From a virus, in the IMG/VR virus record IMGVR_UViG_3300025572_000006, positions 1-37,640 of that record: a DNA stretch of 37,640 bases. One strand, written 5' to 3'. The position numbers were made by a program, and so were the translations under genes. Below are positions 1 through 37,640 of the stretch, one piece after another (positions within the stretch are counted from its first letter, which is position 1; every line of letters begins with the position of its first letter). Under the pieces are notes generated by a model. That model was not told where the DNA came from and did no database searches. It was given only the letters and a program-made list of their open reading frames with translations.

Positions 1-127
1 AAGAGCCTTATTCTTACGAACAAGCTTTTGAATGCGTTTTGTTACCCCTTTTCCTTTTGCCGCTTTCTTTTCGCCATCGTCTTCGTCTTGTGCCTCATCG
101 TCCGTTGATTCGGCATCATCAGAAGAC
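1..127. repeat. Terminal direct repeat, identical to 37514..37640 (circular-assembly overlap)
   Basis: Base-by-base identity of 'aagagccttattcttacgaacaagc...atcatcagaagac' at both ends. The repeat lies inside a coding sequence, so it is not a physical terminal repeat. Confidence 0.95.
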
Positions 128-339
128 GCGTCACCGTCGTCAGTTAATCCGTTTTCTTTGGATTCTTTCTCGGCATCCTGCTTGTTTTCCGGTTCATTCT
201 GCGCTTCCGAGGTCGCAGTCGATGCTTTTGCATCGGCGTTTTCGCTGGCGCTAAGTTCTGCCAACGCGGAGTTTTCGCTAGAACCGAAGAGTTCTGCCGC
301 AGTGATGCGCTTTGCTTCGCTATTGACTGTTTCAGACAT
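1..339 (-). CDS. Scaffolding protein, N-terminal 113 codons (gene crosses the contig junction and continues 37513->36827)
   Basis: ATG at 339 overlaps the portal stop by 8 nt. Translation is MSETVNSEAKRITAAELF... with an acidic tract. Reading through base 1 into 37513 stays in frame (..KNKAL|EQELMFLREQILKS..), giving 341 aa in total. Confidence 0.7.
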   Translation of the reverse strand, partial: MSETVNSEAKRITAAELFGSSENSALAELSASENADAKASTATSEAQNEPENKQDAEKESKENGLTDDGDASSDDAESTDDEAQDEDDGEKKAAKGKGVTKRIQKLVRKNKAL

Positions 340-2506
340 GGTCAGCCTCCATGGGTGAACCCGGTGCTATATCCCCGCCGGTAGGGAGTTGATCATTCGG
401 CAAGCCAAAAGCTTCGGGCGCTAGCATTCCCGCTTGCTCTAACTCGCCGGTTTCAATTCCGTTTGATTGCATTGCCGCAACGTCTGCTGGCATTTCTCCA
501 GGAGCTACTTGCGGCGGCATTTGCGCTGCATTCATTTGATCAAGGAAATTTAAACGCGCTTCGATTTGTGCGATTTGCGCTGTGATCGCTTGAAGCGCGG
601 CACCAAAATCGCCAAGGTTCGCTTGAAGCTTCATGCGCTCAATTTCGAGGTCTTTTTCGATCTTGAGCGTTTCAATCCGCTCTTTCGATTGAAGTTCCAT
701 TTCTTTTGCAATGAGCGGATTTTTCGCTTTCTCAAGCTCAGCTTGCAGCGTTTGAATTGCGGCTTGCATTTGCTGGACTTGCGCCTGCACTTCGGGCGGA
801 AGCTGTATTTGATTTTCATCGCCCAAGATGTGCGGCGGAATCGTTCGACGAATACGTTCAGCAACTTCTTGTGCTTTCGGCCAATCCATCGCCTTGACCA
901 TAAGGTCGCCAGCAATGCCCATGATTTGCGGCGCCGCTTGTGCAATCTGCATCATGCTTGCCGCAGCTTCTTGACGCTTCGACATGTAGCTTGGGCCGCT
1001 CGTAATTCGAATGTCGTATTTGCAAGCCGAAAGATCGTAGATACGGCCATCGCCGTCCGGATTTTGCGAGTTAATGATCACAGTCTTGATTTCATCTTCG
1101 TTTCCAAGGATGCGAACGGCGCGCTCGGTGTCGTAAATCTTCGGAATGAGATCGACCAAAATGCGGCCGCAATGCTGCAAAGACGCGTCGAAATTATCTT
1201 GATAGTGATAGTTCGACGTTTGCGCCTGCATCGTGCGCTTTTGAATTGCGACACCGGACGTTTCGTTTGATTGCGCACCTAAGGCCGCATCGAAAACGCC
1301 AGTTGTGGCTTTTAAGTTTTCTGCCGCATGAAGTGCTGCTTGCGTGATTGCCGCAATTGGAGGTTCGACCGAAATCCGCTGCGGAACAAAACCGCTTTGG
1401 TCCGGTTCAAACGGCAAATAAGGCAAGTTTTCATCCGAACGGTCCCAGATTGGCTTAAACCGGTCGATGTTTTTCGGCGTCACAAGCCACGGCGCTTTCG
1501 GTGCAAGCGCAATTGCCTCGATTTTTGCCGATTCAAGCGCGTTAAACGCCATTTGCGGGTCACGCGCATCGGCCACCATTCCGCGGCGATGGATTTTTCC
1601 GTCGAGATAATACTCTTCACCGTAAACCGGAATAATCGGAATCCAACGGCCAGGCCAATCGGTCGCTTCCAAAATCTCGCAACCGTTGGTTTTCACCCAC
1701 TTGATTTGGCGAACCGTGACTTTGCGAGTTGTGCCTTCGATGACGCTTAGACCATTTGCGAAAAGATACTCTTGGTCTAATTCATCCTCGAAAAGCGTTT
1801 GTCCGTTTGAAAGGAGAAGAAGCGTTTTCTCCTGATAGTCGGAATAAAAATACTCCGCAATCCGCGTTGTTTTGTCGTTGAGGATGAAAGGATTGTCGCC
1901 GGTTCTAAATAGATCGTGTTTTGCAAGATCCGACTTCCGATAAAGACGCTTGTATTTTTCAATCGAAAGTTCTTCGGTAACAAACGCCCATTCGGCGTCG
2001 GATCCGTCGACTTCCGTCGAATGCGGGTCAAAATAAACCGAAAGCGGGTTGATGATGCGCTTAATTTTGATGTCGAGATTAAACGATCTTTCATCCGCGT
2101 ACTCGGTGAGAACGCGGAAGAATCCAAATCCGCCCGTGACTGCGTGTTCAAACGCCGTCGAGAATGCGGCCTTCGCGTTTGAGCCGTTCAAAATATAGCG
2201 AATCATTCCCTGAATGACTTCCGCAGTCGCCGGATCATTGTGATCGTCAACCGGAATCGCTTCAGGAGACGGGCTGTTTTGTTTTTGATCGTTTGTGATT
2301 TGGCGAATTGTGGGATTGATGCGGTTAAAGACCAAGCACGGTTTCCCGCGCTCTTTTCTTCTTCGTAAATCTTGATCGTCCCATTGCTCGCCGTAGCGAA
2401 AGCGAACGTCGCGCTTAAACTGCTCGCGTGCTTCGGAAAATGCATCTTCCGATTCTTTGAAACGCTCTTTAATTTCTTGTAGGAGTTCGGTTTCCGCTTT
2501 CGCCAT
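332..2506 (-). CDS. Portal protein (P22-type)
   Basis: 724 aa, directly after terL. N-terminal 'RFRYGEQWD..GKPCLVFNRI' portal-like motif. Long C-terminal coiled coil (QAQVQQMQAAIQTLQAELEKAK...). Synteny is terS-terL-portal-scaffold-coat. Confidence 0.85.
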   Translation of the reverse strand: MAKAETELLQEIKERFKESEDAFSEAREQFKRDVRFRYGEQWDDQDLRRRKERGKPCLVFNRINPTIRQITNDQKQNSPSPEAIPVDDHNDPATAEVIQGMIRYILNGSNAKAAFSTAFEHAVTGGFGFFRVLTEYADERSFNLDIKIKRIINPLSVYFDPHSTEVDGSDAEWAFVTEELSIEKYKRLYRKSDLAKHDLFRTGDNPFILNDKTTRIAEYFYSDYQEKTLLLLSNGQTLFEDELDQEYLFANGLSVIEGTTRKVTVRQIKWVKTNGCEILEATDWPGRWIPIIPVYGEEYYLDGKIHRRGMVADARDPQMAFNALESAKIEAIALAPKAPWLVTPKNIDRFKPIWDRSDENLPYLPFEPDQSGFVPQRISVEPPIAAITQAALHAAENLKATTGVFDAALGAQSNETSGVAIQKRTMQAQTSNYHYQDNFDASLQHCGRILVDLIPKIYDTERAVRILGNEDEIKTVIINSQNPDGDGRIYDLSACKYDIRITSGPSYMSKRQEAAASMMQIAQAAPQIMGIAGDLMVKAMDWPKAQEVAERIRRTIPPHILGDENQIQLPPEVQAQVQQMQAAIQTLQAELEKAKNPLIAKEMELQSKERIETLKIEKDLEIERMKLQANLGDFGAALQAITAQIAQIEARLNFLDQMNAAQMPPQVAPGEMPADVAAMQSNGIETGELEQAGMLAPEAFGLPNDQLPTGGDIAPGSPMEADHV

Positions 2507-2532
2507 TTCTAAGCAAAGCGTCGGGCGGAAAT

Positions 2533-2554
2533 ATGTTTACATCAAAGTAAACAT
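2533..2554. promoter_or_regulatory. Palindromic motif copy A (ATGTTTACATCAAAGTAAACAT) upstream of the portal gene
   Basis: 8-bp inverted arms. The 19-mer TGTTTACATCAAAGTAAAC is identical to the copy at 26472-26490 and differs by 1 nt from 5708-5726. It sits about 27 nt upstream of the portal ATG. Confidence 0.6.
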
Positions 2555-2574
2555 GCGGATAGATATTGAGATGT

Positions 2575-4095
2575 TCAAAATCCCAACCCAGTTGAATTAA
2601 CATCGTACCGAACACCGATCGTGTCCGGCGTGAAGATCGATGCCGATGCATCAGGAAACTTGGCGCCAAAGTCCGAATCAAGAATGCGCGACATGCAATC
2701 AAGCATGTCGTCGTGGACTGCGACCGGAAACGCCGAATATTCGTCTTCGATAAACGCTTTCACAAAATCCACAACGCGACCTTCGTAGTTAACGAACGTG
2801 TGTTTTTCAGGGAGATAAAAGCGACCTTGCTCGAAGATCGGAACAAGACGCAAAATCCGATCTTCTTTAGCAAGACTTCCGCCTAGTTCAGTGATGTTGA
2901 AACGATAATTCTCTTGCTCTTGAACATATTTGATGTGTTCGATATCCGACTGCATTCCGTAGCGTTCGTAGCCGACTGCAATCGGCCGATATTTGCGGTG
3001 AAAATCAAAGAGTTTTCTTGTTCTTTCGGTGAGGTTTAGTCGATCTCTCACGCCATCAATTAAATAGTAGTTTTGGTCCGGCCCAAGACCAACTACATTA
3101 ATCACAGTGTAGTCGCTTGTTCGCTTCTTTTGACTTGCTGGATCAACAAGGATGTAGATGTTGAAGTTCGTGGTCGAATCAAGCCTCTTATAGAACCTAA
3201 GCCACTCTTCTTTAAAGCCCATTGCTTTATCCGCTACAGGGTTTTGTAGCATTTGCGAGCCGAACGTATACGGGCCCATGTCGCGGCGTTTTTCCATAAG
3301 TTCTTCACGACTAAGGAGAACAGGCTCGCCGTCAAGTGAGCCGTCTTTTGTTGCAGGATAGATGCGAGGCTTTGCTGTGCCTCGTTCTATGATTGTCCGA
3401 TACGTGTCATTTGCATGATAGCGCGTGCCGATAAATCTTCTTGCGCCGCCTTTTGCGCCGAGGTTGTAAGAGAGCTCAAGTGCTGCTGTTGTCTTTGCAA
3501 TCTGCTCAGGCGTCGTAACTGATTCACGCGTCACAATATCGTCGTAAACAAGAATGTCGAAGTGTTTCCCCGTTGGCTGTCCATCGACAACACCCCAAGC
3601 TTCGACCGTCGCTTCTTTTGGGTTTTTGTCGCGTTTTACGATGATACCAGAATCAAGCGACCACTTTTGCGCTTCTTTTTTCGGATCAGAATAAAGAATG
3701 TCAGGGAAAAGCGATTTCAAAAACGTGTTTTGCTCTAGTTCACGTTTGATTTGATCAAGGAACGCTTTCGCGATTGGTCTAGTGTGAGAGAAAATTCCGA
3801 TCGTGATGTTTGGATTAATCAAAATGTCTTGGATGGATTTTCCGAACGTAAGAAGAGTCGATTTGTAGTGTTCACGCGCCCACAAATCCAAATGTCCGTT
3901 CGGCGACGCTTCAACTTCTCTGCAACGATCATAAAGCCAATCGCGATCGATGTCTTTTCGCTTGCACGCAACCGTGAGAAGAAAAAACAAATCTTCTCGG
4001 CAAAGCCTGCGCATGGCCTCCGTATCGTTTGCCTCAAGGACTTCGAGATAAAGCCGATTTGATTGCGTGCGAGTCAAACCTTGGCAGAGCATCAA
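2575..4095 (-). CDS. terL: Terminase large subunit
   Basis: 506 aa. 'DLWAREHYKST', 'IGIFSHTRPIAKAFL' and 'FDILVYDDIVT' form the ATPase half. 'ILVDPASQKKRTSDYTVINVVG' starts the nuclease half. ATGA start/stop overlap with terS. Confidence 0.9.
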   Translation of the reverse strand: MMLCQGLTRTQSNRLYLEVLEANDTEAMRRLCREDLFFLLTVACKRKDIDRDWLYDRCREVEASPNGHLDLWAREHYKSTLLTFGKSIQDILINPNITIGIFSHTRPIAKAFLDQIKRELEQNTFLKSLFPDILYSDPKKEAQKWSLDSGIIVKRDKNPKEATVEAWGVVDGQPTGKHFDILVYDDIVTRESVTTPEQIAKTTAALELSYNLGAKGGARRFIGTRYHANDTYRTIIERGTAKPRIYPATKDGSLDGEPVLLSREELMEKRRDMGPYTFGSQMLQNPVADKAMGFKEEWLRFYKRLDSTTNFNIYILVDPASQKKRTSDYTVINVVGLGPDQNYYLIDGVRDRLNLTERTRKLFDFHRKYRPIAVGYERYGMQSDIEHIKYVQEQENYRFNITELGGSLAKEDRILRLVPIFEQGRFYLPEKHTFVNYEGRVVDFVKAFIEDEYSAFPVAVHDDMLDCMSRILDSDFGAKFPDASASIFTPDTIGVRYDVNSTGLGF

Positions 4096-4478
4096 TCGCC
4101 CTTAAGCTGCGAAAGCCTTTCTTCAATGTCGATCTTTGTGACCGTGACTTCGCCCTTGTGCGTTGTTTCGTTCGTGTTCTGGACCTTTTCTTTCTGATCA
4201 AGATGCTGTTTGCCAAGCCAAATGAGCATCGTGGTGTTACCAGCCATTGCGGTCTCAAATTGCTTGCGGCGAAGGCTGATTTTCCCGCGAGCCGCCTTTT
4301 TGGCGTAATGCTCCGCAAAAGTTACGCCGAATTCTTCTTTTACCCGGCGCTCGATCGTGTCTTCCGAGCAATCAAAAAAGCTCGCAATCTCTGAAAGTGT
4401 GCATTGCATATGACATAGTTTATCAAACTGATCCCAGTCGATTTCGATGCGCGGCCGGCCCATTTTTTTCTTAGCCAT
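4092..4478 (-). CDS. terS: Terminase small subunit (HTH)
   Basis: 128 aa immediately upstream of terL and translationally coupled to it. N-terminal HTH-like 'CTLSEIASFFDCSEDTIERRV'. Confidence 0.7.
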   Translation of the reverse strand: MAKKKMGRPRIEIDWDQFDKLCHMQCTLSEIASFFDCSEDTIERRVKEEFGVTFAEHYAKKAARGKISLRRKQFETAMAGNTTMLIWLGKQHLDQKEKVQNTNETTHKGEVTVTKIDIEERLSQLKGD

Positions 4479-5685
4479 TGATTAACTCCGCTTTCTTGCC
4501 TGTGTACTTTTCCCAGCGATTGATGATGATGTCGCAATACTTGGGGTCTATTTCCATCCCATACACGCGGCGCCCATGTTTCTCACACGCAATGAACGCA
4601 GTGCCAGATCCAGCGAACGGCTCATATAATAGGTCGCCCTGTTTGGTATGATTCTTAATAGGTATTTCGTACAAAAGAATAGGCTTCTGAGTGGGGTGTG
4701 GAGTCTTATCCTCTTTCGAGCCGCCCATTATGTGAGCTGGCGGTGCCGCATCCCAAACTGTGACCTGTTTGCGATCTCCGACCCAATTCGCATCACATCC
4801 TTTTCTAACTGCATACCAACAAGGCTCATGCTTCCAGTGATATGCAGATCTCCCCATTATCATTACTGACTTGTTCCATATTATCTGCTGTCGCACCTCG
4901 AAACCGGCTCGTCGAAGAGAATCCATAACAACATCAGTGAACGCTGATGCGTGCCAAACGTATGCAATATCAGCATTGCAGATCGCCCAGGCGTCGTACC
5001 AATCAGCCCTGTCATCATTACTAACTAGATTGGCGTTACAACTTCCAAGCTTCTTGTCGCCAAGAGCATCGTCTCTCCATGACAGATCCAGATTGACGCC
5101 ATAAGGAGGATCTGTGACCATAAGCAGCGCCTTCTCACCAGCCATCAACTTCTCAACATCATCAATGCTCGTCGAATCCCCACACATGAGCCGATGCCGT
5201 CCCAATCGCCAAATGTCTCCACGCTTTGTTATTGGCTCAACTGGCGCCGTTGGAACTTCATCCTCATCGCATTGCGGCTCAAATTCCTCCGGCAGTTTAA
5301 AATCCGGAATACCAAGAAGATCGAAGTCAAAATCAGGTCCCAAATCCAAAACGTCGTTCAAAACCATCGAAAGATCGGTTTCTGCGAGTTCTGCGATTTT
5401 GTTATCGGCCACCATATCGGCGTATTCGTCGGCTTCATTCGCGTAGTCCTGCCGATCAATCGGCGCTTTGGTCCAACCGTTGAGTTTTGCTGCCTCGAGC
5501 CGAGCATGGCCTTTAACGATGAACCCTGACCGATTCGACACCACGATCGGCGCTCGCCAACCTTGGTGCCTCATGATTTTTGCCAGAAGCTCGATTTGCC
5601 TTTTCGGATGTTTGTTCGGGTTCTTTGGATTCGGAACCAATAAATCAATATCGATAATTTCAGTGTGAGCGCATTTGATTTCCAT
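4471..5685 (-). CDS. ParB-like nuclease domain fused to a DPPY (N6-adenine type) DNA methyltransferase
   Basis: 404 aa. N-terminus 'LVPNPKNPNKHPKRQIELLAKIMRHQGWRAPIVV' is ParB/Srx-like. 'LMVTDPPYGV' is motif IV and 'YEPFAGSGTAFIACEKHGRRVYGMEIDPKY' is motif I. Confidence 0.85.
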   Translation of the reverse strand: MEIKCAHTEIIDIDLLVPNPKNPNKHPKRQIELLAKIMRHQGWRAPIVVSNRSGFIVKGHARLEAAKLNGWTKAPIDRQDYANEADEYADMVADNKIAELAETDLSMVLNDVLDLGPDFDFDLLGIPDFKLPEEFEPQCDEDEVPTAPVEPITKRGDIWRLGRHRLMCGDSTSIDDVEKLMAGEKALLMVTDPPYGVNLDLSWRDDALGDKKLGSCNANLVSNDDRADWYDAWAICNADIAYVWHASAFTDVVMDSLRRAGFEVRQQIIWNKSVMIMGRSAYHWKHEPCWYAVRKGCDANWVGDRKQVTVWDAAPPAHIMGGSKEDKTPHPTQKPILLYEIPIKNHTKQGDLLYEPFAGSGTAFIACEKHGRRVYGMEIDPKYCDIIINRWEKYTGKKAELING

Positions 5686-5707
5686 GCTTTCATTGTCGTT
5701 GCTATCC

Positions 5708-5727
5708 TGTTTACATCAATGTAAACA
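5708..5727. promoter_or_regulatory. Palindromic motif copy B (TGTTTACAT-CA-ATGTAAACA) in the divergent control region
   Basis: Perfect 9-2-9 palindrome between the late-operon start (ATG 5685, minus) and the RHH-like gene (ATG 5783, plus). A half-site ATGTAAACA at 5775-5783 ends on that ATG. Confidence 0.6.
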
Positions 5728-5748
5728 TCGCTCGAGTTTAATTTCCGT

Positions 5749-5776
5749 TTGATCTTCGAGAATGTTTTCATAGAAT
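5749..5776 (+). promoter_or_regulatory. Candidate sigma70-type promoter giving a leaderless transcript of the RHH-like gene
   Basis: TTGATC (5749-5754), 16-nt spacer, TAGAAT (5771-5776), then 6 nt to ATG 5783. No Shine-Dalgarno sequence precedes the ATG. Confidence 0.35.
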
Positions 5777-5782
5777 GTAAAC

Positions 5783-5992
5783 ATGGATTTGAAAGAGAGA
5801 ATCCGCGAACTTCTTAAAAGCTTTCCTGTAGAGCAAAAAGTTGAACCAAAAGATCGGAAGCCGCTTACAATCTGGATTCGACCAGAGGAAAAAATGCGAT
5901 ACGATATTCTGCAGGCAAAAAGCTCTCGTGAGTTTTCAAAACTGCTTCAAAACATCGTGAGAGAAACGATCAATTCAGTTGACACGCCTTGA
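5783..5992 (+). CDS. Small ribbon-helix-helix-like DNA-binding protein (candidate regulator)
   Basis: 69 aa. 'KPLTIWIRPEEKMRYDILQAKSSREFSKLLQNIVRETI' fits a beta-strand plus two helices as in Arc/CopG folds. Divergent from the late operon. Confidence 0.5.
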   Translation: MDLKERIRELLKSFPVEQKVEPKDRKPLTIWIRPEEKMRYDILQAKSSREFSKLLQNIVRETINSVDTP

Positions 5993-6013
5993 GTTCCCGC
6001 CCTGATTCCCGCC

Positions 6014-6038
6014 AAAATAAAAAAGCCCCGATCGGGGC
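6014..6038 (-). terminator. Rho-independent terminator (second of a tandem pair)
   Basis: On the minus strand: GCCCC-GATC-GGGGC hairpin followed by TTTTTTATTTT. Confidence 0.75.
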
Positions 6039-6196
6039 GTCCTCTGCGGATTGATATATGATCGAACTGATATTTGCGATATTTCTGATCTCAGAAAAAC
6101 TCGTATTTCTCGATGAACCGATTCCATCGAGTCTTTGTCTAGAACTAAATGTTCTCGCGTCGCATGTCGATGAGAGAAAACTCATGAGTGAGGTCG

Positions 6197-6226
6197 AAAA
6201 AAGATGGCGCGGAAACGAACCGCGCC
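6197..6226 (-). terminator. Rho-independent terminator after the HTH gene
   Basis: On the minus strand: GGCGCGG-ttcgttt-CCGCGCC hairpin, then ATC TTTTTT. It lies 43 nt downstream of the stop at 6269. Confidence 0.8.
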
Positions 6227-6268
6227 TTGAAGCTTTTCATACGTTTTGGGAAAACAGAGATATATGCA

Positions 6269-6478
6269 CTATTTCTGACCGACCTTGATTTGCCATAGTT
6301 CCCATTTCGCCGGATCCATTTTTCTATCGCCAGCTTCCCAATACTGCCAAGCGCGCAGAGTCGCTCCGATCAAAGCGCCAGCTTCTTTTTGCGTGAGACC
6401 GGCTTTTTCGCGTGCCTTACGGACCTCGGCGGGCGTTGGGGTTTTGCGTTTTGGTGCTGATGTCATACAATCACCCAT
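6269..6478 (-). CDS. XRE-family helix-turn-helix protein
   Basis: 69 aa. 'PTPAEVRKAREKAGLTQKEAGALIGATLRAWQYWEAGDRKM' is a classic HTH_XRE pattern. An alternative ATG at 6466 has the better SD (GGTGA). Confidence 0.7.
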   Translation of the reverse strand: MGDCMTSAPKRKTPTPAEVRKAREKAGLTQKEAGALIGATLRAWQYWEAGDRKMDPAKWELWQIKVGQK

Positions 6479-7064
6479 TCAAATGGTCTCTGTATTCGAT
6501 CATTTTTTCTGCCAGTGCCTCGGCACCGCCAACGATTGCCCAGTTGTCGGCGGCAAGCTCTTCGCAAATTTTCTCGGCCTCTTTTTCAATCTCTTCGTCA
6601 CTAGTTTCGGCGCTAACATCTAACGTGTCGTGGTTGTCGTACACGAAATCATCAGCGGTTAAAAACTGCGCACAATCAGCGTCGTCAATGTTCGTTTCGA
6701 GCCAATGTTCGAGTTCAGCGATTGCTGCGGTCGCGTCGTCCGAGTAGACGCCGACAACGTTTTTGCCGTCGAACTCTGTATCGTAACCGTCGATTATTCG
6801 TTCGCAGAGGCGGCGAAATTCGGCATTCTGAAACACGCGGTTGAGCGCCCGACCGGTGATGTTGTTCGGAACACAAAATTCCAGACAATGACGATAATAA
6901 ACATCACTCGGAGTTGCGTCTGTTATATATCGCGTTGCAGCCGCCGTCACTGTTTCTGTTTTGCAGTCAATTTGAATAGCGGCAGGCTCTGGCTCAAATT
7001 GCCCAGCTGGCCAATCCAAAATCGGCAATAAATCATTTTCGTCGAACTGTTCAAACGTAATCAT
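6471..7064 (-). CDS. Highly acidic 197-aa protein of unknown function
   Basis: Strong SD (GCGAGGTGAAAAATG). By hand count about 45 D/E against 13 K/R. The C-terminal half is almost all acidic helices (SAETSDEEIEKEAEKICEELAADN). Confidence 0.7.
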   Translation of the reverse strand: MITFEQFDENDLLPILDWPAGQFEPEPAAIQIDCKTETVTAAATRYITDATPSDVYYRHCLEFCVPNNITGRALNRVFQNAEFRRLCERIIDGYDTEFDGKNVVGVYSDDATAAIAELEHWLETNIDDADCAQFLTADDFVYDNHDTLDVSAETSDEEIEKEAEKICEELAADNWAIVGGAEALAEKMIEYRDHLNG

Positions 7065-7088
7065 TTTTCACCTCGCTATCGCTCATCC

Positions 7089-7262
7089 TCATTTTTGTTC
7101 AAAAATCTCCTCTTCCAGCTCGTCCGGATCGCAGTAGACAGTAACAACGTTTCTGTCGATGTCGTAATCAGCTCCTAGTTTCGCGACTATAGAGAGCAAC
7201 TCGTGCAGCGGAATTTGACCGAACTCTGTACCGTCAGCGGTTCTCACCCACACTTTTTTCAT
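7089..7262 (-). CDS. Hypothetical 57-aa protein (below the ORF-track cut-off)
   Basis: ATG 7262 is preceded by the same AGCGAGGTGAAAAATG cassette as its neighbours. Translation is MKKVWVRTADGTEFGQIPLHELLSIVAKLGADYDIDRNVVTVYCDPDELEEEIFEQK. Confidence 0.55.
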   Translation of the reverse strand: MKKVWVRTADGTEFGQIPLHELLSIVAKLGADYDIDRNVVTVYCDPDELEEEIFEQK

Positions 7263-7316
7263 TTTTCACCTCGCTATTTTGCTCCAACTAAACACAAATA
7301 CTTTGATGCGTCAGCT

Positions 7317-7550
7317 TTATTGGAACTTTGCGAAATCTTCTGAAAATTCAAACTCGGAGTTCAAAAAATCGACAACCTCATCGAGTTCCGCTGCGAGATT
7401 CCTATCGTGCCTCACAACAAAAAGCATTCCATTGTCGGCTATTCCGAGTTCGAAATCGGGCGAGTAGTTTTTGTCATGGAACGTTTCTCTTACTTTTTTT
7501 TCGAGATAGTTAGTAATGAACTGCTCGATAACAAACTGGTAGTTTCTCAT
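7317..7550 (-). CDS. Hypothetical 77-aa acidic protein
   Basis: ORF with the TGCGAGGTGAAAAATG initiation cassette. It is the first gene downstream of the 7616-7644 promoter. Confidence 0.6.
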   Translation of the reverse strand: MRNYQFVIEQFITNYLEKKVRETFHDKNYSPDFELGIADNGMLFVVRHDRNLAAELDEVVDFLNSEFEFSEDFAKFQ

Positions 7551-7615
7551 TTTTCACCTCGCATGTTTTGTTTTTTGTTTTGTTGTTTCAGCACCATTGC
7601 CGCATCAACAAATTC

Positions 7616-7644
7616 AGTATACGAACACTGTTCGCAAAAATCAA
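7616..7644 (-). promoter_or_regulatory. Sigma70-type promoter with an embedded palindromic operator
   Basis: On the minus strand: TTGATT, 17-nt spacer, TATACT. The spacer contains the palindrome CGAACA-G-TGTTCG (7622-7634). Confidence 0.6.
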
Positions 7645-8035
7645 CAAAAAATGCTGCAAAACGTAATTTTTTCATGCTCAAAAACCCACGTGATTTCAAG
7701 TACTTATGCTGCCTGCGCGAATAAGATCAGCGCTTTGATCTTATTTTGATACGTCCTGGCGGTCTATTTGGCGGGCATGGGTATATCTATATATATAATC
7801 AGTCACGAATAAGACTGAAAGCAACCTGCAACTGTTCGCCGTTCCGGCACTGGATACCGAACACGTCCAAACACCATTTAATGTTAGAGCTTATTGTTTC
7901 AACTTTATCGTCGTGTGATCGAACAACACGCCCCGTGTATCTTTGTAAACAAAAATTATTTTCGCGCATGAAGCGTTTTGATGTTCACCCATTCACAACA
8001 AGGCGCCTTGTCGATCGCTTTGTTATCAAAAACGA

Positions 8036-8215
8036 TCAACAAACACCGTAGCTGTTATCCAATGAGCGACAAACCAGCGGCGAGATGTCGATATGTATTG
8101 TCATTTGCCGGCGGTCTCGCGACCAACATTTCCGACACTTCGGACACACGAGCGAGTTTAGTTTCGGAATCGGTTTCACATACCTTCTGCAAAACGGACA
8201 TCGTGTTGAGCGCAT
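8036..8215 (-). CDS. Putative small zinc-ribbon protein (59 aa)
   Basis: The internal ATG at 8215 follows the preceding stop (TAAGATG). CPFC-x16-CPKC motif. SD is weak. Confidence 0.3.
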   Translation of the reverse strand: MRSTRCPFCRRYVKPIPKLNSLVCPKCRKCWSRDRRQMTIHIDISPLVCRSLDNSYGVC

Positions 8216-8216
8216 C

Positions 8217-8339
8217 TTACATACCGAGCGGCGTTGAGATAGCAAACGCCCACAACATTGAAACCGCAACAACCATGAAAATGATCGCGGTACAAACGAT
8301 GATGACGTTGATTGCGAGTTCTCGGAGTTTTGCGATCAT
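8217..8339 (-). CDS. 40-aa single-pass membrane peptide
   Basis: MIAKLRELAINVIIVCTAIIFMVVAVSMLWAFAISTPLGM. SD is GAGGA. ATGA overlap with the upstream 49-aa ORF. Confidence 0.45.
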   Translation of the reverse strand: MIAKLRELAINVIIVCTAIIFMVVAVSMLWAFAISTPLGM

Positions 8340-8485
8340 TTCCTCGTCCCCAAAATTCTCTCAATCATTTTAATCCGCTCTTTGATTCCAGCAATTCGCT
8401 CTTTCGGTATCTCGCCAGCGATCTCGTAGAACTGAATCACTGAACGAATCTCATCAATCAAAACTTCCGCGGCGGCTTTCACCAT
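8336..8485 (-). CDS. 49-aa hypothetical protein
   Basis: MVKAAAEVLIDEIRSVIQFYEIAGEIPKERIAGIKERIKMIERILGTRK. Its start overlaps the upstream stop (ATGGTGA) and its stop overlaps the next ATG (ATGA). Confidence 0.45.
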   Translation of the reverse strand: MVKAAAEVLIDEIRSVIQFYEIAGEIPKERIAGIKERIKMIERILGTRK

Positions 8486-8811
8486 GCGGTCCATATCGGC
8501 TCCATGAGCGGCATTGTGGCAATGAGCACAGTTAAGTGCGATGCTTGATCAAGCCCGATCACGACAAAGAAATTATGCCGATCGCCTTTTTGGTAAAGAT
8601 ACGACGTAAGTCGTGACGTGATAGCGTCAGTCACGAAATGCGCGAGACCATTCACGACAGCAAACGCAAACCCAAGCGGCAGAAGACATGCCGTGTAGAC
8701 TGCAATATGAGCCGAAAGCCACTTCCACGACCTGCTTTTGTTTAGAGCCATCTTGTCTGTTTGCAAGATGAAATCAGCAATCCAGTGTATCCAAAACAGA
8801 AGGTAGATCAT
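8479..8811 (-). CDS. Membrane protein, DUF3307-like
   Basis: 110 aa. N-terminal 'HWIADFILQTDKMALNK' motif plus 3 hydrophobic segments. 4-nt overlap with the upstream gene. Confidence 0.55.
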   Translation of the reverse strand: MIYLLFWIHWIADFILQTDKMALNKSRSWKWLSAHIAVYTACLLPLGFAFAVVNGLAHFVTDAITSRLTSYLYQKGDRHNFFVVIGLDQASHLTVLIATMPLMEPIWTAW

Positions 8812-9056
8812 TTTGCAAACTCCTTAAGCGCCTCTTTTGCCAATTCGTTTATTTTTCGCGATCCACAATCGCATTCATCCCAGCATCCGCAGAACGTCGT
8901 GCTGATCTTTTGAAGCGCCCCGCGCAGCAGCTCTACTTGCTCTTTCAGTCGCTGAATCTCTGTTTCACGAACAGGTTTGAAGTGAAGCGTCATTTCACCT
9001 TCAACGATGCATTCGGTTCCACACATTAGGCATTTGGTTACTTCCGGCTTGTTCAT
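8808..9056 (-). CDS. Hypothetical Cys-rich / coiled-coil protein (82 aa)
   Basis: CLMCGTEC and CGCWDECDCG clusters flank a coiled coil. Translationally coupled to the next gene. Confidence 0.55.
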   Translation of the reverse strand: MNKPEVTKCLMCGTECIVEGEMTLHFKPVRETEIQRLKEQVELLRGALQKISTTFCGCWDECDCGSRKINELAKEALKEFAK

Positions 9057-9084
9057 AATTCGACCTTTCCTCGCTCAATTATTT

Positions 9085-9192
9085 TCACTTCACCTTCGAG
9101 CGTTCTAGGATTGTAGTTCGAGAAGTCAACAAAAAGACGCCAATGCAGGCGAGCAAAAACATCGTGAGAATACATTTTGTTTCATCACTCAT
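9085..9192 (-). CDS. 35-aa membrane peptide
   Basis: MSDETKCILTMFLLACIGVFLLTSRTTILERSKVK. ATGA overlap with the stop of the 73-aa gene. Confidence 0.4.
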   Translation of the reverse strand: MSDETKCILTMFLLACIGVFLLTSRTTILERSKVK

Positions 9193-9410
9193 CCCATCCC
9201 CTCACGTTCGATGCGATCAGCGAGCGCGGTACGGTCGCGCCGCTTTTTGCCCATGAGCGCGTCTACTATTTCTGTATTCTCAGCCAAGCGATCCAGCAGT
9301 CTGCTAAACCACAGCTCGAACACTCTTTTGTCAGCACTCGTGTGAAACTCTTTTGGCCCTTCGCCAATCAGATTTTTCAGTCGTTCACGGATTTCGGATT
9401 TATCGATCAT
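9189..9410 (-). CDS. Hypothetical 73-aa protein
   Basis: ORF with the SD GGGGTGAGGA. No recognisable motif. Confidence 0.55.
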   Translation of the reverse strand: MIDKSEIRERLKNLIGEGPKEFHTSADKRVFELWFSRLLDRLAENTEIVDALMGKKRRDRTALADRIEREGMG

Positions 9411-9413
9411 TCC

Positions 9414-9521
9414 TCACCCCTGTTTCGTTTCAGCGTCACCGCTCGGACACTCACACGCACTCCAGTTATCGCAAATAGCGCAGTACCTTCGATCATCTGC
9501 CATTTGAGCCAACATTCTCAT
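9414..9521 (-). CDS. 35-aa Cys-rich peptide
   Basis: MRMLAQMADDRRYCAICDNWSACECPSGDAETKQG. ATGA overlap with the C5-methylase stop. Confidence 0.4.
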   Translation of the reverse strand: MRMLAQMADDRRYCAICDNWSACECPSGDAETKQG

Positions 9522-10564
9522 GCTATGAACTCCTTCGCCGCTTTGATGAATTCCGCCGCCGCTTGGGCAACGATTGCATTGCCGTAACACCGCAATCGTC
9601 CCACTCTTTCGGGAGCCCCATTAGCCAACGGGAATGTGCCGGGTTCAACTGGCCGAAATTTCCCGTCTCGGCAAAAGATCCAGTCAGCAGGCCCCCAGAA
9701 TCCACGAGTTGCGCTTGCAAATTGAGGGATGTCAGCGACACTCCGATACTCAAGCCTGATTCCTTTACAGCTTTCTTCCTCGCCAAGAATTGCTCCGGTG
9801 TGCTGCCCGTGGCATCGTTCGCGATCGGTGATGGCCATGCCGCGAGTGACGCTATCGTGAAAAGTTTCCGACCCGTGGACTTCATCGGTTCCACTCCGCC
9901 CGTGCAATCGCAGGCCCGCGGACTCGGCCAAGTCGCAAGCGCTGCCGCTACCGGTAATCGATCGATCTCCTGATTCGAGCCGCCATTCGGCCCATCTTGC
10001 GCGCACGTTGTGGGCCACGAACCAAATTCTGGATCGGATGTGCGGCGCGCCGACGCCACAAGCTGGAAATACGATCGGCGCGATGGCGTAACCTTCTCCT
10101 TCCAAGTCAGTCGATACAATGTCGAGCCAAGCGATGCCGTCACGAGACGCAACCTGTTCGCCAAAGATTGTGTCAGGGCGATACTCTCGAATGAGCCACT
10201 GCCATGCGGGCCATAAGTGCCGCTCGTCAGAAGTCCCTTTTCTTCTGCCTGCCGCGGAGAAAGGTTGACATGGACACGAGCCAGTCCAGACCGGCTTGTC
10301 ATCGGGCCATCCTGCGAGTCGGAGCGCGTAGGACCAGACGCCGATTCCGGCGAAGAAGTGATGTTGTGTGAATCCTTCAAGATCGCTTGGTCTGACATCC
10401 CTGATATCCCTTTCATCGACTTCGCCAGCAGCGATAAGTCCTTCCTTGATGAGTTCACGAAGCCATGCTGCTGCTTTCGGATCGATCTCGTTGTAATAGG
10501 CCCTCATCGAGCGTTGTCCTTCAGAATCGTTGTCGGACCGTGAGTTACTAAATAGATGTCGCAT
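9518..10564 (-). CDS. DNA (cytosine-5)-methyltransferase (frame A)
   Basis: Motif I 'FFAGIGVWS', IV 'GSCPCQPFSAAG', VI 'FGEQV', VIII 'GAPHIRSRIWFVA', X 'YGNAIVAQAAAEFI'. The likely true start is ATG 10507 (MRAYYNEIDP...). Confidence 0.85.
   Translation of the reverse strand: MRHLFSNSRSDNDSEGQRSMRAYYNEIDPKAAAWLRELIKEGLIAAGEVDERDIRDVRPSDLEGFTQHHFFAGIGVWSYALRLAGWPDDKPVWTGSCPCQPFSAAGRRKGTSDERHLWPAWQWLIREYRPDTIFGEQVASRDGIAWLDIVSTDLEGEGYAIAPIVFPACGVGAPHIRSRIWFVAHNVRARWAEWRLESGDRSITGSGSACDLAESAGLRLHGRSGTDEVHGSETFHDSVTRGMAITDRERCHGQHTGAILGEEESCKGIRLEYRSVADIPQFASATRGFWGPADWIFCRDGKFRPVEPGTFPLANGAPERVGRLRCYGNAIVAQAAAEFIKAAKEFIA
9523..10302 (-). CDS. Nested same-strand ORF in another frame (frame B): WPxP-repeat / 'LNPAHSRWLMGLP' protein
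   Basis: Open for 311 codons (9523..10458). ATG 10302 has an AGGA 7 nt upstream. Three W-P-[ST]-[TP]-x-A-x-D-x-x-G repeats and 'QLNPAHSRWLMGLPKEWDDC' resemble TRD/motif-IX regions of phage C5-methylases. Confidence 0.4.
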   Translation of the reverse strand: MTSRSGLARVHVNLSPRQAEEKGLLTSGTYGPHGSGSFESIALTQSLANRLRLVTASLGSTLYRLTWKEKVTPSRRSYFQLVASARRTSDPEFGSWPTTCAQDGPNGGSNQEIDRLPVAAALATWPSPRACDCTGGVEPMKSTGRKLFTIASLAAWPSPIANDATGSTPEQFLARKKAVKESGLSIGVSLTSLNLQAQLVDSGGLLTGSFAETGNFGQLNPAHSRWLMGLPKEWDDCGVTAMQSLPKRRRNSSKRRRSS

Positions 10565-10583
10565 CGAACGTAATAATCATGCC

Positions 10584-10877
10584 TCACACTCCTTTAGCGC
10601 ATTCTCTGCGATCTCGGTCTTCGAGCGCAGCCTTTAAACGCTCTACTTGCGCTTGCAATTTTTCTCGTTGCTCTCGAAGCATTCCAATTTCCATGCACCG
10701 TGCGTCGCTTGGGTTCGTGAGCGCCGAAAGTTCTTCCTTCAATCGCTCGTTTTCTTCTCTCAATCGCCGGAGTTCTGATTCGCTCTTCTCAAGTTCCCAG
10801 CGTTTAATGCTGCCAAGACCCATGCAAGCGGGGCAGAAAATGAACTCATCGCTTTTGTCGGTAACGTCTCGGCTCAT
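10584..10877 (-). CDS. Hypothetical coiled-coil protein with an N-terminal CxxC (97 aa)
   Basis: 'FCPACMG' followed by heptad-rich 'ELRRLREENERLKEELSA'. 4-nt overlap with the upstream gene. Confidence 0.55.
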   Translation of the reverse strand: MSRDVTDKSDEFIFCPACMGLGSIKRWELEKSESELRRLREENERLKEELSALTNPSDARCMEIGMLREQREKLQAQVERLKAALEDRDRRECAKGV

Positions 10878-11185
10878 CGCTTTTCGCTCCCTTCCAACCC
10901 AAACAAAACACGCTCAATCGCCAATCCAAGAGTCGCATCAAGCTGTTTGTTGGCGTTTTCTAATGTCGCGTAGGCTTTAGCGAATGCCTCCCGAAACTCT
11001 TCTCGAGTCAGCGTGATCTCGCCAGGCAAAACTTCGCGAGCCAGGAAAACGCCGAAGCCGCGCTTCATCCGTTCGGTCGTCACCTCGTCCGCAATGACTT
11101 TCGTTTCGCCGAAAGCGTATTCAATCTCTACTGTCCGCCTGTTGGCGGCTGGGGTCACATCTGTCTTGGGCATTTCAAACTTCAT
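10874..11185 (-). CDS. Hypothetical 103-aa protein
   Basis: ORF with the SD AAAGGGGAG. No motif recognised. Confidence 0.55.
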   Translation of the reverse strand: MKFEMPKTDVTPAANRRTVEIEYAFGETKVIADEVTTERMKRGFGVFLAREVLPGEITLTREEFREAFAKAYATLENANKQLDATLGLAIERVLFGLEGSEKR

Positions 11186-11340
11186 CTCTCACTCCCCTTT
11201 GTTAGTTGTCTCTTTCACGTCAAAATGTTGCCTTGCTTCAATGGCCACATGCCAACAAACACCGCTCGCGCCGCTTAAACGCCAGCAGCAACCGCGTTCT
11301 CTTACATCCTTCGCGCACGCCAAAACCTTCTGGGCTTAAG

Positions 11341-11457
11341 CTAAACATAGTCTCTCCATTGCGGATGCTCGTGGTAACTCAAGGCCCACACGACAAGCGC
11401 AATCGTCACGACAAAGCCCGAACCAAAGCCAATCAAAAACCATGCGAGTGCGGTCAT
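11341..11457 (-). CDS. 38-aa membrane peptide
   Basis: MTALAWFLIGFGSGFVVTIALVVWALSYHEHPQWRDYV. GGAG lies 6 nt upstream. It starts 3 nt after the rusA stop. Confidence 0.45.
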   Translation of the reverse strand: MTALAWFLIGFGSGFVVTIALVVWALSYHEHPQWRDYV

Positions 11458-11459
11458 CG

Positions 11460-11861
11460 CTACTCCAATGCATAAAGTTCTATTTCCGTTTTCGCCTCGA
11501 GCGGCTTCTTACGATCGCCGTAAATACGCGTGGCGTGAATCACTTGAATCAAACGATCGTCTTCAATCACGCCTGCTTTCGTTAGCGCATCCTGTGGTGC
11601 CTCTAAAAGATTCGACAAATCAGGCAGCGATCGTCCGTTTTCGAGCGTGAAATGGATTTTCATTTCAAGCGGTTCTCGTATCGTATCCATTCCACGCATC
11701 GCTCGTTTCATTTCAAGTAACGCTCTTTGCTCCCATTCGTAGAATTGCGGCGTGTACACGACACGTGTCTGTCCCCATCGTCTCACAACCTTCTGTTGAT
11801 TTTTTTTAACCGCAGGTCTGCCAAGTATCGTGCATTTAAAAAGAAGACGTTCATCGCTCAT
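11460..11861 (-). CDS. rusA: RusA-family Holliday-junction resolvase
   Basis: 133 aa. 'ILGRPAVKKNQQKVV' and 'PDLSNLLEAPQDALTKAGVIEDDRLI' match the RusA catalytic D..D..DD region. Confidence 0.75.
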   Translation of the reverse strand: MSDERLLFKCTILGRPAVKKNQQKVVRRWGQTRVVYTPQFYEWEQRALLEMKRAMRGMDTIREPLEMKIHFTLENGRSLPDLSNLLEAPQDALTKAGVIEDDRLIQVIHATRIYGDRKKPLEAKTEIELYALE

Positions 11862-12048
11862 GTTGTTCTCGTTTCAGTAACTCATCTCTTTCTGCCATTA
11901 CTTCCTCAAGCCGCAGTCTTAAAGTGCAGTTTTCATCACGCAATTCCTGAACTTGCTTCTTTAGATTTAAGATTTCCAAGTCACTTCCTGCGAGCAAAAT
12001 CTTAAGCGCCTCGATGAATTTATCCCACCATCGTGTGAAACCAATCAT
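11851..12048 (-). CDS. Hypothetical coiled-coil protein (65 aa from ATG 12048)
   Basis: ATG 12048 has GGAGGG upstream and an ATGA overlap with the preceding stop. The ORF-track start at 12081 would overlap by 37 nt. Confidence 0.5.
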   Translation of the reverse strand: MIGFTRWWDKFIEALKILLAGSDLEILNLKKQVQELRDENCTLRLRLEEVMAERDELLKREQHER

Positions 12049-12236
12049 CTGCGCCCTCCGCGCTTGATTCCAATCCGCCACTTTTCCAGTTCATCAAAAC
12101 GCTTGATCCAATCAAGCATCGTCGAGTGACTAACGCCGAGCGATTTCGCCGCTTTCACGGGATTGCCTGCAAACATCTCAAGTCTTTCATTCGCAAGTTT
12201 CAGTTTGATTTCGTGAAGCGTTGGTAAGTTGTTCAT
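12045..12236 (-). CDS. Small HTH DNA-binding protein (63 aa)
   Basis: 'AAKSLGVSHSTMLDWIKRF' is HTH-like. 4-nt overlap with the methylase stop. Confidence 0.55.
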   Translation of the reverse strand: MNNLPTLHEIKLKLANERLEMFAGNPVKAAKSLGVSHSTMLDWIKRFDELEKWRIGIKRGGRR

Positions 12237-13669
12237 GCGATCTCCAACTCAAGTTGCGTTTTAAAATTCCAATCCTCTATGCGCTTCAAAGCCATTTCCC
12301 GATATTCCGGGTTTATTTCTATGCCGAGAAATTGGCGTCCGTGTTTCTTACAAACAATTCCGGTTGTGCCAGCCCCGGCGAATGGGTCAAGCACCAAATC
12401 GCCAGGTCGTGAGCCAGCGAGAATACAAGGCTCGATCAAATCTGGGGGGAATGTTGCTAGATGAGCGCCTTTGAATGGCTTGGTCGAAACCGTCCAGACC
12501 GAGCGTTTGTTCCTCGTGTTGTTGGGAATCCTCTGCCTTACTTTTTGGGCACGACCAAGTTGATGTTCCCCGGTTTTCCCAGTGTGAAACTGAGATCCGC
12601 GCCAGCCGCAAGTAGCCGGTTCTTTAATCGCCTCATTATCGAAGAAGTAACGCTCCGATTTCGCGAGTAAAAAAATGTACTCGTGCGCTTTGGTGCATCG
12701 ATCGCGCACTGATTCAGGCATCGGGTTCGGTTTGTGCCAGATCACATCCTGCCGGAGATACCACCCAGGCTCTACAGCAATCCTCGGTTCGACCATCCAA
12801 GATGGAAGATCGACATTCTCACGAGCATTCAGCTTCTGGAGTATTTCTCTGCACAGCAACTGCTTTGCGAGAGCGTCCTCTGGGATCTTTGCGCCTCGCT
12901 TCGTTTCGTAGCTGTCTCGAACGGTTTGCAGGTTGTAAGCGACAACAGCCTGCTTTCTCTTAACCAACAGGTACGGATAGATCTCGGCCAAGATGTCGGC
13001 AGCCTTCCTGCTGTGTATGCGCCACTGGTAGGAACCTCGCTGTCCGCCTTGGGACGGCGGTTCCTGCTTGGGAGATCCCTTTCCGTACCCGGTAATTTCA
13101 CAGCAGCGAATGATTGGCTCAGGGTCGCACATCCGCACCTGAAGGATTGGCGGGTAACTGTTTCCTGACCCATGCCCGGACTTGCACTCAAGCGCGGTGA
13201 TGCAACCTTCACCGTCGATCAGCGCCGCCAGCCATGCGCGGTCGATCCTGTCCTTGATCCGGACGCGCTCGTACGGCTGTTGCAGTGCGAATGCAAGACG
13301 CCAAGGAATGCCGACTAGGTCTTTAGGTTTGAGGCCATTTGGAATTTTGCAGGACTTTCCTAGCTGAAAATGAGTCCCTTTGTTTGACGATTGTTTGTCG
13401 GAAAGCTTTAACGAACCTCGGCCCTGTCCACCGGCGTAACTATCGCCAAGGTTGAGCCACAGCGTTCCGTCATCTTTCAAAACACGTCGAACTTCTCGAA
13501 ACACTTCAACTAACTTCTCGACGTATTCTTCCGGCGTTTTCTCAAGGCCGATCTGTCCATGAACTCCATAATCGCGCAGTCCCCAGTATGGCGGGGACGT
13601 AACGCAAGTTTGCACCGACTCAGACTCAAGAGTTTTCAATGTTTCTAGCGCGTCGCCGAGAAGAATCAT
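12233..13669 (-). CDS. SPPY-type (N4-C/N6-A, beta-class) DNA methyltransferase with an inserted LAGLIDADG-like module
   Basis: 'CVTSPPYWGLRDYG' is motif IV. Also 'GWYLRQDVIWHKPNPMPESVRDR' and 'VLDPFAGAGTTGIVCKKHGRQFLGIEINPEY' (motif I). About 169 aa are inserted at 12770-13276, containing 'AWLAALIDGEGC'. The start is set at ATG 13669 (ATGA coupling). Confidence 0.85.
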   Translation of the reverse strand: MILLGDALETLKTLESESVQTCVTSPPYWGLRDYGVHGQIGLEKTPEEYVEKLVEVFREVRRVLKDDGTLWLNLGDSYAGGQGRGSLKLSDKQSSNKGTHFQLGKSCKIPNGLKPKDLVGIPWRLAFALQQPYERVRIKDRIDRAWLAALIDGEGCITALECKSGHGSGNSYPPILQVRMCDPEPIIRCCEITGYGKGSPKQEPPSQGGQRGSYQWRIHSRKAADILAEIYPYLLVKRKQAVVAYNLQTVRDSYETKRGAKIPEDALAKQLLCREILQKLNARENVDLPSWMVEPRIAVEPGWYLRQDVIWHKPNPMPESVRDRCTKAHEYIFLLAKSERYFFDNEAIKEPATCGWRGSQFHTGKTGEHQLGRAQKVRQRIPNNTRNKRSVWTVSTKPFKGAHLATFPPDLIEPCILAGSRPGDLVLDPFAGAGTTGIVCKKHGRQFLGIEINPEYREMALKRIEDWNFKTQLELEIA

Positions 13670-13848
13670 GCGTTCCTCTTCATGCGTTGAATTCTCGCCT
13701 CGAGGCGAATGCATCTGACTTCGAGTTTCAAAATCCGCTCTCGTAACGTTTTGTTTTCCTCGATCGTGCGAATGAGTTCCTCGCGCAGCCAATTCATGTG
13801 CTGTTCGCGTTCATCGTTATATGTGTTCGGATGATAAACTGTTGACAT
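13666..13848 (-). CDS. Hypothetical 60-aa coiled-coil protein
   Basis: MSTVYHPNTYNDEREQHMNWLREELIRTIEENKTLRERILKLEVRCIRLEARIQRMKRNA. Its stop overlaps the methylase ATG (ATGA). Confidence 0.45.
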   Translation of the reverse strand: MSTVYHPNTYNDEREQHMNWLREELIRTIEENKTLRERILKLEVRCIRLEARIQRMKRNA

Positions 13849-14416
13849 CACAAGACCCCGGAAGTCTGAGAAATGAACTCAAAACTTCTTTTGCTGATGC
13901 GAGCTCGCCTTGCGCTTTAGGTGTTGCGCTTGGAAGGCCGATCGCGTCCGCAATCGCTTCGTCTGAATGCGTAAGCTGTGTTTTCGCAAGCTCCCGCACT
14001 TGCGCTTGAAACACGGTCGGATCAATCGAAAGGCCAAGATGTTCGCAGATGTATGACCACCCGCCTTGTTTTTGAACGACTCGCCAGCCAACTTCGCCAA
14101 TATAGGCTCGCGCTTCTTGCGGATTCGCCCATCCGAATTTCGGGACGGCCGCAGTGATTCGTGCGGCGATTTCGCGTGCAGCCGACTCAGGATCGACTTG
14201 CGGCTGAACGATCTCTCGAATTTGTGCGGGTAGCGGCATCGTGCGATTTTTCGGATTGCGTCGATACTTCTCCATTGCATCGCGCACCTGCGCGAAGTCG
14301 AGATCCGAAAGATCGTCGGCGTACATTCGCAGGACAACATCGTCCAGTCTCATGCGGTAATAGCCCGCATAAGCCGCCCAGAGGGCCGCCAGTTGATTTT
14401 TTTCAGCGGGGGTCAT
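13817..14416 (-). CDS. Replication-associated protein (possible helicase loader)
   Basis: 199 aa from ATG 14416 (SD AGGGGGTGA). It follows the initiator-like gene. 'LAALWAAYAGYY..VVLRMYADDLSDLDFAQVRDAMEKY' resembles loader/G39P-type N-termini (from memory only). Confidence 0.4.
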   Translation of the reverse strand: MTPAEKNQLAALWAAYAGYYRMRLDDVVLRMYADDLSDLDFAQVRDAMEKYRRNPKNRTMPLPAQIREIVQPQVDPESAAREIAARITAAVPKFGWANPQEARAYIGEVGWRVVQKQGGWSYICEHLGLSIDPTVFQAQVRELAKTQLTHSDEAIADAIGLPSATPKAQGELASAKEVLSSFLRLPGSCDVNSLSSEHI

Positions 14417-15158
14417 AGTCACCCCCTGCCAGCCTGCGGATTTGGTTTTTAAGCGATTCTGACGCTTCGGCGTTTTTCGCATCTTGCGCTGTGACAACTT
14501 GACCGGTCGCGAGAAAGTTTTGGACCTGGTTTAAATTCGCAATCAGCGTCGCGACATCATGCGCCTTTGTGATGAACCACGAGTTGTTCATCGCGATGTA
14601 GGCGTTGATGAGGGCCTTTGCTCTTTCCTCGCCAACCGACTCCCCAAGGTTTTTGAGAAGCTTGCCGTCTTGCGGACGAATCACCGGATTGACGCTGTAG
14701 CGCTTGCGGTATTCGTCGCAGTAGTGCGCAACGAGAATTTTTCCGATTTGAGCGGGAGCGATAGCGACCTGCGCCGCAGGCGTTTCCTGAATTTCGCGCC
14801 CTTTATTTTCTTTTATTTTCTTTTCTTTTCTTTTCTTTTCTTTTCTATTAGAGGGCAAATTTAGCAGTCTAACTAGTTGATTTCTTTCGAGTGACTGTAG
14901 CGCCGTCACGACGTCGTAACGACTTTGTCCGATACTGGTCGTGAGTTGCTGGCGTGTTGGTCGAATCACCGCCGAGTAGTCGTCAGCACATCGTGCAAGC
15001 AAGATCACGTATAGGAGACGCTCTACTGGCGTAAGCGTCGCGACTTTGTGATCGTCAAAAATGCGTTTTGCGACCGGGAAATAAGCGTGGTTTTTCTTAA
15101 GCCCGCCTTTGTGTTTTTCCCAGTTGAGAACCTCAATTTCGAAGACCTCGTTTGCCAT
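14403..15158 (-). CDS. Putative replication initiator / replisome organiser (winged-HTH N-terminus)
   Basis: 251 aa from ATG 15158 (GGAGG 9 nt upstream). wHTH-like 'LTPVERLLYVILLARCADD...QLTTSIGQSRYDVVTALQSLERNQLV'. Lys/Glu linker encoded by a (GAAAA)n tract. Confidence 0.5.
   Translation of the reverse strand: MANEVFEIEVLNWEKHKGGLKKNHAYFPVAKRIFDDHKVATLTPVERLLYVILLARCADDYSAVIRPTRQQLTTSIGQSRYDVVTALQSLERNQLVRLLNLPSNRKEKKRKEKKIKENKGREIQETPAAQVAIAPAQIGKILVAHYCDEYRKRYSVNPVIRPQDGKLLKNLGESVGEERAKALINAYIAMNNSWFITKAHDVATLIANLNQVQNFLATGQVVTAQDAKNAEASESLKNQIRRLAGGDYDPR
14816..14845. repeat. Pentanucleotide microsatellite (TTTTC)x6 inside the initiator gene
   Basis: Six perfect tandem TTTTC units, preceded by two TTTTATTTTC units (14801-14820). 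Encodes KEKKRKEKKIKENK on the minus strand. Confidence 0.9.
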
Positions 15159-15185
15159 CCCCCTGCGCCTCCCCCTGCGCCCCAT

Positions 15186-15502
15186 TGGCTGCTTTGAAGT
15201 TGTTGCGGTTATGTGATGAAATCAAAAGCAGATGGACATTCGTTCAGAGCCCCGAAAACCCACCGGGGTAACAAAAGGGGAACAAACTGATGTTGAAGGT
15301 TGTGGCAATTGTTGTTTCGGCCACACAGCGATCATCGTAGGAAAAAATCTGTGAAGACTTGAGGTTATCTGAATAGAGGTGGTGGTCGCTGCAGGAACAC
15401 AACTGAAATTCCGGATATCTACGTGATGTTGATTAGTTATGCCCTCTTCTGTAAGGCAAAGGGTAACATTTGGGGTAACATTCGCTGCGCATTTTTTGTG
15501 CA
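15186..15502. other. Candidate attP region
   Basis: 317-bp non-coding stretch immediately 3' of int. GGGTAACA(TT) occurs three times (15266-15273, 15461-15470, 15473-15482; the last two are in tandem). Confidence 0.4.
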
Positions 15503-16597
15503 TCACACTGACACCTCATCAATTAAGTCGATTGTGTTGAGAAGATCCTCGTCCGAAAGGTTGAGATAAACTTTCTGATACATCCGAAGGCTCATGCCCA
15601 ATATTGTGCAGGCAATCGCTGGATTGACGCCACGTTTCGCAAACTCTGTGGCTCTTGAATGCCGAAGGTCATGGAATCGAAGGCGACCTTTGATGCCAGC
15701 GGCTTGCTTTACAGCTTTCCACTCTTTGTCGATGATTTGAGCCGGGATGTGTTTATCCCCGCGCTTGGCAGGAAAAAGAAACCGGCTATCTCCTGACGCC
15801 TTGATTGCTTTCTCAAGCAAATGTTCAAGAGACTTTGGGACACCGAGAACACGCGGAAGTCCGGTTTTCGTATCGTCTTCGGTGAGAATAATAAAATAAC
15901 GTCCGTTCTTCTTGTATATGCGCTTTTTCTCAAGTGCTCCGATTTCCATTTTTCGCATTCCGAGAATATCGCCGAGACCAATGATGAGTTTTGCACGATC
16001 GGAGCCGTGCTTTCTCAACGCTTCGCGTTCCTCATCCGTAATCACGCGACCTTTCTTTTTGTCGTGATGGCGTTTCTCGGACTTCGGAAGTTTTAACTCC
16101 GGCATTTGGTCCGGCGTAATAGCGCCAGCCTTGAGCATGAAATGAAAGATGTTTCCAAGGTACTTATAGATATTAAAAACCTGGCCGTCGCTTCTTTCGC
16201 GATACCAAATAAGAAAGTCAGAGATGATCCCTTTATGAATTTGATCAGGTCTTAAATTTCCAAAATATGGATTGATGTGATTCTTAACGATGCTATCGAA
16301 TTTCTTAAGCGTGGCATCTCTCGTTTCGTTTGCCACTTTCTCTTTTCGCAAGTCTTCTATGTATTCTTTTATGAGTTTCGCGGGCGCATTCTTTTCTTTC
16401 GGCGTCTCTTTCCCGAGCTCTTCAAGCGCCCTCGGAAGAAAATTAAGAGCTTCAAGGTAACTTGTCGTTTGAAGGCTTTTCTTTCTGATTTTATTGCCGA
16501 CACGAATAACGGCCCAAAAAATACCGCTCATCTCATCGCGATAAAGATGAGATACTGAGTTGCCTTTTTTGTCGCGGTACTTTTTTAGCTTCGACAT
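15503..16597 (-). CDS. int: Tyrosine integrase
   Basis: 364 aa. C-terminal catalytic 'RFHDLRHSRATEFAKRGVNPAIACTILGMSLRMYQKVYL' (H-x-x-R ... Y) and upstream 'GMRKMEIGAL' (Arg I box). Confidence 0.9.
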   Translation of the reverse strand: MSKLKKYRDKKGNSVSHLYRDEMSGIFWAVIRVGNKIRKKSLQTTSYLEALNFLPRALEELGKETPKEKNAPAKLIKEYIEDLRKEKVANETRDATLKKFDSIVKNHINPYFGNLRPDQIHKGIISDFLIWYRERSDGQVFNIYKYLGNIFHFMLKAGAITPDQMPELKLPKSEKRHHDKKKGRVITDEEREALRKHGSDRAKLIIGLGDILGMRKMEIGALEKKRIYKKNGRYFIILTEDDTKTGLPRVLGVPKSLEHLLEKAIKASGDSRFLFPAKRGDKHIPAQIIDKEWKAVKQAAGIKGRLRFHDLRHSRATEFAKRGVNPAIACTILGMSLRMYQKVYLNLSDEDLLNTIDLIDEVSV

Positions 16598-16601
16598 TTA
16601 A

Positions 16602-16799
16602 TCACTCAGGCTTGGTGAAGTATTTTGCTTTCCATTCTTCAAAAGCTTCCACCGGGATCGCATAATTGCCGTTGAACACGAGAGTACGAAGGCGTCCTTT
16701 TTTTATTTCACGCCGAATTGTTTCGGTGCACTTGCCGACAATTTTGGCGACATCACCAGTCGAATAAAATGCAGCTTGTTTGATTTTCTTCGCTCCCAT
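16602..16799 (-). CDS. xis: Excisionase-family DNA-binding protein
   Basis: 65 aa directly upstream of int. 'YSTGDVAKIVGKCTETIRREIKKGRL' is a MerR/excisionase-type HTH. Confidence 0.7.
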   Translation of the reverse strand: MGAKKIKQAAFYSTGDVAKIVGKCTETIRREIKKGRLRTLVFNGNYAIPVEAFEEWKAKYFTKPE

Positions 16800-16896
16800 T
16801 TTCTACCTCACAAAACCGAGGCGCCCGCGCCGCCTGGCGAGGTGATCAGGTCGACGCGGGAAACGCCTCGAAAATTATTACGCATTCGATATACCT

Positions 16897-16926
16897 AAAA
16901 GTTGAAGCGAGGCCGCTCGCTTCAAC
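16897..16926 (-). terminator. Strong rho-independent terminator between the early genes and xis-int
   Basis: On the minus strand: perfect 11-bp stem GTTGAAGCGAG-cggc-CTCGCTTCAAC followed by TTTT. Confidence 0.8.
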
Positions 16927-16983
16927 AAAGCCGCTATCAATCCACACGGGGGTTTGTGGCGACAGCGGCTTTGCTCAAGCGAG

Positions 16984-17181
16984 TTAGTCGCTTTCAATCT
17001 CTTCCGTCTCCACTTCCGCAATTTCGCAGTTCGGACAAAATACGAAATGTTCTTCGTGGTCCGGCGTCGCAATGATATCGACCTCTTCACCGCAATGAGC
17101 GCAGACTTTGATCGTCTCACGTCGCCGACGCGGTTTGATTTCGCCGTCTCGAATTGTGAGAACGTCAGAGAGTCGATTCAC
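16984..17181 (-). CDS. Zinc-ribbon protein (65 aa)
   Basis: CAHC-x20-CPNC. Acidic tail. 4-nt coupled to the upstream gene. Confidence 0.55.
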   Translation of the reverse strand: MNRLSDVLTIRDGEIKPRRRRETIKVCAHCGEEVDIIATPDHEEHFVFCPNCEIAEVETEEIESD

Positions 17182-17366
17182 GCCGGTAACCTCAGCTTTT
17201 TCAATTCCTCGTTCTCTCGAATGAGTCGCTCAATGAGTTCGAGCAAAACTTCATTGTCGCGAAGACCTTTGTACGAAATCGCGCCACGCCGAACATGCTC
17301 TCGCATCATTAAAACGTGTCTACGCAAATTCTCAAGCGCGTCTTGTTCTTGTTTGGAAAGAGTCAT
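17178..17366 (-). CDS. Hypothetical 62-aa protein
   Basis: Helical and charged. ATGA coupling on both sides. Confidence 0.5.
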   Translation of the reverse strand: MTLSKQEQDALENLRRHVLMMREHVRRGAISYKGLRDNEVLLELIERLIRENEELKKLRLPA

Positions 17367-17602
17367 GCTGAAACTCCTTTTTTGAAAGCTATAACTTCGT
17401 TGTCTTCATCAAGACCAAGTCCGTTTTCCTCGATGAATTTTTCAAGTTTGATGATGCGCTGTTTGAGGTAGCCGAGATCGTCGAGCATTTCCATCGAGAG
17501 TCGCTGAATTGTTGAATGCATTTTAAGAAGGTGCTCATAGTCTTCGCTCAGTTCGTTATATGCATTAACAATTTCATCGCGCATTTTTTCGGCAAGTGTC
17601 AT
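17363..17602 (-). CDS. Hypothetical 79-aa protein
   Basis: ORF in the coupled chain. No motif recognised. Confidence 0.5.
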   Translation of the reverse strand: MTLAEKMRDEIVNAYNELSEDYEHLLKMHSTIQRLSMEMLDDLGYLKQRIIKLEKFIEENGLGLDEDNEVIAFKKGVSA

Positions 17603-17808
17603 ACAGCATGCTCCAATTGTTCTTTTAGAAACGCCTCGCCTAGTTTTTCTGCGAAACGGGCGATTTCGTCCGCCGAAAACGCCTCGGTTACATTAATACC
17701 ACGAAACGTCACGCGAACATTGCCGACGCGAACGCGGCCGCTTCGATATTCAACGTCGCCTTCGATCTCAAATTCTTCTTCGATGTCGATATAAATGCTG
17801 TGATTCAT
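17599..17808 (-). CDS. Hypothetical 69-aa protein
   Basis: ORF in the coupled chain after recT. Confidence 0.5.
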
Positions 17809-18779
17809 GATACACCCTTGGCTTGTTTGTAAAGACTTGGACCATCCCAGTCGGGAACATCGAAACTCTCATCCGTAGTGACTTCGTGCATTTTCGATGC
17901 ATCACGCGAGTCAAGCCATGCCGTTGCTGCCGTCAAAAACTCGGCGACTTGTCCTTTGATCGTTTGTCCTTTCGCAACGGCCTCGTTTTGAATGAATTCG
18001 ACATATCGAGCGAGTTCGAAAATGTCGATGTCCTTGATCTTCATGCCAGGCGTGCCGTCTTTTTTGGGGCCAAACTTTCCGAACGTGACAACGTACTCGC
18101 CAGGATCTTGCTCGGCTTTCTTCGAATTTTCCCGCGCAGCCTTAAGCGGATTTTCGCGTTTCCGTTTTGATTTTTCGTTTTCGGACTGTGAATCAGCCTG
18201 CGCCATTTCGTCGGACGTGTATAGACCGGACATTTCAGCTGGAAACGCTTTCCGCAACGCAAGCGCCTCAGCGACTTTCGCAAGCATTAGATCGGGCATT
18301 TTTGCCCACATCATCATGGGCTTTCCGTCGCGATCGGTTTGAACGTAGGACTCCCAACGCGCGACCGCCCAAAGCGGCTCTTTGAAATCCGCATGAATCA
18401 CGCCGATTTTTGCCGCGGCAGGTGGTTCATCCGACAGCCAAACATCAACCCAATTCCCATCTTTTCCGCACCAATACGGGCCAACCTGGCCTTGGTATTT
18501 CCCGGTTCGTGCTGCGATCAAACGGAAGCCGTCGATCGACGTTTGAATCGACATAACCTCACGCTGTTCTTTTCGGTCCCATCGTTTGACGGCATAAACT
18601 TGACGCGCAAACGGATCAAGGCCAGTGCGTTTTGCGACATGCAGGAACAATTGCAGTTCATCGTCAGTAGCGCCTTTGCAAATCGTACGCTTCAAAAGTT
18701 CAACCTGCTCGCGAGTCCAAACGGCAGCAACAGGCGCTTGATTTTGACCGTTTTGCGTTGTCATCAATTCGTTAGACAT
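17805..18779 (-). CDS. recT: RecT/Bet-family single-strand annealing recombinase
   Basis: 324 aa. '[21 protein letters not shown]', '[13 protein letters not shown]' and '[36 protein letters not shown]' are typical RecT motifs. Confidence 0.85.
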
Positions 18780-19311
18780 TTGCTGCCTCCGTCAGCTTCG
18801 GGGCTGTTGCGACTTTGGCAACAATGCGCTCGGTTCGCTCAATGCGCGCCCCTGGGACCGGAACGCCGAGTTTCAAATCATCGCCAAGCTTCTTTTTGTC
18901 GATTTTTGTAACCGTTTCGGTGATGACGTATTCGCCGGGTATCTTTGATTCGTCGTCGATCACAACTTTCGGCGGATTCAATTGACGACGGAACAAAACT
19001 TCGTGACCAGCGATTTCGGAGACATCGAGCGTTTTCATTGCGTTCAAAATTCGCTCTTTCATGCTGTCCACAGCACGTGCGCACGACTTAGCGAATGCAA
19101 GCCATTCCTCCGCACGGACGCGAGCGATTTCCGCACGCGCTTCGAGGTCTTGCATGACGACAAAATACGCATCTATTTTTTCGGCAAGCTCCGTTCCGTT
19201 TTTGTCGAGAAGCGCTTCGATCTCGGGCGTGATTTCGCCGCCGGAGTCGGCGAGCATATTCAAAATCGCGCTCGCTTCCTTCATCAGGACTGGCAATGTT
19301 TTTTTATTCAT
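18772..19311 (-). CDS. Gp157-like protein (recombinase-associated)
   Basis: 179 aa from ATG 19311 (SD GAGGTG). Helical N-terminus. C-terminal '[37 protein letters not shown]' resembles the siphovirus Gp157 family. Adjacent to recT. Confidence 0.5.
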
Positions 19312-19408
19312 TTTCACCTCGCCTTGGAAAAAGTGCAAAAATCCCTATTCGGTTTGAAAACTCAAACCGTTTGTGTTTAAGTCGCGTCGGTTCGAAAATT
19401 TAAAGGCC

Positions 19409-19657
19409 CTACGCCGTTTCTTTCACGTTCGCCACAACGGGAAAGAGAACGTCTTCGGGCATGCCAGTTGCGCGCTCAAAGGCCCGCCTAGTCACAGGCC
19501 TAGGTGCGCCCTTTTGTTTGCCGGAGACGATCCTCTCAATCGTCCACGGCTGTAATCCTTCTGCGAGAAGGGCCGCCCAATTCTTTTTCGGGTCAGAGGC
19601 GAGCCAACTCCGCAGCATGTCTACGTCTGTCTTTCGAAATTGATTATCTCTAATCAT
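19409..19657 (-). CDS. Cro-like early regulator (82 aa)
   Basis: ATG 19657 has GAGG upstream. Divergent from the repressor gene. Possible HTH 'NWAALLAEGLQPWTIERIVSG'. The longer ORF-track version would overlap the repressor gene. Confidence 0.5.
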   Translation of the reverse strand: MIRDNQFRKTDVDMLRSWLASDPKKNWAALLAEGLQPWTIERIVSGKQKGAPRPVTRRAFERATGMPEDVLFPVVANVKETA

Positions 19658-19669
19658 TGCGCCTCGAAA

Positions 19670-19720
19670 GTTACACAAAACCTTACCAAATCGCAACACG
19701 AAAGTATTGTTTTGTGTAAC
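19670..19720. promoter_or_regulatory. Genetic-switch operators: perfect 12-bp inverted repeat GTTACACAAAAC / GTTTTGTGTAAC
   Basis: Arms at 19670-19681 and 19709-19720, separated by 27 bp, in the 88-bp region between the divergent Cro-like and CI-like genes. Confidence 0.6.
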
Positions 19721-19745
19721 GACGGAAATAATTTCATAACGTATT

Positions 19746-20225
19746 GTGCAAATAATGAAGAAACTCTCGGAAAAACAAATACTTACGACTTTCGCCCAGA
19801 AGGTGCGCGAACTCCGAGAGTTACGCGGACTAACGCAAGAGCAATTGGCCGAAGCCGCAGGCATATCGAAAAACGCCGTTACCCTCATCGAGCTCGAACA
19901 AAGAGCTCCCCGAATCAATACAGTTGTTGCCCTTGCCTATGGCCTTGGCGTTGAACCATCAGAACTTCTGCGCTTCTCAATTTCTACGGAAAATCTACGG
20001 ACGGTTGCTGAGCCGTCTGCGCCGTACGAAAACGGTCTTAATCCCCAGGAAATCGCCGACCTGATTTTGGCTTACGGAAACGCAGAATCTTCGCTCCGCG
20101 CTTCGATTCGTCGCCAACTTGGTCTCGAGAAATCGGATCAGGATCGCGAGGCTTTTGAACGGCACGCTCTTTCATATCGCGAGCAACGAGATAAGCTTCA
20201 AATAAAAGATCGCAAAGGCGAGTAA
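19746..20225 (+). CDS. CI-like repressor (XRE-family HTH)
   Basis: 'FAQKVRELRELRGLTQEQLAEAAGISKNAVTLIELEQRAPRINTVVALAYGLGVEPSELL'. No SD. GTG 19746 or ATG 19755. Possibly leaderless from TTGTGT-N17-CATAAC. Confidence 0.8.
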   Translation: MQIMKKLSEKQILTTFAQKVRELRELRGLTQEQLAEAAGISKNAVTLIELEQRAPRINTVVALAYGLGVEPSELLRFSISTENLRTVAEPSAPYENGLNPQEIADLILAYGNAESSLRASIRRQLGLEKSDQDREAFERHALSYREQRDKLQIKDRKGE

Positions 20226-20460
20226 TCAAACTCTCCATTCACGCTCCACCAACGTTCCGCTAGTCGGGTTAAGTTTTTGCGAAAACATATCGGCGAGAGG
20301 TCGAGTTTTTTTAATGATGTTTTCTTAGCGGATGCTACCTGACAGGTATCCATCTAACAGGGCGAAAATCCCGACCAAGGACTGTTTCAAAATGGGATTC
20401 GCCTTAAGTTTCGGGCTCTAAGAACCGATATAAATTGAAAGCATTTATTTAGGAGGCGCG

Positions 20461-21057
20461 ATGAAAGCGATTCTCGCTCTTCTCTTAGTAGTTACGCTTT
20501 CAGCTTGCAAAGGCGGCGGCGGATCTGTTGTGAGCGGCGTGCCGCCTCTTATTCCGACGCCAACACCTGCGCCTAATCCTATTGACTATTCATACCACAA
20601 GTGCGGACAAATTCAGGCGTGTGCAAAAGTTTGCGATTTCCATAATCCCATCGCCACGGAAAGCCAAATAAGAAACATTGTGTGTCCGGCCATTCATCAC
20701 TCGGGAACCGGGCCGCTCTGCACTGCTCTTGTCGAATACCACGACGAAAAATACTTACCGGACAATCAATCATGTAAAAACGAATATGTCATCGATCGAA
20801 CAAATCCTGAATTTCTGTTGGGCGAACGATGCCGAGACAATCCATGTTGTGAAGCAATTTGCTTGCAACAAATCAAACGAAAACCCTTTGGTGGGAATCC
20901 TTCATCCGGATTAGCTGCCAAAGCATCCGTCGATAACTTTTTAACTCACAACAAACAGGATGCGTGTTTAGATGCGCCCGCTGCGTACATTATCAACGTT
21001 TTCGAGCCGTTCTTTGAAATGTTCCCAGATTTCCGGCCAGCGGAATGCCTGCCGTGA
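20461..21057 (+). CDS. Cys-rich lipoprotein (moron, expressed with the repressor side)
   Basis: SD AGGAGG. Signal plus lipobox 'MKAILALLLVVTLSAC' followed by GGGGS. 11 further Cys residues. Convergent with the end of the late operon. Confidence 0.75.
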   Translation: MKAILALLLVVTLSACKGGGGSVVSGVPPLIPTPTPAPNPIDYSYHKCGQIQACAKVCDFHNPIATESQIRNIVCPAIHHSGTGPLCTALVEYHDEKYLPDNQSCKNEYVIDRTNPEFLLGERCRDNPCCEAICLQQIKRKPFGGNPSSGLAAKASVDNFLTHNKQDACLDAPAAYIINVFEPFFEMFPDFRPAECLP

Positions 21058-21061
21058 ATGC

Positions 21062-21262
21062 TTAATTCATCGCCTCACGATTTAGACCATAGTCCTCAAA
21101 GAGTCTTTCGGGTTCATCGGCATATTCGGATAAAAACTGCAAAAGCATCGAAAGGAATTCCTGCGCTGAAAGCGAGGCGTCTGATGTGAAACCGAGTTCG
21201 ACATGACGGCCATCGTCGGTTCGGAAAACATAGACATCGACGCCGATTTCTTCATCAAGCAA
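21062..21262 (-). CDS. Hypothetical acidic 66-aa protein (TTG start)
   Basis: Last ORF of the late operon. Only a TTG start with AGGTGA upstream. Overlaps the amidase stop. Confidence 0.4.
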   Translation of the reverse strand: MLDEEIGVDVYVFRTDDGRHVELGFTSDASLSAQEFLSMLLQFLSEYADEPERLFEDYGLNREAMN

Positions 21263-21929
21263 GGTTCACCTGCATGCGACTATTGGCCCACTCGACACAA
21301 GCATCAATGAGAGCGTGAGCGTACTGCTCCTTTCTCTCAAGCGCCATCTTCGCTTCTTTTGGATTGTCGCCGAAAAAGCCTTCGATCAAACAATTGGGGA
21401 TATTCGGTAACGCATGAACGTTTGATCCGCCGCGATCGGTTGCTGAAAGCGTTTTCACTCCGCGATCGCCGGCGCCCGGCTTTCGATCAAACACATTGCA
21501 CACGTGATTATGAACAAAATTAGCAAACTGTTTGTCAGCACCTTCATTTGAGCAAAGCGTTTCAGTGCCAGAAACCGTTCCATTGAACGCATTGAAATGA
21601 AGTTCGATCACGCAATCAACGCCGAGAGATTTTGCTTTTTTGTATGCACCTGAAATTCCAATCCCGTCGCGAAAAATGATTTCTGCCGTAACGCCGATTC
21701 GTTTTGCATAGTCTTTTGCAAGCTGTGCAATCTCAGAATTGTAGGCGTACTCGGAAAGTCTATAAGGCGCTGGCATCACGGCACCTTGAGCGGACTTTTC
21801 ATGCCCAACGATCAGGCCGATCCTTAGTTCACCGATTTCTTTTTCAATCGGATCGACCTGATCTATTGTTTCAACGTGCGCGAAGAACTGTTTCAAAAGA
21901 TCCGACAACCATTCGATGAATGCTTTCAT
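21255..21929 (-). CDS. N-acetylmuramoyl-L-alanine amidase endolysin (Amidase_3 type)
   Basis: 224 aa. 'GLIVGHEKSAQGA', 'EYAYNSEIA' and 'CVIELHFNAFNGTVSGTETL' match the Zn-ligand H/E/H pattern of Amidase_3. Confidence 0.8.
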   Translation of the reverse strand: MKAFIEWLSDLLKQFFAHVETIDQVDPIEKEIGELRIGLIVGHEKSAQGAVMPAPYRLSEYAYNSEIAQLAKDYAKRIGVTAEIIFRDGIGISGAYKKAKSLGVDCVIELHFNAFNGTVSGTETLCSNEGADKQFANFVHNHVCNVFDRKPGAGDRGVKTLSATDRGGSNVHALPNIPNCLIEGFFGDNPKEAKMALERKEQYAHALIDACVEWANSRMQVNLA

Positions 21930-22285
21930 TTTGTCTCCAATGCTTTATCAACTGAGTTGATCGTTCGTTCCCAAGAGCTGATTTCTTTGTCACATTGGCC
22001 TGTGCGCTTACATTGCGTGATTATGTACGTTTTAAGTTTCGCCCATGATTTCGCCGGAATCATGAGCATCGTTGGCCTAGCGTCCCACCACGAAAGACCA
22101 TCGAGTTTGTTCTTATCGTCAACGGTAAACTCGGTGGCTGAAATCGTGTTCACGCAATAGCCTTTCGCCAAATGGATTTCGACACAAACAGGAATATCCG
22201 GCGGCGCTGTTGCACACGATGAGAGAATGAAAACGCCAATCAGCGATAGCTTAATTCGTAAATTTAACAAACGCTCTAAAAGCAT
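21926..22285 (-). CDS. Lipoprotein (119 aa; o-spanin-like position)
   Basis: Internal ATG 22285 gives MLLERLLNLRIKLSLIGVFILSSC with the lipobox LSSC. ATGA coupling to the amidase gene. Overlaps the 3' end of the preceding membrane-protein gene by 35 nt. Confidence 0.6.
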   Translation of the reverse strand: MLLERLLNLRIKLSLIGVFILSSCATAPPDIPVCVEIHLAKGYCVNTISATEFTVDDKNKLDGLSWWDARPTMLMIPAKSWAKLKTYIITQCKRTGQCDKEISSWERTINSVDKALETK

Positions 22286-22598
22286 CAATGAGTTCCTTTT
22301 CCGCCTTTTCTTTTTCTTCCGGTGTTCCGCTCTCTTGTGCTTTGCGGTTTCTGATTGCGGCTTCCATAAATGCAACGCCTTGTTTGTTTGTCCTGGTGTC
22401 GATGTAGAGATAGAAAAGACCAAATTCAGTTTCACGAATCGCAATCTTCAACACGTAGCCGACAATGAAGCTCGCAATCGGATTCACAATCGGCCACGCC
22501 AAAAAGGGCAGCTTCGCAACAAGGTAACTCATCACGAAGCGCTGCCCTAGATCGAGTGCGGTTGACTTGATTAGTTCAACGTATTCATCTCGTGTCAT
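22251..22598 (-). CDS. Membrane protein, holin candidate (115 aa)
   Basis: Hydrophobic segments 'FVMSYLVAKLPFLAWPIVNPIASFIVGYVL' and a charged C-terminus. Located in the lysis cassette. Confidence 0.5.
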   Translation of the reverse strand: MTRDEYVELIKSTALDLGQRFVMSYLVAKLPFLAWPIVNPIASFIVGYVLKIAIRETEFGLFYLYIDTRTNKQGVAFMEAAIRNRKAQESGTPEEKEKAEKELIDAFRAFVKFTN

Positions 22599-22669
22599 AC
22601 GTGTTTAAGCGCAATGAAAGCTGCGATTCCAATCCCAAGCACAAGATACCAAAGCCATGACTTTTGCAT
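22595..22669 (-). CDS. 24-aa membrane peptide
   Basis: MQKSWLWYLVLGIGIAAFIALKHV. GAGGT upstream. ATGA overlap with the holin-candidate start. Confidence 0.4.
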   Translation of the reverse strand: MQKSWLWYLVLGIGIAAFIALKHV

Positions 22670-22677
22670 TTTGAACC

Positions 22678-22902
22678 TCAGTCGTTGGGATTGATCTTTT
22701 CAATTAGCGGATTGAGCGCAGCTTCGATTTGCGGACGAGCCATCACGAAGAAGTCGTCAAGTTTGTTTTGAGTCATCTTGACCGAATCCTCAACCCAGTC
22801 GAGGAAGATCGGAAGAAGAACTTTGACGTTCTCTTCTGCCAGCTCCAAACCAGCGGCTTTCAGTTTCTCTTTCAGGTCTTTTACATCAAACGGTTTTTCC
22901 AT
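22678..22902 (-). CDS. Hypothetical acidic 74-aa protein
   Basis: ORF with an SD-like 'AAAGGGGGGTG' upstream. No motif recognised. Confidence 0.5.
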   Translation of the reverse strand: MEKPFDVKDLKEKLKAAGLELAEENVKVLLPIFLDWVEDSVKMTQNKLDDFFVMARPQIEAALNPLIEKINPND

Positions 22903-22925
22903 AACACCCCCCTTTCGGCCCGTTG

Positions 22926-23204
22926 TTATCGGGCAAGTTTTTGCTCTAAAATCGAAACTCTGTTTTCCACACGCGAAACGCGATCTGCAGTATCCTTCGC
23001 AGCGTCTTCGATCTTTTGAAATCGCAGTTCGCCTTGTTTAAATCCGTCTTTCACCGCTTGTTCGAGGTTCTTAAGCCTCTCATCGTAGGACTTAAGAAAC
23101 GGTTTCACCCGCGTCCAAATAACAACGAGCGCGAGGATTGTTTCAAGAAGCCGTCCAGGGCTTACGTCTTCCACTGCAGTAGACAGAAACGAGAAGAAAT
23201 CCAT
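22926..23204 (-). CDS. N-terminal TM plus coiled-coil protein (92 aa; i-spanin-like architecture)
   Basis: 'LLETILALVVIWT' TM segment followed by the coiled coil 'LKNLEQAVKDGF...RVENRVSILEQKLA'. SD is GAGGTAAG. Confidence 0.5.
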   Translation of the reverse strand: MDFFSFLSTAVEDVSPGRLLETILALVVIWTRVKPFLKSYDERLKNLEQAVKDGFKQGELRFQKIEDAAKDTADRVSRVENRVSILEQKLAR

Positions 23205-23222
23205 TTCTTACCTCGTGCGCGG

Positions 23223-25733
23223 TTAGCGGGGACCTTCGCAAGTGACATTCACCAATCCATCTATACCCGAAGCGCTTGTACTATGCCAAACTGCCACATT
23301 GATCGACGTTGCACTCTCACTGTGCCCCTGGCCGGCGTAAGCGGTTGGTGCACCTGCGTTTGCAGACGAGAAATTGCATCTTGGTGTGGACGAGAAAACA
23401 CCGGATCTGACTGCTATGTTGCATCGTCCGGTGGAAACCTGGCTTACGGAAGAAACCCAAGAGCCAATTTGAAGGGTAACTTCTGGTGTCGAATCACAAT
23501 CAATAAGAGCAGATTCAACTCGCATATTGCTAGTAATCCAAACCCATCGCGTCCCATTCGATTGCAGCCCAACGGTATCGCCTTGCAAGTGGATAACTGT
23601 ACTCGTTGCTGTTCCGTAACCAATGTTCTGTCCGCCAATTGTGGCGATCGTCACAAGGTTTGCGCTTGAATCTGTTTTGGTAACGAAGAACTTCTTACCT
23701 TTGAATGCCGCAGCATCTGGAAGCGTGATTGTGACAGCGCCGCCGGACGCATCGACTTCAACGGTTTCGTCTTTGTCGGTCAGAGAGTAGTTTGATGAAA
23801 CGGTCTTTACTGTATTGATTGTCGTGACTCCAGGATACGGAGTCGTTACCGCGTGCTTCACGAGCGGCTGATACGTGTGAGTCGCGATTATGCAAGGTGT
23901 GAGAGCGATGTTTGCTGGCCGGGTTTCTCCCGTAACGTTTTGAAGACCACCGTCCGTTAGGCCCAGTCTCGCGGATCCTGTAGGAACGGTAGATGGGGGG
24001 TTGTGTGGATTCGCATACACTGGCACCGACTGAACGACACTATCATATCCCGGTACGTGTCCATGCTCGGGGGCGGAGGCCATCATATAGTACTGATTGT
24101 TATGGTCCCACCCAAATGGGAGTATGTGCTTGTGAGAACTCAGGCTTTGTCCCTGTTTTTCACCAAGCGTTGCAGAGTAGGCGACTCCGCCAATCTCCTG
24201 CGAACCTGCGCCTCGAATGAAGATACCGCGAAGATCGGGCAGCGTATTCGAACCGCGTCGTGCAATTAGTTCAGAATACTCCGGTGGTATCGTCCCGCCG
24301 TTGGCGTGCAACGTACCAGGGGGGCAAGTCGCTTGTTCTGTGTATATGATTGTACCAAGTAAGTCCGCACCTTGCCCAACGCGCACGACTTGTTCGGATT
24401 CGAGCGGGAACTTTTCAACGAAGAAACGTAGGTCTGGTATATTGTTAGTTGCATTAACTTCAATGTTACAGCTACCACCCGCTGACATTCTCGCAGCAGC
24501 TATACTAACAGCCACGTTTGTTCTAGGTTGTGTAGCAATAAATCCGCCAGTAATTTCTCTGCTTCGCAGGAAATTTACGCCTGTTGATGTGCTATCCTGC
24601 GACGATTCGCCTAAAACAGTCGAACCGTCCACTAGTGCAAATTTACAGTGAATATTTTGATTGTTCGAATGAACAGTAAAATCACCGCTCGCAGTAATTC
24701 TGTAATAATAACCAGGCTCAACCTTTGGGATCACAAAGCCAGGGATTTTAGTGCTGGGTGCTGCAATGTTTCCAGTTGTGGTAGGAGTTGCGCAGTTTGT
24801 GTTTGCGCTAGGTACAGTATAGCTGGAACTGGTCACACTCCAGTCGCACGAAGGCGCCGATGGATAAGTCAATGTTCCAACGAAAGTAGCCTGCGCAACG
24901 GAGCCTATCCCATCCCATGGACCAACACGTGCACGTGCAAAACAAACTTTACCAGTGTTTGAGTTTGTCGGCCTGATGCGAATTCCAACGCCAGTGAGCA
25001 TCGCAGACCCAACTGACGTGACATCAAATTCGCGCCATTTGAAATCGCCAGGAATATCAAGAGCGTTTGCAACTGTCGCAGGACCTGCACCGACCAAGTG
25101 CATAGCCTCGACTTTCAGTCCTTCAAAACTTGCTTTGACCCAAATCTTGTGGCCAAGATTCACACCATCGACGTTACTGAATCCAAGCGCATCAGGCGAA
25201 ATGTCGGCAATTTGCGAAATAACAGCATTCGCTGAGCCTTCCCAATCAACACAAATTGTAGTGACATTCGGTCCGAGTGCTTCGTCTTCTTCGACTTCGT
25301 AATCAAGGCCACTAACGGTCGTCCAACCCTCAAGGCTTCCGTCTTCAAAAGTAGGATTGGTGAGGAAGTTGATTCCGTCGGAACCGCCGCCGCCAGCTCC
25401 TGCGCCGATTTGTTTTTCGTTGTCGCTTGAATCAAGCGTGTAGCACTTCCCATCGTCCTTGCAGTAAATCTTCTTTTGTCCGGCCGGTGGCGGCGTGGGT
25501 TTCGCTGAGAGTTCTTCGACCGTTAAAGCGCCTTCGATTTGAGGATTCTCGAGCGTTTTGTTTTTAAGCGTGTCTTCGGTCTCTTTTCCGACAAGTGTAT
25601 CGCTCGCATCCGGCATAAGCCACGTTTTCGATCGATCAGGCGAGCGAATCGCATCGCCAGTGAGATAACTCACGCCAAATGCCTGCGAGTGAATAAAGCT
25701 AATGAGAAGAAAATAAATAAACACTGAACGCAT
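23223..25733 (-). CDS. Tail-fibre-like protein with a phage tail-collar domain and an N-terminal signal-peptide-like segment (836 aa)
   Basis: The start is set at ATG 25733 (GAGAGG upstream), 10 nt after the previous stop. N-terminus is 'MRSVFIYFLLISFIHSQAFG'. Collar motif 'PPGTLHANGGTIPPEYSELIARRGSNTLPDLRGIFIRGAGS...SSHKH'. Confidence 0.75.
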   Translation of the reverse strand: MRSVFIYFLLISFIHSQAFGVSYLTGDAIRSPDRSKTWLMPDASDTLVGKETEDTLKNKTLENPQIEGALTVEELSAKPTPPPAGQKKIYCKDDGKCYTLDSSDNEKQIGAGAGGGGSDGINFLTNPTFEDGSLEGWTTVSGLDYEVEEDEALGPNVTTICVDWEGSANAVISQIADISPDALGFSNVDGVNLGHKIWVKASFEGLKVEAMHLVGAGPATVANALDIPGDFKWREFDVTSVGSAMLTGVGIRIRPTNSNTGKVCFARARVGPWDGIGSVAQATFVGTLTYPSAPSCDWSVTSSSYTVPSANTNCATPTTTGNIAAPSTKIPGFVIPKVEPGYYYRITASGDFTVHSNNQNIHCKFALVDGSTVLGESSQDSTSTGVNFLRSREITGGFIATQPRTNVAVSIAAARMSAGGSCNIEVNATNNIPDLRFFVEKFPLESEQVVRVGQGADLLGTIIYTEQATCPPGTLHANGGTIPPEYSELIARRGSNTLPDLRGIFIRGAGSQEIGGVAYSATLGEKQGQSLSSHKHILPFGWDHNNQYYMMASAPEHGHVPGYDSVVQSVPVYANPHNPPSTVPTGSARLGLTDGGLQNVTGETRPANIALTPCIIATHTYQPLVKHAVTTPYPGVTTINTVKTVSSNYSLTDKDETVEVDASGGAVTITLPDAAAFKGKKFFVTKTDSSANLVTIATIGGQNIGYGTATSTVIHLQGDTVGLQSNGTRWVWITSNMRVESALIDCDSTPEVTLQIGSWVSSVSQVSTGRCNIAVRSGVFSSTPRCNFSSANAGAPTAYAGQGHSESATSINVAVWHSTSASGIDGLVNVTCEGPR

Positions 25734-25743
25734 ATGACGCCTC

Positions 25744-26448
25744 TCAAATTTCAACCCAAAGCGTTCCGTCAAACCAGAAAGTGATCGTTTCATCTTCATG
25801 AAGATAAACCTCGCCTTGATTCTTGAGAGCAATGCCGTCTCCGTGATGAAGTCGAACGGTGTTTGTATCGCTTCGGCCTTGAAGTGTTAGACGTTGACCT
25901 TCCATGGTGCCCGCAGAAATCTGCGGATCAGCCGATATATCAACCGGACCGCCGGCACCTTCGACGTACATATAGTTTTGAAATTTGGTGCTAACAAAGG
26001 AGATGCCGGTTGCCGCTTGGATTTGAATCGGCGATGCGCGAGATCCAAAGATAGTACCTTGAATTATTTCAGTCGCTTCGTTTTTTGCTGCTTCCGCGGC
26101 TTGAGCTGCGCTCTCGGCATCGGCTTGGGCATCTTGAGCGAGTGCTATTGCTTCAGCAAGTGTTTCTGTATCGAGATTTGGCAAAACGAAATTGTCACGC
26201 GTCCAAATGACAACGTCGTTTGCATCCGTGAGAACAAGTTTATAAGCCTGTGGAGAGAGATAAACTGTGGCTTCGCCGCGTGAATTGAGAATTACCGGAT
26301 TTGGATTTGGAGTTGTCGCCGCTTTATCGGCGTATGTTGCAAGCGGAATACTTGAACCCGCCCGATAGGAATAAAGTTTCCCACCAGCAAGCGGGTGTCC
26401 GTTATCATCGAAGAATTGAGGCACAGGCCACGGCAATAATTCCGCCAT
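25744..26448 (-). CDS. Tail fibre/adaptor protein, paralogous N-terminus (234 aa)
   Basis: 'PQFFDDNGHPLAGGKLYSYRAGSSIPLATYAD...NPVILNSRGEATVYL' is paralogous to the N-terminus of 31306..32454. Confidence 0.7.
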   Translation of the reverse strand: MAELLPWPVPQFFDDNGHPLAGGKLYSYRAGSSIPLATYADKAATTPNPNPVILNSRGEATVYLSPQAYKLVLTDANDVVIWTRDNFVLPNLDTETLAEAIALAQDAQADAESAAQAAEAAKNEATEIIQGTIFGSRASPIQIQAATGISFVSTKFQNYMYVEGAGGPVDISADPQISAGTMEGQRLTLQGRSDTNTVRLHHGDGIALKNQGEVYLHEDETITFWFDGTLWVEI

Positions 26449-26471
26449 GGCCTAAGTGTTTGTCTGAAACG

Positions 26472-26490
26472 TGTTTACATCAAAGTAAAC
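26472..26490. promoter_or_regulatory. Palindromic motif copy C (TGTTTACATCAAAGTAAAC)
   Basis: Identical 19-mer to copy A. It lies 2 nt after the 864-aa gene stop and about 23 nt before ATG 26448. Confidence 0.6.
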
Positions 26491-26492
26491 TT

Positions 26493-29087
26493 CTACTCAT
26501 TTTCATAGATGCGATATTGCGAAGGTGTAGCGGAATCGCTGTCTAGTTCACCTCCTGCAACTTGTGTTAAACCCGTTTCCTTCGCTCTTTGAGCTGCACG
26601 ACCAGAAAGAATCGTAAGTTCAAATTGACGGATAAGGTCCTGCTTCACGTTCTCCGGCAAGTCCATGCGGCGAATTGCGCTTGGAGTAAGTGGTCCTCTG
26701 ATTTTGATTAAGCCATCAAGGATTTTCTTCGTAACTTGTGGGCCGTAAACATCCATCATCGCGCCAAGCGTTGCGCCAAGCGCAGCGCCAACTGGACCGC
26801 CTACAATGCCGCCAGCGGCCGCGCCAGCAAGACCCGATTTGCTAAACGCAGCCTGCGCGCCGATACCAAGCACAGTAAACAGGTTCACGTTTCTTGAACC
26901 GTGAAACGCCGTCTTTGTGAACGCCGCGGCGTCTCGCCAAGCATTCACGGCCTCTACGAAGTCTTGATTTTCTAGCTCAGACAACTCCTTAAGCAATTTT
27001 GTCGCGTACTTTCGTCCAGCAGCAACTTGCTTTAGTTTCGCCTCGGCGGTTTGTTCACCAAACGACCTGAACTTATTCGCAAGTTCTTTTGCGGTCTTGA
27101 AATTCGCCTCAGCCGACCGCGCATTGAAGAATGCCGCTGATTTCCTAATCGCTTCTTGAATAGCTTTGGGTTTTGCCATTCGTTTGGCTACAGCCGCTTG
27201 CATTTCGGCTTGGCGAAGCGTTTGAGCTTCCGGAAGACCGCGCCGAATTTCTTCTAGCCTCATTGGACTACGCAAAGTCCGTTGCGCTTCAACCATGCTT
27301 TCAACGGCGCGAACGGCATCAGGGCCTTCTCGAGCAACAAGGTTTTGAAGTGTCGCAAGGTCATGTTTTGCAGTCGGCCGCCCAAGGTTAGCAAGGCGAG
27401 AAAGACGCGTTTGATCTTTTCCAAATCGCTCGACAGCTTCTGAGAAAATCCGCGTATCTTCGGCCACCTGGGCCATCTTTTGAGCGTATTCGGGAACCTT
27501 CTCTTTTAGTTGCTCATCAAGCGCTCGCCGAACGGATTGAAATGCCTTTGATACTTCATCAGTAAATGCGTTTGCATCGTAGATGATTCTTTCAGCGCGA
27601 TCGATTTGTTGAATGACGCGTTTTGCTTCGGTAAAGGACAACTTCGCCGGCACTCGTCCTAACGTGTTGACCAAGGCAAGAATTTCTCTTTGTGCGGCTT
27701 CGGCTTGAGGCGTTGCCGGACCAGCGTTGCCGACATTCATTTCCTTTGCGGCACGCTTTAAACCCCTCCATGCTTTTTGAAGATCAATATAGACGCGATT
27801 GCCAATGCGTTTTTTGGCTCTTTGTTTCGCATCCATTTCTTCGAGGATTTCAAAGGCTTCAGTTGAACCTTTTGAAATCCTCTCTCTTTGTGCTCTAAGA
27901 GCGTCTTCAACAACGGGTTCAAGTCGTGTCGGTGACGCTTGATCTGCAATCTGTGCCTTTTTCGATTTAAAGGCTTCATCAAGCGCAGCTTTGGCTTGTT
28001 GAACTTCTTCTAAAGCTCGAGCCTTGCCTTCGATGCGAGACTCTTTAATGCTTCGAGAAACATCGTCCAAATGCGCTTTTGCGGCATCATAGTTGATCTT
28101 CTTTTGTTCAAGATCGTCGAAAAGATTGCGAACAACGCCGGTAACTTCCTCGTAAATCTCATCGAAGGTTTTCGCATTCCGGATGCGCTCGGGATCTTTT
28201 AGATACCTGTCGATTACGTCCTCGGAAACCCCGCCAATAGCCGAAAGAAGTTTTTTGCCAGCGGCTGGAACTGCGCGGCCAACGCCTTTTACAACGTTCT
28301 CCGCGCCTCGGAATGCTGCGGGCATTACTGCACCCGTTCCGAATCCAACCGCACCACCTTCAAGACGTGCTCCAAGATCAGTAAAACCTGACTCCGGCGT
28401 GTAAGCAGCACCTAAAGCAGCGCCTTCTAAAGCCAAACGTCCGCCTTGCGCTGCAAGATCAAGACGTGCAGCGCGTGTAAGTTGTGCAGCTCTTGCCGCA
28501 TCACCTGCTAAACGCGCTTCATTTGCTGCGCGGTAAAGATCTCTAGCTCGCCCGGCTTGCGACATCGCTTGTGCTGCTTGGCCGATTCTACCAGGCGCTT
28601 GAGCGGCGACTTGCAAACCTTTTCCAACCAAGCGTGAAGCGCCAACACCTGGAGCAATGAAGCCAGCAAGTTGGCCGGCAAGCGCGAAGCCAGGCGCTTT
28701 TTCTTGAAGTGCTTTTCCTTGTTCTCGGAATTTTTGGACTCGAGCCTCAAACGGTTCGTTCCCCATCGGAATGCCAAGCGTTTTCTCGGCAAGCCAATCG
28801 GTCGCAACCTCGCCAGCGGCTTTAAGATATGGAAGTGTGCCAAGCGATGAACTTTCGGCAAAACCCTCAAGCGCTGCGCGTGCTTGATCGCTAACCGTTG
28901 GACCGCTATCGGCAGTCTCACCAATACCTGCCCAAGCGTTATAAGGCGTCCATTCATCTTTTCCGACTTTGACATAAACCGTTCCGTCTTTCGCCTGGCG
29001 CGTGACCGGTTCCCACTCGTCCTGACCGACTTTGCGATAGAATGTTCCGTCTTTAGCCTGCCGTTCGATAGCTTGCGTTTGTGCCAT
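26493..29087 (-). CDS. Large Ala-rich internal virion / ejection-type protein (864 aa)
   Basis: Position equivalent to the P22 ejection proteins. Long helical Ala/Gln/Arg-rich body. C-terminal Gly-zipper hydrophobic segment 'GLAGAAAGGIVGGPVGAALGATLGAMM'. Confidence 0.5.
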   Translation of the reverse strand: MAQTQAIERQAKDGTFYRKVGQDEWEPVTRQAKDGTVYVKVGKDEWTPYNAWAGIGETADSGPTVSDQARAALEGFAESSSLGTLPYLKAAGEVATDWLAEKTLGIPMGNEPFEARVQKFREQGKALQEKAPGFALAGQLAGFIAPGVGASRLVGKGLQVAAQAPGRIGQAAQAMSQAGRARDLYRAANEARLAGDAARAAQLTRAARLDLAAQGGRLALEGAALGAAYTPESGFTDLGARLEGGAVGFGTGAVMPAAFRGAENVVKGVGRAVPAAGKKLLSAIGGVSEDVIDRYLKDPERIRNAKTFDEIYEEVTGVVRNLFDDLEQKKINYDAAKAHLDDVSRSIKESRIEGKARALEEVQQAKAALDEAFKSKKAQIADQASPTRLEPVVEDALRAQRERISKGSTEAFEILEEMDAKQRAKKRIGNRVYIDLQKAWRGLKRAAKEMNVGNAGPATPQAEAAQREILALVNTLGRVPAKLSFTEAKRVIQQIDRAERIIYDANAFTDEVSKAFQSVRRALDEQLKEKVPEYAQKMAQVAEDTRIFSEAVERFGKDQTRLSRLANLGRPTAKHDLATLQNLVAREGPDAVRAVESMVEAQRTLRSPMRLEEIRRGLPEAQTLRQAEMQAAVAKRMAKPKAIQEAIRKSAAFFNARSAEANFKTAKELANKFRSFGEQTAEAKLKQVAAGRKYATKLLKELSELENQDFVEAVNAWRDAAAFTKTAFHGSRNVNLFTVLGIGAQAAFSKSGLAGAAAGGIVGGPVGAALGATLGAMMDVYGPQVTKKILDGLIKIRGPLTPSAIRRMDLPENVKQDLIRQFELTILSGRAAQRAKETGLTQVAGGELDSDSATPSQYRIYENE

Positions 29088-30244
29088 TAGTCAGCCCATT
29101 CGATTTGATTTGTTTTAAATCTCTGAACTGTGTTTACGTTCGGTTGAGTTGCTTGCGCTCTTGTTGTTCCAAGTAAAGACCTGCGCGGTTTATTCTGATT
29201 CCGCGCAATTGGCCTACCTTGTTCATCAAACGATAGTTGATACCTCGGCGGGCCTTGTCCCGGACCGTGGATAATATCAAGTTGAAGATTGATAACGCGT
29301 TTAAGGTTGTCAGCAAGGATGTGCGTAGGTACATCGGTCCTGAGTGTACCAACCGCCGCTTCAAGCATCGCAAGTTCTTGATTAGACACGTTACCAAGTG
29401 CGCCACCGGTCGGTGATGCAGCACGCATTGCTTGAAGCTTTTCAAAGCTAACGTTTGACCTGACCGATTGAAGAAGCTGTTCCAATTCATAGGCCGCCGA
29501 ACCAGGAACGTGTTTAAGTTTTCCAAACCAAGAACCAGTTGACCAAGGAACACTTTCAAGAATTTGAAGCGCACGATTTGCGTCTTGAACCAAGATGTTT
29601 GAATAAAGCTTTCCAATCTCTTTCTGCGCTTCAAGCTTTTGCGCTTGCGGGCTTCCGGGAATTGGCTCAACGCCGGATAGATCAGCCTTCCAACGATAAC
29701 CTGCTGGCGGCTTCGGCAGTCCGGCCGCTCCGGCTGCTCCGACTGCTTGTTTTTGTCTAGCGTCTGCCAAGTTTTTCGCGATTTGCGATCTAACGAATTG
29801 TTTTTCAAGCTCCGCCTTTTCTTGCGCTTGCCGATATTTGTTGTGGTAAAACTCAATTTGCCCGCGTGCCGCTTGAAACGACTCTGGCAACTCTTGAGGT
29901 CTAGCAAGTCCTGATGTAATCAGACTTTCCCGCAGCTTTTGATATTCGGCCTGCTGTTGCACAGGATCTTGAATTGAAAGCAAGTTTCCTGCCGTCTCGC
30001 CAAGCTGTTGAAAAAGCTGTTGCTGAATTTCGCGTGTTCGGCGCATTTGGTCTAGTTGCGCCATTTCGCGCTGTAGTTGCTGCGCCTCTTGTTGCATTTT
30101 GAATTGCTCTTGTTGCATTTGCAATTGCGCCTGCTGTGCGCGTCTTGCGTCTGCAAGCTGCATCCCTTGCATAAATCCTTGTGCTAGTGCGGCGAGGCCG
30201 CCAGGTCCAGCTTGTCTGTAGATTGAAGTATCAAACGTCGCCAT
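29087..30244 (-). CDS. Gln-rich coiled-coil internal virion protein (385 aa)
   Basis: 'AQQAQLQMQQEQFKMQQEAQQLQREMAQLDQMRRTREIQQQ'. Coupled (start/stop overlap) with the flanking internal-protein genes. Confidence 0.45.
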   Translation of the reverse strand: MATFDTSIYRQAGPGGLAALAQGFMQGMQLADARRAQQAQLQMQQEQFKMQQEAQQLQREMAQLDQMRRTREIQQQLFQQLGETAGNLLSIQDPVQQQAEYQKLRESLITSGLARPQELPESFQAARGQIEFYHNKYRQAQEKAELEKQFVRSQIAKNLADARQKQAVGAAGAAGLPKPPAGYRWKADLSGVEPIPGSPQAQKLEAQKEIGKLYSNILVQDANRALQILESVPWSTGSWFGKLKHVPGSAAYELEQLLQSVRSNVSFEKLQAMRAASPTGGALGNVSNQELAMLEAAVGTLRTDVPTHILADNLKRVINLQLDIIHGPGQGPPRYQLSFDEQGRPIARNQNKPRRSLLGTTRAQATQPNVNTVQRFKTNQIEWAD

Positions 30245-30252
30245 CGCTCACC

Positions 30253-31137
30253 TCACGACGCCTCATCCGCCATCATAGCAAGTCCGAGACTTGCAAGCTT
30301 CTTGAGATTCACGACTTTCACGCCGTCACGTTCTTCAACGACCGTGCGGCCAAGCTTCGATTTCTCAAGGTCTTGCGCCATAACACCAACCCATTCACCA
30401 TCGCCCATGGATTCATCTTTGTATTTGAAGCGATAAGGCTTGATGGATTTCTTAAATTCTTCGATGTCGGCTTTACTGATTTTTCCGAGATCTTTTTTTA
30501 CTCGCTTATCGCTAAAGATCGCGCCAACTACGCTTCCAACTGTTCCCAATAAACCTTGTCTTGCTTGCTGATGCGCCATTTGTGCCGCCGCTTGAGCGTT
30601 ACCAAGTCCGGTAGCTATATTCGCCATCGATTGACCATGTTGGCCAGCAGCACCCATAAGACCGCCAAGACCAACGGTTCCCATGCGAGCTAAGTCAGAA
30701 AGGCGTCCATATTCTCGATTGTAAATGTTTTGATACTCTTGTGATGCGAGGTTTTGTCCGTATTCGGTAAGTGCTTTGAGTGTGGCTCCAGATTGATTAA
30801 GACCACGTGCTGCAGCCGAACCTTGAATAGCTTTAAGCCCCTGTTGCAAGCGGAATTGATAACCAGGGTCTGTTTGCCAGTTCTGCATGAAGTTACCAGC
30901 CGCAAGATCGCTTAGCGCCCTTTGTCCGGTTTGAAGCCAAGGATCCGCAAGCCGCTGTTGCTCTTGCCACATGCGCATAAGATCAGATCGCGCTTGTCCT
31001 GCAGCGCCAGTTTGTGCAGCAAGTGCATCGTCAATGTGACCGGCGCCTGTAAGCATGTCACTAACAGGGTTTCGTCCGGTAAGACCAAGCGGATCTAGGC
31101 CTCCTCGAATCCAACCTCCTATATTTCCCAAGTTCAC
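30253..31137 (-). CDS. Gln/Gly/Ala-rich virion protein with a C-terminal peptidase-S74 intramolecular chaperone domain (294 aa, GTG start)
   Basis: GGAGGTGG SD then GTG 31137. 'FSDKRVKKD' is the S-D-x-R-x-K autocleavage motif at aa 209-214. 'GVMAQDLEKS...VVNLKKLASLGLAMM' is typical of an S74 domain. Confidence 0.65.
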   Translation of the reverse strand: MNLGNIGGWIRGGLDPLGLTGRNPVSDMLTGAGHIDDALAAQTGAAGQARSDLMRMWQEQQRLADPWLQTGQRALSDLAAGNFMQNWQTDPGYQFRLQQGLKAIQGSAAARGLNQSGATLKALTEYGQNLASQEYQNIYNREYGRLSDLARMGTVGLGGLMGAAGQHGQSMANIATGLGNAQAAAQMAHQQARQGLLGTVGSVVGAIFSDKRVKKDLGKISKADIEEFKKSIKPYRFKYKDESMGDGEWVGVMAQDLEKSKLGRTVVEERDGVKVVNLKKLASLGLAMMADEAS

Positions 31138-31305
31138 GATGCCACCTCCATGCCTTGATCTAAAATTCGATAAACATTAAAGCTCAAAGGCGATCAATAT
31201 TTGACGTAATCACTTTGCATCCGTTTGCTTTCGCGGTTGCATGTAGATGTCTTAAAAGATCAGGCAAAACTGATGTTCCGCGTGCGCCTTGGATCATTGA
31301 GCACC

Positions 31306-32454
31306 TCAAAGCTCGAAAGCAACCAGTCTTAAAAAGGAAACCCTTGCGATACCTTCGTTTGGTGCAGAACCATTGTAATGCGCCTGAATTTTATATGTAA
31401 CGGGTCCGATTCCGGGGGAGGTATCTATATACCAAACCACGCTGCACGGCAGGGTAAGCGAAATTACGTCGTTTGTTTCATTCCCAAAACCTATTCGTGA
31501 CCCAAATATATATTCGTGTAATGGCGAATTATTCTTAAGAAGCAAAATGCGACCGCCTGCACTCACGCTAGACTTATTTAAACCTCTCTCGAAAGCTATT
31601 CTGCTAGCTGTGTCTCCGACAAAACCAATGAAAATTGGTCGTCCTGTTGCATTAATAGTTACCTGCAAATTTGGAACATCGACGTACGTGTTTGATTGTG
31701 TTGAAAAAGAAGAAGACGAACTGCTTACAACTTGTCCAAGCGGAGCACGTTTATCGTTCGTTACTGACCCCGCAGAAAGGTGACGCGTTACAATCGCGGC
31801 ATCCGCGATCTTGGGTTCAGTTACAGCTTCATCTTGAATCTTGCTCGTTCCAACTGAGTTATCGGCAAGTTTCGCATTCGTAACTGCTCTGTCTTGAAGT
31901 TTCGGCGTTGAAACGCTTCCGTCAGAAAGGCCAGAAGACGCAATCGCTCGTGTCGCACCGATACGAACTTCGCCAGTACCAGCAGGCGGCGGCGAGTTAA
32001 AAATTATTTTCGTTCCGTTAACTGTATATTCGCTCGTAAGGAATGTAATTCGATCGCCGCCAGAAGTTACAAGCACAACCGTGCAGTTCTGCGGAAGCTC
32101 AGGATCAATACCGAGATCGAATTCCGTCTTAACGCCGTCCGTTTCAATCGGGACAACCGTTTGAATACCGACTGCGGTAGAACTTGCTCCCGAAACATGA
32201 TCGCGAGTTTCGATCACATTATCATCGGCATCGCAAATCACAAACTTCACCGGTTGAATGCCGACATAGATGCTTGCTCGGCCCGCCGAATCTAGAATGA
32301 TCGGATTCTCGTTCGGTGTAAAACTCGCATCCTTATAGGTCGTAATCGGCGTCGTGGTCCCAGCTTTGTACGTATAGACCTTTCCGCCAGCAAGCGGCTT
32401 TCCGTTGTTATCAAAAAACTGCGGTAAGAAATACGGAACAACCTCAGCGGCCAT
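31306..32454 (-). CDS. Tail fibre protein (382 aa) with decapeptide repeats
   Basis: N-terminus 'PQFFDNNGKPLAGGKVYTYKAGTTTPITTYKD' is the fibre adaptor domain. Six 10-aa repeats 'DxxV[ST]xxK[LI]x' at aa 178-236. Confidence 0.75.
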   Translation of the reverse strand: MAAEVVPYFLPQFFDNNGKPLAGGKVYTYKAGTTTPITTYKDASFTPNENPIILDSAGRASIYVGIQPVKFVICDADDNVIETRDHVSGASSTAVGIQTVVPIETDGVKTEFDLGIDPELPQNCTVVLVTSGGDRITFLTSEYTVNGTKIIFNSPPPAGTGEVRIGATRAIASSGLSDGSVSTPKLQDRAVTNAKLADNSVGTSKIQDEAVTEPKIADAAIVTRHLSAGSVTNDKRAPLGQVVSSSSSSFSTQSNTYVDVPNLQVTINATGRPIFIGFVGDTASRIAFERGLNKSSVSAGGRILLLKNNSPLHEYIFGSRIGFGNETNDVISLTLPCSVVWYIDTSPGIGPVTYKIQAHYNGSAPNEGIARVSFLRLVAFEL

Positions 32455-32815
32455 GTGTTACGACCTCCAAAACACCAGCGGCTGGCGCAGTTCTGAATTC
32501 GATAATATTCATTCGCCCTCTATCGCCAAACTCTCGTTTGAGCCAATAGTTGGGAACCCATTCAGAATTATCCGCATCCCAGGAAAAATGCGGGATTCCA
32601 ACTCCGTTAACCGATGGAAACACATAGTTGATGTTTAGCGGCTCAACGGATAGCTGAAATTCTTTGTCGCTTGCATTTAAGTCGATTAGGAATTTATCCA
32701 CGATGATTTCCTGACGGTTTACAAGGTCGCGAAAGAAAAATTCCCATGCGCGACTAAAGAAACCGCTTTCAAGAACCGGCGTCTTAAATGGCGGCGAAAG
32801 TTTAACACTTGCCAT
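32444..32815 (-). CDS. Hypothetical virion-module protein (123 aa)
   Basis: ORF coupled between the hub-like and fibre genes. No motif recognised. Confidence 0.5.
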   Translation of the reverse strand: MASVKLSPPFKTPVLESGFFSRAWEFFFRDLVNRQEIIVDKFLIDLNASDKEFQLSVEPLNINYVFPSVNGVGIPHFSWDADNSEWVPNYWLKREFGDRGRMNIIEFRTAPAAGVLEVVTHGR

Positions 32816-34368
32816 TAGCTACCCCCAGCCTCGACATCAATTTCGGCACCAATGAGCGTGATTTTCACGCGATCAGTAATGCGAAGACGATATACGCGAT
32901 CACGCGACATACCTAGACGATTCCATTTAAGGCGCATCCGACGTTGACCGATTTTTCCGATGCTTGCCCAGTGTTCGTTTCCAAAGCTGTGGCCTCCATC
33001 ATCCGACCAATCGAGAATTGCCTTTGGATCAGTTCCCAAGCCTTCGCCGTCTAGACCAACGCCGGTTTCCATATCGACTTGCAAAGACTTATGACGGACT
33101 CGCTTTAATCCAGCTGTCACATGAGGAAGCGTCCGAATGCGGACAATTTCTTCATCGTCATCGGTATAGAAATTCATCGACATTTGATACAGATCACCAG
33201 TCTCGTGATCGCCGATCAAATGGATGCCGCCTTTAATGTGCGGCGAAAAGGCATAAACATTTCCATGATGGCGTTTTAGCTCACCATTTACGAGTCGGGC
33301 GCGCTCATGCCAGAAGCCAGTTGTCACGTCATACACCCACGTGCCTTCATCGAAGTTTAGGACATAGAAGAAATGTCCTTCTTCTTGGTAGGCATAGGCC
33401 ACAGCGTTTTCCGGATTCGCATAAGAGTTAATCGCAAATTCAACGGCGTGAGTACTAACCCGCACCGGCTGGAAACCTTGAGCGCGGTAGACGATGCCGC
33501 GACCTTCTTTGTTTCGTCCGAGCCACATTGGCGCGCCAGCAACGGAAACGGCACTATATCGGGCAAACAAACCGACTTCCAGGAATCCGCCTGCTGCGCG
33601 AATGAAAGGAGCATTTGCGTCGCCGCTAGACTGCCAGACTTCTGTTGTGCGCTCGCCAAAAAGCCAAAGGTCGCGATAATTCGCAAGTACCGCAAGAAGA
33701 TTGTCTGGATCTCCTTCTGCCGTGAAAAATGAAAGCGGGTCAACGTGCGGTGACTCAAGATCAGAAACGTAAAACCTGCCAGTATTGAGTTTGTTATATA
33801 TACGGTATCCGTCGATTAGTTCTACGTGCGTCGGTCCATACGCATTCTCGAACGGTTCGATACGAAATGCGCCACCATATCCGAAGGCGCTAAAAGGGCC
33901 AAAACTTTCTTGTGGCTGGCCATCAAGGTTCAGCCAACGCCAATAAAGGAATTCTTCATCGCCAGCAACAAATACGACCATTTCTTCGGTAAATGGGTTT
34001 CCGTCGCCGTCGAAATGTTGATTGCCACTGGCTGATGACGCCTTAACGATAGGCGTATTGATGTTTATCGGAGTCGCAAACGCCGACGATGACCAAGTAT
34101 CAGTGAGCGGATCATGTTCGACTTTGTAGAGAGTGTTGCCGCTTACAACAAGAATAATGCCCGATTGCGTGACATGAATGCATCTGATCGGACCTGTACC
34201 AACTGAAATAAGTTTTCTCGTTCCAGGTGTACCGACAAGATAGTAAGGCTCGCCTTCTTTCCCTGTTCCCATTTCGTTTTGAACAGGATAAAGATTCACC
34301 GAACGTTGGCAATCGACGTTGCGAGACGACAGCGTATAGCTTGGTCCGATGAATCCCCTAAAGCGCAT
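32815..34368 (-). CDS. Tail hub / nozzle-like protein (P22 gp10-equivalent position, 517 aa)
   Basis: N-terminus 'FIGPSYTLSSRNVDCQRSVNLYPV...YYLVGTPG' resembles phage stabilisation/hub proteins. Synteny after the coat and adaptor genes. Confidence 0.5.
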   Translation of the reverse strand: MRFRGFIGPSYTLSSRNVDCQRSVNLYPVQNEMGTGKEGEPYYLVGTPGTRKLISVGTGPIRCIHVTQSGIILVVSGNTLYKVEHDPLTDTWSSSAFATPININTPIVKASSASGNQHFDGDGNPFTEEMVVFVAGDEEFLYWRWLNLDGQPQESFGPFSAFGYGGAFRIEPFENAYGPTHVELIDGYRIYNKLNTGRFYVSDLESPHVDPLSFFTAEGDPDNLLAVLANYRDLWLFGERTTEVWQSSGDANAPFIRAAGGFLEVGLFARYSAVSVAGAPMWLGRNKEGRGIVYRAQGFQPVRVSTHAVEFAINSYANPENAVAYAYQEEGHFFYVLNFDEGTWVYDVTTGFWHERARLVNGELKRHHGNVYAFSPHIKGGIHLIGDHETGDLYQMSMNFYTDDDEEIVRIRTLPHVTAGLKRVRHKSLQVDMETGVGLDGEGLGTDPKAILDWSDDGGHSFGNEHWASIGKIGQRRMRLKWNRLGMSRDRVYRLRITDRVKITLIGAEIDVEAGGS

Positions 34369-34371
34369 TTG

Positions 34372-35100
34372 TCAGCCTCCTCCTTTAAGGAAATCAGAAA
34401 GAAGCCAACCGCTTCGTTGTCTCGAGCCGATGAATTCCGGCGCGACCTTCGCAAATGGAATGTTGTTTACAAGATTCTGGGCCTTGATTTCGCGAAGTCT
34501 ATCTTCGGCAAGTGAGGCAATTGTCGCAGGAAGTGCTACGCCGAATTCGTCTGCCAATACCACAGCGAGATTGTAGATGATCGCATCCATGTATCCGGGC
34601 GGAAGATCAAGTTCATCATTTATGCTTGTGGGATTAAAAAGAGGCTTATTCGAGTAAATGATGATCTCTTTTGCCTCGGTCGGAACCGGATAAAAGAATA
34701 GCTTCGCAAGCGGCCACGAGGTTTCAAAATAAAACTCAGTCGGAAATGTCGAACGAGTTGTTTTGATAGAAAGCGTCCGCCATTGATCGAATTGCAATTT
34801 TCCAAGCGTAAGCTCAAGGTCGCCTGATTCGACAACTGAAATGCCAAGAATGTCCATTGGCCGTGAAGTGTCGAAGTCGCCTTCTGGACCAATCGAGTAT
34901 TCTTGTTTTTCAGGCGTTAATTGAAACCGTTCTGTAGTTTCGGACCACGGGATAAGGTCGTTATTCGACCACGAGTCCAGCATGTTTTGAAGTGCTGTAA
35001 GACCATCGGTAATTTCGTGCGCTGCAGGCGTTTCGCCGGCCGCAATCACGCCGAGTTTCTTTAAAGAAGCCGTGACAATATCCCTTACGGTCCGTTTCAT
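34372..35100 (-). CDS. Head-to-tail adaptor-like protein (242 aa)
   Basis: 'IVTASLKKLGVIAAGETPAAHEITDGLTALQNMLDSW' is a pattern seen in podovirus adaptor/tubular-A-type proteins. Position matches P22 gp4. Confidence 0.45.
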   Translation of the reverse strand: MKRTVRDIVTASLKKLGVIAAGETPAAHEITDGLTALQNMLDSWSNNDLIPWSETTERFQLTPEKQEYSIGPEGDFDTSRPMDILGISVVESGDLELTLGKLQFDQWRTLSIKTTRSTFPTEFYFETSWPLAKLFFYPVPTEAKEIIIYSNKPLFNPTSINDELDLPPGYMDAIIYNLAVVLADEFGVALPATIASLAEDRLREIKAQNLVNNIPFAKVAPEFIGSRQRSGWLLSDFLKGGG

Positions 35101-35106
35101 TTAGAC

Positions 35107-35487
35107 TTAACCCTTTTTGTTTAGCATGGCGTAAAGTGACCGGATGTGTTCATCCGACCTTTTATTAAGATGCGTTTCTTTAAAGCCGTTCGCTTTAAGT
35201 ACTGCTTTCATTTCTTCAATCGTTGGATGAGCGATTTCGGTCGTTTCGTTATCATTGGTCGCGCCGGCCTGTTTATTCACAGGCGCTTCTTTCGCTTTCT
35301 TCTCAGCTTTCGACTCCCACTCGGCCATGTGCTCACGATACGTTTTCGGTGCATTCCACTCGGCCGGGCTTTCTTTAAATTCGCCTTTCAAAGACTTGTG
35401 GTGCGCTTCTGATTCAACAAGAACAGGTGCACCTTCACGCGGATAAACCCATTTCGGATATTCTTGAAGAACGTATTTTTTTGGCAT
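35107..35487 (-). CDS. Hypothetical head-module protein with a C-terminal HeH/SAP-like motif (126 aa)
   Basis: The start is moved to ATG 35487 (AAAGGGG upstream) to remove the overlap with the coat gene. C-terminus is 'PTIEEMKAVLKANGFKETHLNKRSDEHIRSLYAML'. Confidence 0.5.
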   Translation of the reverse strand: MPKKYVLQEYPKWVYPREGAPVLVESEAHHKSLKGEFKESPAEWNAPKTYREHMAEWESKAEKKAKEAPVNKQAGATNDNETTEIAHPTIEEMKAVLKANGFKETHLNKRSDEHIRSLYAMLNKKG

Positions 35488-35551
35488 TGCGAACCCCTTT
35501 GAAAGCTGGCCGCAAGCCCAAATTGAGCGAGCGGCCCTTTTGTCTTTTTGA

Positions 35552-36766
35552 TTAGATGTGGACGCGGCAAGCGAATTCAGGCCGCACGACGGCTTTTCCG
35601 TAAAGCACGTCAATACGCGACTTGAACGTCCGGTCTTCGATGTCGAATCCGCGAACGAACGAAATCGACATGCCGATTTCAGGAACCGAGATCGTCGAAG
35701 CCATATCGACGCCCTTCGGTTGCGGAAGTTCTACAAAGACAAGCTTAAAGGCGTCACGGTGGAATGCAACATTAAGCGGCGTTTCTTTGTTAGCCGTAGT
35801 CGCTCCGCCCAAGATGTTGATTTGTGCGTTATCGGCAGGTGCTGCGGTAACGGTTGCACGTGCGCCAGTTGCGATGATTTCCGGCCAGATTTTGATTGTC
35901 GCCTCGCCCGATGCGTCAGCGTCAACGTCTTCGGTAACAACGAACTGCTGCAGTTGTCCCGTCGAACGTTGATTCGCAGGGTTAACAGCGTAAACGCCTT
36001 CAAACGTAATCACGTCGCCTTTTCTGAGGACTTTTGCCGTGCTCGCCGTCCAACCGTCGGTTTCGATTTCGTTACCGGTTTGGCCTGCACCCTTAACAAG
36101 CGGAGTGCCAGCGAATGCGCCGACAACGTGGCGGTTCACGTTTTGCGACATGTACCAGTCGAAGCCCAAAGCCGTACCCATCGAGCCCTTGCGATATTGC
36201 TCGCCGATTTCGCGGCTCGAATGGAAAAGCGCTTTAAGCTGATCGACCGCCTCAACTTCCGTGCGAGGATCGACAACAAGAATTCGCGTCGGATCCGTCG
36301 GCGTTGAATTTTCATCAAGTGTCGCTTTCGCTTGAAGGATTGTTTTCGCACTAAGTGTTCCAGAGCCAGGTGCGCCGACCGCGCTTGCGATTTGCGAGAC
36401 AAGGCTCAAACAGTCGTAGTCGATTTCATGAGCAAGCCGCGAAACAGCGGGCTTTAAATATATATCGCTAAACGACTGAAGGTCGAGCGCAAGCTCTTTC
36501 GAGTCAAATTCGACATCAACGCCTTTCATCGTGTCGATTTTGACGTATGTTTGTTCTTCGACAACGTCTTGTGCCGAGAACGACTTGCCGGTCCGAACGG
36601 TGTACTTCGGCGGCTTACGAACACGAACGGTATCGCCAATCTTGCGATCAGTTCCCCATTCTTTGTTCAGTTCACGCCCCATTTTCTTCGTGAAAACGAG
36701 GTTGTTCACAAGGATGCGAAGCGCTTCCTTTGTGATCATGTCAGCGGTCAAAAGCGTATTTGCCAT
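35552..36766 (-). CDS. Major capsid protein (P22 coat-like)
   Basis: 404 aa after the scaffold. 'LTADMITKEALRILVNNLVFTKKMGRELNKEWG..KIGDTVRVRKPPKY' matches the P22-coat-family N-terminus. Confidence 0.8.
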   Translation of the reverse strand: MANTLLTADMITKEALRILVNNLVFTKKMGRELNKEWGTDRKIGDTVRVRKPPKYTVRTGKSFSAQDVVEEQTYVKIDTMKGVDVEFDSKELALDLQSFSDIYLKPAVSRLAHEIDYDCLSLVSQIASAVGAPGSGTLSAKTILQAKATLDENSTPTDPTRILVVDPRTEVEAVDQLKALFHSSREIGEQYRKGSMGTALGFDWYMSQNVNRHVVGAFAGTPLVKGAGQTGNEIETDGWTASTAKVLRKGDVITFEGVYAVNPANQRSTGQLQQFVVTEDVDADASGEATIKIWPEIIATGARATVTAAPADNAQINILGGATTANKETPLNVAFHRDAFKLVFVELPQPKGVDMASTISVPEIGMSISFVRGFDIEDRTFKSRIDVLYGKAVVRPEFACRVHI

Positions 36767-36826
36767 TCTTCAAACTCCTTCTTTTGCTCTAAGGCGCGAA
36801 GGAGCTATTTCAGCTCGCATCGAACC

Positions 36827-37640
36827 TTAGAGGAAATCTCCCCAGCGTTTTCGTTCTTGTTCGTTGCGAAGCGTGAAGAATTCCAAAGTAGACAAATTCG
36901 GATCGTCGATTGACTTTCGCCCGTCGGATTTTTGTCCAACGGGATTCGGCGGCGGCGGCGCTTTCGTAGGTTTCGCTGCGGCTAACTTCTTAGCCTCAAG
37001 TCGTGCTTCGATCTTCGCCTCAAGCTTTCCAATCTCTTTAAGTTGCAAATGAGGCGGAAGTTCAGCGATCTCTTCGGCTAGGTCGGGGTTTTTCCCGAGT
37101 TCGTAAAGAATCTCAGGACCGAGCGCTGAATGCACAATTGCTTGCTCAACCGAAGCGTCAACATGAATGCCTTCGAGATTCGACACTACGTCCATGTAGT
37201 CGGAGTGCGTTTTTGCAAACTCTTTTTGTCGTTTCTCAAAAGTTTTAAAGACTTTTTGCGCTTCGGTTTCTGCTTTCTCGCCCGAAAGTTTTCTGATCTC
37301 CTCAAGCAAAGGCTGCGTAGCTTCCCTTACAGCTTTATTGCTGTAGTAAGAGATCCGCGCCGCTTCGTAATCTTCCCATGATTCAAAATCATCGGGGTGC
37401 GGCGGCAAGTCGTCTTTTCCGCCTTTACCTGGACTTACGTCTTTTGCTTGAGTCGATTTTCCTTCGATTTGCGATTTCAAAATTTGTTCGCGAAGAAACA
37501 TTAGCTCTTGCTCAAGAGCCTTATTCTTACGAACAAGCTTTTGAATGCGTTTTGTTACCCCTTTTCCTTTTGCCGCTTTCTTTTCGCCATCGTCTTCGTC
37601 TTGTGCCTCATCGTCCGTTGATTCGGCATCATCAGAAGAC
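36827..37640 (-). CDS. Scaffolding protein, C-terminal part (5' end continues at 339->1; 37514-37640 duplicates 1-127)
   Basis: Helical, charged and Pro-rich near the C-terminus. In frame with the 1..339 segment across the circular junction. Lies between portal and coat. Confidence 0.7.
   Translation of the reverse strand, partial: SSDDAESTDDEAQDEDDGEKKAAKGKGVTKRIQKLVRKNKALEQELMFLREQILKSQIEGKSTQAKDVSPGKGGKDDLPPHPDDFESWEDYEAARISYYSNKAVREATQPLLEEIRKLSGEKAETEAQKVFKTFEKRQKEFAKTHSDYMDVVSNLEGIHVDASVEQAIVHSALGPEILYELGKNPDLAEEIAELPPHLQLKEIGKLEAKIEARLEAKKLAAAKPTKAPPPPNPVGQKSDGRKSIDDPNLSTLEFFTLRNEQERKRWGDFL
37514..37640. repeat. Terminal direct repeat, identical to 1..127
   Basis: Exact 127-nt identity with the start of the window. 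Confidence 0.95.

Follow-up and report, generated by a model that had tools for sequence, protein, structure and literature searches.

Control of late genes is known in detail for few model phages, through regulators such as lambda Q, P2 Ogr, Mu C, T4 gp55/33 and RinA, and to our knowledge it is unknown for most environmental phages. The window analysed here, a viral stretch of 37,640 nt (IMG/VR record IMGVR_UViG_3300025572_000006), poses the question in a concrete form. A perfect palindrome, TGTTTACAT-CA-ATGTAAACA, lies between the first late gene (minus strand, ATG at 5685) and a divergent plus-strand gene of 69 amino acids, which raises the question of whether the small gene encodes a regulator that acts on late genes through this sequence.

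A preliminary description of the window had placed this palindrome between the two genes and reported nearly identical ones upstream of the portal and fibre genes; all three were recovered, with the sequence and coordinates as claimed (sites B, A and D; Table 1). Site B, TGTTTACATCAATGTAAACA, ends 22 nt from the minus-strand ATG. Taken singly, a perfect palindrome with 9-nt arms does not exceed chance, given that the genome holds three distinct ones against a mean of 2.1 in shuffles. Recurrence of the 18-mer GTTTACWTTGATGTAAAC, however, is beyond chance (three copies observed, 2e-6 expected). All three copies are intergenic, in a genome that is 8.7% intergenic, and they share one orientation, with a start codon 23-28 nt downstream.

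Table 1. Coordinates of genes, sites, predicted promoters and terminators in the window
Feature	Position	Strand	Details
P22-type portal gene	332-2506	-	No SD (+0.4 kcal/mol)
Site A	2534-2553		Minus-strand reading GTTTAC-TTTGAT-GTAAAC, 12 nt, GACGCT (2522-2517), 10 nt, portal ATG 2506
TerL	2575-4092		Follows TerS; portal gene next
TerS	4092-4478		Follows methyltransferase
First late gene, ParB-N / N6-N4 DNA methyltransferase	4471-5685	-	
Putative late promoter 1	5692-5719	-	-35-like TTGATG (5719-5714), 16-nt spacer, GACAAT (5697-5692), 6 nt to ATG 5685
Site B, main predicted operator	5708-5727		Core 5709-5726; minus-strand reading GTTTAC-ATTGAT-GTAAAC
Third half-site-like element	5736-5741	+	GTTTAA; exactly 9 nt from site B, just upstream of small-gene -35
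Predicted small-gene promoter	5749-5776	+	TTGATC-N16-TAGAAT; A of ATG 5783 is the 7th nt after the -10
Site C	5763-5783		Imperfect 9-3-9, TGTTTTCAT-AGA-ATGTAAACA, over -10 and start of 69-aa gene
69-aa predicted regulator gene	5783-5992	+	Unannotated family; predicted extended strand and two helices; predicted leaderless
Intrinsic terminator t2	6015-6038	-	GCCCCGATCGGGGC and T run; ends early-operon transcription just before late region
Intrinsic terminator t1	6206-6226	-	GGCGCGG...CCGCGCC and T run; after last early gene
Fibre/tailspike-type gene, 234 aa	25744-26448	-	N-terminus 70% identical to L103 fibre; weak SD (-1.8)
Site D	26472-26491		Minus-strand reading GTTTAC-TTTGAT-GTAAAC, 12 nt, AACACT (26460-26455), 6 nt, ATG 26448

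Four uncultured relatives (L008, L108, L119 and L120) encode orthologs of the small protein at 52-59% identity. A site precedes the first packaging gene in all four, the portal gene in each of the three with a retrieved portal region (L008, L119 and L120) and the fibre gene in the one with fibre data, the L008 phage (L103), where the same CAAACACTnAGGCnATGGC follows as downstream of site D. The resulting 11 sites from five phages are identical in architecture and orientation, with the start codon 23-28 nt past the proximal subsite, and their comparison yields the unit GTnnAC-WTTGAT-GTnnAC. On this comparison, what is conserved is best described as a bipartite directional site, GTnnAC-N6-GTnnAC around TTGAT, and not as a palindrome. 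The two pseudo-palindromic GTnnAC subsites lie 12 bp apart centre to centre and vary in sequence (GTTTAC, GTAAAC, GTGCAC), while the WTTGAT centre is invariant and always points at the downstream gene; a directional element between symmetric subsites fits a -35.

The spacing of the remaining elements is similarly constrained. A hexamer of the form nAnnnT lies 11-12 nt after the proximal subsite in 11 of 11 sites, followed 5-10 nt later by the start codon, and it recurs likewise at the portal and packaging sites of L113 and at 13 nt in L114; the spacers around it are unalignable between phages. Site centres lie 32.5-37.5 nt from the start codon. For site B, the distance to the first late ORF is 32.5-33.5 nt in all five phages, and that to the small-gene start is 65.5-66.5 nt in four of them and 60.5 nt in L119. 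In a 96% variant of the window phage (L082), every one of the four intergenic changes lies in the spacer, leaving TTGATG, GACAAT and the 6 nt ahead of the ATG untouched. Sites A and D coincide with mosaic joints: the upstream TerL and 864-aa genes are non-homologous between the window and L008 phages, yet the sites and the downstream 5' ends are homologous, so the sites travel with the downstream gene. We also considered that the palindromes might be terminators and rejected this, as no T run follows them and they do not travel with the upstream gene.

In phages with more distant members of the small-protein family the motif is altered, yet it is again present both between the divergent genes and ahead of the portal gene. 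The repeats in these phages are TGTATACA (present twice in L114, 11 bp apart), GTAAAAC and CTAAAG, and the divergent and portal-upstream regions share a significantly long word in six of six loci. The motif co-varies with the small-protein subfamily. Of 80 loci that contain a related methyltransferase, a single one has the motif, and it is the one that encodes the small protein; the other 79 have neither. An exact 20-mer search of viral contigs gave nothing useful. Single motif matches in 17 other viral contigs, which encode no family member, look like chance.

The 69-aa open reading frame itself is a real gene, as the preliminary description had supposed: it has about 40 relatives, and all five substitutions that L082 carries in it are synonymous, third-position changes. 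An exhaustive HMMER search found 29 relatives of 64-80 aa, and profile searches added further ones. The gene is divergent from the first packaging gene in 10 of 10 informative loci, and its product is the only regulator candidate common to the site-adjacent regions of the window and L008 phages. It is monocistronic in the window, L008 and L108, and elsewhere the genes that follow it show no conservation between loci; in L115 and L117, a long operon of early-type genes begins with the family member. A second plus-strand open reading frame (6058-6288) was taken as spurious, since it overlaps terminator t1 and is not conserved.

A ribbon-helix-helix (RHH) fold for the small protein is plausible, judging from its predicted topology and marginal profile matches. 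The AF2 monomer (pLDDT 86, rising to 93-97 over residues 30-60) has an extended segment with the conserved PITIW followed by predicted helices at 34-46 and 50-67, a topology compatible with RHH. The window protein belongs to no Pfam or PHROG family. Across 31 members, RHH profile matches were marginal and confined to single members (RHH_9, 0.035; RHH_1, 0.091), as were matches to Arc-like phrog_582 (0.079), a RelB-like profile (0.0067) and one 'partition protein' PHROG. No significant match came from a profile search of the PDB with the family or from Foldseek against the PDB and BFVD, and hhalign found no profile similarity to Arc and ParG. Searching GenBank phages by tblastn, with the protein or with a consensus of the family, gave nothing useful, nor did a word-indexed protein search. 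Family patterns retrieved nothing useful from genome contigs and only the known ERZ777003 contig from metagenome contigs.

Two other roles were rejected. A toxin-antitoxin antitoxin (RelB/CopG-like) would need a toxin partner, and the gene has neither an adjacent co-transcribed toxin nor a conserved downstream partner. A plasmid partition or centromere system (ParG/omega-type, with dispersed centromeres as in N15) was suggested by a resemblance of the sites to parS and by the ParB-N domain of the neighbouring gene. However, no ParA is present, an integrase and an excisionase are, and the ParB-N methyltransferase lacks the HTH that reads parS.

The small gene was described earlier as transcribed from TTGATC-N16-TAGAAT into a leaderless mRNA. 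This promoter sequence is present and placed for a start at the ATG, but the match alone is not beyond chance, with nine promoter-like matches in 12 kb against 11.4 expected. The leaderless reading draws its support from elsewhere. The gene has no SD (anti-SD pairing of +0.2 kcal/mol, compared with a genome median of -6.9), and its TAnnnT-N6-start geometry recurs, together with the -35, in 8 of 11 loci (window, L008, L108, L119, L120, L087, L114 and L115), which together suggest that transcription starts at the ATG. The promoter looks constitutive, and no prophage-repressor operator was seen near it. The window phage encodes an integrase, an excisionase and a cI-like repressor and is temperate; a lysogen that made a late activator constitutively would be killed, so an additional layer of control has to be supposed.

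Two additional elements may act on the small gene's own promoter. The 'half-site' ATGTAAACA noted earlier at 5775-5783 does end on the A of ATG 5783, but it is not a half, as a left partner, TGTTTTCAT, occupies 5763-5771. The full element, site C, is specific to the window phage and is not present as such in the alignment with relatives; its likely role is negative autoregulation of the small gene. The third element, between site B and the small-gene promoter, is conserved as GTnTAm at the same spacing in five of five phages.

On the late side, tandem terminators upstream imply that a promoter is needed at the late region. Only two sigma70-like candidates lie between the terminator and ATG 5685, and putative late promoter 1 is one of these; for all promoter calls the sigma70 consensus was borrowed and may not be that of the host. 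A host search with the portal protein gave 39% identity to an Accumulibacter MAG and at most 40% to proteobacterial podoviruses. Bacteroidetes-type and ECF-type promoters, judged by eye, were rejected because of misfitting spacing and the host's use of SD sequences. The t2 hairpin also lies 3' of the small gene. At the late sites, the -10 hexamers have no T at their first position and agree with the consensus at only two to four of six, whereas TAnnnT is present in the small-gene promoter. Activator-dependent promoters typically combine a weak core with conserved flanking sites, and the late sites read as weak promoters whose -35 is straddled by the predicted protein site.

Evidence on late translation is mixed. 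The four site-adjacent genes all fall in the weakest SD quartile (roughly p = 0.004). Several downstream genes have a short-spaced AGG or GAGG just before the start codon, and the portal genes of L113-L115 start with GTG, and neither observation sits easily with leaderless late mRNAs. A single RNA-derived contig runs from TerL across site A into the portal gene, consistent with read-through (metatranscriptome contigs, depth 2-4).

We propose that these elements form a phage-specific regulator/operator circuit for late genes, an idea of the preliminary description that finds support as far as comparative sequence analysis goes. The 69-aa gene would have a sigma70-type promoter of its own, yield a leaderless mRNA and encode a small DNA-binding protein that forms dimers and belongs to an unannotated family, probably of RHH type. 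We infer that this protein recognizes the bipartite sites, with the 12-bp spacing of the two GTnnAC subsites fitting one dimer per subsite. Three such sites would straddle an invariant TTGATG serving as the -35 of three weak late promoters, each with a degenerate -10 (nAnnnT) 16-17 bp downstream. This would place the transcription starts on, or no more than a few nucleotides from, the start codons of the ParB-methyltransferase gene (head of the packaging operon), the portal gene and the tail-fibre gene, all three of which lack a good SD. The protein most likely activates these promoters, although the direction of regulation is a guess, and it may also control its own promoter through the conserved upstream third subsite and, in the window phage, site C. 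The complete circuit, a leaderless small regulator activating three late promoters through bipartite sites, is a tentative reading in which our confidence is slightly less than even.

The same protein and sites could instead form a repressor, or late-gene lock, which we regard as a serious contender though an unlikely one. Made constitutively in the lysogen, the protein would occlude the late -35 elements, block read-through at internal sites, or both, and repress itself at site C. The sites do cover the -35 region, where bound RHH-type proteins such as CopG are usually repressors. They are also intergenic and in one orientation to transcription, like stoperators, and P22 Mnt/Arc, CopG and the stoperators of mycobacteriophage L5 offer parallels. 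The good, apparently constitutive small-gene promoter with its autoregulatory-type site C would suit a repressor in a temperate phage, and early transcription, which converges on the small gene, could switch it off in lytic growth. However, the very weak -10 elements of the late promoters would hardly need repression, and the absent SD and the fixed distances of nAnnnT and start codon from the site are left unexplained. No antirepressor or other relief mechanism is visible, and where the family gene heads an early-type operon, as in L115 and L117, a repressor gives no obvious route to late expression.

An improbable alternative is that the sites are real and read by another factor (a second regulator of the phage, a host factor or an RNA polymerase that the phage has modified), while the small protein only autoregulates or has an unrelated role. 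The link between protein and sites comes from sequence comparison, other small HTH proteins are encoded at the end of the early operon in the window, and in the P0006 contig of a relative a sigma70-family gene adjoins the small gene. Yet the genes at the early-operon end are not common to the window and L008 phages, the sites of which are identical, and the motif changes in step with the small-protein subfamily, is missing from the 79 related loci without the protein and, at the main site, lies 60.5-66.5 nt from the small-gene start, an almost constant distance.

The preliminary description had offered RNA hairpins 22-27 nt before start codons as an alternative; in the late transcript, such structures might serve processing, stabilization or translational control. 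The sites do sit within transcribed spacers between genes, at much the same distance from each start codon, and those of the window, L008 and L108 can form 6-8 bp (-5 to -9 kcal/mol), but such folding is weak and marginal relative to shuffled sequence (z = -2.4, -1.8 and +0.6). The L119 site has direct-repeat subsites and the L120 site non-complementary arms (-0.2 to -2.6 kcal/mol), so that the potential is lost while centre, spacing, hexamer and start distance are all conserved. Moreover, the arms are conserved in sequence rather than covarying and the TTGAT loop is invariant and directional, and we consider hairpins very improbable. We give equally little credence to passive 'linker' repeats whose only effect, at the boundaries of modules, would be to favour recombination between mosaic phages: the joints at sites A and D and the differing upstream genes are as expected, but conserved regulatory sites would turn into recombination joints as a by-product, and linkers explain neither site B and its fixed relation to the small gene, nor the directional centre and downstream hexamer geometry, nor the co-variation of motif and protein subfamily.

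The proposed activator circuit has its closest functional counterparts in the late control of P2, 186 and P4 (Ogr, B and Delta) and in Mu C, where one small phage protein likewise serves several dispersed late promoters with a shared dyad-type site and weak, activator-dependent core promoters. P2 has four late promoters with TGT-N12-ACA, before the packaging/portal, capsid and tail operons; here the shared dyad occurs at three sites each in the window and L008 phages (packaging, portal and fibre), with weak core promoters as in P2. Ogr is a Cys4 zinc-finger protein (CX2CX22CX4C) whose sites are centred near -55. In contrast, the small-protein family has no conserved cysteines in its alignment, lacks such a motif and shows no sequence similarity to Ogr, and the sites here lie astride the -35, centred at about -33 if transcription starts at the ATG and at most -33 to -37. 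Its gene is also divergent from the first late gene and predicted to be leaderless. RinA, ArpU and LtrC of Gram-positive phages share the promoter just upstream of the first packaging gene and the terminator after the early operon. However, RinA has no sequence relationship to the small protein, its gene is co-directional at the end of the early operon and it serves just one late promoter, the leader of which is 23-24 nt long, whereas the small gene has no PHROG or Pfam match, is divergent in 10 of 10 loci and would act on several promoters with minimal predicted leaders.

In site geometry, the nearest match is lambda cII at PRE, PI and PaQ, where TTGC-N6-TTGC flanks the -35 of three weak promoters and the activator binds the face opposite sigma; this closely resembles GTnnAC-N6-GTnnAC around TTGATG. 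Unlike the small protein, to which it has no homology, cII is an HTH tetramer reading direct repeats in the establishment of lysogeny and not at late genes, and the hexamer between the repeats here is itself a good TTGA-type -35. In protein type, the parallels are Arc and Mnt of P22 immI and plasmid CopG, small proteins (45-83 aa) with a strand-helix-helix (predicted here), a divergent arrangement, autoregulation (proposed here) and two subsites about one helical turn apart over promoter elements (predicted alike here); the window phage also has P22-type morphogenesis genes. There is no detectable sequence or profile similarity to them, regulation here may be positive and the targets are packaging, portal and fibre genes at three dispersed sites rather than an antirepressor.

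The L5 stoperators, about 24-30 asymmetric 13-bp sites bound by the prophage repressor gp71, resemble the sites here in being short and oriented one way to transcription in intergenic spacers of late operons. They differ in that the window has three bipartite sites, unrelated to cI/cro operators and in fixed promoter-like geometry to start codons. Lambda cI from PRM is a precedent for a leaderless phage regulator mRNA: its transcript starts at the A of the AUG, as predicted for the small gene, and it has no SD. Here the leaderless geometry is family-wide in a different protein family (8 of 11 loci) and may extend to late genes.

A broader claim would be that, in widespread uncultured P22-like phages, a leaderless RHH-like protein of about 70 aa with two subsites astride the -35 is the sole early-to-late activating switch, that packaging, portal and fibre mRNAs are leaderless or near-leaderless and that operator specificity co-evolves across subfamilies; in this full form it is doubtful, and we hold it at low confidence. 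The analysis nevertheless offers a concrete predicted circuit for uncultured P22-like phages of compost, manure, soil and bioreactors, consisting of an unannotated protein family, a predicted recognition code (GTnnAC-N6-GTnnAC) with natural specificity variants and three targets. Activation from a position astride the -35, if true, would be an unusual mode for an RHH-type protein, and leaderless late mRNAs, if real, would make these phages a rare example in which structural genes depend on leaderless translation. Co-varying pairs of protein and operator would also supply orthogonal small regulators for synthetic biology.

The first and last 127 nt of the window are identical, an exact terminal overlap, and the window is a complete genome of ~37.5 kb, either circularly closed or circularly permuted. 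The phage, a temperate one, has nearly all its genes on the minus strand. A cI-like HTH gene stands opposite a cro-like gene, and there is an integrase with excisionase; it also encodes RecT and RusA, and its morphogenesis module carries a P22-type portal and coat. The nearest portal proteins are those of proteobacterial podoviruses (≤40% identity), and the phage or close variants are present in metagenomes from bioreactor, manure, compost and soil. The region described here is where the early operon, closed by two tandem intrinsic terminators, meets the late operon. The late operon runs in the order ParB-N/N6-N4 methyltransferase, TerS, TerL and portal gene. The inverted repeats between cI and cro are unrelated to the GTTTAC motif described below; the cI-like gene has no SD (+0.6 kcal/mol) and may be leaderless, as is lambda cI. 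The 5-nt repeat in the 251-aa ORF could shift its reading frame.

Coordinates of features in the window
Feature	Position	Strand	Remark
Terminal overlap	1-127, 37514-37640		
Site A	2534-2553		TGTTTACATCAAAGTAAACA; precedes portal gene
TerL	2575-4092		upstream of site A
ParB-N6/N4 DNA methyltransferase	4471-5685	minus	first late gene; one of three methyltransferases
Palindrome (site B)	5708-5727		between small ORF and late operon
69-aa small ORF	5783-5992	plus	between terminators and palindrome
Terminator t2	6015-6038	minus	intrinsic; between t1 and late operon
76-aa ORF	6058-6288	plus	overlaps t1; probably spurious
Terminator t1	6206-6226	minus	intrinsic; 3' of last early gene
69-aa Xre-type HTH gene	6269-6478	minus	last early gene
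C5 and second N6/N4 DNA methyltransferases	9518-10507, 12233-13669		
Pentanucleotide tandem tract	14798-14846		(TTTTC)n-like on plus strand; inside 251-aa ORF 14403-15158
cI/cro intergenic region	19658-19754		by 19755-20225; 12-nt inverted repeats GTTACACAAAAC / GTTTTGTGTAAC, 27 nt apart
Site D	26472-26491		TGTTTACATCAAAGTAAACT; precedes fibre gene
864-aa gene	26493-29087		upstream of site D

All sequences and coordinates of the preliminary description were correct on rechecking. It had read ATGTAAACA (5775-5783) as a half-site; the position stands, but a left partner, TGTTTTCAT (5763-5771), was found, and the whole is an imperfect 9-3-9 site (site C) covering the -10 and start of the small gene. 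One perfect palindrome with 9-nt arms carries no significance of its own (3 distinct in the genome against a shuffle mean of 2.1), nor does the small gene's promoter-like match by itself (9 hits per 12 kb against 11.4 expected). The 18-mer common to sites A, B and D occurs three times against 2e-6 expected; every copy is intergenic, in a genome with 8.7% intergenic DNA, and all share one orientation, with a start codon 23-28 nt downstream. Other perfect palindromes are ATAAGATCA-N6-TGATCTTAT (7721-7744) and TTGAAGCGAG-GCCG-CTCGCTTCAA (16902-16925), the latter between the excisionase gene and the next early gene.

Orthologs of the small protein (52-59% identical) define four related phages: L008/L103 (IMG/VR 3300042988_000801), L108, L119 and L120. 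In all four, the small gene and the first late gene point away from each other, with the same bipartite site in between; the site also precedes the portal gene in each of the three with a retrieved portal region and, in L008, a fibre gene. Together with the window, the comparative set comprises 11 sites from five phages. The window, L008 and L108 have the element as GTTTAC-WTTGAT-GTAAAC. Because both L119 sites are direct repeats (GTAAAC-N6-GTAAAC) and the proximal subsite of L120 is GTGCAC, the palindrome is not the conserved feature. What is conserved is a pair of pseudo-palindromic GTnnAC subsites, spaced 12 bp from each other, and an invariant centre, WTTGAT, always reading toward the downstream late gene. 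An nAnnnT hexamer (GACAAT, AAAAAT, GGAAAT, GACGCT, AACGCT, AACACT, AACCCT, GAGAGT or GACTCT) lies 11-12 nt past the proximal subsite and 5-10 nt, most commonly 6, before the start codon, and the spacers are unalignable between phages. The natural variant L082 (ERZ777003; 95.8% identity over 5282-6272) has four control-region substitutions, all within the spacer that separates TTGATG from GACAAT. Toward the small gene, the five phages align in a common order: 9 nt beyond the main site comes a third subsite-like GTnTAm, then a TTGAT-type -35 and, after 16-17 nt, a TAnnnT -10, with 6 nt left to the start codon. An uncalled ~62-aa ORF of L119 (9724-9931, minus; MAEIIGANTSDQ...) starts 23 nt past the site, overlaps the TerS start and appears to be the true first late gene there.

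The small ORF is a genuine gene, and its family is unannotated. In L082 its five substitutions are all at third codon positions and all synonymous. Pfam, PHROG and NCBIfam hold no family for the protein, and a word-indexed search returned it alone; an exhaustive HMMER search recovered 29 relatives (64-80 aa) that match over their whole length, and a profile search recovered further ones. All derive from metagenome assemblies, and the family is absent from cultured phages. The conserved core comprises R-x-P-I-T-I-W, E-x-K-x-K-Y-D-x-L-Q and F-S-K-x-L-x-x-V, in that order, with W31, Y40 and Q44 invariant. The preliminary description had called the protein ribbon-helix-helix (RHH)-like. A confident AlphaFold2 model, in which a short helix at the N-terminus and an extended segment precede two helices, has the predicted topology of such a fold, and the marginal hits of single members, none significant, are all of RHH type (RHH_1, RHH_9, an Arc-like PHROG and RelB); Foldseek and PDB searches with the small protein gave no match. 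An RHH fold is thus a reasonable inference, not a finding.

Across the wider family, the small gene and the first packaging gene are divergent in all ten loci with enough context, each from a phage with a P22-type portal. That packaging gene is a ParB-methyltransferase gene, a ParB-N gene, a small ORF that overlaps the start of TerS, or the gene for TerS itself (GP3 or Terminase_2 type). More distant members have other repeats: TGTATACA-ATT-TGTATACA in L114, GT(T)AAAC arrays in L113, GTAAAAC/GTTTTAC in L087, GTAAACA/TGTTTAC in L109 and CTAAAG/CTTTAG in L115 and L117. In each of the six loci with both regions available, the divergent and portal-upstream regions share a significantly long word (12, 12, 9, 13, 9 and 15 nt; empirical p <0.003 in four, 0.02-0.04 in two), with different words in different subfamilies. 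Among 80 loci with related methyltransferases, the motif is present only in the one encoding the small protein. The window and L008 have non-homologous genes upstream of sites A and D and non-homologous last early genes, and they share the sites, the small protein and the 5' ends of the genes downstream; this links each site to its downstream gene. This co-occurrence and co-variation would be expected of a regulator and its operators and, at the level of sequence, supports the late-gene circuit first proposed.

Gene content around the sites is mosaic, and recombination joints between the window and L008/L103 fall at the regulatory sites. Opposite window positions 4590-5282, the first late gene of L082 encodes a 167-aa ParB-N protein with a CPRCG zinc-ribbon-like tail, followed by a separate C5-cytosine methyltransferase gene, replacing the ParB-N6/N4 fusion (breakpoint near 5282). 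On the contig of the relative P0006 (ERZ1426851), a 244-aa sigma70-family gene directly adjoins the small gene in the place of the window's DUF8280 and HTH genes; late transcription in some members of the group may depend on a phage sigma factor.

The proposed leaderless mRNA of the small gene is well supported by sequence comparison. TAnnnT stands exactly 6 nt before the start in 8 of 11 independent loci (window TAGAAT, L008 TATGGT, L108 TAGATT, L119 TACGAT, L120 TAAAAT, L087 TATAGT, L114 TAGTAT, L115 TATAGT; chance 1/64 per locus), and the window gene lacks an SD (+0.2 kcal/mol; genome median -6.9). The three site-adjacent late genes, too, rank in the quartile with the weakest SD (portal +0.4, methyltransferase -3.1, fibre -1.8); for all four genes together, the probability of this is roughly 0.004. 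RNA fragments occur in only two compost metatranscriptomes at a depth of 2-4. One RNA-derived contig covering TerL, site A and the portal gene is compatible with read-through; an internal start may also occur. Sites B and C have the same arms, and plus-strand RNA (5700-5800) would form a long-range hairpin (-26.8 kcal/mol, z = -3.1), relevant only if transcription began upstream of site B, to which the predicted promoter does not point.

The directional TTGATG, a 16-17 bp spacer, nAnnnT and a start ~7 nt on would make a weak sigma70-type promoter; between t2 and the methyltransferase ATG, the late strand has just one other sigma70-like candidate. Late transcription would begin at or beside the start codon, judged by a borrowed sigma70 consensus. 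The GTnnAC subsites would sit at about -42 to -37 and -30 to -25, bracketing the -35 hexamer in much the way that cII repeats bracket that of lambda PRE. P2 Ogr likewise combines weak core elements with a conserved flanking site at several late transcription units, a combination that marks activator-dependent late promoters. From the comparative evidence, the small protein probably binds these sites and controls the late transcription units. Because weak cores and a conserved flanking site recur at several such units, we tentatively favour activation, with autoregulation at the protein's own promoter. Repression at the same sites, to which we give a somewhat lower probability, is a serious rival: proteins of this type at a -35 usually repress, the oriented intergenic sites resemble stoperators, and the regulator's own promoter seems constitutive and bears no relation to the cI/cro operators, which fits poorly with late activation in a lysogen. 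The earlier alternative that the palindromes act as RNA hairpins fails, as folding is marginal (z = -2.4, -1.8 and +0.6), the arms show sequence conservation rather than co-variation, and L119 and L120 lose hairpin potential yet keep spacing, centre, hexamer and distance to the start.

Systems in which a phage regulator governs late promoters through dispersed operators are already known. New here are the unannotated protein family, the site straddling the -35 and a regulator gene that is predicted to be leaderless family-wide and appears always divergent from the packaging operon; the late genes are possibly leaderless too.

Follow-up and report, generated by a model that had tools for sequence, protein, structure and literature searches.

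Whether a compact group of minus-strand genes in an uncultivated temperate phage serves to counter host defence, or fulfils some other accessory role, is the question raised by this locus, which lies between methylase and terminase genes in the 37,640-nt stretch of DNA analysed here (the window). An earlier note, made from the sequence alone, had described in it a promoter with a palindrome, four genes on the minus strand and a pair of terminators, all of which were recovered in place (Table 1). On the minus strand, the order is promoter/operator, genes for proteins of 77, 57 and 197 aa, a helix-turn-helix (HTH) gene and the terminator T1. Homology to the equivalent cassette of a sister phage, L004, breaks off at about 7795 and 6058, which marks the edges of a 1.7 kb unit and bears out its earlier description as self-contained. 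This unit (7795..6058) is probably a mobile anti-defence operon of the acr type, regulated by an Aca10-like repressor and carried by a P22-like temperate phage. It is read in this way, with its cargo uncharacterised, because regulator and operator are both homologous to those of a system characterised by biochemistry, because related phages differ by swapped cargo, and because AcrIE3 homologues are associated with the cassettes and HTH domains with the cargo.

Table 1. Positions of the features of the cassette and its surroundings in the window.
Feature	Position	Strand	Remarks
Upstream leader, conserved	7645..7795	-	Homology with L004/L005 begins at ~7795 despite different upstream genes
Leader hairpin AATAAGATCA-N6-TGATCTTATT	7745..7720	-	dG -9.6, z -2.8
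Sigma-70-type promoter	7616..7644	-	-35 TTGATT (7644..7639), 17-nt spacer, -10 TATACT (7621..7616)
Putative Aca10-type operator TTGCGAACA-G-TGTTCGTAT	7637..7619	-	Fills the spacer; TAT of the right arm common to the -10
Perfect palindrome core CGAACAGTGTTCG	7634..7622		Within the -35/-10 spacer
5' UTR stem-loop, imperfect inverted repeat	7579..7612	-	15-nt arms, 80% complementary; near predicted transcript start
Translation-initiation linker GCGAGGTGAAAAATG, 15 nt	7548..7562, 7274..7260, 7076..7062	-	Three perfect, identical copies
Cargo gene 1, 77 aa	7317..7550	-	ORF; acidic (pI 4.5), orphan
Cargo gene 2, 57 aa	7089..7262	-	ORF; acidic (pI 4.35), very small family
Cargo gene 3, 197 aa, DUF8280 (PF26929)	6471..7064	-	Net charge -32, pI 4.05
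aca10-like gene, 65 aa	6466..6269	-	Aca10 homology; alternative start 6478 gives 69 aa
Convergent gene, 76 aa	6058..6288	+	Hydrophobic N-terminus; overlaps 3' end of aca by 20 nt
Intrinsic terminator T1	6226..6197	-	7-bp all-GC stem and U-tract; dG -15.3, z -3.9
Terminator T2	6038..6014	-	dG -12.2, z -1.8

The promoter is taken as real on account of its conservation, since the consensus match alone stays at chance level (4 sites against 4.1 expected from shuffles). About 60 nt at this point are 100% identical in two other phages, whose coding genes there reach only 77–84% identity, and the promoter itself is 100% identical in L004, L005, L001 and L116; with such perfect conservation, a chance promoter was rejected. 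The upstream leader, which also occurs in L001 and L116, holds, besides its hairpin, the motif CACGTG and, immediately before the -35, a tract rich in A/T, and the stem-loop region of the 5' UTR is conserved in L004 and L001.

Within the spacer lies the only perfect copy of CGAACAGTGTTCG in the window. The proven minimal site of Aca10 is ATACGCTCA-T-TGAGCGTAT, located within TTGCAA-N16-TATTCT and overlapping the -10, and the Aca10 operator as a whole is a palindrome of about 19–21 bp with 1-bp spacing (PMC9410881). The candidate operator is likewise a palindrome with 1-bp spacing, situated between the -35 and the -10 and overlapping the latter, and its right arm, which has the same register, agrees with TGAGCGTAT in 7 of 9 bases. 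Judged by these shared features, the palindrome of the window appears to be a naturally occurring variant of the operator proven for Aca10. Among 57 genomic Aca10-like loci, the motif CGnnCAnTGnnCG is present upstream of the aca gene in 42, with 48 occurrences in 147 kb upstream versus 2 in 146 kb downstream, and the CGAACAnTGTTCG variant (GAACA/TGTTC) is found in three other Aca10-like loci (L089, L097 and L104). Operator and Aca10-like protein co-vary: all five proteins paired with the GAACA/TGTTC variant lack the Thr after the conserved L-T-Q that nearly all proteins of the GCTCA type hold, and in four of the five the residue equivalent to Aca10 Q38 is replaced by Y or L.

The HTH protein encoded at the end of the operon is most likely a member of Aca10, family 10 of the anti-CRISPR-associated HTH repressors, to judge from its alignments. 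It is homologous over its full length to Aca10 from Pseudomonas citronellolis (WP_074980464 / PDB 7XI5, 65 aa), with 54% identity over 54 aa (BLASTP, E 4e-22) and an E-value of 5.6e-16 for residues 8–62 against 7XI5 (phmmer vs PDB). The XRE-type HTH gene, which ends at 6269, was correctly recognised in the earlier note; the length of its product, however, is most likely 65 aa rather than 69, as the L004 and L116 orthologues and Aca10 are all 65 aa long. In Aca10, Q22, R34, Q37 and R44 are mutated or proposed DNA contacts, with R44 being critical (PMC9410881), and these residues align with identical ones in the window protein (Q26, R38, Q41 and R48). Aca10 Q38 corresponds to Y42, a tyrosine also noted at this position in Aca2 (PMC9410881). 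Aca10 forms a symmetric dimer, for which G49 is essential, as G49Y abolished dimerisation, and in which E52 is involved (PMC9410881); E52 is conserved as E56, and G49 is an Ala (A53) in both the window and L004. A protein 64.5% identical to this HTH is found in a cassette of the Ralstonia phage Raharianne with the same layout, where a promoter with ATACGCTCATTGCGCGTAT is followed by small acidic ORFs and then by the HTH gene.

The HTH could also be regarded as an antitoxin of the MqsA/Xre type, which would turn the cassette into a toxin–antitoxin or abortive-infection module. There are indeed matches to MqsA proteins, in Pfam (MqsA_antitoxin, E 9e-5), in TIGR03830 and in a solved MqsA structure (E 2.6e-4), but the two family matches stay below cut-off (23 bits versus 30, and 31.8 versus 61.8 bits, respectively), and the match to Aca10 is better by 12 orders of magnitude. 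Moreover, the protein does not hold the zinc-ribbon toxin-binding domain of MqsA (65 versus 131 aa), its gene is the last in the operon, the cargo is freely swapped between phages, and none of the three cargo proteins, all of them acidic, is toxin-like. With no toxin-like neighbour either, such a module was rejected as highly improbable.

Returning to the Aca10-regulated operon, the promoter/operator and the aca gene are constant among the related cassettes, while the cargo varies, with three sets in three phages: 77-57-197 aa in the window, 117-57-95-197 aa in L004/L005, and 160-215 aa in L116, whose cassette was reached by a DNA pattern scan. Genomic positions also differ: in L004 the cassette is preceded by a tail fibre gene and has a lysis amidase beyond its other end, and in L116 its neighbour is a lysis amidase, compared with methylase and terminase genes in the window. 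Small variable cargo, a conserved promoter/operator with an aca gene, and differing genomic positions are thus found here as in acr-aca operons. A known Acr among the cargo is found only in the sister cassettes, in the form of AcrIE3 homologues, and not in the window. AcrIE3, an anti-CRISPR against type I-E systems, was originally described from a phage of Pseudomonas. In L116/L001, the first gene under the identical promoter/operator encodes a 160-aa protein with an N-terminus homologous to AcrIE3 (PDB 8HEL/8ZEY, E 4e-4), and in L001 a 59-aa AcrIE3 homologue (E 3e-5) is encoded directly upstream of a DUF8280 gene, DUF8280 being the family of the 197-aa protein of the window. The sister-phage proteins of 215, 117 and 95 aa gave no PDB match. 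The earlier proposal of an operon of the anti-defence type, which possesses a promoter, an operator and an aca-like repressor of its own, gains support from the Aca10 homology, the operator variant and the AcrIE3-like N-terminus in a sister phage.

On the other hand, the cassette might be a generic accessory ("moron") operon, whose cargo serves host takeover, superinfection exclusion or lysogenic conversion and merely uses an Aca10-like autorepressor. Beside integrases of integrative elements, there are Aca10-like HTHs that have the same operator but no cargo; in many Thiobacillus-type loci, the operator lies ~120 nt upstream of the HTH gene, and an integrase follows that gene. Membership in the Aca10 family is, therefore, no proof of an anti-CRISPR context, as these HTHs are not always linked to cargo. 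None of the 57 genomic Aca10-like loci, including that of AcrIC6/IC7, holds a homologue of DUF8280, the 57- or 77-aa proteins, or other cassette proteins nearby. The function of all three cargo proteins is unrecognised, and DUF8280 is found in many contexts without an HTH or known Acr, such as next to DnaB on Streptomyces plasmids or after PAPS-reductase-like genes. However, it is the identical promoter/operator/aca frame that carries the AcrIE3-homologous N-terminus in a sister phage, and the DUF8280 gene directly follows an AcrIE3 homologue in L001. Small acidic orphans swapped between phages are typical of acr loci, most AcrIC proteins being acidic (León et al., PMC7913775), and fusions of DUF8280 with HTH domains parallel the known Acr-Aca fusions. 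An operon of this generic kind is, on balance, considered unlikely.

The cargo of the proposed acr-type operon had been described as "small or acidic", and by computed pI all three proteins are acidic. They gave no significant family in searches of Pfam, PHROGs or NCBIfam, and no match to a known anti-CRISPR or anti-defence protein by sequence, profile or fold (Pfam, PHROGs, NCBIfam, PDB sequences and PDB folds). The 77-aa protein has no match in Pfam, PHROGs, NCBIfam or PDB, and the place of its gene is taken by other genes in L004 and L116. The 57-aa protein is 84% identical to its L004 copy and has only 7 relatives among 5.8 billion proteins; its AF2 model (pLDDT 92) displays a beta-beta-alpha-beta-beta-alpha layout and resembles, among PDB structures, the IF3 N-domain alone, and that weakly (Foldseek, E 0.05). 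Each cargo gene has the same translation-initiation linker, GCGAGGTGAAAAATG, of which L004 holds four copies, and which is absent from the rest of the 37.6 kb even with 2 mismatches allowed (0.15 expected). The cassette may be a modular "plug-in" unit, whose genes could be exchanged through these identical joints.

The 197-aa protein contains 45 D/E and 13 K/R, exactly the composition that had been estimated. Its assignment to PF26929 comes from the precomputed Pfam entry for the exact protein and its relatives, the copy of Pfam searched here being without that model. A DUF8280 profile built in this analysis retrieved 917 cluster representatives (E<=1e-3; clusters at 50% identity) with the common motifs PQP...WDGxNxVG...DAxxA, distributed over phages and plasmids with a GC content from 35% to 73%, and from Proteobacteria to Streptomyces. 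The AF2 model (pLDDT 83) matched none of 350,542 PDB chains at E<1 in Foldseek (best E 1.4), the DUF8280 profile found nothing below E 0.09 among PDB sequences, and BFVD yielded one match, an uncharacterised phage protein. The earlier note had not recognised the family and had named a clear enzymatic or structural homologue unrelated to defence as grounds for giving up its reading; the protein is a DUF8280 member with no enzymatic or structural homologue in the Pfam, PDB-profile or Foldseek searches, so these grounds did not materialise. Literature searches for DUF8280/PF26929 returned nothing, and the cluster names were uninformative. Close relatives are absent from 185,579 species genomes, and IMG/VR gave the L004 contig only; a distant member matched no phages by tblastn, but 17 plasmids, mostly from Streptomyces.

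A small XRE-type HTH gene lies on the same strand downstream of DUF8280 in the window, L004, L011, L024 and L034, and about 32 of 37 DUF8280 loci are without a detectable HTH neighbour, although the association rate is a lower bound, as the census of neighbouring ORFs is noisy in high-GC contigs. Ten long DUF8280-containing proteins of a first set showed no informative fusion partner; in a second set, DUF8280 is fused C-terminally to HTH_17 in P0020 (E 3e-12) and to an HTH_31/Aca2_YdiL-like domain in the Streptomyces plasmid protein WP_331718698.1. Three independent lines of context, namely adjacency to Aca10, adjacency to AcrIE3 and HTH fusions, implicate DUF8280. It is conceivable, though somewhat short of an even chance, that DUF8280 constitutes a new and very widespread anti-defence family, with a fold unlike any solved structure, used as cargo of aca-type operons or as an HTH fusion.

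Within the anti-defence reading, the earlier note had considered a DNA mimic in the style of Ocr or ArdA plausible. In such a role, the 197-aa protein, with a negative surface resembling B-DNA, would soak up restriction–modification or BREX enzymes rather than act as a CRISPR-specific inhibitor. The charge of the protein and the general acidity of its family (median net charge -25.5, pI<5 in 97% of members), with the charge concentrated in the C-terminal half, are consistent with this idea, as are the three DNA methyltransferase genes that adjoin its gene near the packaging end of the genome, and the position of DUF8280 in other phages, where it adjoins a terminase or comes first in an operon. 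However, no Pfam match to the ArdA, Ocr or ArdB/KlcA families was found even at E<=1, the fold and profile searches described above were equally empty, and the conserved motifs PQP, WDGxNxVG and DAxxA are not acidic arrays. In addition, the two closest full-length relatives (56–58% identical) carry net charges of only -6 and -9, so strong acidity is not required in this subfamily, which weakens the idea further. Lacking support from sequence or fold and from conservation of the acidity, a DNA mimic is thought improbable.

As for the mechanism of the proposed acr-type operon, upon DNA entry the host RNA polymerase would fire the strong, conserved sigma-70 promoter, and the 77-aa, 57-aa and DUF8280 proteins, each translated through the identical strong ribosome-binding linker, would be made quickly. 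Their most likely action would be to bind immune proteins of the host and so block them, the most likely targets being type I CRISPR-Cas effector complexes; both their anti-defence activity and these targets are predictions from context. The last gene, through its own weaker initiation region, would give rise to the 65-aa, dimeric HTH repressor of the Aca10 family. As it accumulates, this repressor would bind the 19-bp palindrome that fills the -35/-10 spacer and overlaps the -10, occluding RNA polymerase and shutting the operon down, and the transcript would end at T1. Repression of the operon in the phage of the window is likewise a prediction, with indirect support from the operator, which is perfectly conserved, and from its covariation with the protein.

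The closest known system is the acrIC7-acrIC6-aca10 operon of P. citronellolis (León et al. 2021, PMC7913775; Lee et al. 2022, PMC9410881; PDB 7XI5). Both share a 65-aa four-helix HTH encoded last (54% identical, with conserved DNA-contact residues), a 1-bp-spaced palindrome that fills the -35/-10 spacer and has its TAT in common with the -10, and small acidic cargo genes upstream of aca. Unlike that operon, the window has GAACA/TGTTC instead of GCTCA/TGAGC at the half-site centre, with T23 changed to K and Q38 to Y in the recognition region; its cargo is unrelated to AcrIC6 and AcrIC7 and comprises three genes, one of them (197 aa) of a size that is uncommonly great among Acr proteins; aca is joined at its 3' end by a convergent gene of 76 aa; and the element concerned is a metagenomic phage of the P22-like kind. 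With respect to AcrIE3, homologues are found in the sister cassettes (59 aa in L001; the 160-aa N-terminus in L116/L001) and none in the window, where the 57-aa protein at the equivalent position is unrelated to it. Some DUF8280 members, with their C-terminal HTH domain, resemble the self-regulating Acr-Aca fusions AcrIIA1, AcrIIA13-15 and AcrIF24 (PMC9410881), whereas cargo and regulator are separate genes in the window. Like Ocr (T7 gp0.3) and ArdA, the 197-aa protein is strongly acidic, phage- or plasmid-borne, expressed from its own promoter and encoded near DNA-modification genes, but it shows no similarity to them in sequence, profile or fold, and its acidity is not kept in its nearest relatives.

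In the search for new anti-CRISPR and anti-defence genes, no markers are more reliable than Aca-type repressors. Aca10 was characterised at a single locus, in Pseudomonas; the cassette extends this system to an uncultivated lineage of P22-like phages, and adds to it a naturally occurring variant of the operator, for which the recognition region shows matching changes, together with new candidate cargo proteins. The main prize is DUF8280, a large, orphan and mostly acidic family of phages and plasmids with a novel predicted fold; if the proposal holds, it would represent a broadly distributed family of inhibitors, possibly with a new mechanism of inhibition, and if DUF8280 is not validated, the locus would be one more acr-like operon from a metagenome. 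The phage has no close relatives among GenBank phages or the 185,579 species genomes, and its terminase has only remote relatives among GenBank phages; in 50,697 GenBank phages, neither a near-identity DNA search with the cassette nor tblastn with the 197- and 57-aa proteins gave a match. The window holds no tRNA genes.

At the 3' end, the two tandem terminators that had been proposed to close the unit are both present, but they flank a real convergent gene, and T2 lies outside the conserved cassette block. T1 is located within the antisense 76-aa ORF, and its sequence is conserved in L004 and L005; T2 has no conserved counterpart in L004 and is part of the phage backbone at this place. An sRNA in the ~170 nt between the terminators fits worse than a coding gene, given that Rfam gave no RNA family in the window or this region and that substitutions are biased towards codon position 3 in each of the three comparisons between pairs of phages (p 0.004 to <0.0001), with 13/4/39 differences by codon position between the window and L116 (p<0.0001). 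The gene occupies the same place in L116, and the L004 homology stops exactly at its ATG; it travels with the cassette. Perhaps an obligatory part of the unit, this convergent gene could, through its overlap with the end of aca, exert antisense control or add a further layer of regulation.

Homology to a biochemically characterised regulator–operator pair makes it highly probable that the minus-strand cassette of the window, in which three cargo genes (77, 57 and 197 aa) lie between a promoter with a palindrome and a helix-turn-helix (HTH) gene, is an Aca10-regulated, acr-type operon. Pfam and NCBIfam scans of this last gene, aca, return generic HTH families only, all under cut-off. The best match of its product among solved structures is 7XI5 (E 5.6e-16), the structure of Aca10. 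This anti-CRISPR-associated repressor belongs to the acrIC7-acrIC6-aca10 operon in Pseudomonas citronellolis (PMC9410881) and was first named in PMC7913775. The HTH protein is 54% identical to Aca10 across 54 residues. The Aca10 residues assigned to DNA contact—Q22, R34, Q37, and the critical R44 (PMC9410881)—are identical in the window protein (Q26, R38, Q41, and R48), while the dimer-interface residue G49 is replaced by Ala. Since Aca10 and the orthologues from the related phage contigs L004 and L116 are all 65 aa long, the 65-aa form, starting at 6466, is likelier than that of 69 aa.

The promoter, palindrome, four genes, and two terminators described in the earlier note were all found in the window sequence. 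The promoter matches the consensus at 9 of 12 positions, which alone does not exceed chance expectation (4 sites observed vs 4.1 expected). However, a block of ~60 nt that covers the -35, the palindrome, the -10, and the first part of the leader shows 100% identity to L004/L005 and L001/L116, other contigs of related phages, where the coding genes have diverged to 77–84% protein identity, which argues that the promoter is real despite its chance-level score. In electrophoretic mobility shift assays, Aca10 binds a palindromic site whose arms are 1 bp apart (minimally ATACGCTCA-T-TGAGCGTAT), which sits within the promoter TTGCAA-N16-TATTCT, its right end overlapping the -10 (PMC9410881). The window holds TTGCGAACA-G-TGTTCGTAT within TTGATT-N17-TATACT, in exactly the register of the Aca10 site, and the palindrome of the earlier note is its core, CGAACAGTGTTCG. 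Two conserved inverted repeats bracket this promoter: a hairpin with perfect 10-bp arms, AATAAGATCA/TGATCTTATT (7720-7745, minus strand), ~80 nt 5' of the -35, and an imperfect stem with 15-nt arms in the 5' UTR (7579-7612, minus strand). They might act as insulator or mRNA stabiliser. A 42-aa ORF of the public gene call (7547-7675, minus strand), which spans promoter and operator, is probably spurious.

The pairing of regulator and operator was followed in 57 Aca10-like genes from GTDB species genomes, mainly of Beta- and Gammaproteobacteria and including the original P. citronellolis locus. Of the 57 loci, 42 carry the motif CGnnCAnTGnnCG 5' of the aca gene, in almost every case in promoter context, with 48 matches in 147 kb upstream vs 2 in 146 kb downstream. 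The CGAACA-N-TGTTCG variant of the window also occurs in three of these loci (L089, L097, and L104). None of the five GAACA-type proteins (from these loci, the window, and L004) holds a Thr after the conserved L-T-Q, a residue present in nearly all GCTCA-type proteins, and four of the five carry Y or L at the position of Aca10 Q38. This covariation is a candidate specificity code for the Aca10 family, and provides indirect evidence suggesting that the HTH protein reads the window palindrome. Across the 57 loci and the window, CGAACAnTGTTCG operators pair with K, A or S after L-T-Q and usually with Y/L at the Q38 position, and ACGCTCAnTGAGCGT operators with T and Q, respectively. The HTH protein of Ralstonia phage Raharianne is 64.5% identical to that of the window; there, a TTGACA-N17-TATATT promoter with the canonical site ATACGCTCATTGCGCGTAT precedes small acidic ORFs, after which comes the HTH gene.

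Many Aca10-like genes from Thiobacillus and related MAGs (L064-L080) lack any cargo gene and have the canonical operator ~120 nt 5' of them; an AlpA-like ORF precedes them and a tyrosine integrase directly follows (e.g., L072 2850-4474). Aca10-type repressors are thus also found at the edges of integrative elements, so the regulator family alone is no proof of an anti-CRISPR role.

Comparison of the related phages shows the cassette to be a mobile unit whose cargo can be swapped. The homology that the window shares with L004 starts at ~7795 and stops exactly at 6058. Different genes adjoin the cassette in the different phages; in L004, it has a tail fibre gene upstream and a lysis amidase beyond. 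Between the common promoter/operator and the aca gene, the cargo comes in three versions, namely 77-57-197 aa (window), 117-57-95-197 aa (L004/L005/L006), and 160-215 aa (L116/L001). Over its first 60 residues, the 160-aa protein shows homology to AcrIE3 (PDB 8HEL/8ZEY, E 4e-4). The 41.7-kb phage L001 has two cassettes. One, at 19975-20585 (L116 6843-8318), holds the promoter/operator of the window, the 160-aa gene with its AcrIE3-like N-terminus, the 215-aa gene, and aca10. The other, at 9467-11342, has a promoter that differs from that of the window and encodes a 98-aa protein, a 59-aa AcrIE3 homologue (E 3e-5) immediately 5' of a DUF8280 gene, a 115-aa protein, and DUF7447. Variable small acidic genes in a conserved promoter–aca frame, together with Acr homologues in that frame, are what defines an acr locus. 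By guilt by association, strong but indirect, the cargo of the window is probably anti-defence. In a distant-phage cassette composed of DUF8280, a 77-aa gene, and an HTH gene (L011), a tRNA-like 3' fragment, recognised by eye at 5800-5860 just 5' of the promoter, may be a remnant of an attachment site where the module joins.

One 15-mer, GCGAGGTGAAAAATG, recurs unchanged ahead of all three cargo genes of the window (7548-7562, 7260-7274, and 7062-7076, minus strand) and consists of a strong Shine-Dalgarno sequence plus start codon. No further copy exists in the 37.6-kb window even at two mismatches (0.15 expected); L004 holds four copies, and L001 close variants. The initiation region of aca is its own and weaker, and the combination would fit a high output of cargo and a low output of repressor. 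Such identical joints might, in addition, serve as recombination points at which cargo is exchanged. In both L001 cassettes, the intergenic joints have a CCCCGC...GCGGGG hairpin and a GAGGTGAAA start region.

The point of interest in this cassette, otherwise a known type of system, is the product of its third cargo gene. Precomputed annotation assigns the 197-aa protein to PF26929 (DUF8280), a model newer than the local Pfam copy, hence the empty result of the local scan. Close relatives are very scarce, with 6 in 5.8 billion proteins, and searching 1.84 billion cluster representatives with a DUF8280 profile yields 917 members at E<=1e-3, which share the motifs PQP, WDGxNxVG, and DAxxA. Members occur in viral contigs with a GC content from 35% to 73%; plasmids of Streptomyces and a phage-plasmid of Chromobacterium also carry them. 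The AF2 model (pLDDT 83) has no fold match in the PDB (best E 1.4) and a single one in BFVD, an uncharacterised phage protein; the profile finds no match among PDB sequences, and a literature search found no published function for any member.

The D/E against K/R count given in the earlier note for this protein, 45 vs 13, is exact (pI 4.05), and its acidity is a family trait: the median net charge is -25.5, mostly in the C-terminal half, and 97% of the members have a pI<5. A role of DUF8280 as a DNA mimic is possible, but unsupported and unlikely. The two nearest full-length relatives carry net charges of just -6 and -9, which argues against a strict requirement for mimicry in the window subfamily. 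By its genomic context, DUF8280 is linked to HTH regulators. On the same strand, it is followed by a small XRE-type HTH gene in L004, L011, L024, L034, and the window, and DUF8280 is fused to a C-terminal HTH_17 in the protein P0020 (E 3e-12) and to a C-terminal HTH_31 in WP_331718698.1 from a plasmid of Streptomyces sp. NBC_00212 (L117 2498-3514), the latter domain with near-threshold similarity to Aca2_YdiL (E 1.2e-4). These fusions parallel the known self-regulating Acr-Aca fusions.

Of the smaller cargo proteins, that of 57 aa has just seven relatives among 5.8 billion proteins; it also occurs in L112, under an unrelated promoter. In structure comparison, its confident AF2 model (pLDDT 92, beta-beta-alpha-beta-beta-alpha) gives just one weak similarity, to the IF3 N-domain (E 0.05). 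Database searches leave the 77-aa protein an orphan. No relationship of either to AcrIE3, AcrIC6 or AcrIC7 was found.

At its distal end, the cassette meets a convergent 76-aa ORF, which covers the last 20 nt of aca. Both terminators fold as predicted (T1, dG -15.3 kcal/mol, z -3.9; T2, dG -12.2, z -1.8); the T1 hairpin lies within the antisense strand of the ORF, T2 lies outside the conserved cassette block, and Rfam finds no RNA family between them. Substitutions among three phages strongly favour the third codon position (13/4/39 by codon position between window and L116, p<0.0001; 26 changed codons synonymous, 16 non-synonymous), which argues for a real gene travelling with the cassette in these phages. 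Its product has a hydrophobic N-terminus and no family match. The gene is preceded by a 66-aa gene in L004, and immediately follows the Amidase_2 endolysin gene in L116.

The window is an almost entire, metagenome-derived genome of a temperate P22-like phage, with nearly every gene on the minus strand and three methyltransferase genes. The cassette lies between the early/DNA-modification genes and the packaging genes. Among GenBank phages, its DNA has no similar sequence and the terminase has remote relatives only.

Genes and terminators of the window
Feature	Coordinates	Strand	Remark
Portal	2506..332	-	
Large terminase	4095..2575	-	
Small terminase	4478..4092	-	
ParB-N6 DNA methyltransferase	5685..4471	-	
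Terminator T2	6038..6014	-	
76-aa ORF	6058..6288	+	conserved; T1-T2 stretch is its antisense
Terminator T1	6226..6197	-	
Second DNA methyltransferase	10564..9518	-	
Third DNA methyltransferase	13792..12233	-	519 aa
Integrase	16597..15503	-	
RecT	18779..17805	-	
Tail fibre	25832..23223	-	

Besides its DNA methyltransferase profile matches, the 519-aa protein matches an HNH-endonuclease profile (residues 183-324). Between the cassette and the ParB-methylase/terminase operon, a 69-aa basic ORF (5783-5992) lies on the opposite strand, a call with which the JGI gene caller agrees, accompanied by a promoter-like site (5749-5776). Its product has no family match; by eye, it looks like a ribbon-helix-helix protein (KPLTIWIRPEEK, then helices), and might regulate the adjoining late operon.

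What the first reader, a model, noticed from the sequence alone, without database searches (positions are those of the whole stretch)
12770..13276. I-CreI-sized LAGLIDADG-like module inserted in-frame in an SPPY DNA methyltransferase, with no intein hallmarks
The methylase core is normally contiguous ('...IPWRLAFALQQ' then 'PGWYLRQDVIWHKPNPMPES'). Here it is interrupted by about 169 aa.

The insertion contains one LAGLIDADG-type helix ('RAWLAALIDGEGCI') and the expected downstream pattern: 'YPPILQVRM', 'GYGKG', 'YQWRIHSRKAADILAEIYPYLLVKRKQA'. The size matches a single-motif homodimeric homing endonuclease.

The boundaries lack intein signatures. There is no Cys/Ser at the N-junction and no His-Asn plus Cys/Ser/Thr at the C-junction. 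The module is therefore probably retained in the mature enzyme.

Possible roles are a domesticated endonuclease acting as an extra DNA-recognition domain, a methylase-nuclease hybrid, or a homing element that invaded a coding sequence without a splicing mechanism.
Basis: partly seen in the sequence, partly recalled or inferred. Interest (0 to 1): 0.72.

Follow-up and report, generated by a model that had tools for sequence, protein, structure and literature searches.

The report
Spliceless homing endonuclease inside phage methylase
A phage DNA methyltransferase gene carries an in-frame I-CreI-like LAGLIDADG endonuclease domain with no intein or intron machinery, and nearly identical copies of it sit in otherwise very different methylase genes, so it looks like a selfish homing element that stays in the finished protein.

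Summary
The 478-aa beta-class (SPPY) DNA methyltransferase at window 12233-13669(-) is interrupted between residues 131 and 301 by a 169-aa module.

- **Fold:** the module is an I-CreI/I-CvuI/I-MsoI-type single-motif LAGLIDADG domain (pLDDT 94, TM 0.66-0.76, profile E down to 8e-20). The catalytic acid (E154, matching I-CreI D20) and lysine (K237, matching K98) are conserved.
- **No splicing apparatus:** there is no intein nucleophile, no His-Asn, no HINT domain and no intron RNA match.
- **Empty alleles:** insert-free homologues read ALxA-D-GWYLRQDIIW at this exact point.

The new result concerns mobility.
- The 513-nt segment is 96-100% identical at DNA level in four methylase genes from independent metagenomes, whose flanks are only about 45-80% identical and whose GC3 ranges from 0.50 to 0.82.
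- A second insert lineage shows the same pattern (100% against 65-69%). A third is weaker (88% against about 56%).
- A sister phage has an 83%-identical methylase but a 31%-identical insert.
- Presence or absence of the insert needs at least 16 gains or losses on the host tree.

My best reading is an actively or recently homing endonuclease element that is tolerated as a permanent domain in a permissive loop. The closest precedent is the non-intein LAGLIDADG domain in actinophage C5 methylases (Gosselin 2023), where no transfer was detected. I class this as a new variant of a known kind.

The parts
12233..13669 (-). Complete gene for a 478-aa beta-class (motif IV before motif I) N6A/N4C DNA methyltransferase carrying the insertion. 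The stop codon is at 12233-12235.
   Evidence: ORF list and sequence. Pfam PF01555 at E 8e-51, split in two stretches. Foldseek matches to CcrM, M.BceJIV, M.RsrI, M.MboIIA and M.PvuII. An identical protein, P0008, is in public data.
13277..13669 (-). N-terminal methylase segment, residues 1-131. It ends in the helix IPWRLAFALQQ and includes the catalytic motif IV, TSPPY.
   Evidence: Alignment A1: T24, S25, P26, P27 and Y28 are invariant. The model has a helix at residues 121-130.
13586..13597 (-). Motif IV, SPPY (residues 25-28), the methyltransferase catalytic loop.
   Evidence: Invariant in 96 homologues with and without the insert.
12767..13279 (-). The mobile block as defined by nucleotide identity: codons 131-301 (513 nt). 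It takes the place of the two codons (Ala-Asp) found in empty alleles.
   Evidence: 96-100% nt identity to P0009, P0010 and P0011, against about 45-80% in the flanks. The upstream break is sharp, between codons 130 and 131. Lineage B breaks at the same point. Insert GC3 is 0.66 against 0.505 for the host gene.
12770..13276 (-).
   Evidence: AF2 pLDDT 94.1 and pTM 0.89, with an alpha-beta-beta-alpha-beta-beta-alpha core followed by extra helices. Foldseek matches I-CvuI, I-CreI and I-MsoI at TM 0.66-0.76. phrog_5046 at E 2e-26.
13250..13276 (-). N-terminal stalk, PYERVRIKD (residues 132-140). It is conserved as PY(Y/E)xxxIK in embedded copies and absent from the free-standing relatives examined.
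   Evidence: Alignment A3. Strand residues 3-4 of the insert are modelled next to residues 167-168, which I read as pairing.
13205..13231 (-). LAGLIDADG motif, LAALIDGEG (residues 147-155). E154 is the predicted metal-binding catalytic acid, equivalent to I-CreI D20.
   Evidence: D152 and G155 are invariant, and position 154 is E or D in all sequences. The profile alignment to I-CreI, I-MsoI and I-CvuI places the motif on LAGFVDGDG.
12947..12979 (-). YPYLLVKRKQA (residues 231-241). It contains K237, the equivalent of the I-CreI active-site residue K98.
   Evidence: K106 in insert numbering is invariant, Q109 is invariant, and P101 and A110 are nearly invariant. The segment aligns with PFLKLKQKQA of I-CreI.
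12767..12829 (-). C-terminal return linker, NARENVDLPSWMVEPRIAVEP (residues 281-301). It brings the chain back to the methylase. The motif LNxxxxVDLPSWxxEP is conserved in embedded copies only.
   Evidence: Alignments A2 and A3. Terminal strand in the model.
12734..12766 (-). Downstream flank, GWYLRQDVIWH (codons 302-312). It shows variable-length identity with other carriers of the same insert, which resembles a co-conversion tract.
   Evidence: Identity with the window runs to codon 312 in P0009, 305 in P0011 and about 295-301 in P0010. In lineage B it runs about 12 codons into the flank.
12236..12766 (-). C-terminal methylase segment, residues 302-478. It includes NPMPES, a variable target-recognition region and the AdoMet motif I, DPFAGAGTTG (12359-12388).
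   Evidence: Pfam stretch 301-461 matches profile positions 69-220. D428, P429, F430, G432 and T435 are invariant.

Best explanation
The segment is a selfish LAGLIDADG homing-endonuclease element that has no intron and no intein.

**What it is.** It sits in frame in a permissive surface loop of a temperate-phage beta-class DNA methyltransferase, between the helix ...AFALQ and the strand GWYLRQDxIW. It is translated as part of the methylase and stays in the mature protein as an extra domain. Two short conserved linker segments appear to pair into a stalk that holds the domain away from the methylase core.

**How it spreads (inferred).** Two fusion proteins pair through their LAGLIDADG helices, as I-CreI does. 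The dimer cuts insert-free alleles of the methylase gene in a co-resident phage or prophage, at or just downstream of the conserved AL(Q/R)A-D-GWYLRQD coding sequence. Double-strand-break repair then copies the 513-nt block, plus a variable stretch of the downstream flank, into the cut allele.

**Shown here.**
- The fold and the conserved catalytic residues.
- The absence of splicing features.
- The exact empty site.
- Recent lateral transfer between divergent methylase genes.

**Inferred, not shown.** Nuclease activity, dimerisation, the cleavage site, and continued methylase activity of the fusion protein.
For: **Identity of the domain**
- AF2 model with pLDDT 94, and Foldseek top hits I-CvuI, I-CreI and I-MsoI at TM 0.66-0.76.
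- Profile-to-PDB E values from 8e-20 to 1e-9.
- The acidic residue at the end of the motif and the K98-equivalent lysine are invariant across embedded and free-standing relatives.

**No splicing**
- The junctions are Q|P and EP|G, and there is no intein or HINT Pfam hit.
- There is no Rfam intron hit even at E<=10.
- All of the roughly 184 embedded homologues recovered read through in frame.
- The alternative-frame ORFs inside the insert have no Pfam match.

**Mobility**
- Across 112 insert-bearing relatives of the window protein, insert identity and host identity are essentially uncorrelated (r=0.08). In a broader, more divergent set of 140 canonical-site proteins the correlation is weak (r=0.31).
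- The window's insert is 97-98% identical in protein and 96-100% in DNA to those of P0009-P0012, while the hosts are 60-67% identical. These copies come from different samples and have different neighbouring genes.
- In lineage B (P0013 against P0018) the insert is 100% identical at nt level and the flanks 65-69%. In lineage C the figures are 88% and 56%.
- 39 of the 47 pairs with at least 90% identical inserts have hosts below 75% identity.
- P0016 has an 83%-identical host but a 31%-identical insert.
- The left boundary falls at the same codon in two lineages, and the right boundary varies.
- Insert GC3 is constant at about 0.66 while host GC3 ranges from 0.50 to 0.82.
- The closest host relatives of the window methylase within the 217-sequence tree set are insert-free (78-79%). 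P0016, at 83%, is closer but was left out of that set. The host tree needs at least 16 gains or losses.

**Tolerance by the host protein**
- The methylase motifs are invariant in carriers.
- The full-length model has pLDDT 88 and pTM 0.85, with both domains folded.
- The same loop holds an unrelated 50-aa insertion in L075.

**Generality**
- The same LAGLIDADG clade sits at two other sites in this methylase family and in actinophage C5 methylases (PMC9957025).
Against: - No biochemical data exist: cleavage, dimerisation and the fate of the protein are all untested.
- Pfam LAGLIDADG models do not reach threshold on this particular insert.
- The I-CreI Q47 equivalent cannot be placed with confidence.
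- Empty sites show no pseudo-palindrome above background at the insertion point, although one might be expected for a homodimeric enzyme.
- The linker segments are conserved across very divergent insert lineages. This could instead mean long-term co-adaptation with the methylase, that is, partial domestication.
- Transfer could in principle be driven by ordinary recombination between the highly conserved flanking motifs and not by the element's own nuclease.
Confidence: 0.7

Rival explanations
1. The LAGLIDADG block moves between methylase alleles, but not through its own nuclease. It could be an inactive or merely DNA-binding passenger that is shuffled by general homologous recombination between the strongly conserved flanking motifs (AFALQ and GWYLRQDIIW) during co-infection, or it could be mobilised by another nuclease acting in trans.
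For: - The flanking coding sequence is among the most conserved in the gene, so it could serve as recombination substrate.
- Phage genomes carrying these genes also encode RecT, RusA and similar functions.
- No palindromic target signal was found.
- Nuclease activity is untested.
Against: - The catalytic acid and lysine are invariant over lineages that share only 26-30% identity. That is not expected for an inert passenger.
- The left boundary is identical to the codon in independent transfers. Recombination within about 30 nt of imperfect homology would not be expected to be this precise or this frequent.
- The pattern matches that of inteins and homing introns.
Confidence: 0.13
2. The module is a domesticated domain. 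On this view it is now a fixed functional part of the enzyme, for example an extra DNA-recognition or dimerisation module, or a nuclease partner forming a single-chain restriction-modification-like enzyme. Its distribution would reflect ancient gain and repeated loss.
For: - Ninety-four of the best 150 representative clusters matching the insert are methylases carrying it.
- The stalk and return-linker motifs are specific to embedded copies and are conserved.
- pTM 0.85 suggests a defined inter-domain arrangement.
- In actinophage C5 methylases the analogous domain co-diverges with its host (PMC9957025).
Against: - Vertical inheritance cannot give inserts that are 100% identical at nt level inside genes that are 65% identical, nor a 31%-identical insert in an 83%-identical host.
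- The insert's GC content is foreign to each host gene.
- Most relatives in IMG/VR work without the insert (74 of 86 scored sites are empty).
- LAGLIDADG enzymes have not been described as restriction-modification components (PMC9957025).
Confidence: 0.1
3. The module is an atypical intein or another self-excising protein element, so the mature methylase lacks it.
For: - It is an in-frame insertion in a conserved region of a phage replication-module gene, which is a typical intein niche.
- A true intein sits 12 residues away in P0016.
Against: - There is no Cys/Ser/Thr at position 1 of the insert (it is Pro) or at +1 of the C-flank (it is Gly), and no terminal His-Asn.
- The 169 aa are fully accounted for by the LAGLIDADG fold plus a two-strand stalk, which leaves no room for a roughly 130-aa HINT domain.
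- There is no intein Pfam hit, whereas P0016's intein is detected, weakly and below Pfam's curated cut-off, by the same scan.
Confidence: 0.04
4. The segment is a group I or group II intron whose endonuclease ORF happens to be in frame, and it is removed at RNA level.
For: LAGLIDADG genes are classically intron-borne, and intron ORFs are often fused in frame to the upstream exon.
Against: - There is no Rfam intron match at E<=10 over 12200-13800.
- Only about 9 codons precede the endonuclease core and about 20 follow it, so there is no room for a ribozyme core.
- Every occupied allele recovered here reads through into the downstream exon in frame. Frame-disrupted alleles would have been called as two genes and so would not appear in this set.
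- The junction peptides are conserved at protein level across lineages. Neither feature would be selected in a spliced intron.
Confidence: 0.03

Closest known systems
Non-intein 'second homing endonuclease' LAGLIDADG domain in cluster-F mycobacteriophage methylases (Taj_79, DotProduct gp64; Gosselin, Arsenault, Jennings and Gogarten 2023, Genes 14:288, PMC9957025)
   Same: - Both are LAGLIDADG domains embedded in frame in a phage orphan DNA methylase, without a splicing domain.
- Both are predicted to fold as a separate domain.
- In both cases the same gene family also hosts true inteins at a different site.
- The domains are homologous: tblastn gives 27-29% identity to DotProduct gp64 and Gordonia Whitney gp80, and the Mantra methylase appears among the fold hits.
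   Different: - The host there is a C5-cytosine methylase (PF00145), not PF01555.
- That paper found the domain restricted to one clan, co-diverging with its host, with no strong evidence of transfer.
- Here at least two, and probably three, insert lineages show near-identical DNA in hosts that are 55-70% identical, and the family is widespread in metagenomes.
- The conserved stalk and return-linker motifs and the exact empty site are defined here.
I-CreI / I-CvuI / I-MsoI: single-motif homodimeric LAGLIDADG homing endonucleases of group I introns
   Same: - Same fold and size.
- Same motif helix ending in an acidic residue, and the same conserved K98-equivalent lysine.
- They are the best structural and profile matches.
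   Different: - Those enzymes are free-standing proteins encoded inside self-splicing rRNA introns.
- This domain is a continuous part of a host polypeptide with added linkers.
- Sequence identity is only 15-19%.
Inteins with LAGLIDADG endonuclease domains (for example the intein in the homologue P0016, or PI-SceI-type inteins)
   Same: - Both are in-frame selfish insertions in conserved motifs of phage replication and modification genes.
- Both show the homing-type evolutionary pattern of a patchy distribution and an insert less diverged than its host.
   Different: - This insert has no HINT splicing domain and no nucleophiles.
- It has a single LAGLIDADG motif, where intein endonucleases have two.
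- It is presumably never excised.
ShiLan domain, a hidden out-of-frame HNH homing element in actinophage methylases (Arsenault et al. 2025, Genes 16:178, PMC11855218)
   Same: - Both are spliceless, actively transferring insertions that stay open in frame with a phage methylase.
- Both are tolerated as a loop or an extra domain.
   Different: - There the endonuclease is an HNH enzyme encoded in another reading frame.
- Here the endonuclease is the in-frame polypeptide itself, and the alternative frames are empty.
Free-standing phage LAGLIDADG genes (phrog_5046; for example Streptomyces phage Sushi23, Gordonia phage Keitabear)
   Same: They belong to the same sequence family: phrog_5046 at E 2e-26, tblastn at 31% identity, and matching BFVD fold hits.
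   Different: - They are separate genes, some lying next to methylase genes.
- The free-standing relatives aligned here (P0005-P0007) lack the N-terminal stalk and C-terminal return linker. The named phage genes were not themselves aligned.

Membership tests
LAGLIDADG homing endonuclease, single-motif (I-CreI-type) | A LAGLIDADG helix ending in a conserved acidic metal-binding residue. | tested here: met
   The motif LAALIDGEG is present. Position 154 is E or D in all 22 to 68 aligned relatives, and it aligns to I-CreI D20.
LAGLIDADG homing endonuclease, single-motif (I-CreI-type) | An alpha-beta-beta-alpha-beta-beta-alpha core fold forming a beta-saddle. | tested here: met
   AF2 gives pLDDT 94. 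Foldseek matches I-CvuI, I-CreI and I-MsoI at E 2e-8 to 1e-6 and TM 0.66-0.76 over about 155 columns.
LAGLIDADG homing endonuclease, single-motif (I-CreI-type) | A sequence-profile match to curated family models. | tested here: inconclusive
   No Pfam LAGLIDADG hit for this insert, even at E<=1. The homologues P0063 and P0071 pass PF00961, and a family profile matches I-MsoI, I-CvuI and I-CreI in PDB at 8e-20 to 1e-9.
LAGLIDADG homing endonuclease, single-motif (I-CreI-type) | Homodimerisation and site-specific double-strand cleavage leaving 4-nt 3' overhangs. | not testable with these tools
   This needs protein biochemistry or a multimer model. The palindrome scan of empty sites was uninformative.
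LAGLIDADG homing endonuclease, single-motif (I-CreI-type) | The evolutionary signature of homing: a sporadic distribution, and an insert phylogeny that disagrees with the host gene phylogeny. | tested here: met
Intein | A Cys/Ser (or class-3 equivalent) at the N-terminal splice junction and a Cys/Ser/Thr at +1 of the C-extein. | tested here: not met
   The insert starts with Pro132, and the residue after the insert is Gly302.
Intein | A C-terminal His-Asn and a HINT splicing domain (blocks A, B, F and G). | tested here: not met
   The insert ends in ...AVEP. There is no Intein_splicing or Hint Pfam hit. The entire 169 aa models as a LAGLIDADG fold plus stalk. As a positive control, the intein in P0016 has Cys1 and His-Asn|Cys and gives weak, sub-threshold Intein_splicing and LAGLIDADG_3 hits.
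Group I / II self-splicing intron | A conserved ribozyme core detectable by covariance models. | tested here: not met
   The Rfam 15 scan of 12200-13800 at E<=10 gave only two chance-level non-intron hits.
Beta-class N6A/N4C DNA methyltransferase (Pfam PF01555) | Motif IV (S/D/N)PP(Y/F) lying N-terminal to AdoMet motif I (FxGxG), with a Rossmann-like methyltransferase fold. | tested here: met
   PF01555 at E 8e-51. SPPY at residues 25-28 and DPFAGAG at residues 428-434 are invariant. Foldseek matches CcrM, M.BceJIV, RsrI, MboIIA and PvuII.
Beta-class N6A/N4C DNA methyltransferase (Pfam PF01555) | Methyl-transfer activity and base specificity (N6-A or N4-C). | not testable with these tools
   The SPPY motif is more typical of N4-cytosine enzymes (general knowledge), but annotations of homologues disagree with each other.
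Non-intein LAGLIDADG insertion in phage methylases (Gosselin et al. 2023) | A LAGLIDADG domain inside a phage methylase ORF, outside any intein. | tested here: met
   The domain is homologous to the one in DotProduct gp64.
Non-intein LAGLIDADG insertion in phage methylases (Gosselin et al. 2023) | The host is the actinophage C5-cytosine methylase pham, and the insertion lies at that family's site. | tested here: not met
   DotProduct gp64 and Whitney gp80 are PF00145. The window gene is PF01555.

The most novel reading that the evidence does not exclude
The domain is more than a tolerated parasite. On this reading, this clade of LAGLIDADG elements has evolved dedicated stalk and return-linker adaptors that let it live permanently inside methyltransferases, and the fusion works as a coupled methylase-meganuclease. 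Possibilities include LAGLIDADG-mediated dimerisation that positions two methylase cores, or a nuclease that destroys insert-free alleles in competing phages while the attached methylase marks or protects the carrier genome. That would amount to a single-polypeptide gene-drive and modification module.
Probability: 0.15. Interest if true: 0.85.

Novelty: new variant of a known kind. Interest (0 to 1): 0.62.

Why it matters
**Why it is unusual.** Homing endonucleases are usually thought to survive inside essential or conserved coding sequences only by hiding in a self-splicing intron or intein. Otherwise they sit between genes.

**What this case adds.** This looks like a third strategy operating at scale. 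The endonuclease domain itself, equipped with short adaptor segments, is inserted in frame into a permissive loop and simply remains part of the host protein. It still shows a clear DNA-level signature of recent spread between very different phage genes. The one published precedent (PMC9957025) involved a different methylase family and found no evidence of transfer.

**Practical consequences.**
- It gives a set of natural, compact I-CreI-like enzymes whose target is probably defined: the conserved AL(Q/R)A-D-GWYLRQDIIW coding sequence.
- It gives a natural example of domain insertion that a methyltransferase fold appears to tolerate.
- It is a warning for annotation, because these proteins are labelled only 'DNA methylase' and the related PHROG family is mislabelled 'HNH endonuclease'.
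- A cultured carrier, Hydrogenophaga defluvii CCUG 53903, makes the hypothesis directly testable.

Tried and rejected
- **Pfam and NCBIfam on the insert alone.** No LAGLIDADG hit, only a sub-threshold DUF3924 match. Profile and fold methods were needed instead.
- **Single-sequence PDB search.** It gave only marginal I-CvuI and I-MsoI hits, E 0.03-1.6. The profile search superseded it.
- **Intron test.** The Rfam scan at E<=10 found nothing relevant.
- **Hidden-ORF test, by analogy with ShiLan.** The alternative-frame ORFs 12829-13212(-) and 12734-13168(+) have no Pfam match. I treat them as by-products of GC richness.
- **Pseudo-palindrome scan around the empty site in 72 alleles.** There was no enrichment at the insertion point. 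Modest peaks at +17 and +24/25 nt are no higher than peaks elsewhere in the gene, so no target site is claimed.
- **Genome-collection scans.** The alignment A3 was too divergent to seed a scan. The single-sequence scan of genome contigs found nothing. A tighter alignment, A4, found 10 loci, including the Hydrogenophaga prophage.
- **Megablast of the window against isolated phages.** Only about 150-nt matches in an unrelated gene, so the phage itself is not a known isolate.
- **Long IMG/VR 'matches' (L012, L054, L055, L059, L085, L020).** When translated, these turned out to be joined hits to neighbouring methylase genes, not further insertions.
- **Assembly chimera as the cause of identical inserts.** I considered and rejected this, because the four carriers come from different samples and assemblers, have different neighbouring genes, and have in-frame junctions.
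Full report
**1. What is in the window**

The minus-strand ORF 12233-13792 most likely starts at ATG 13669. That ATG overlaps the stop codon of the upstream ORF in an ATGA arrangement and follows an AGAGGA Shine-Dalgarno-like sequence. An identical 478-aa protein (P0008) has been called on a public metagenome contig.

The protein is a beta-class amino-methyltransferase.
- Pfam N6_N4_Mtase matches at E 8e-51, but in two stretches. The C-terminal stretch starts at residue 301 and at profile position 69.

The surrounding genes are those of a temperate-phage early region: RusA, a tyrosine integrase, RecT and a second, C5-type methylase. The window as a whole has 48.8% GC and resembles no isolated phage.

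**2. The segment is an insertion with exact boundaries**

A search with the full protein returned many homologues of 470-560 aa that cover the whole query, and also homologues of 320-350 aa that lack the segment. In the alignment, the short forms read ...PWRVAFALQA-D-GWYLRQDIIW, while the window reads ...PWRLAFALQQ-[169 aa]-P-GWYLRQDVIW.

A scan of IMG/VR with the family alignment gave 80 loci.
- 74 sites are empty, always with a single spacer residue, usually Asp.
- Four IMG/VR loci (L011-L014) carry a LAGLIDADG insert at this site.
- One locus (L075) carries an unrelated 50-aa helical insertion at the same point. The loop is therefore permissive.

**3. The insert is an I-CreI-type LAGLIDADG domain**

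Pfam and NCBIfam are silent on the insert alone. Other methods are not.
- It matches the 161-position phage family phrog_5046 at E 2e-26. That family is labelled 'HNH endonuclease', which appears to be a misnomer.
- AlphaFold2 with a 68-sequence alignment gives pLDDT 94.1 and pTM 0.89, with a helix, two beta-hairpin units and further helices.
- Foldseek against PDB ranks I-CvuI, I-CreI and I-MsoI first (E 2e-8 to 1e-6, TM 0.66-0.76, about 155 aligned columns). The viral library returns phage LAGLIDADG endonucleases and the Mycobacterium phage Mantra methylase.
- A profile of 19 diverse embedded copies plus three free-standing relatives matches I-MsoI (8e-20), I-CvuI (2e-12) and I-CreI (about 1e-9). 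This alignment places the window's LAALIDGEG on LAGFVDGDG and YPYLLVKRKQA on QPFLKLKQKQA.

From the I-CreI literature (my own knowledge), D20 is the metal-binding catalytic acid and K98 is an active-site lysine.
- Their equivalents here are E154 and K237.
- K237 is invariant, and position 154 is always Glu or Asp, in every embedded and free-standing relative aligned.
- The Q47 equivalent cannot be placed with confidence.

The full-length model (pLDDT 88, pTM 0.85) shows both an intact methylase core and the I-CreI-like domain. The core's best matches are CcrM, M.BceJIV, M.RsrI, M.MboIIA and M.PvuII.

In the models, the first and last residues of the insert form short strands that I read as pairing into a two-stranded stalk. 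These stalk segments are PY(Y/E)xxxIK at the N end and LNxxxxVDLPSWxxEPxxxxE(P) at the C end. They are conserved in embedded copies and absent from the free-standing relatives P0005-P0007.

**4. It is neither an intein nor an intron**

Against an intein:
- The junction residues are Gln131|Pro132 and Glu300-Pro301|Gly302. There is no nucleophile on either side and no His-Asn.
- The 169 aa are fully used by the endonuclease fold and the stalk, so there is no room for a HINT domain. No intein family is hit.
- The family offers an internal control. The homologue P0016 (803 aa) carries, 12 residues downstream in the motif DIIW|HKPNPMPES, a canonical intein that begins with Cys, ends with His-Asn and is followed by Cys. 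It has its own two-motif LAGLIDADG domain. The same Pfam scan detects it only weakly, below the curated cut-off for Intein_splicing.

Against an intron:
- The Rfam scan at E<=10 finds nothing.
- Only about 9 codons precede the endonuclease core and about 20 follow it.
- All of the roughly 184 embedded homologues recovered read through into the downstream exon, with junction peptides conserved at protein level. Frame-broken alleles would have been called as two genes and would not appear in this set.

Unlike the ShiLan element, the alternative reading frames of the insert encode nothing recognisable. Retention in the mature protein is therefore the best inference, but it has not been shown.

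**5. The insert has moved recently between divergent methylase genes**

This is the main new result.

*Uncoupled divergence.* Across 112 insert-bearing relatives of the window protein, insert identity and host identity are essentially uncorrelated (r=0.08). In a broader, more divergent set of 140 proteins with the insert at the canonical site, the correlation is weak (r=0.31). In that set, 39 of the 47 pairs with inserts at least 90% identical have hosts below 75% identity.

*The window's own lineage (A).* The window's insert is 97-98% identical to those of P0009-P0012, whose methylase parts are only 60-67% identical. I retrieved the DNA of three of them. They come from different samples and assemblers and have different neighbouring genes.

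| Region of the gene | nt identity to the window |
|---|---|
| Flanks | about 45-80% |
| Codons 131-301 | 96-100% |

- The upstream break is sharp and identical in all three: dense synonymous differences up to codon 130, then none from CAG-CCG onward.
- The downstream identity runs on for a variable distance, to codon 312 in P0009, to 305 in P0011, and ending around 295-301 in P0010.

*Replicates.*
- Lineage B: P0013 against P0018 has a 100% identical insert, flanks of 65-69%, the same left break before CAG-CCN, and about 12 codons of shared downstream flank.
- Lineage C: P0044 against P0058 gives 88% against 56%.

*The converse case.* The phage carrying P0016 has a methylase 83% identical in protein, and 80-100% identical in nt at its 3' end, with a syntenic neighbourhood. 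Its insert is only 31% identical.

*Composition.* The lineage-A insert has GC3 of about 0.66 wherever it sits, while the host genes range from 0.505 (the window) to 0.82 (P0009).

*Patchy distribution.*
- On a neighbour-joining tree of 217 methylase cores with inserts removed, presence or absence needs at least 16 changes. Shuffled labels give about 63.
- Within that tree set, the window's closest host relatives are insert-free alleles at 78-79% identity. P0016, at 83%, is closer but was left out of the set.

Sharp element ends, variable flank co-conversion, a sporadic distribution, incongruent divergence and conserved catalytic residues together form the classical signature of homing.

**6. 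Scope of the phenomenon**

- An exhaustive HMMER search with the insert found 4363 representative clusters at E<=1e-3.
- Of the best 150, 94 are N6_N4 methylases carrying the domain, 33 are two-domain proteins of about 300 aa, and 21 are small single-domain proteins.
- The same LAGLIDADG clade also sits at two other positions in this methylase family. One is after the HEYIFLLSKS strand, in proteins whose canonical site is empty. The other is before GLKPKDL.
- It also occurs in C5 methylases of Mycobacterium and Gordonia phages.
- A cultured carrier exists: Hydrogenophaga defluvii CCUG 53903 encodes a 533-aa methylase with a 59%-identical insert at the same site.

**7. Mechanism**

*Shown.*
- The fold.
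- The conserved active-site residues.
- The absence of splicing features.
- The empty site.
- Recent lateral transfer with element-precise boundaries.
- Intact methylase motifs in carriers.

*Inferred from established knowledge of I-CreI-type enzymes.*
- The fusion protein dimerises through the LAGLIDADG helices.
- The dimer cleaves insert-free alleles near the AL(Q/R)A-D-GWYLRQD coding sequence.
- Recombinational repair from the occupied allele copies the block. The longer downstream co-conversion suggests that the cut lies on the 3' side of the insertion point.

I could not infer the target. A palindrome scan of 72 empty sites gave no signal above background. Whether the methylase still works, and whether the domain contributes to it, is untested.

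**8. Comparison with what is known**

The closest precedent is Gosselin et al. 2023 (PMC9957025). It reports a 139-aa LAGLIDADG domain outside the intein in nine cluster-F actinophage methylases. I find those methylases to be C5 enzymes, and their domain is a distant homologue of this one. The paper found the domain confined to one clan and co-diverging with its host, and it left open whether the domain is a selfish element.

The same group's ShiLan element is a spliceless insertion whose HNH gene lies in another frame (PMC11855218).

Three full-text searches found no description of LAGLIDADG insertions in PF01555 methylases.

I therefore class this as a new variant of a known kind. It involves a different host family, a defined insertion site and adaptor segments, and direct DNA-level evidence of repeated transfer, which the published case lacks.

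**9. Verdict**

- The main rivals are passive recombination of an inactive passenger (0.13) and domestication (0.10).
- Interest is 0.62.

Noticed in passing
L008 about 4925-5878 (protein P0016 residues ~309-626): A close relative of the window methylase (83% identical core, syntenic phage) carries two insertions. One is a divergent LAGLIDADG insert at the usual site. The other is a canonical intein (Cys1 ... Thr-His-Asn|Cys, with its own two-motif LAGLIDADG domain) that splits the DIIW|HKPNPMPES motif only 12 residues downstream.
   Followed up: partly
L075:1501-2694: An IMG/VR homologue has an unrelated 50-aa, apparently helical insertion (DGAASPAHMRDIERIIAAV...HIDANRG) at exactly the same ALRA|GWYLRQD loop. 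This suggests the site is a general hotspot that tolerates insertions.
   Followed up: no
proteins P0193, P0258, P0261, P0231 and P0164: The same LAGLIDADG family occupies two other positions in PF01555 methylases. One is after the HE(Y/A)(I/L)F.L.KS strand, where the canonical site is empty. The other is upstream of GLKPKQLLGIPW. The clade has therefore colonised at least three sites in this family.
   Followed up: partly
window 9518-10564 (-): The same phage region has a second DNA methyltransferase gene, of the C5-cytosine type (PF00145, E 9e-15). The Hydrogenophaga prophage likewise has methylase genes on both sides of the insert-bearing one (L095).
   Followed up: no
phage records H51-H53 and H64-H66 (Gordonia phages SchottB, Barsten, Nordenberg, Thing3): Weak tblastn matches of the insert (30% identity, E about 1e-3) fall inside genes annotated as minor capsid or MuF-like head-morphogenesis proteins. 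In Gordonia phages Ailee and Bibwit a free-standing relative lies directly next to a DNA methylase gene. These may be further in-frame or adjacent LAGLIDADG elements.
   Followed up: no
phrog_5046 and RefSeq annotations: The PHROG family that best matches the insert, and several RefSeq phage genes of the same family, are labelled 'HNH endonuclease'. Their fold and motif are LAGLIDADG, so this is probably an annotation error that has propagated.
   Followed up: partly
window 12767-13279 versus the rest of the gene and window: The insert is a compositional island. Its GC is 56.7% and GC3 0.66, against 50.1% and 0.505 for the rest of the methylase gene and 48.8% for the whole window.
   Followed up: yes
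window 13666-13851 (-) and 13666-13669: The 61-aa upstream ORF ends in an ATGA overlap with the methylase start codon. This suggests translational coupling within the early operon.
   Followed up: no
L014:632-2563: One insert-bearing homologue (644 aa) has further lineage-specific insertions. They include a Cys-rich (CPECGAP...CDC) segment just before the AdoMet-binding motif.
   Followed up: no
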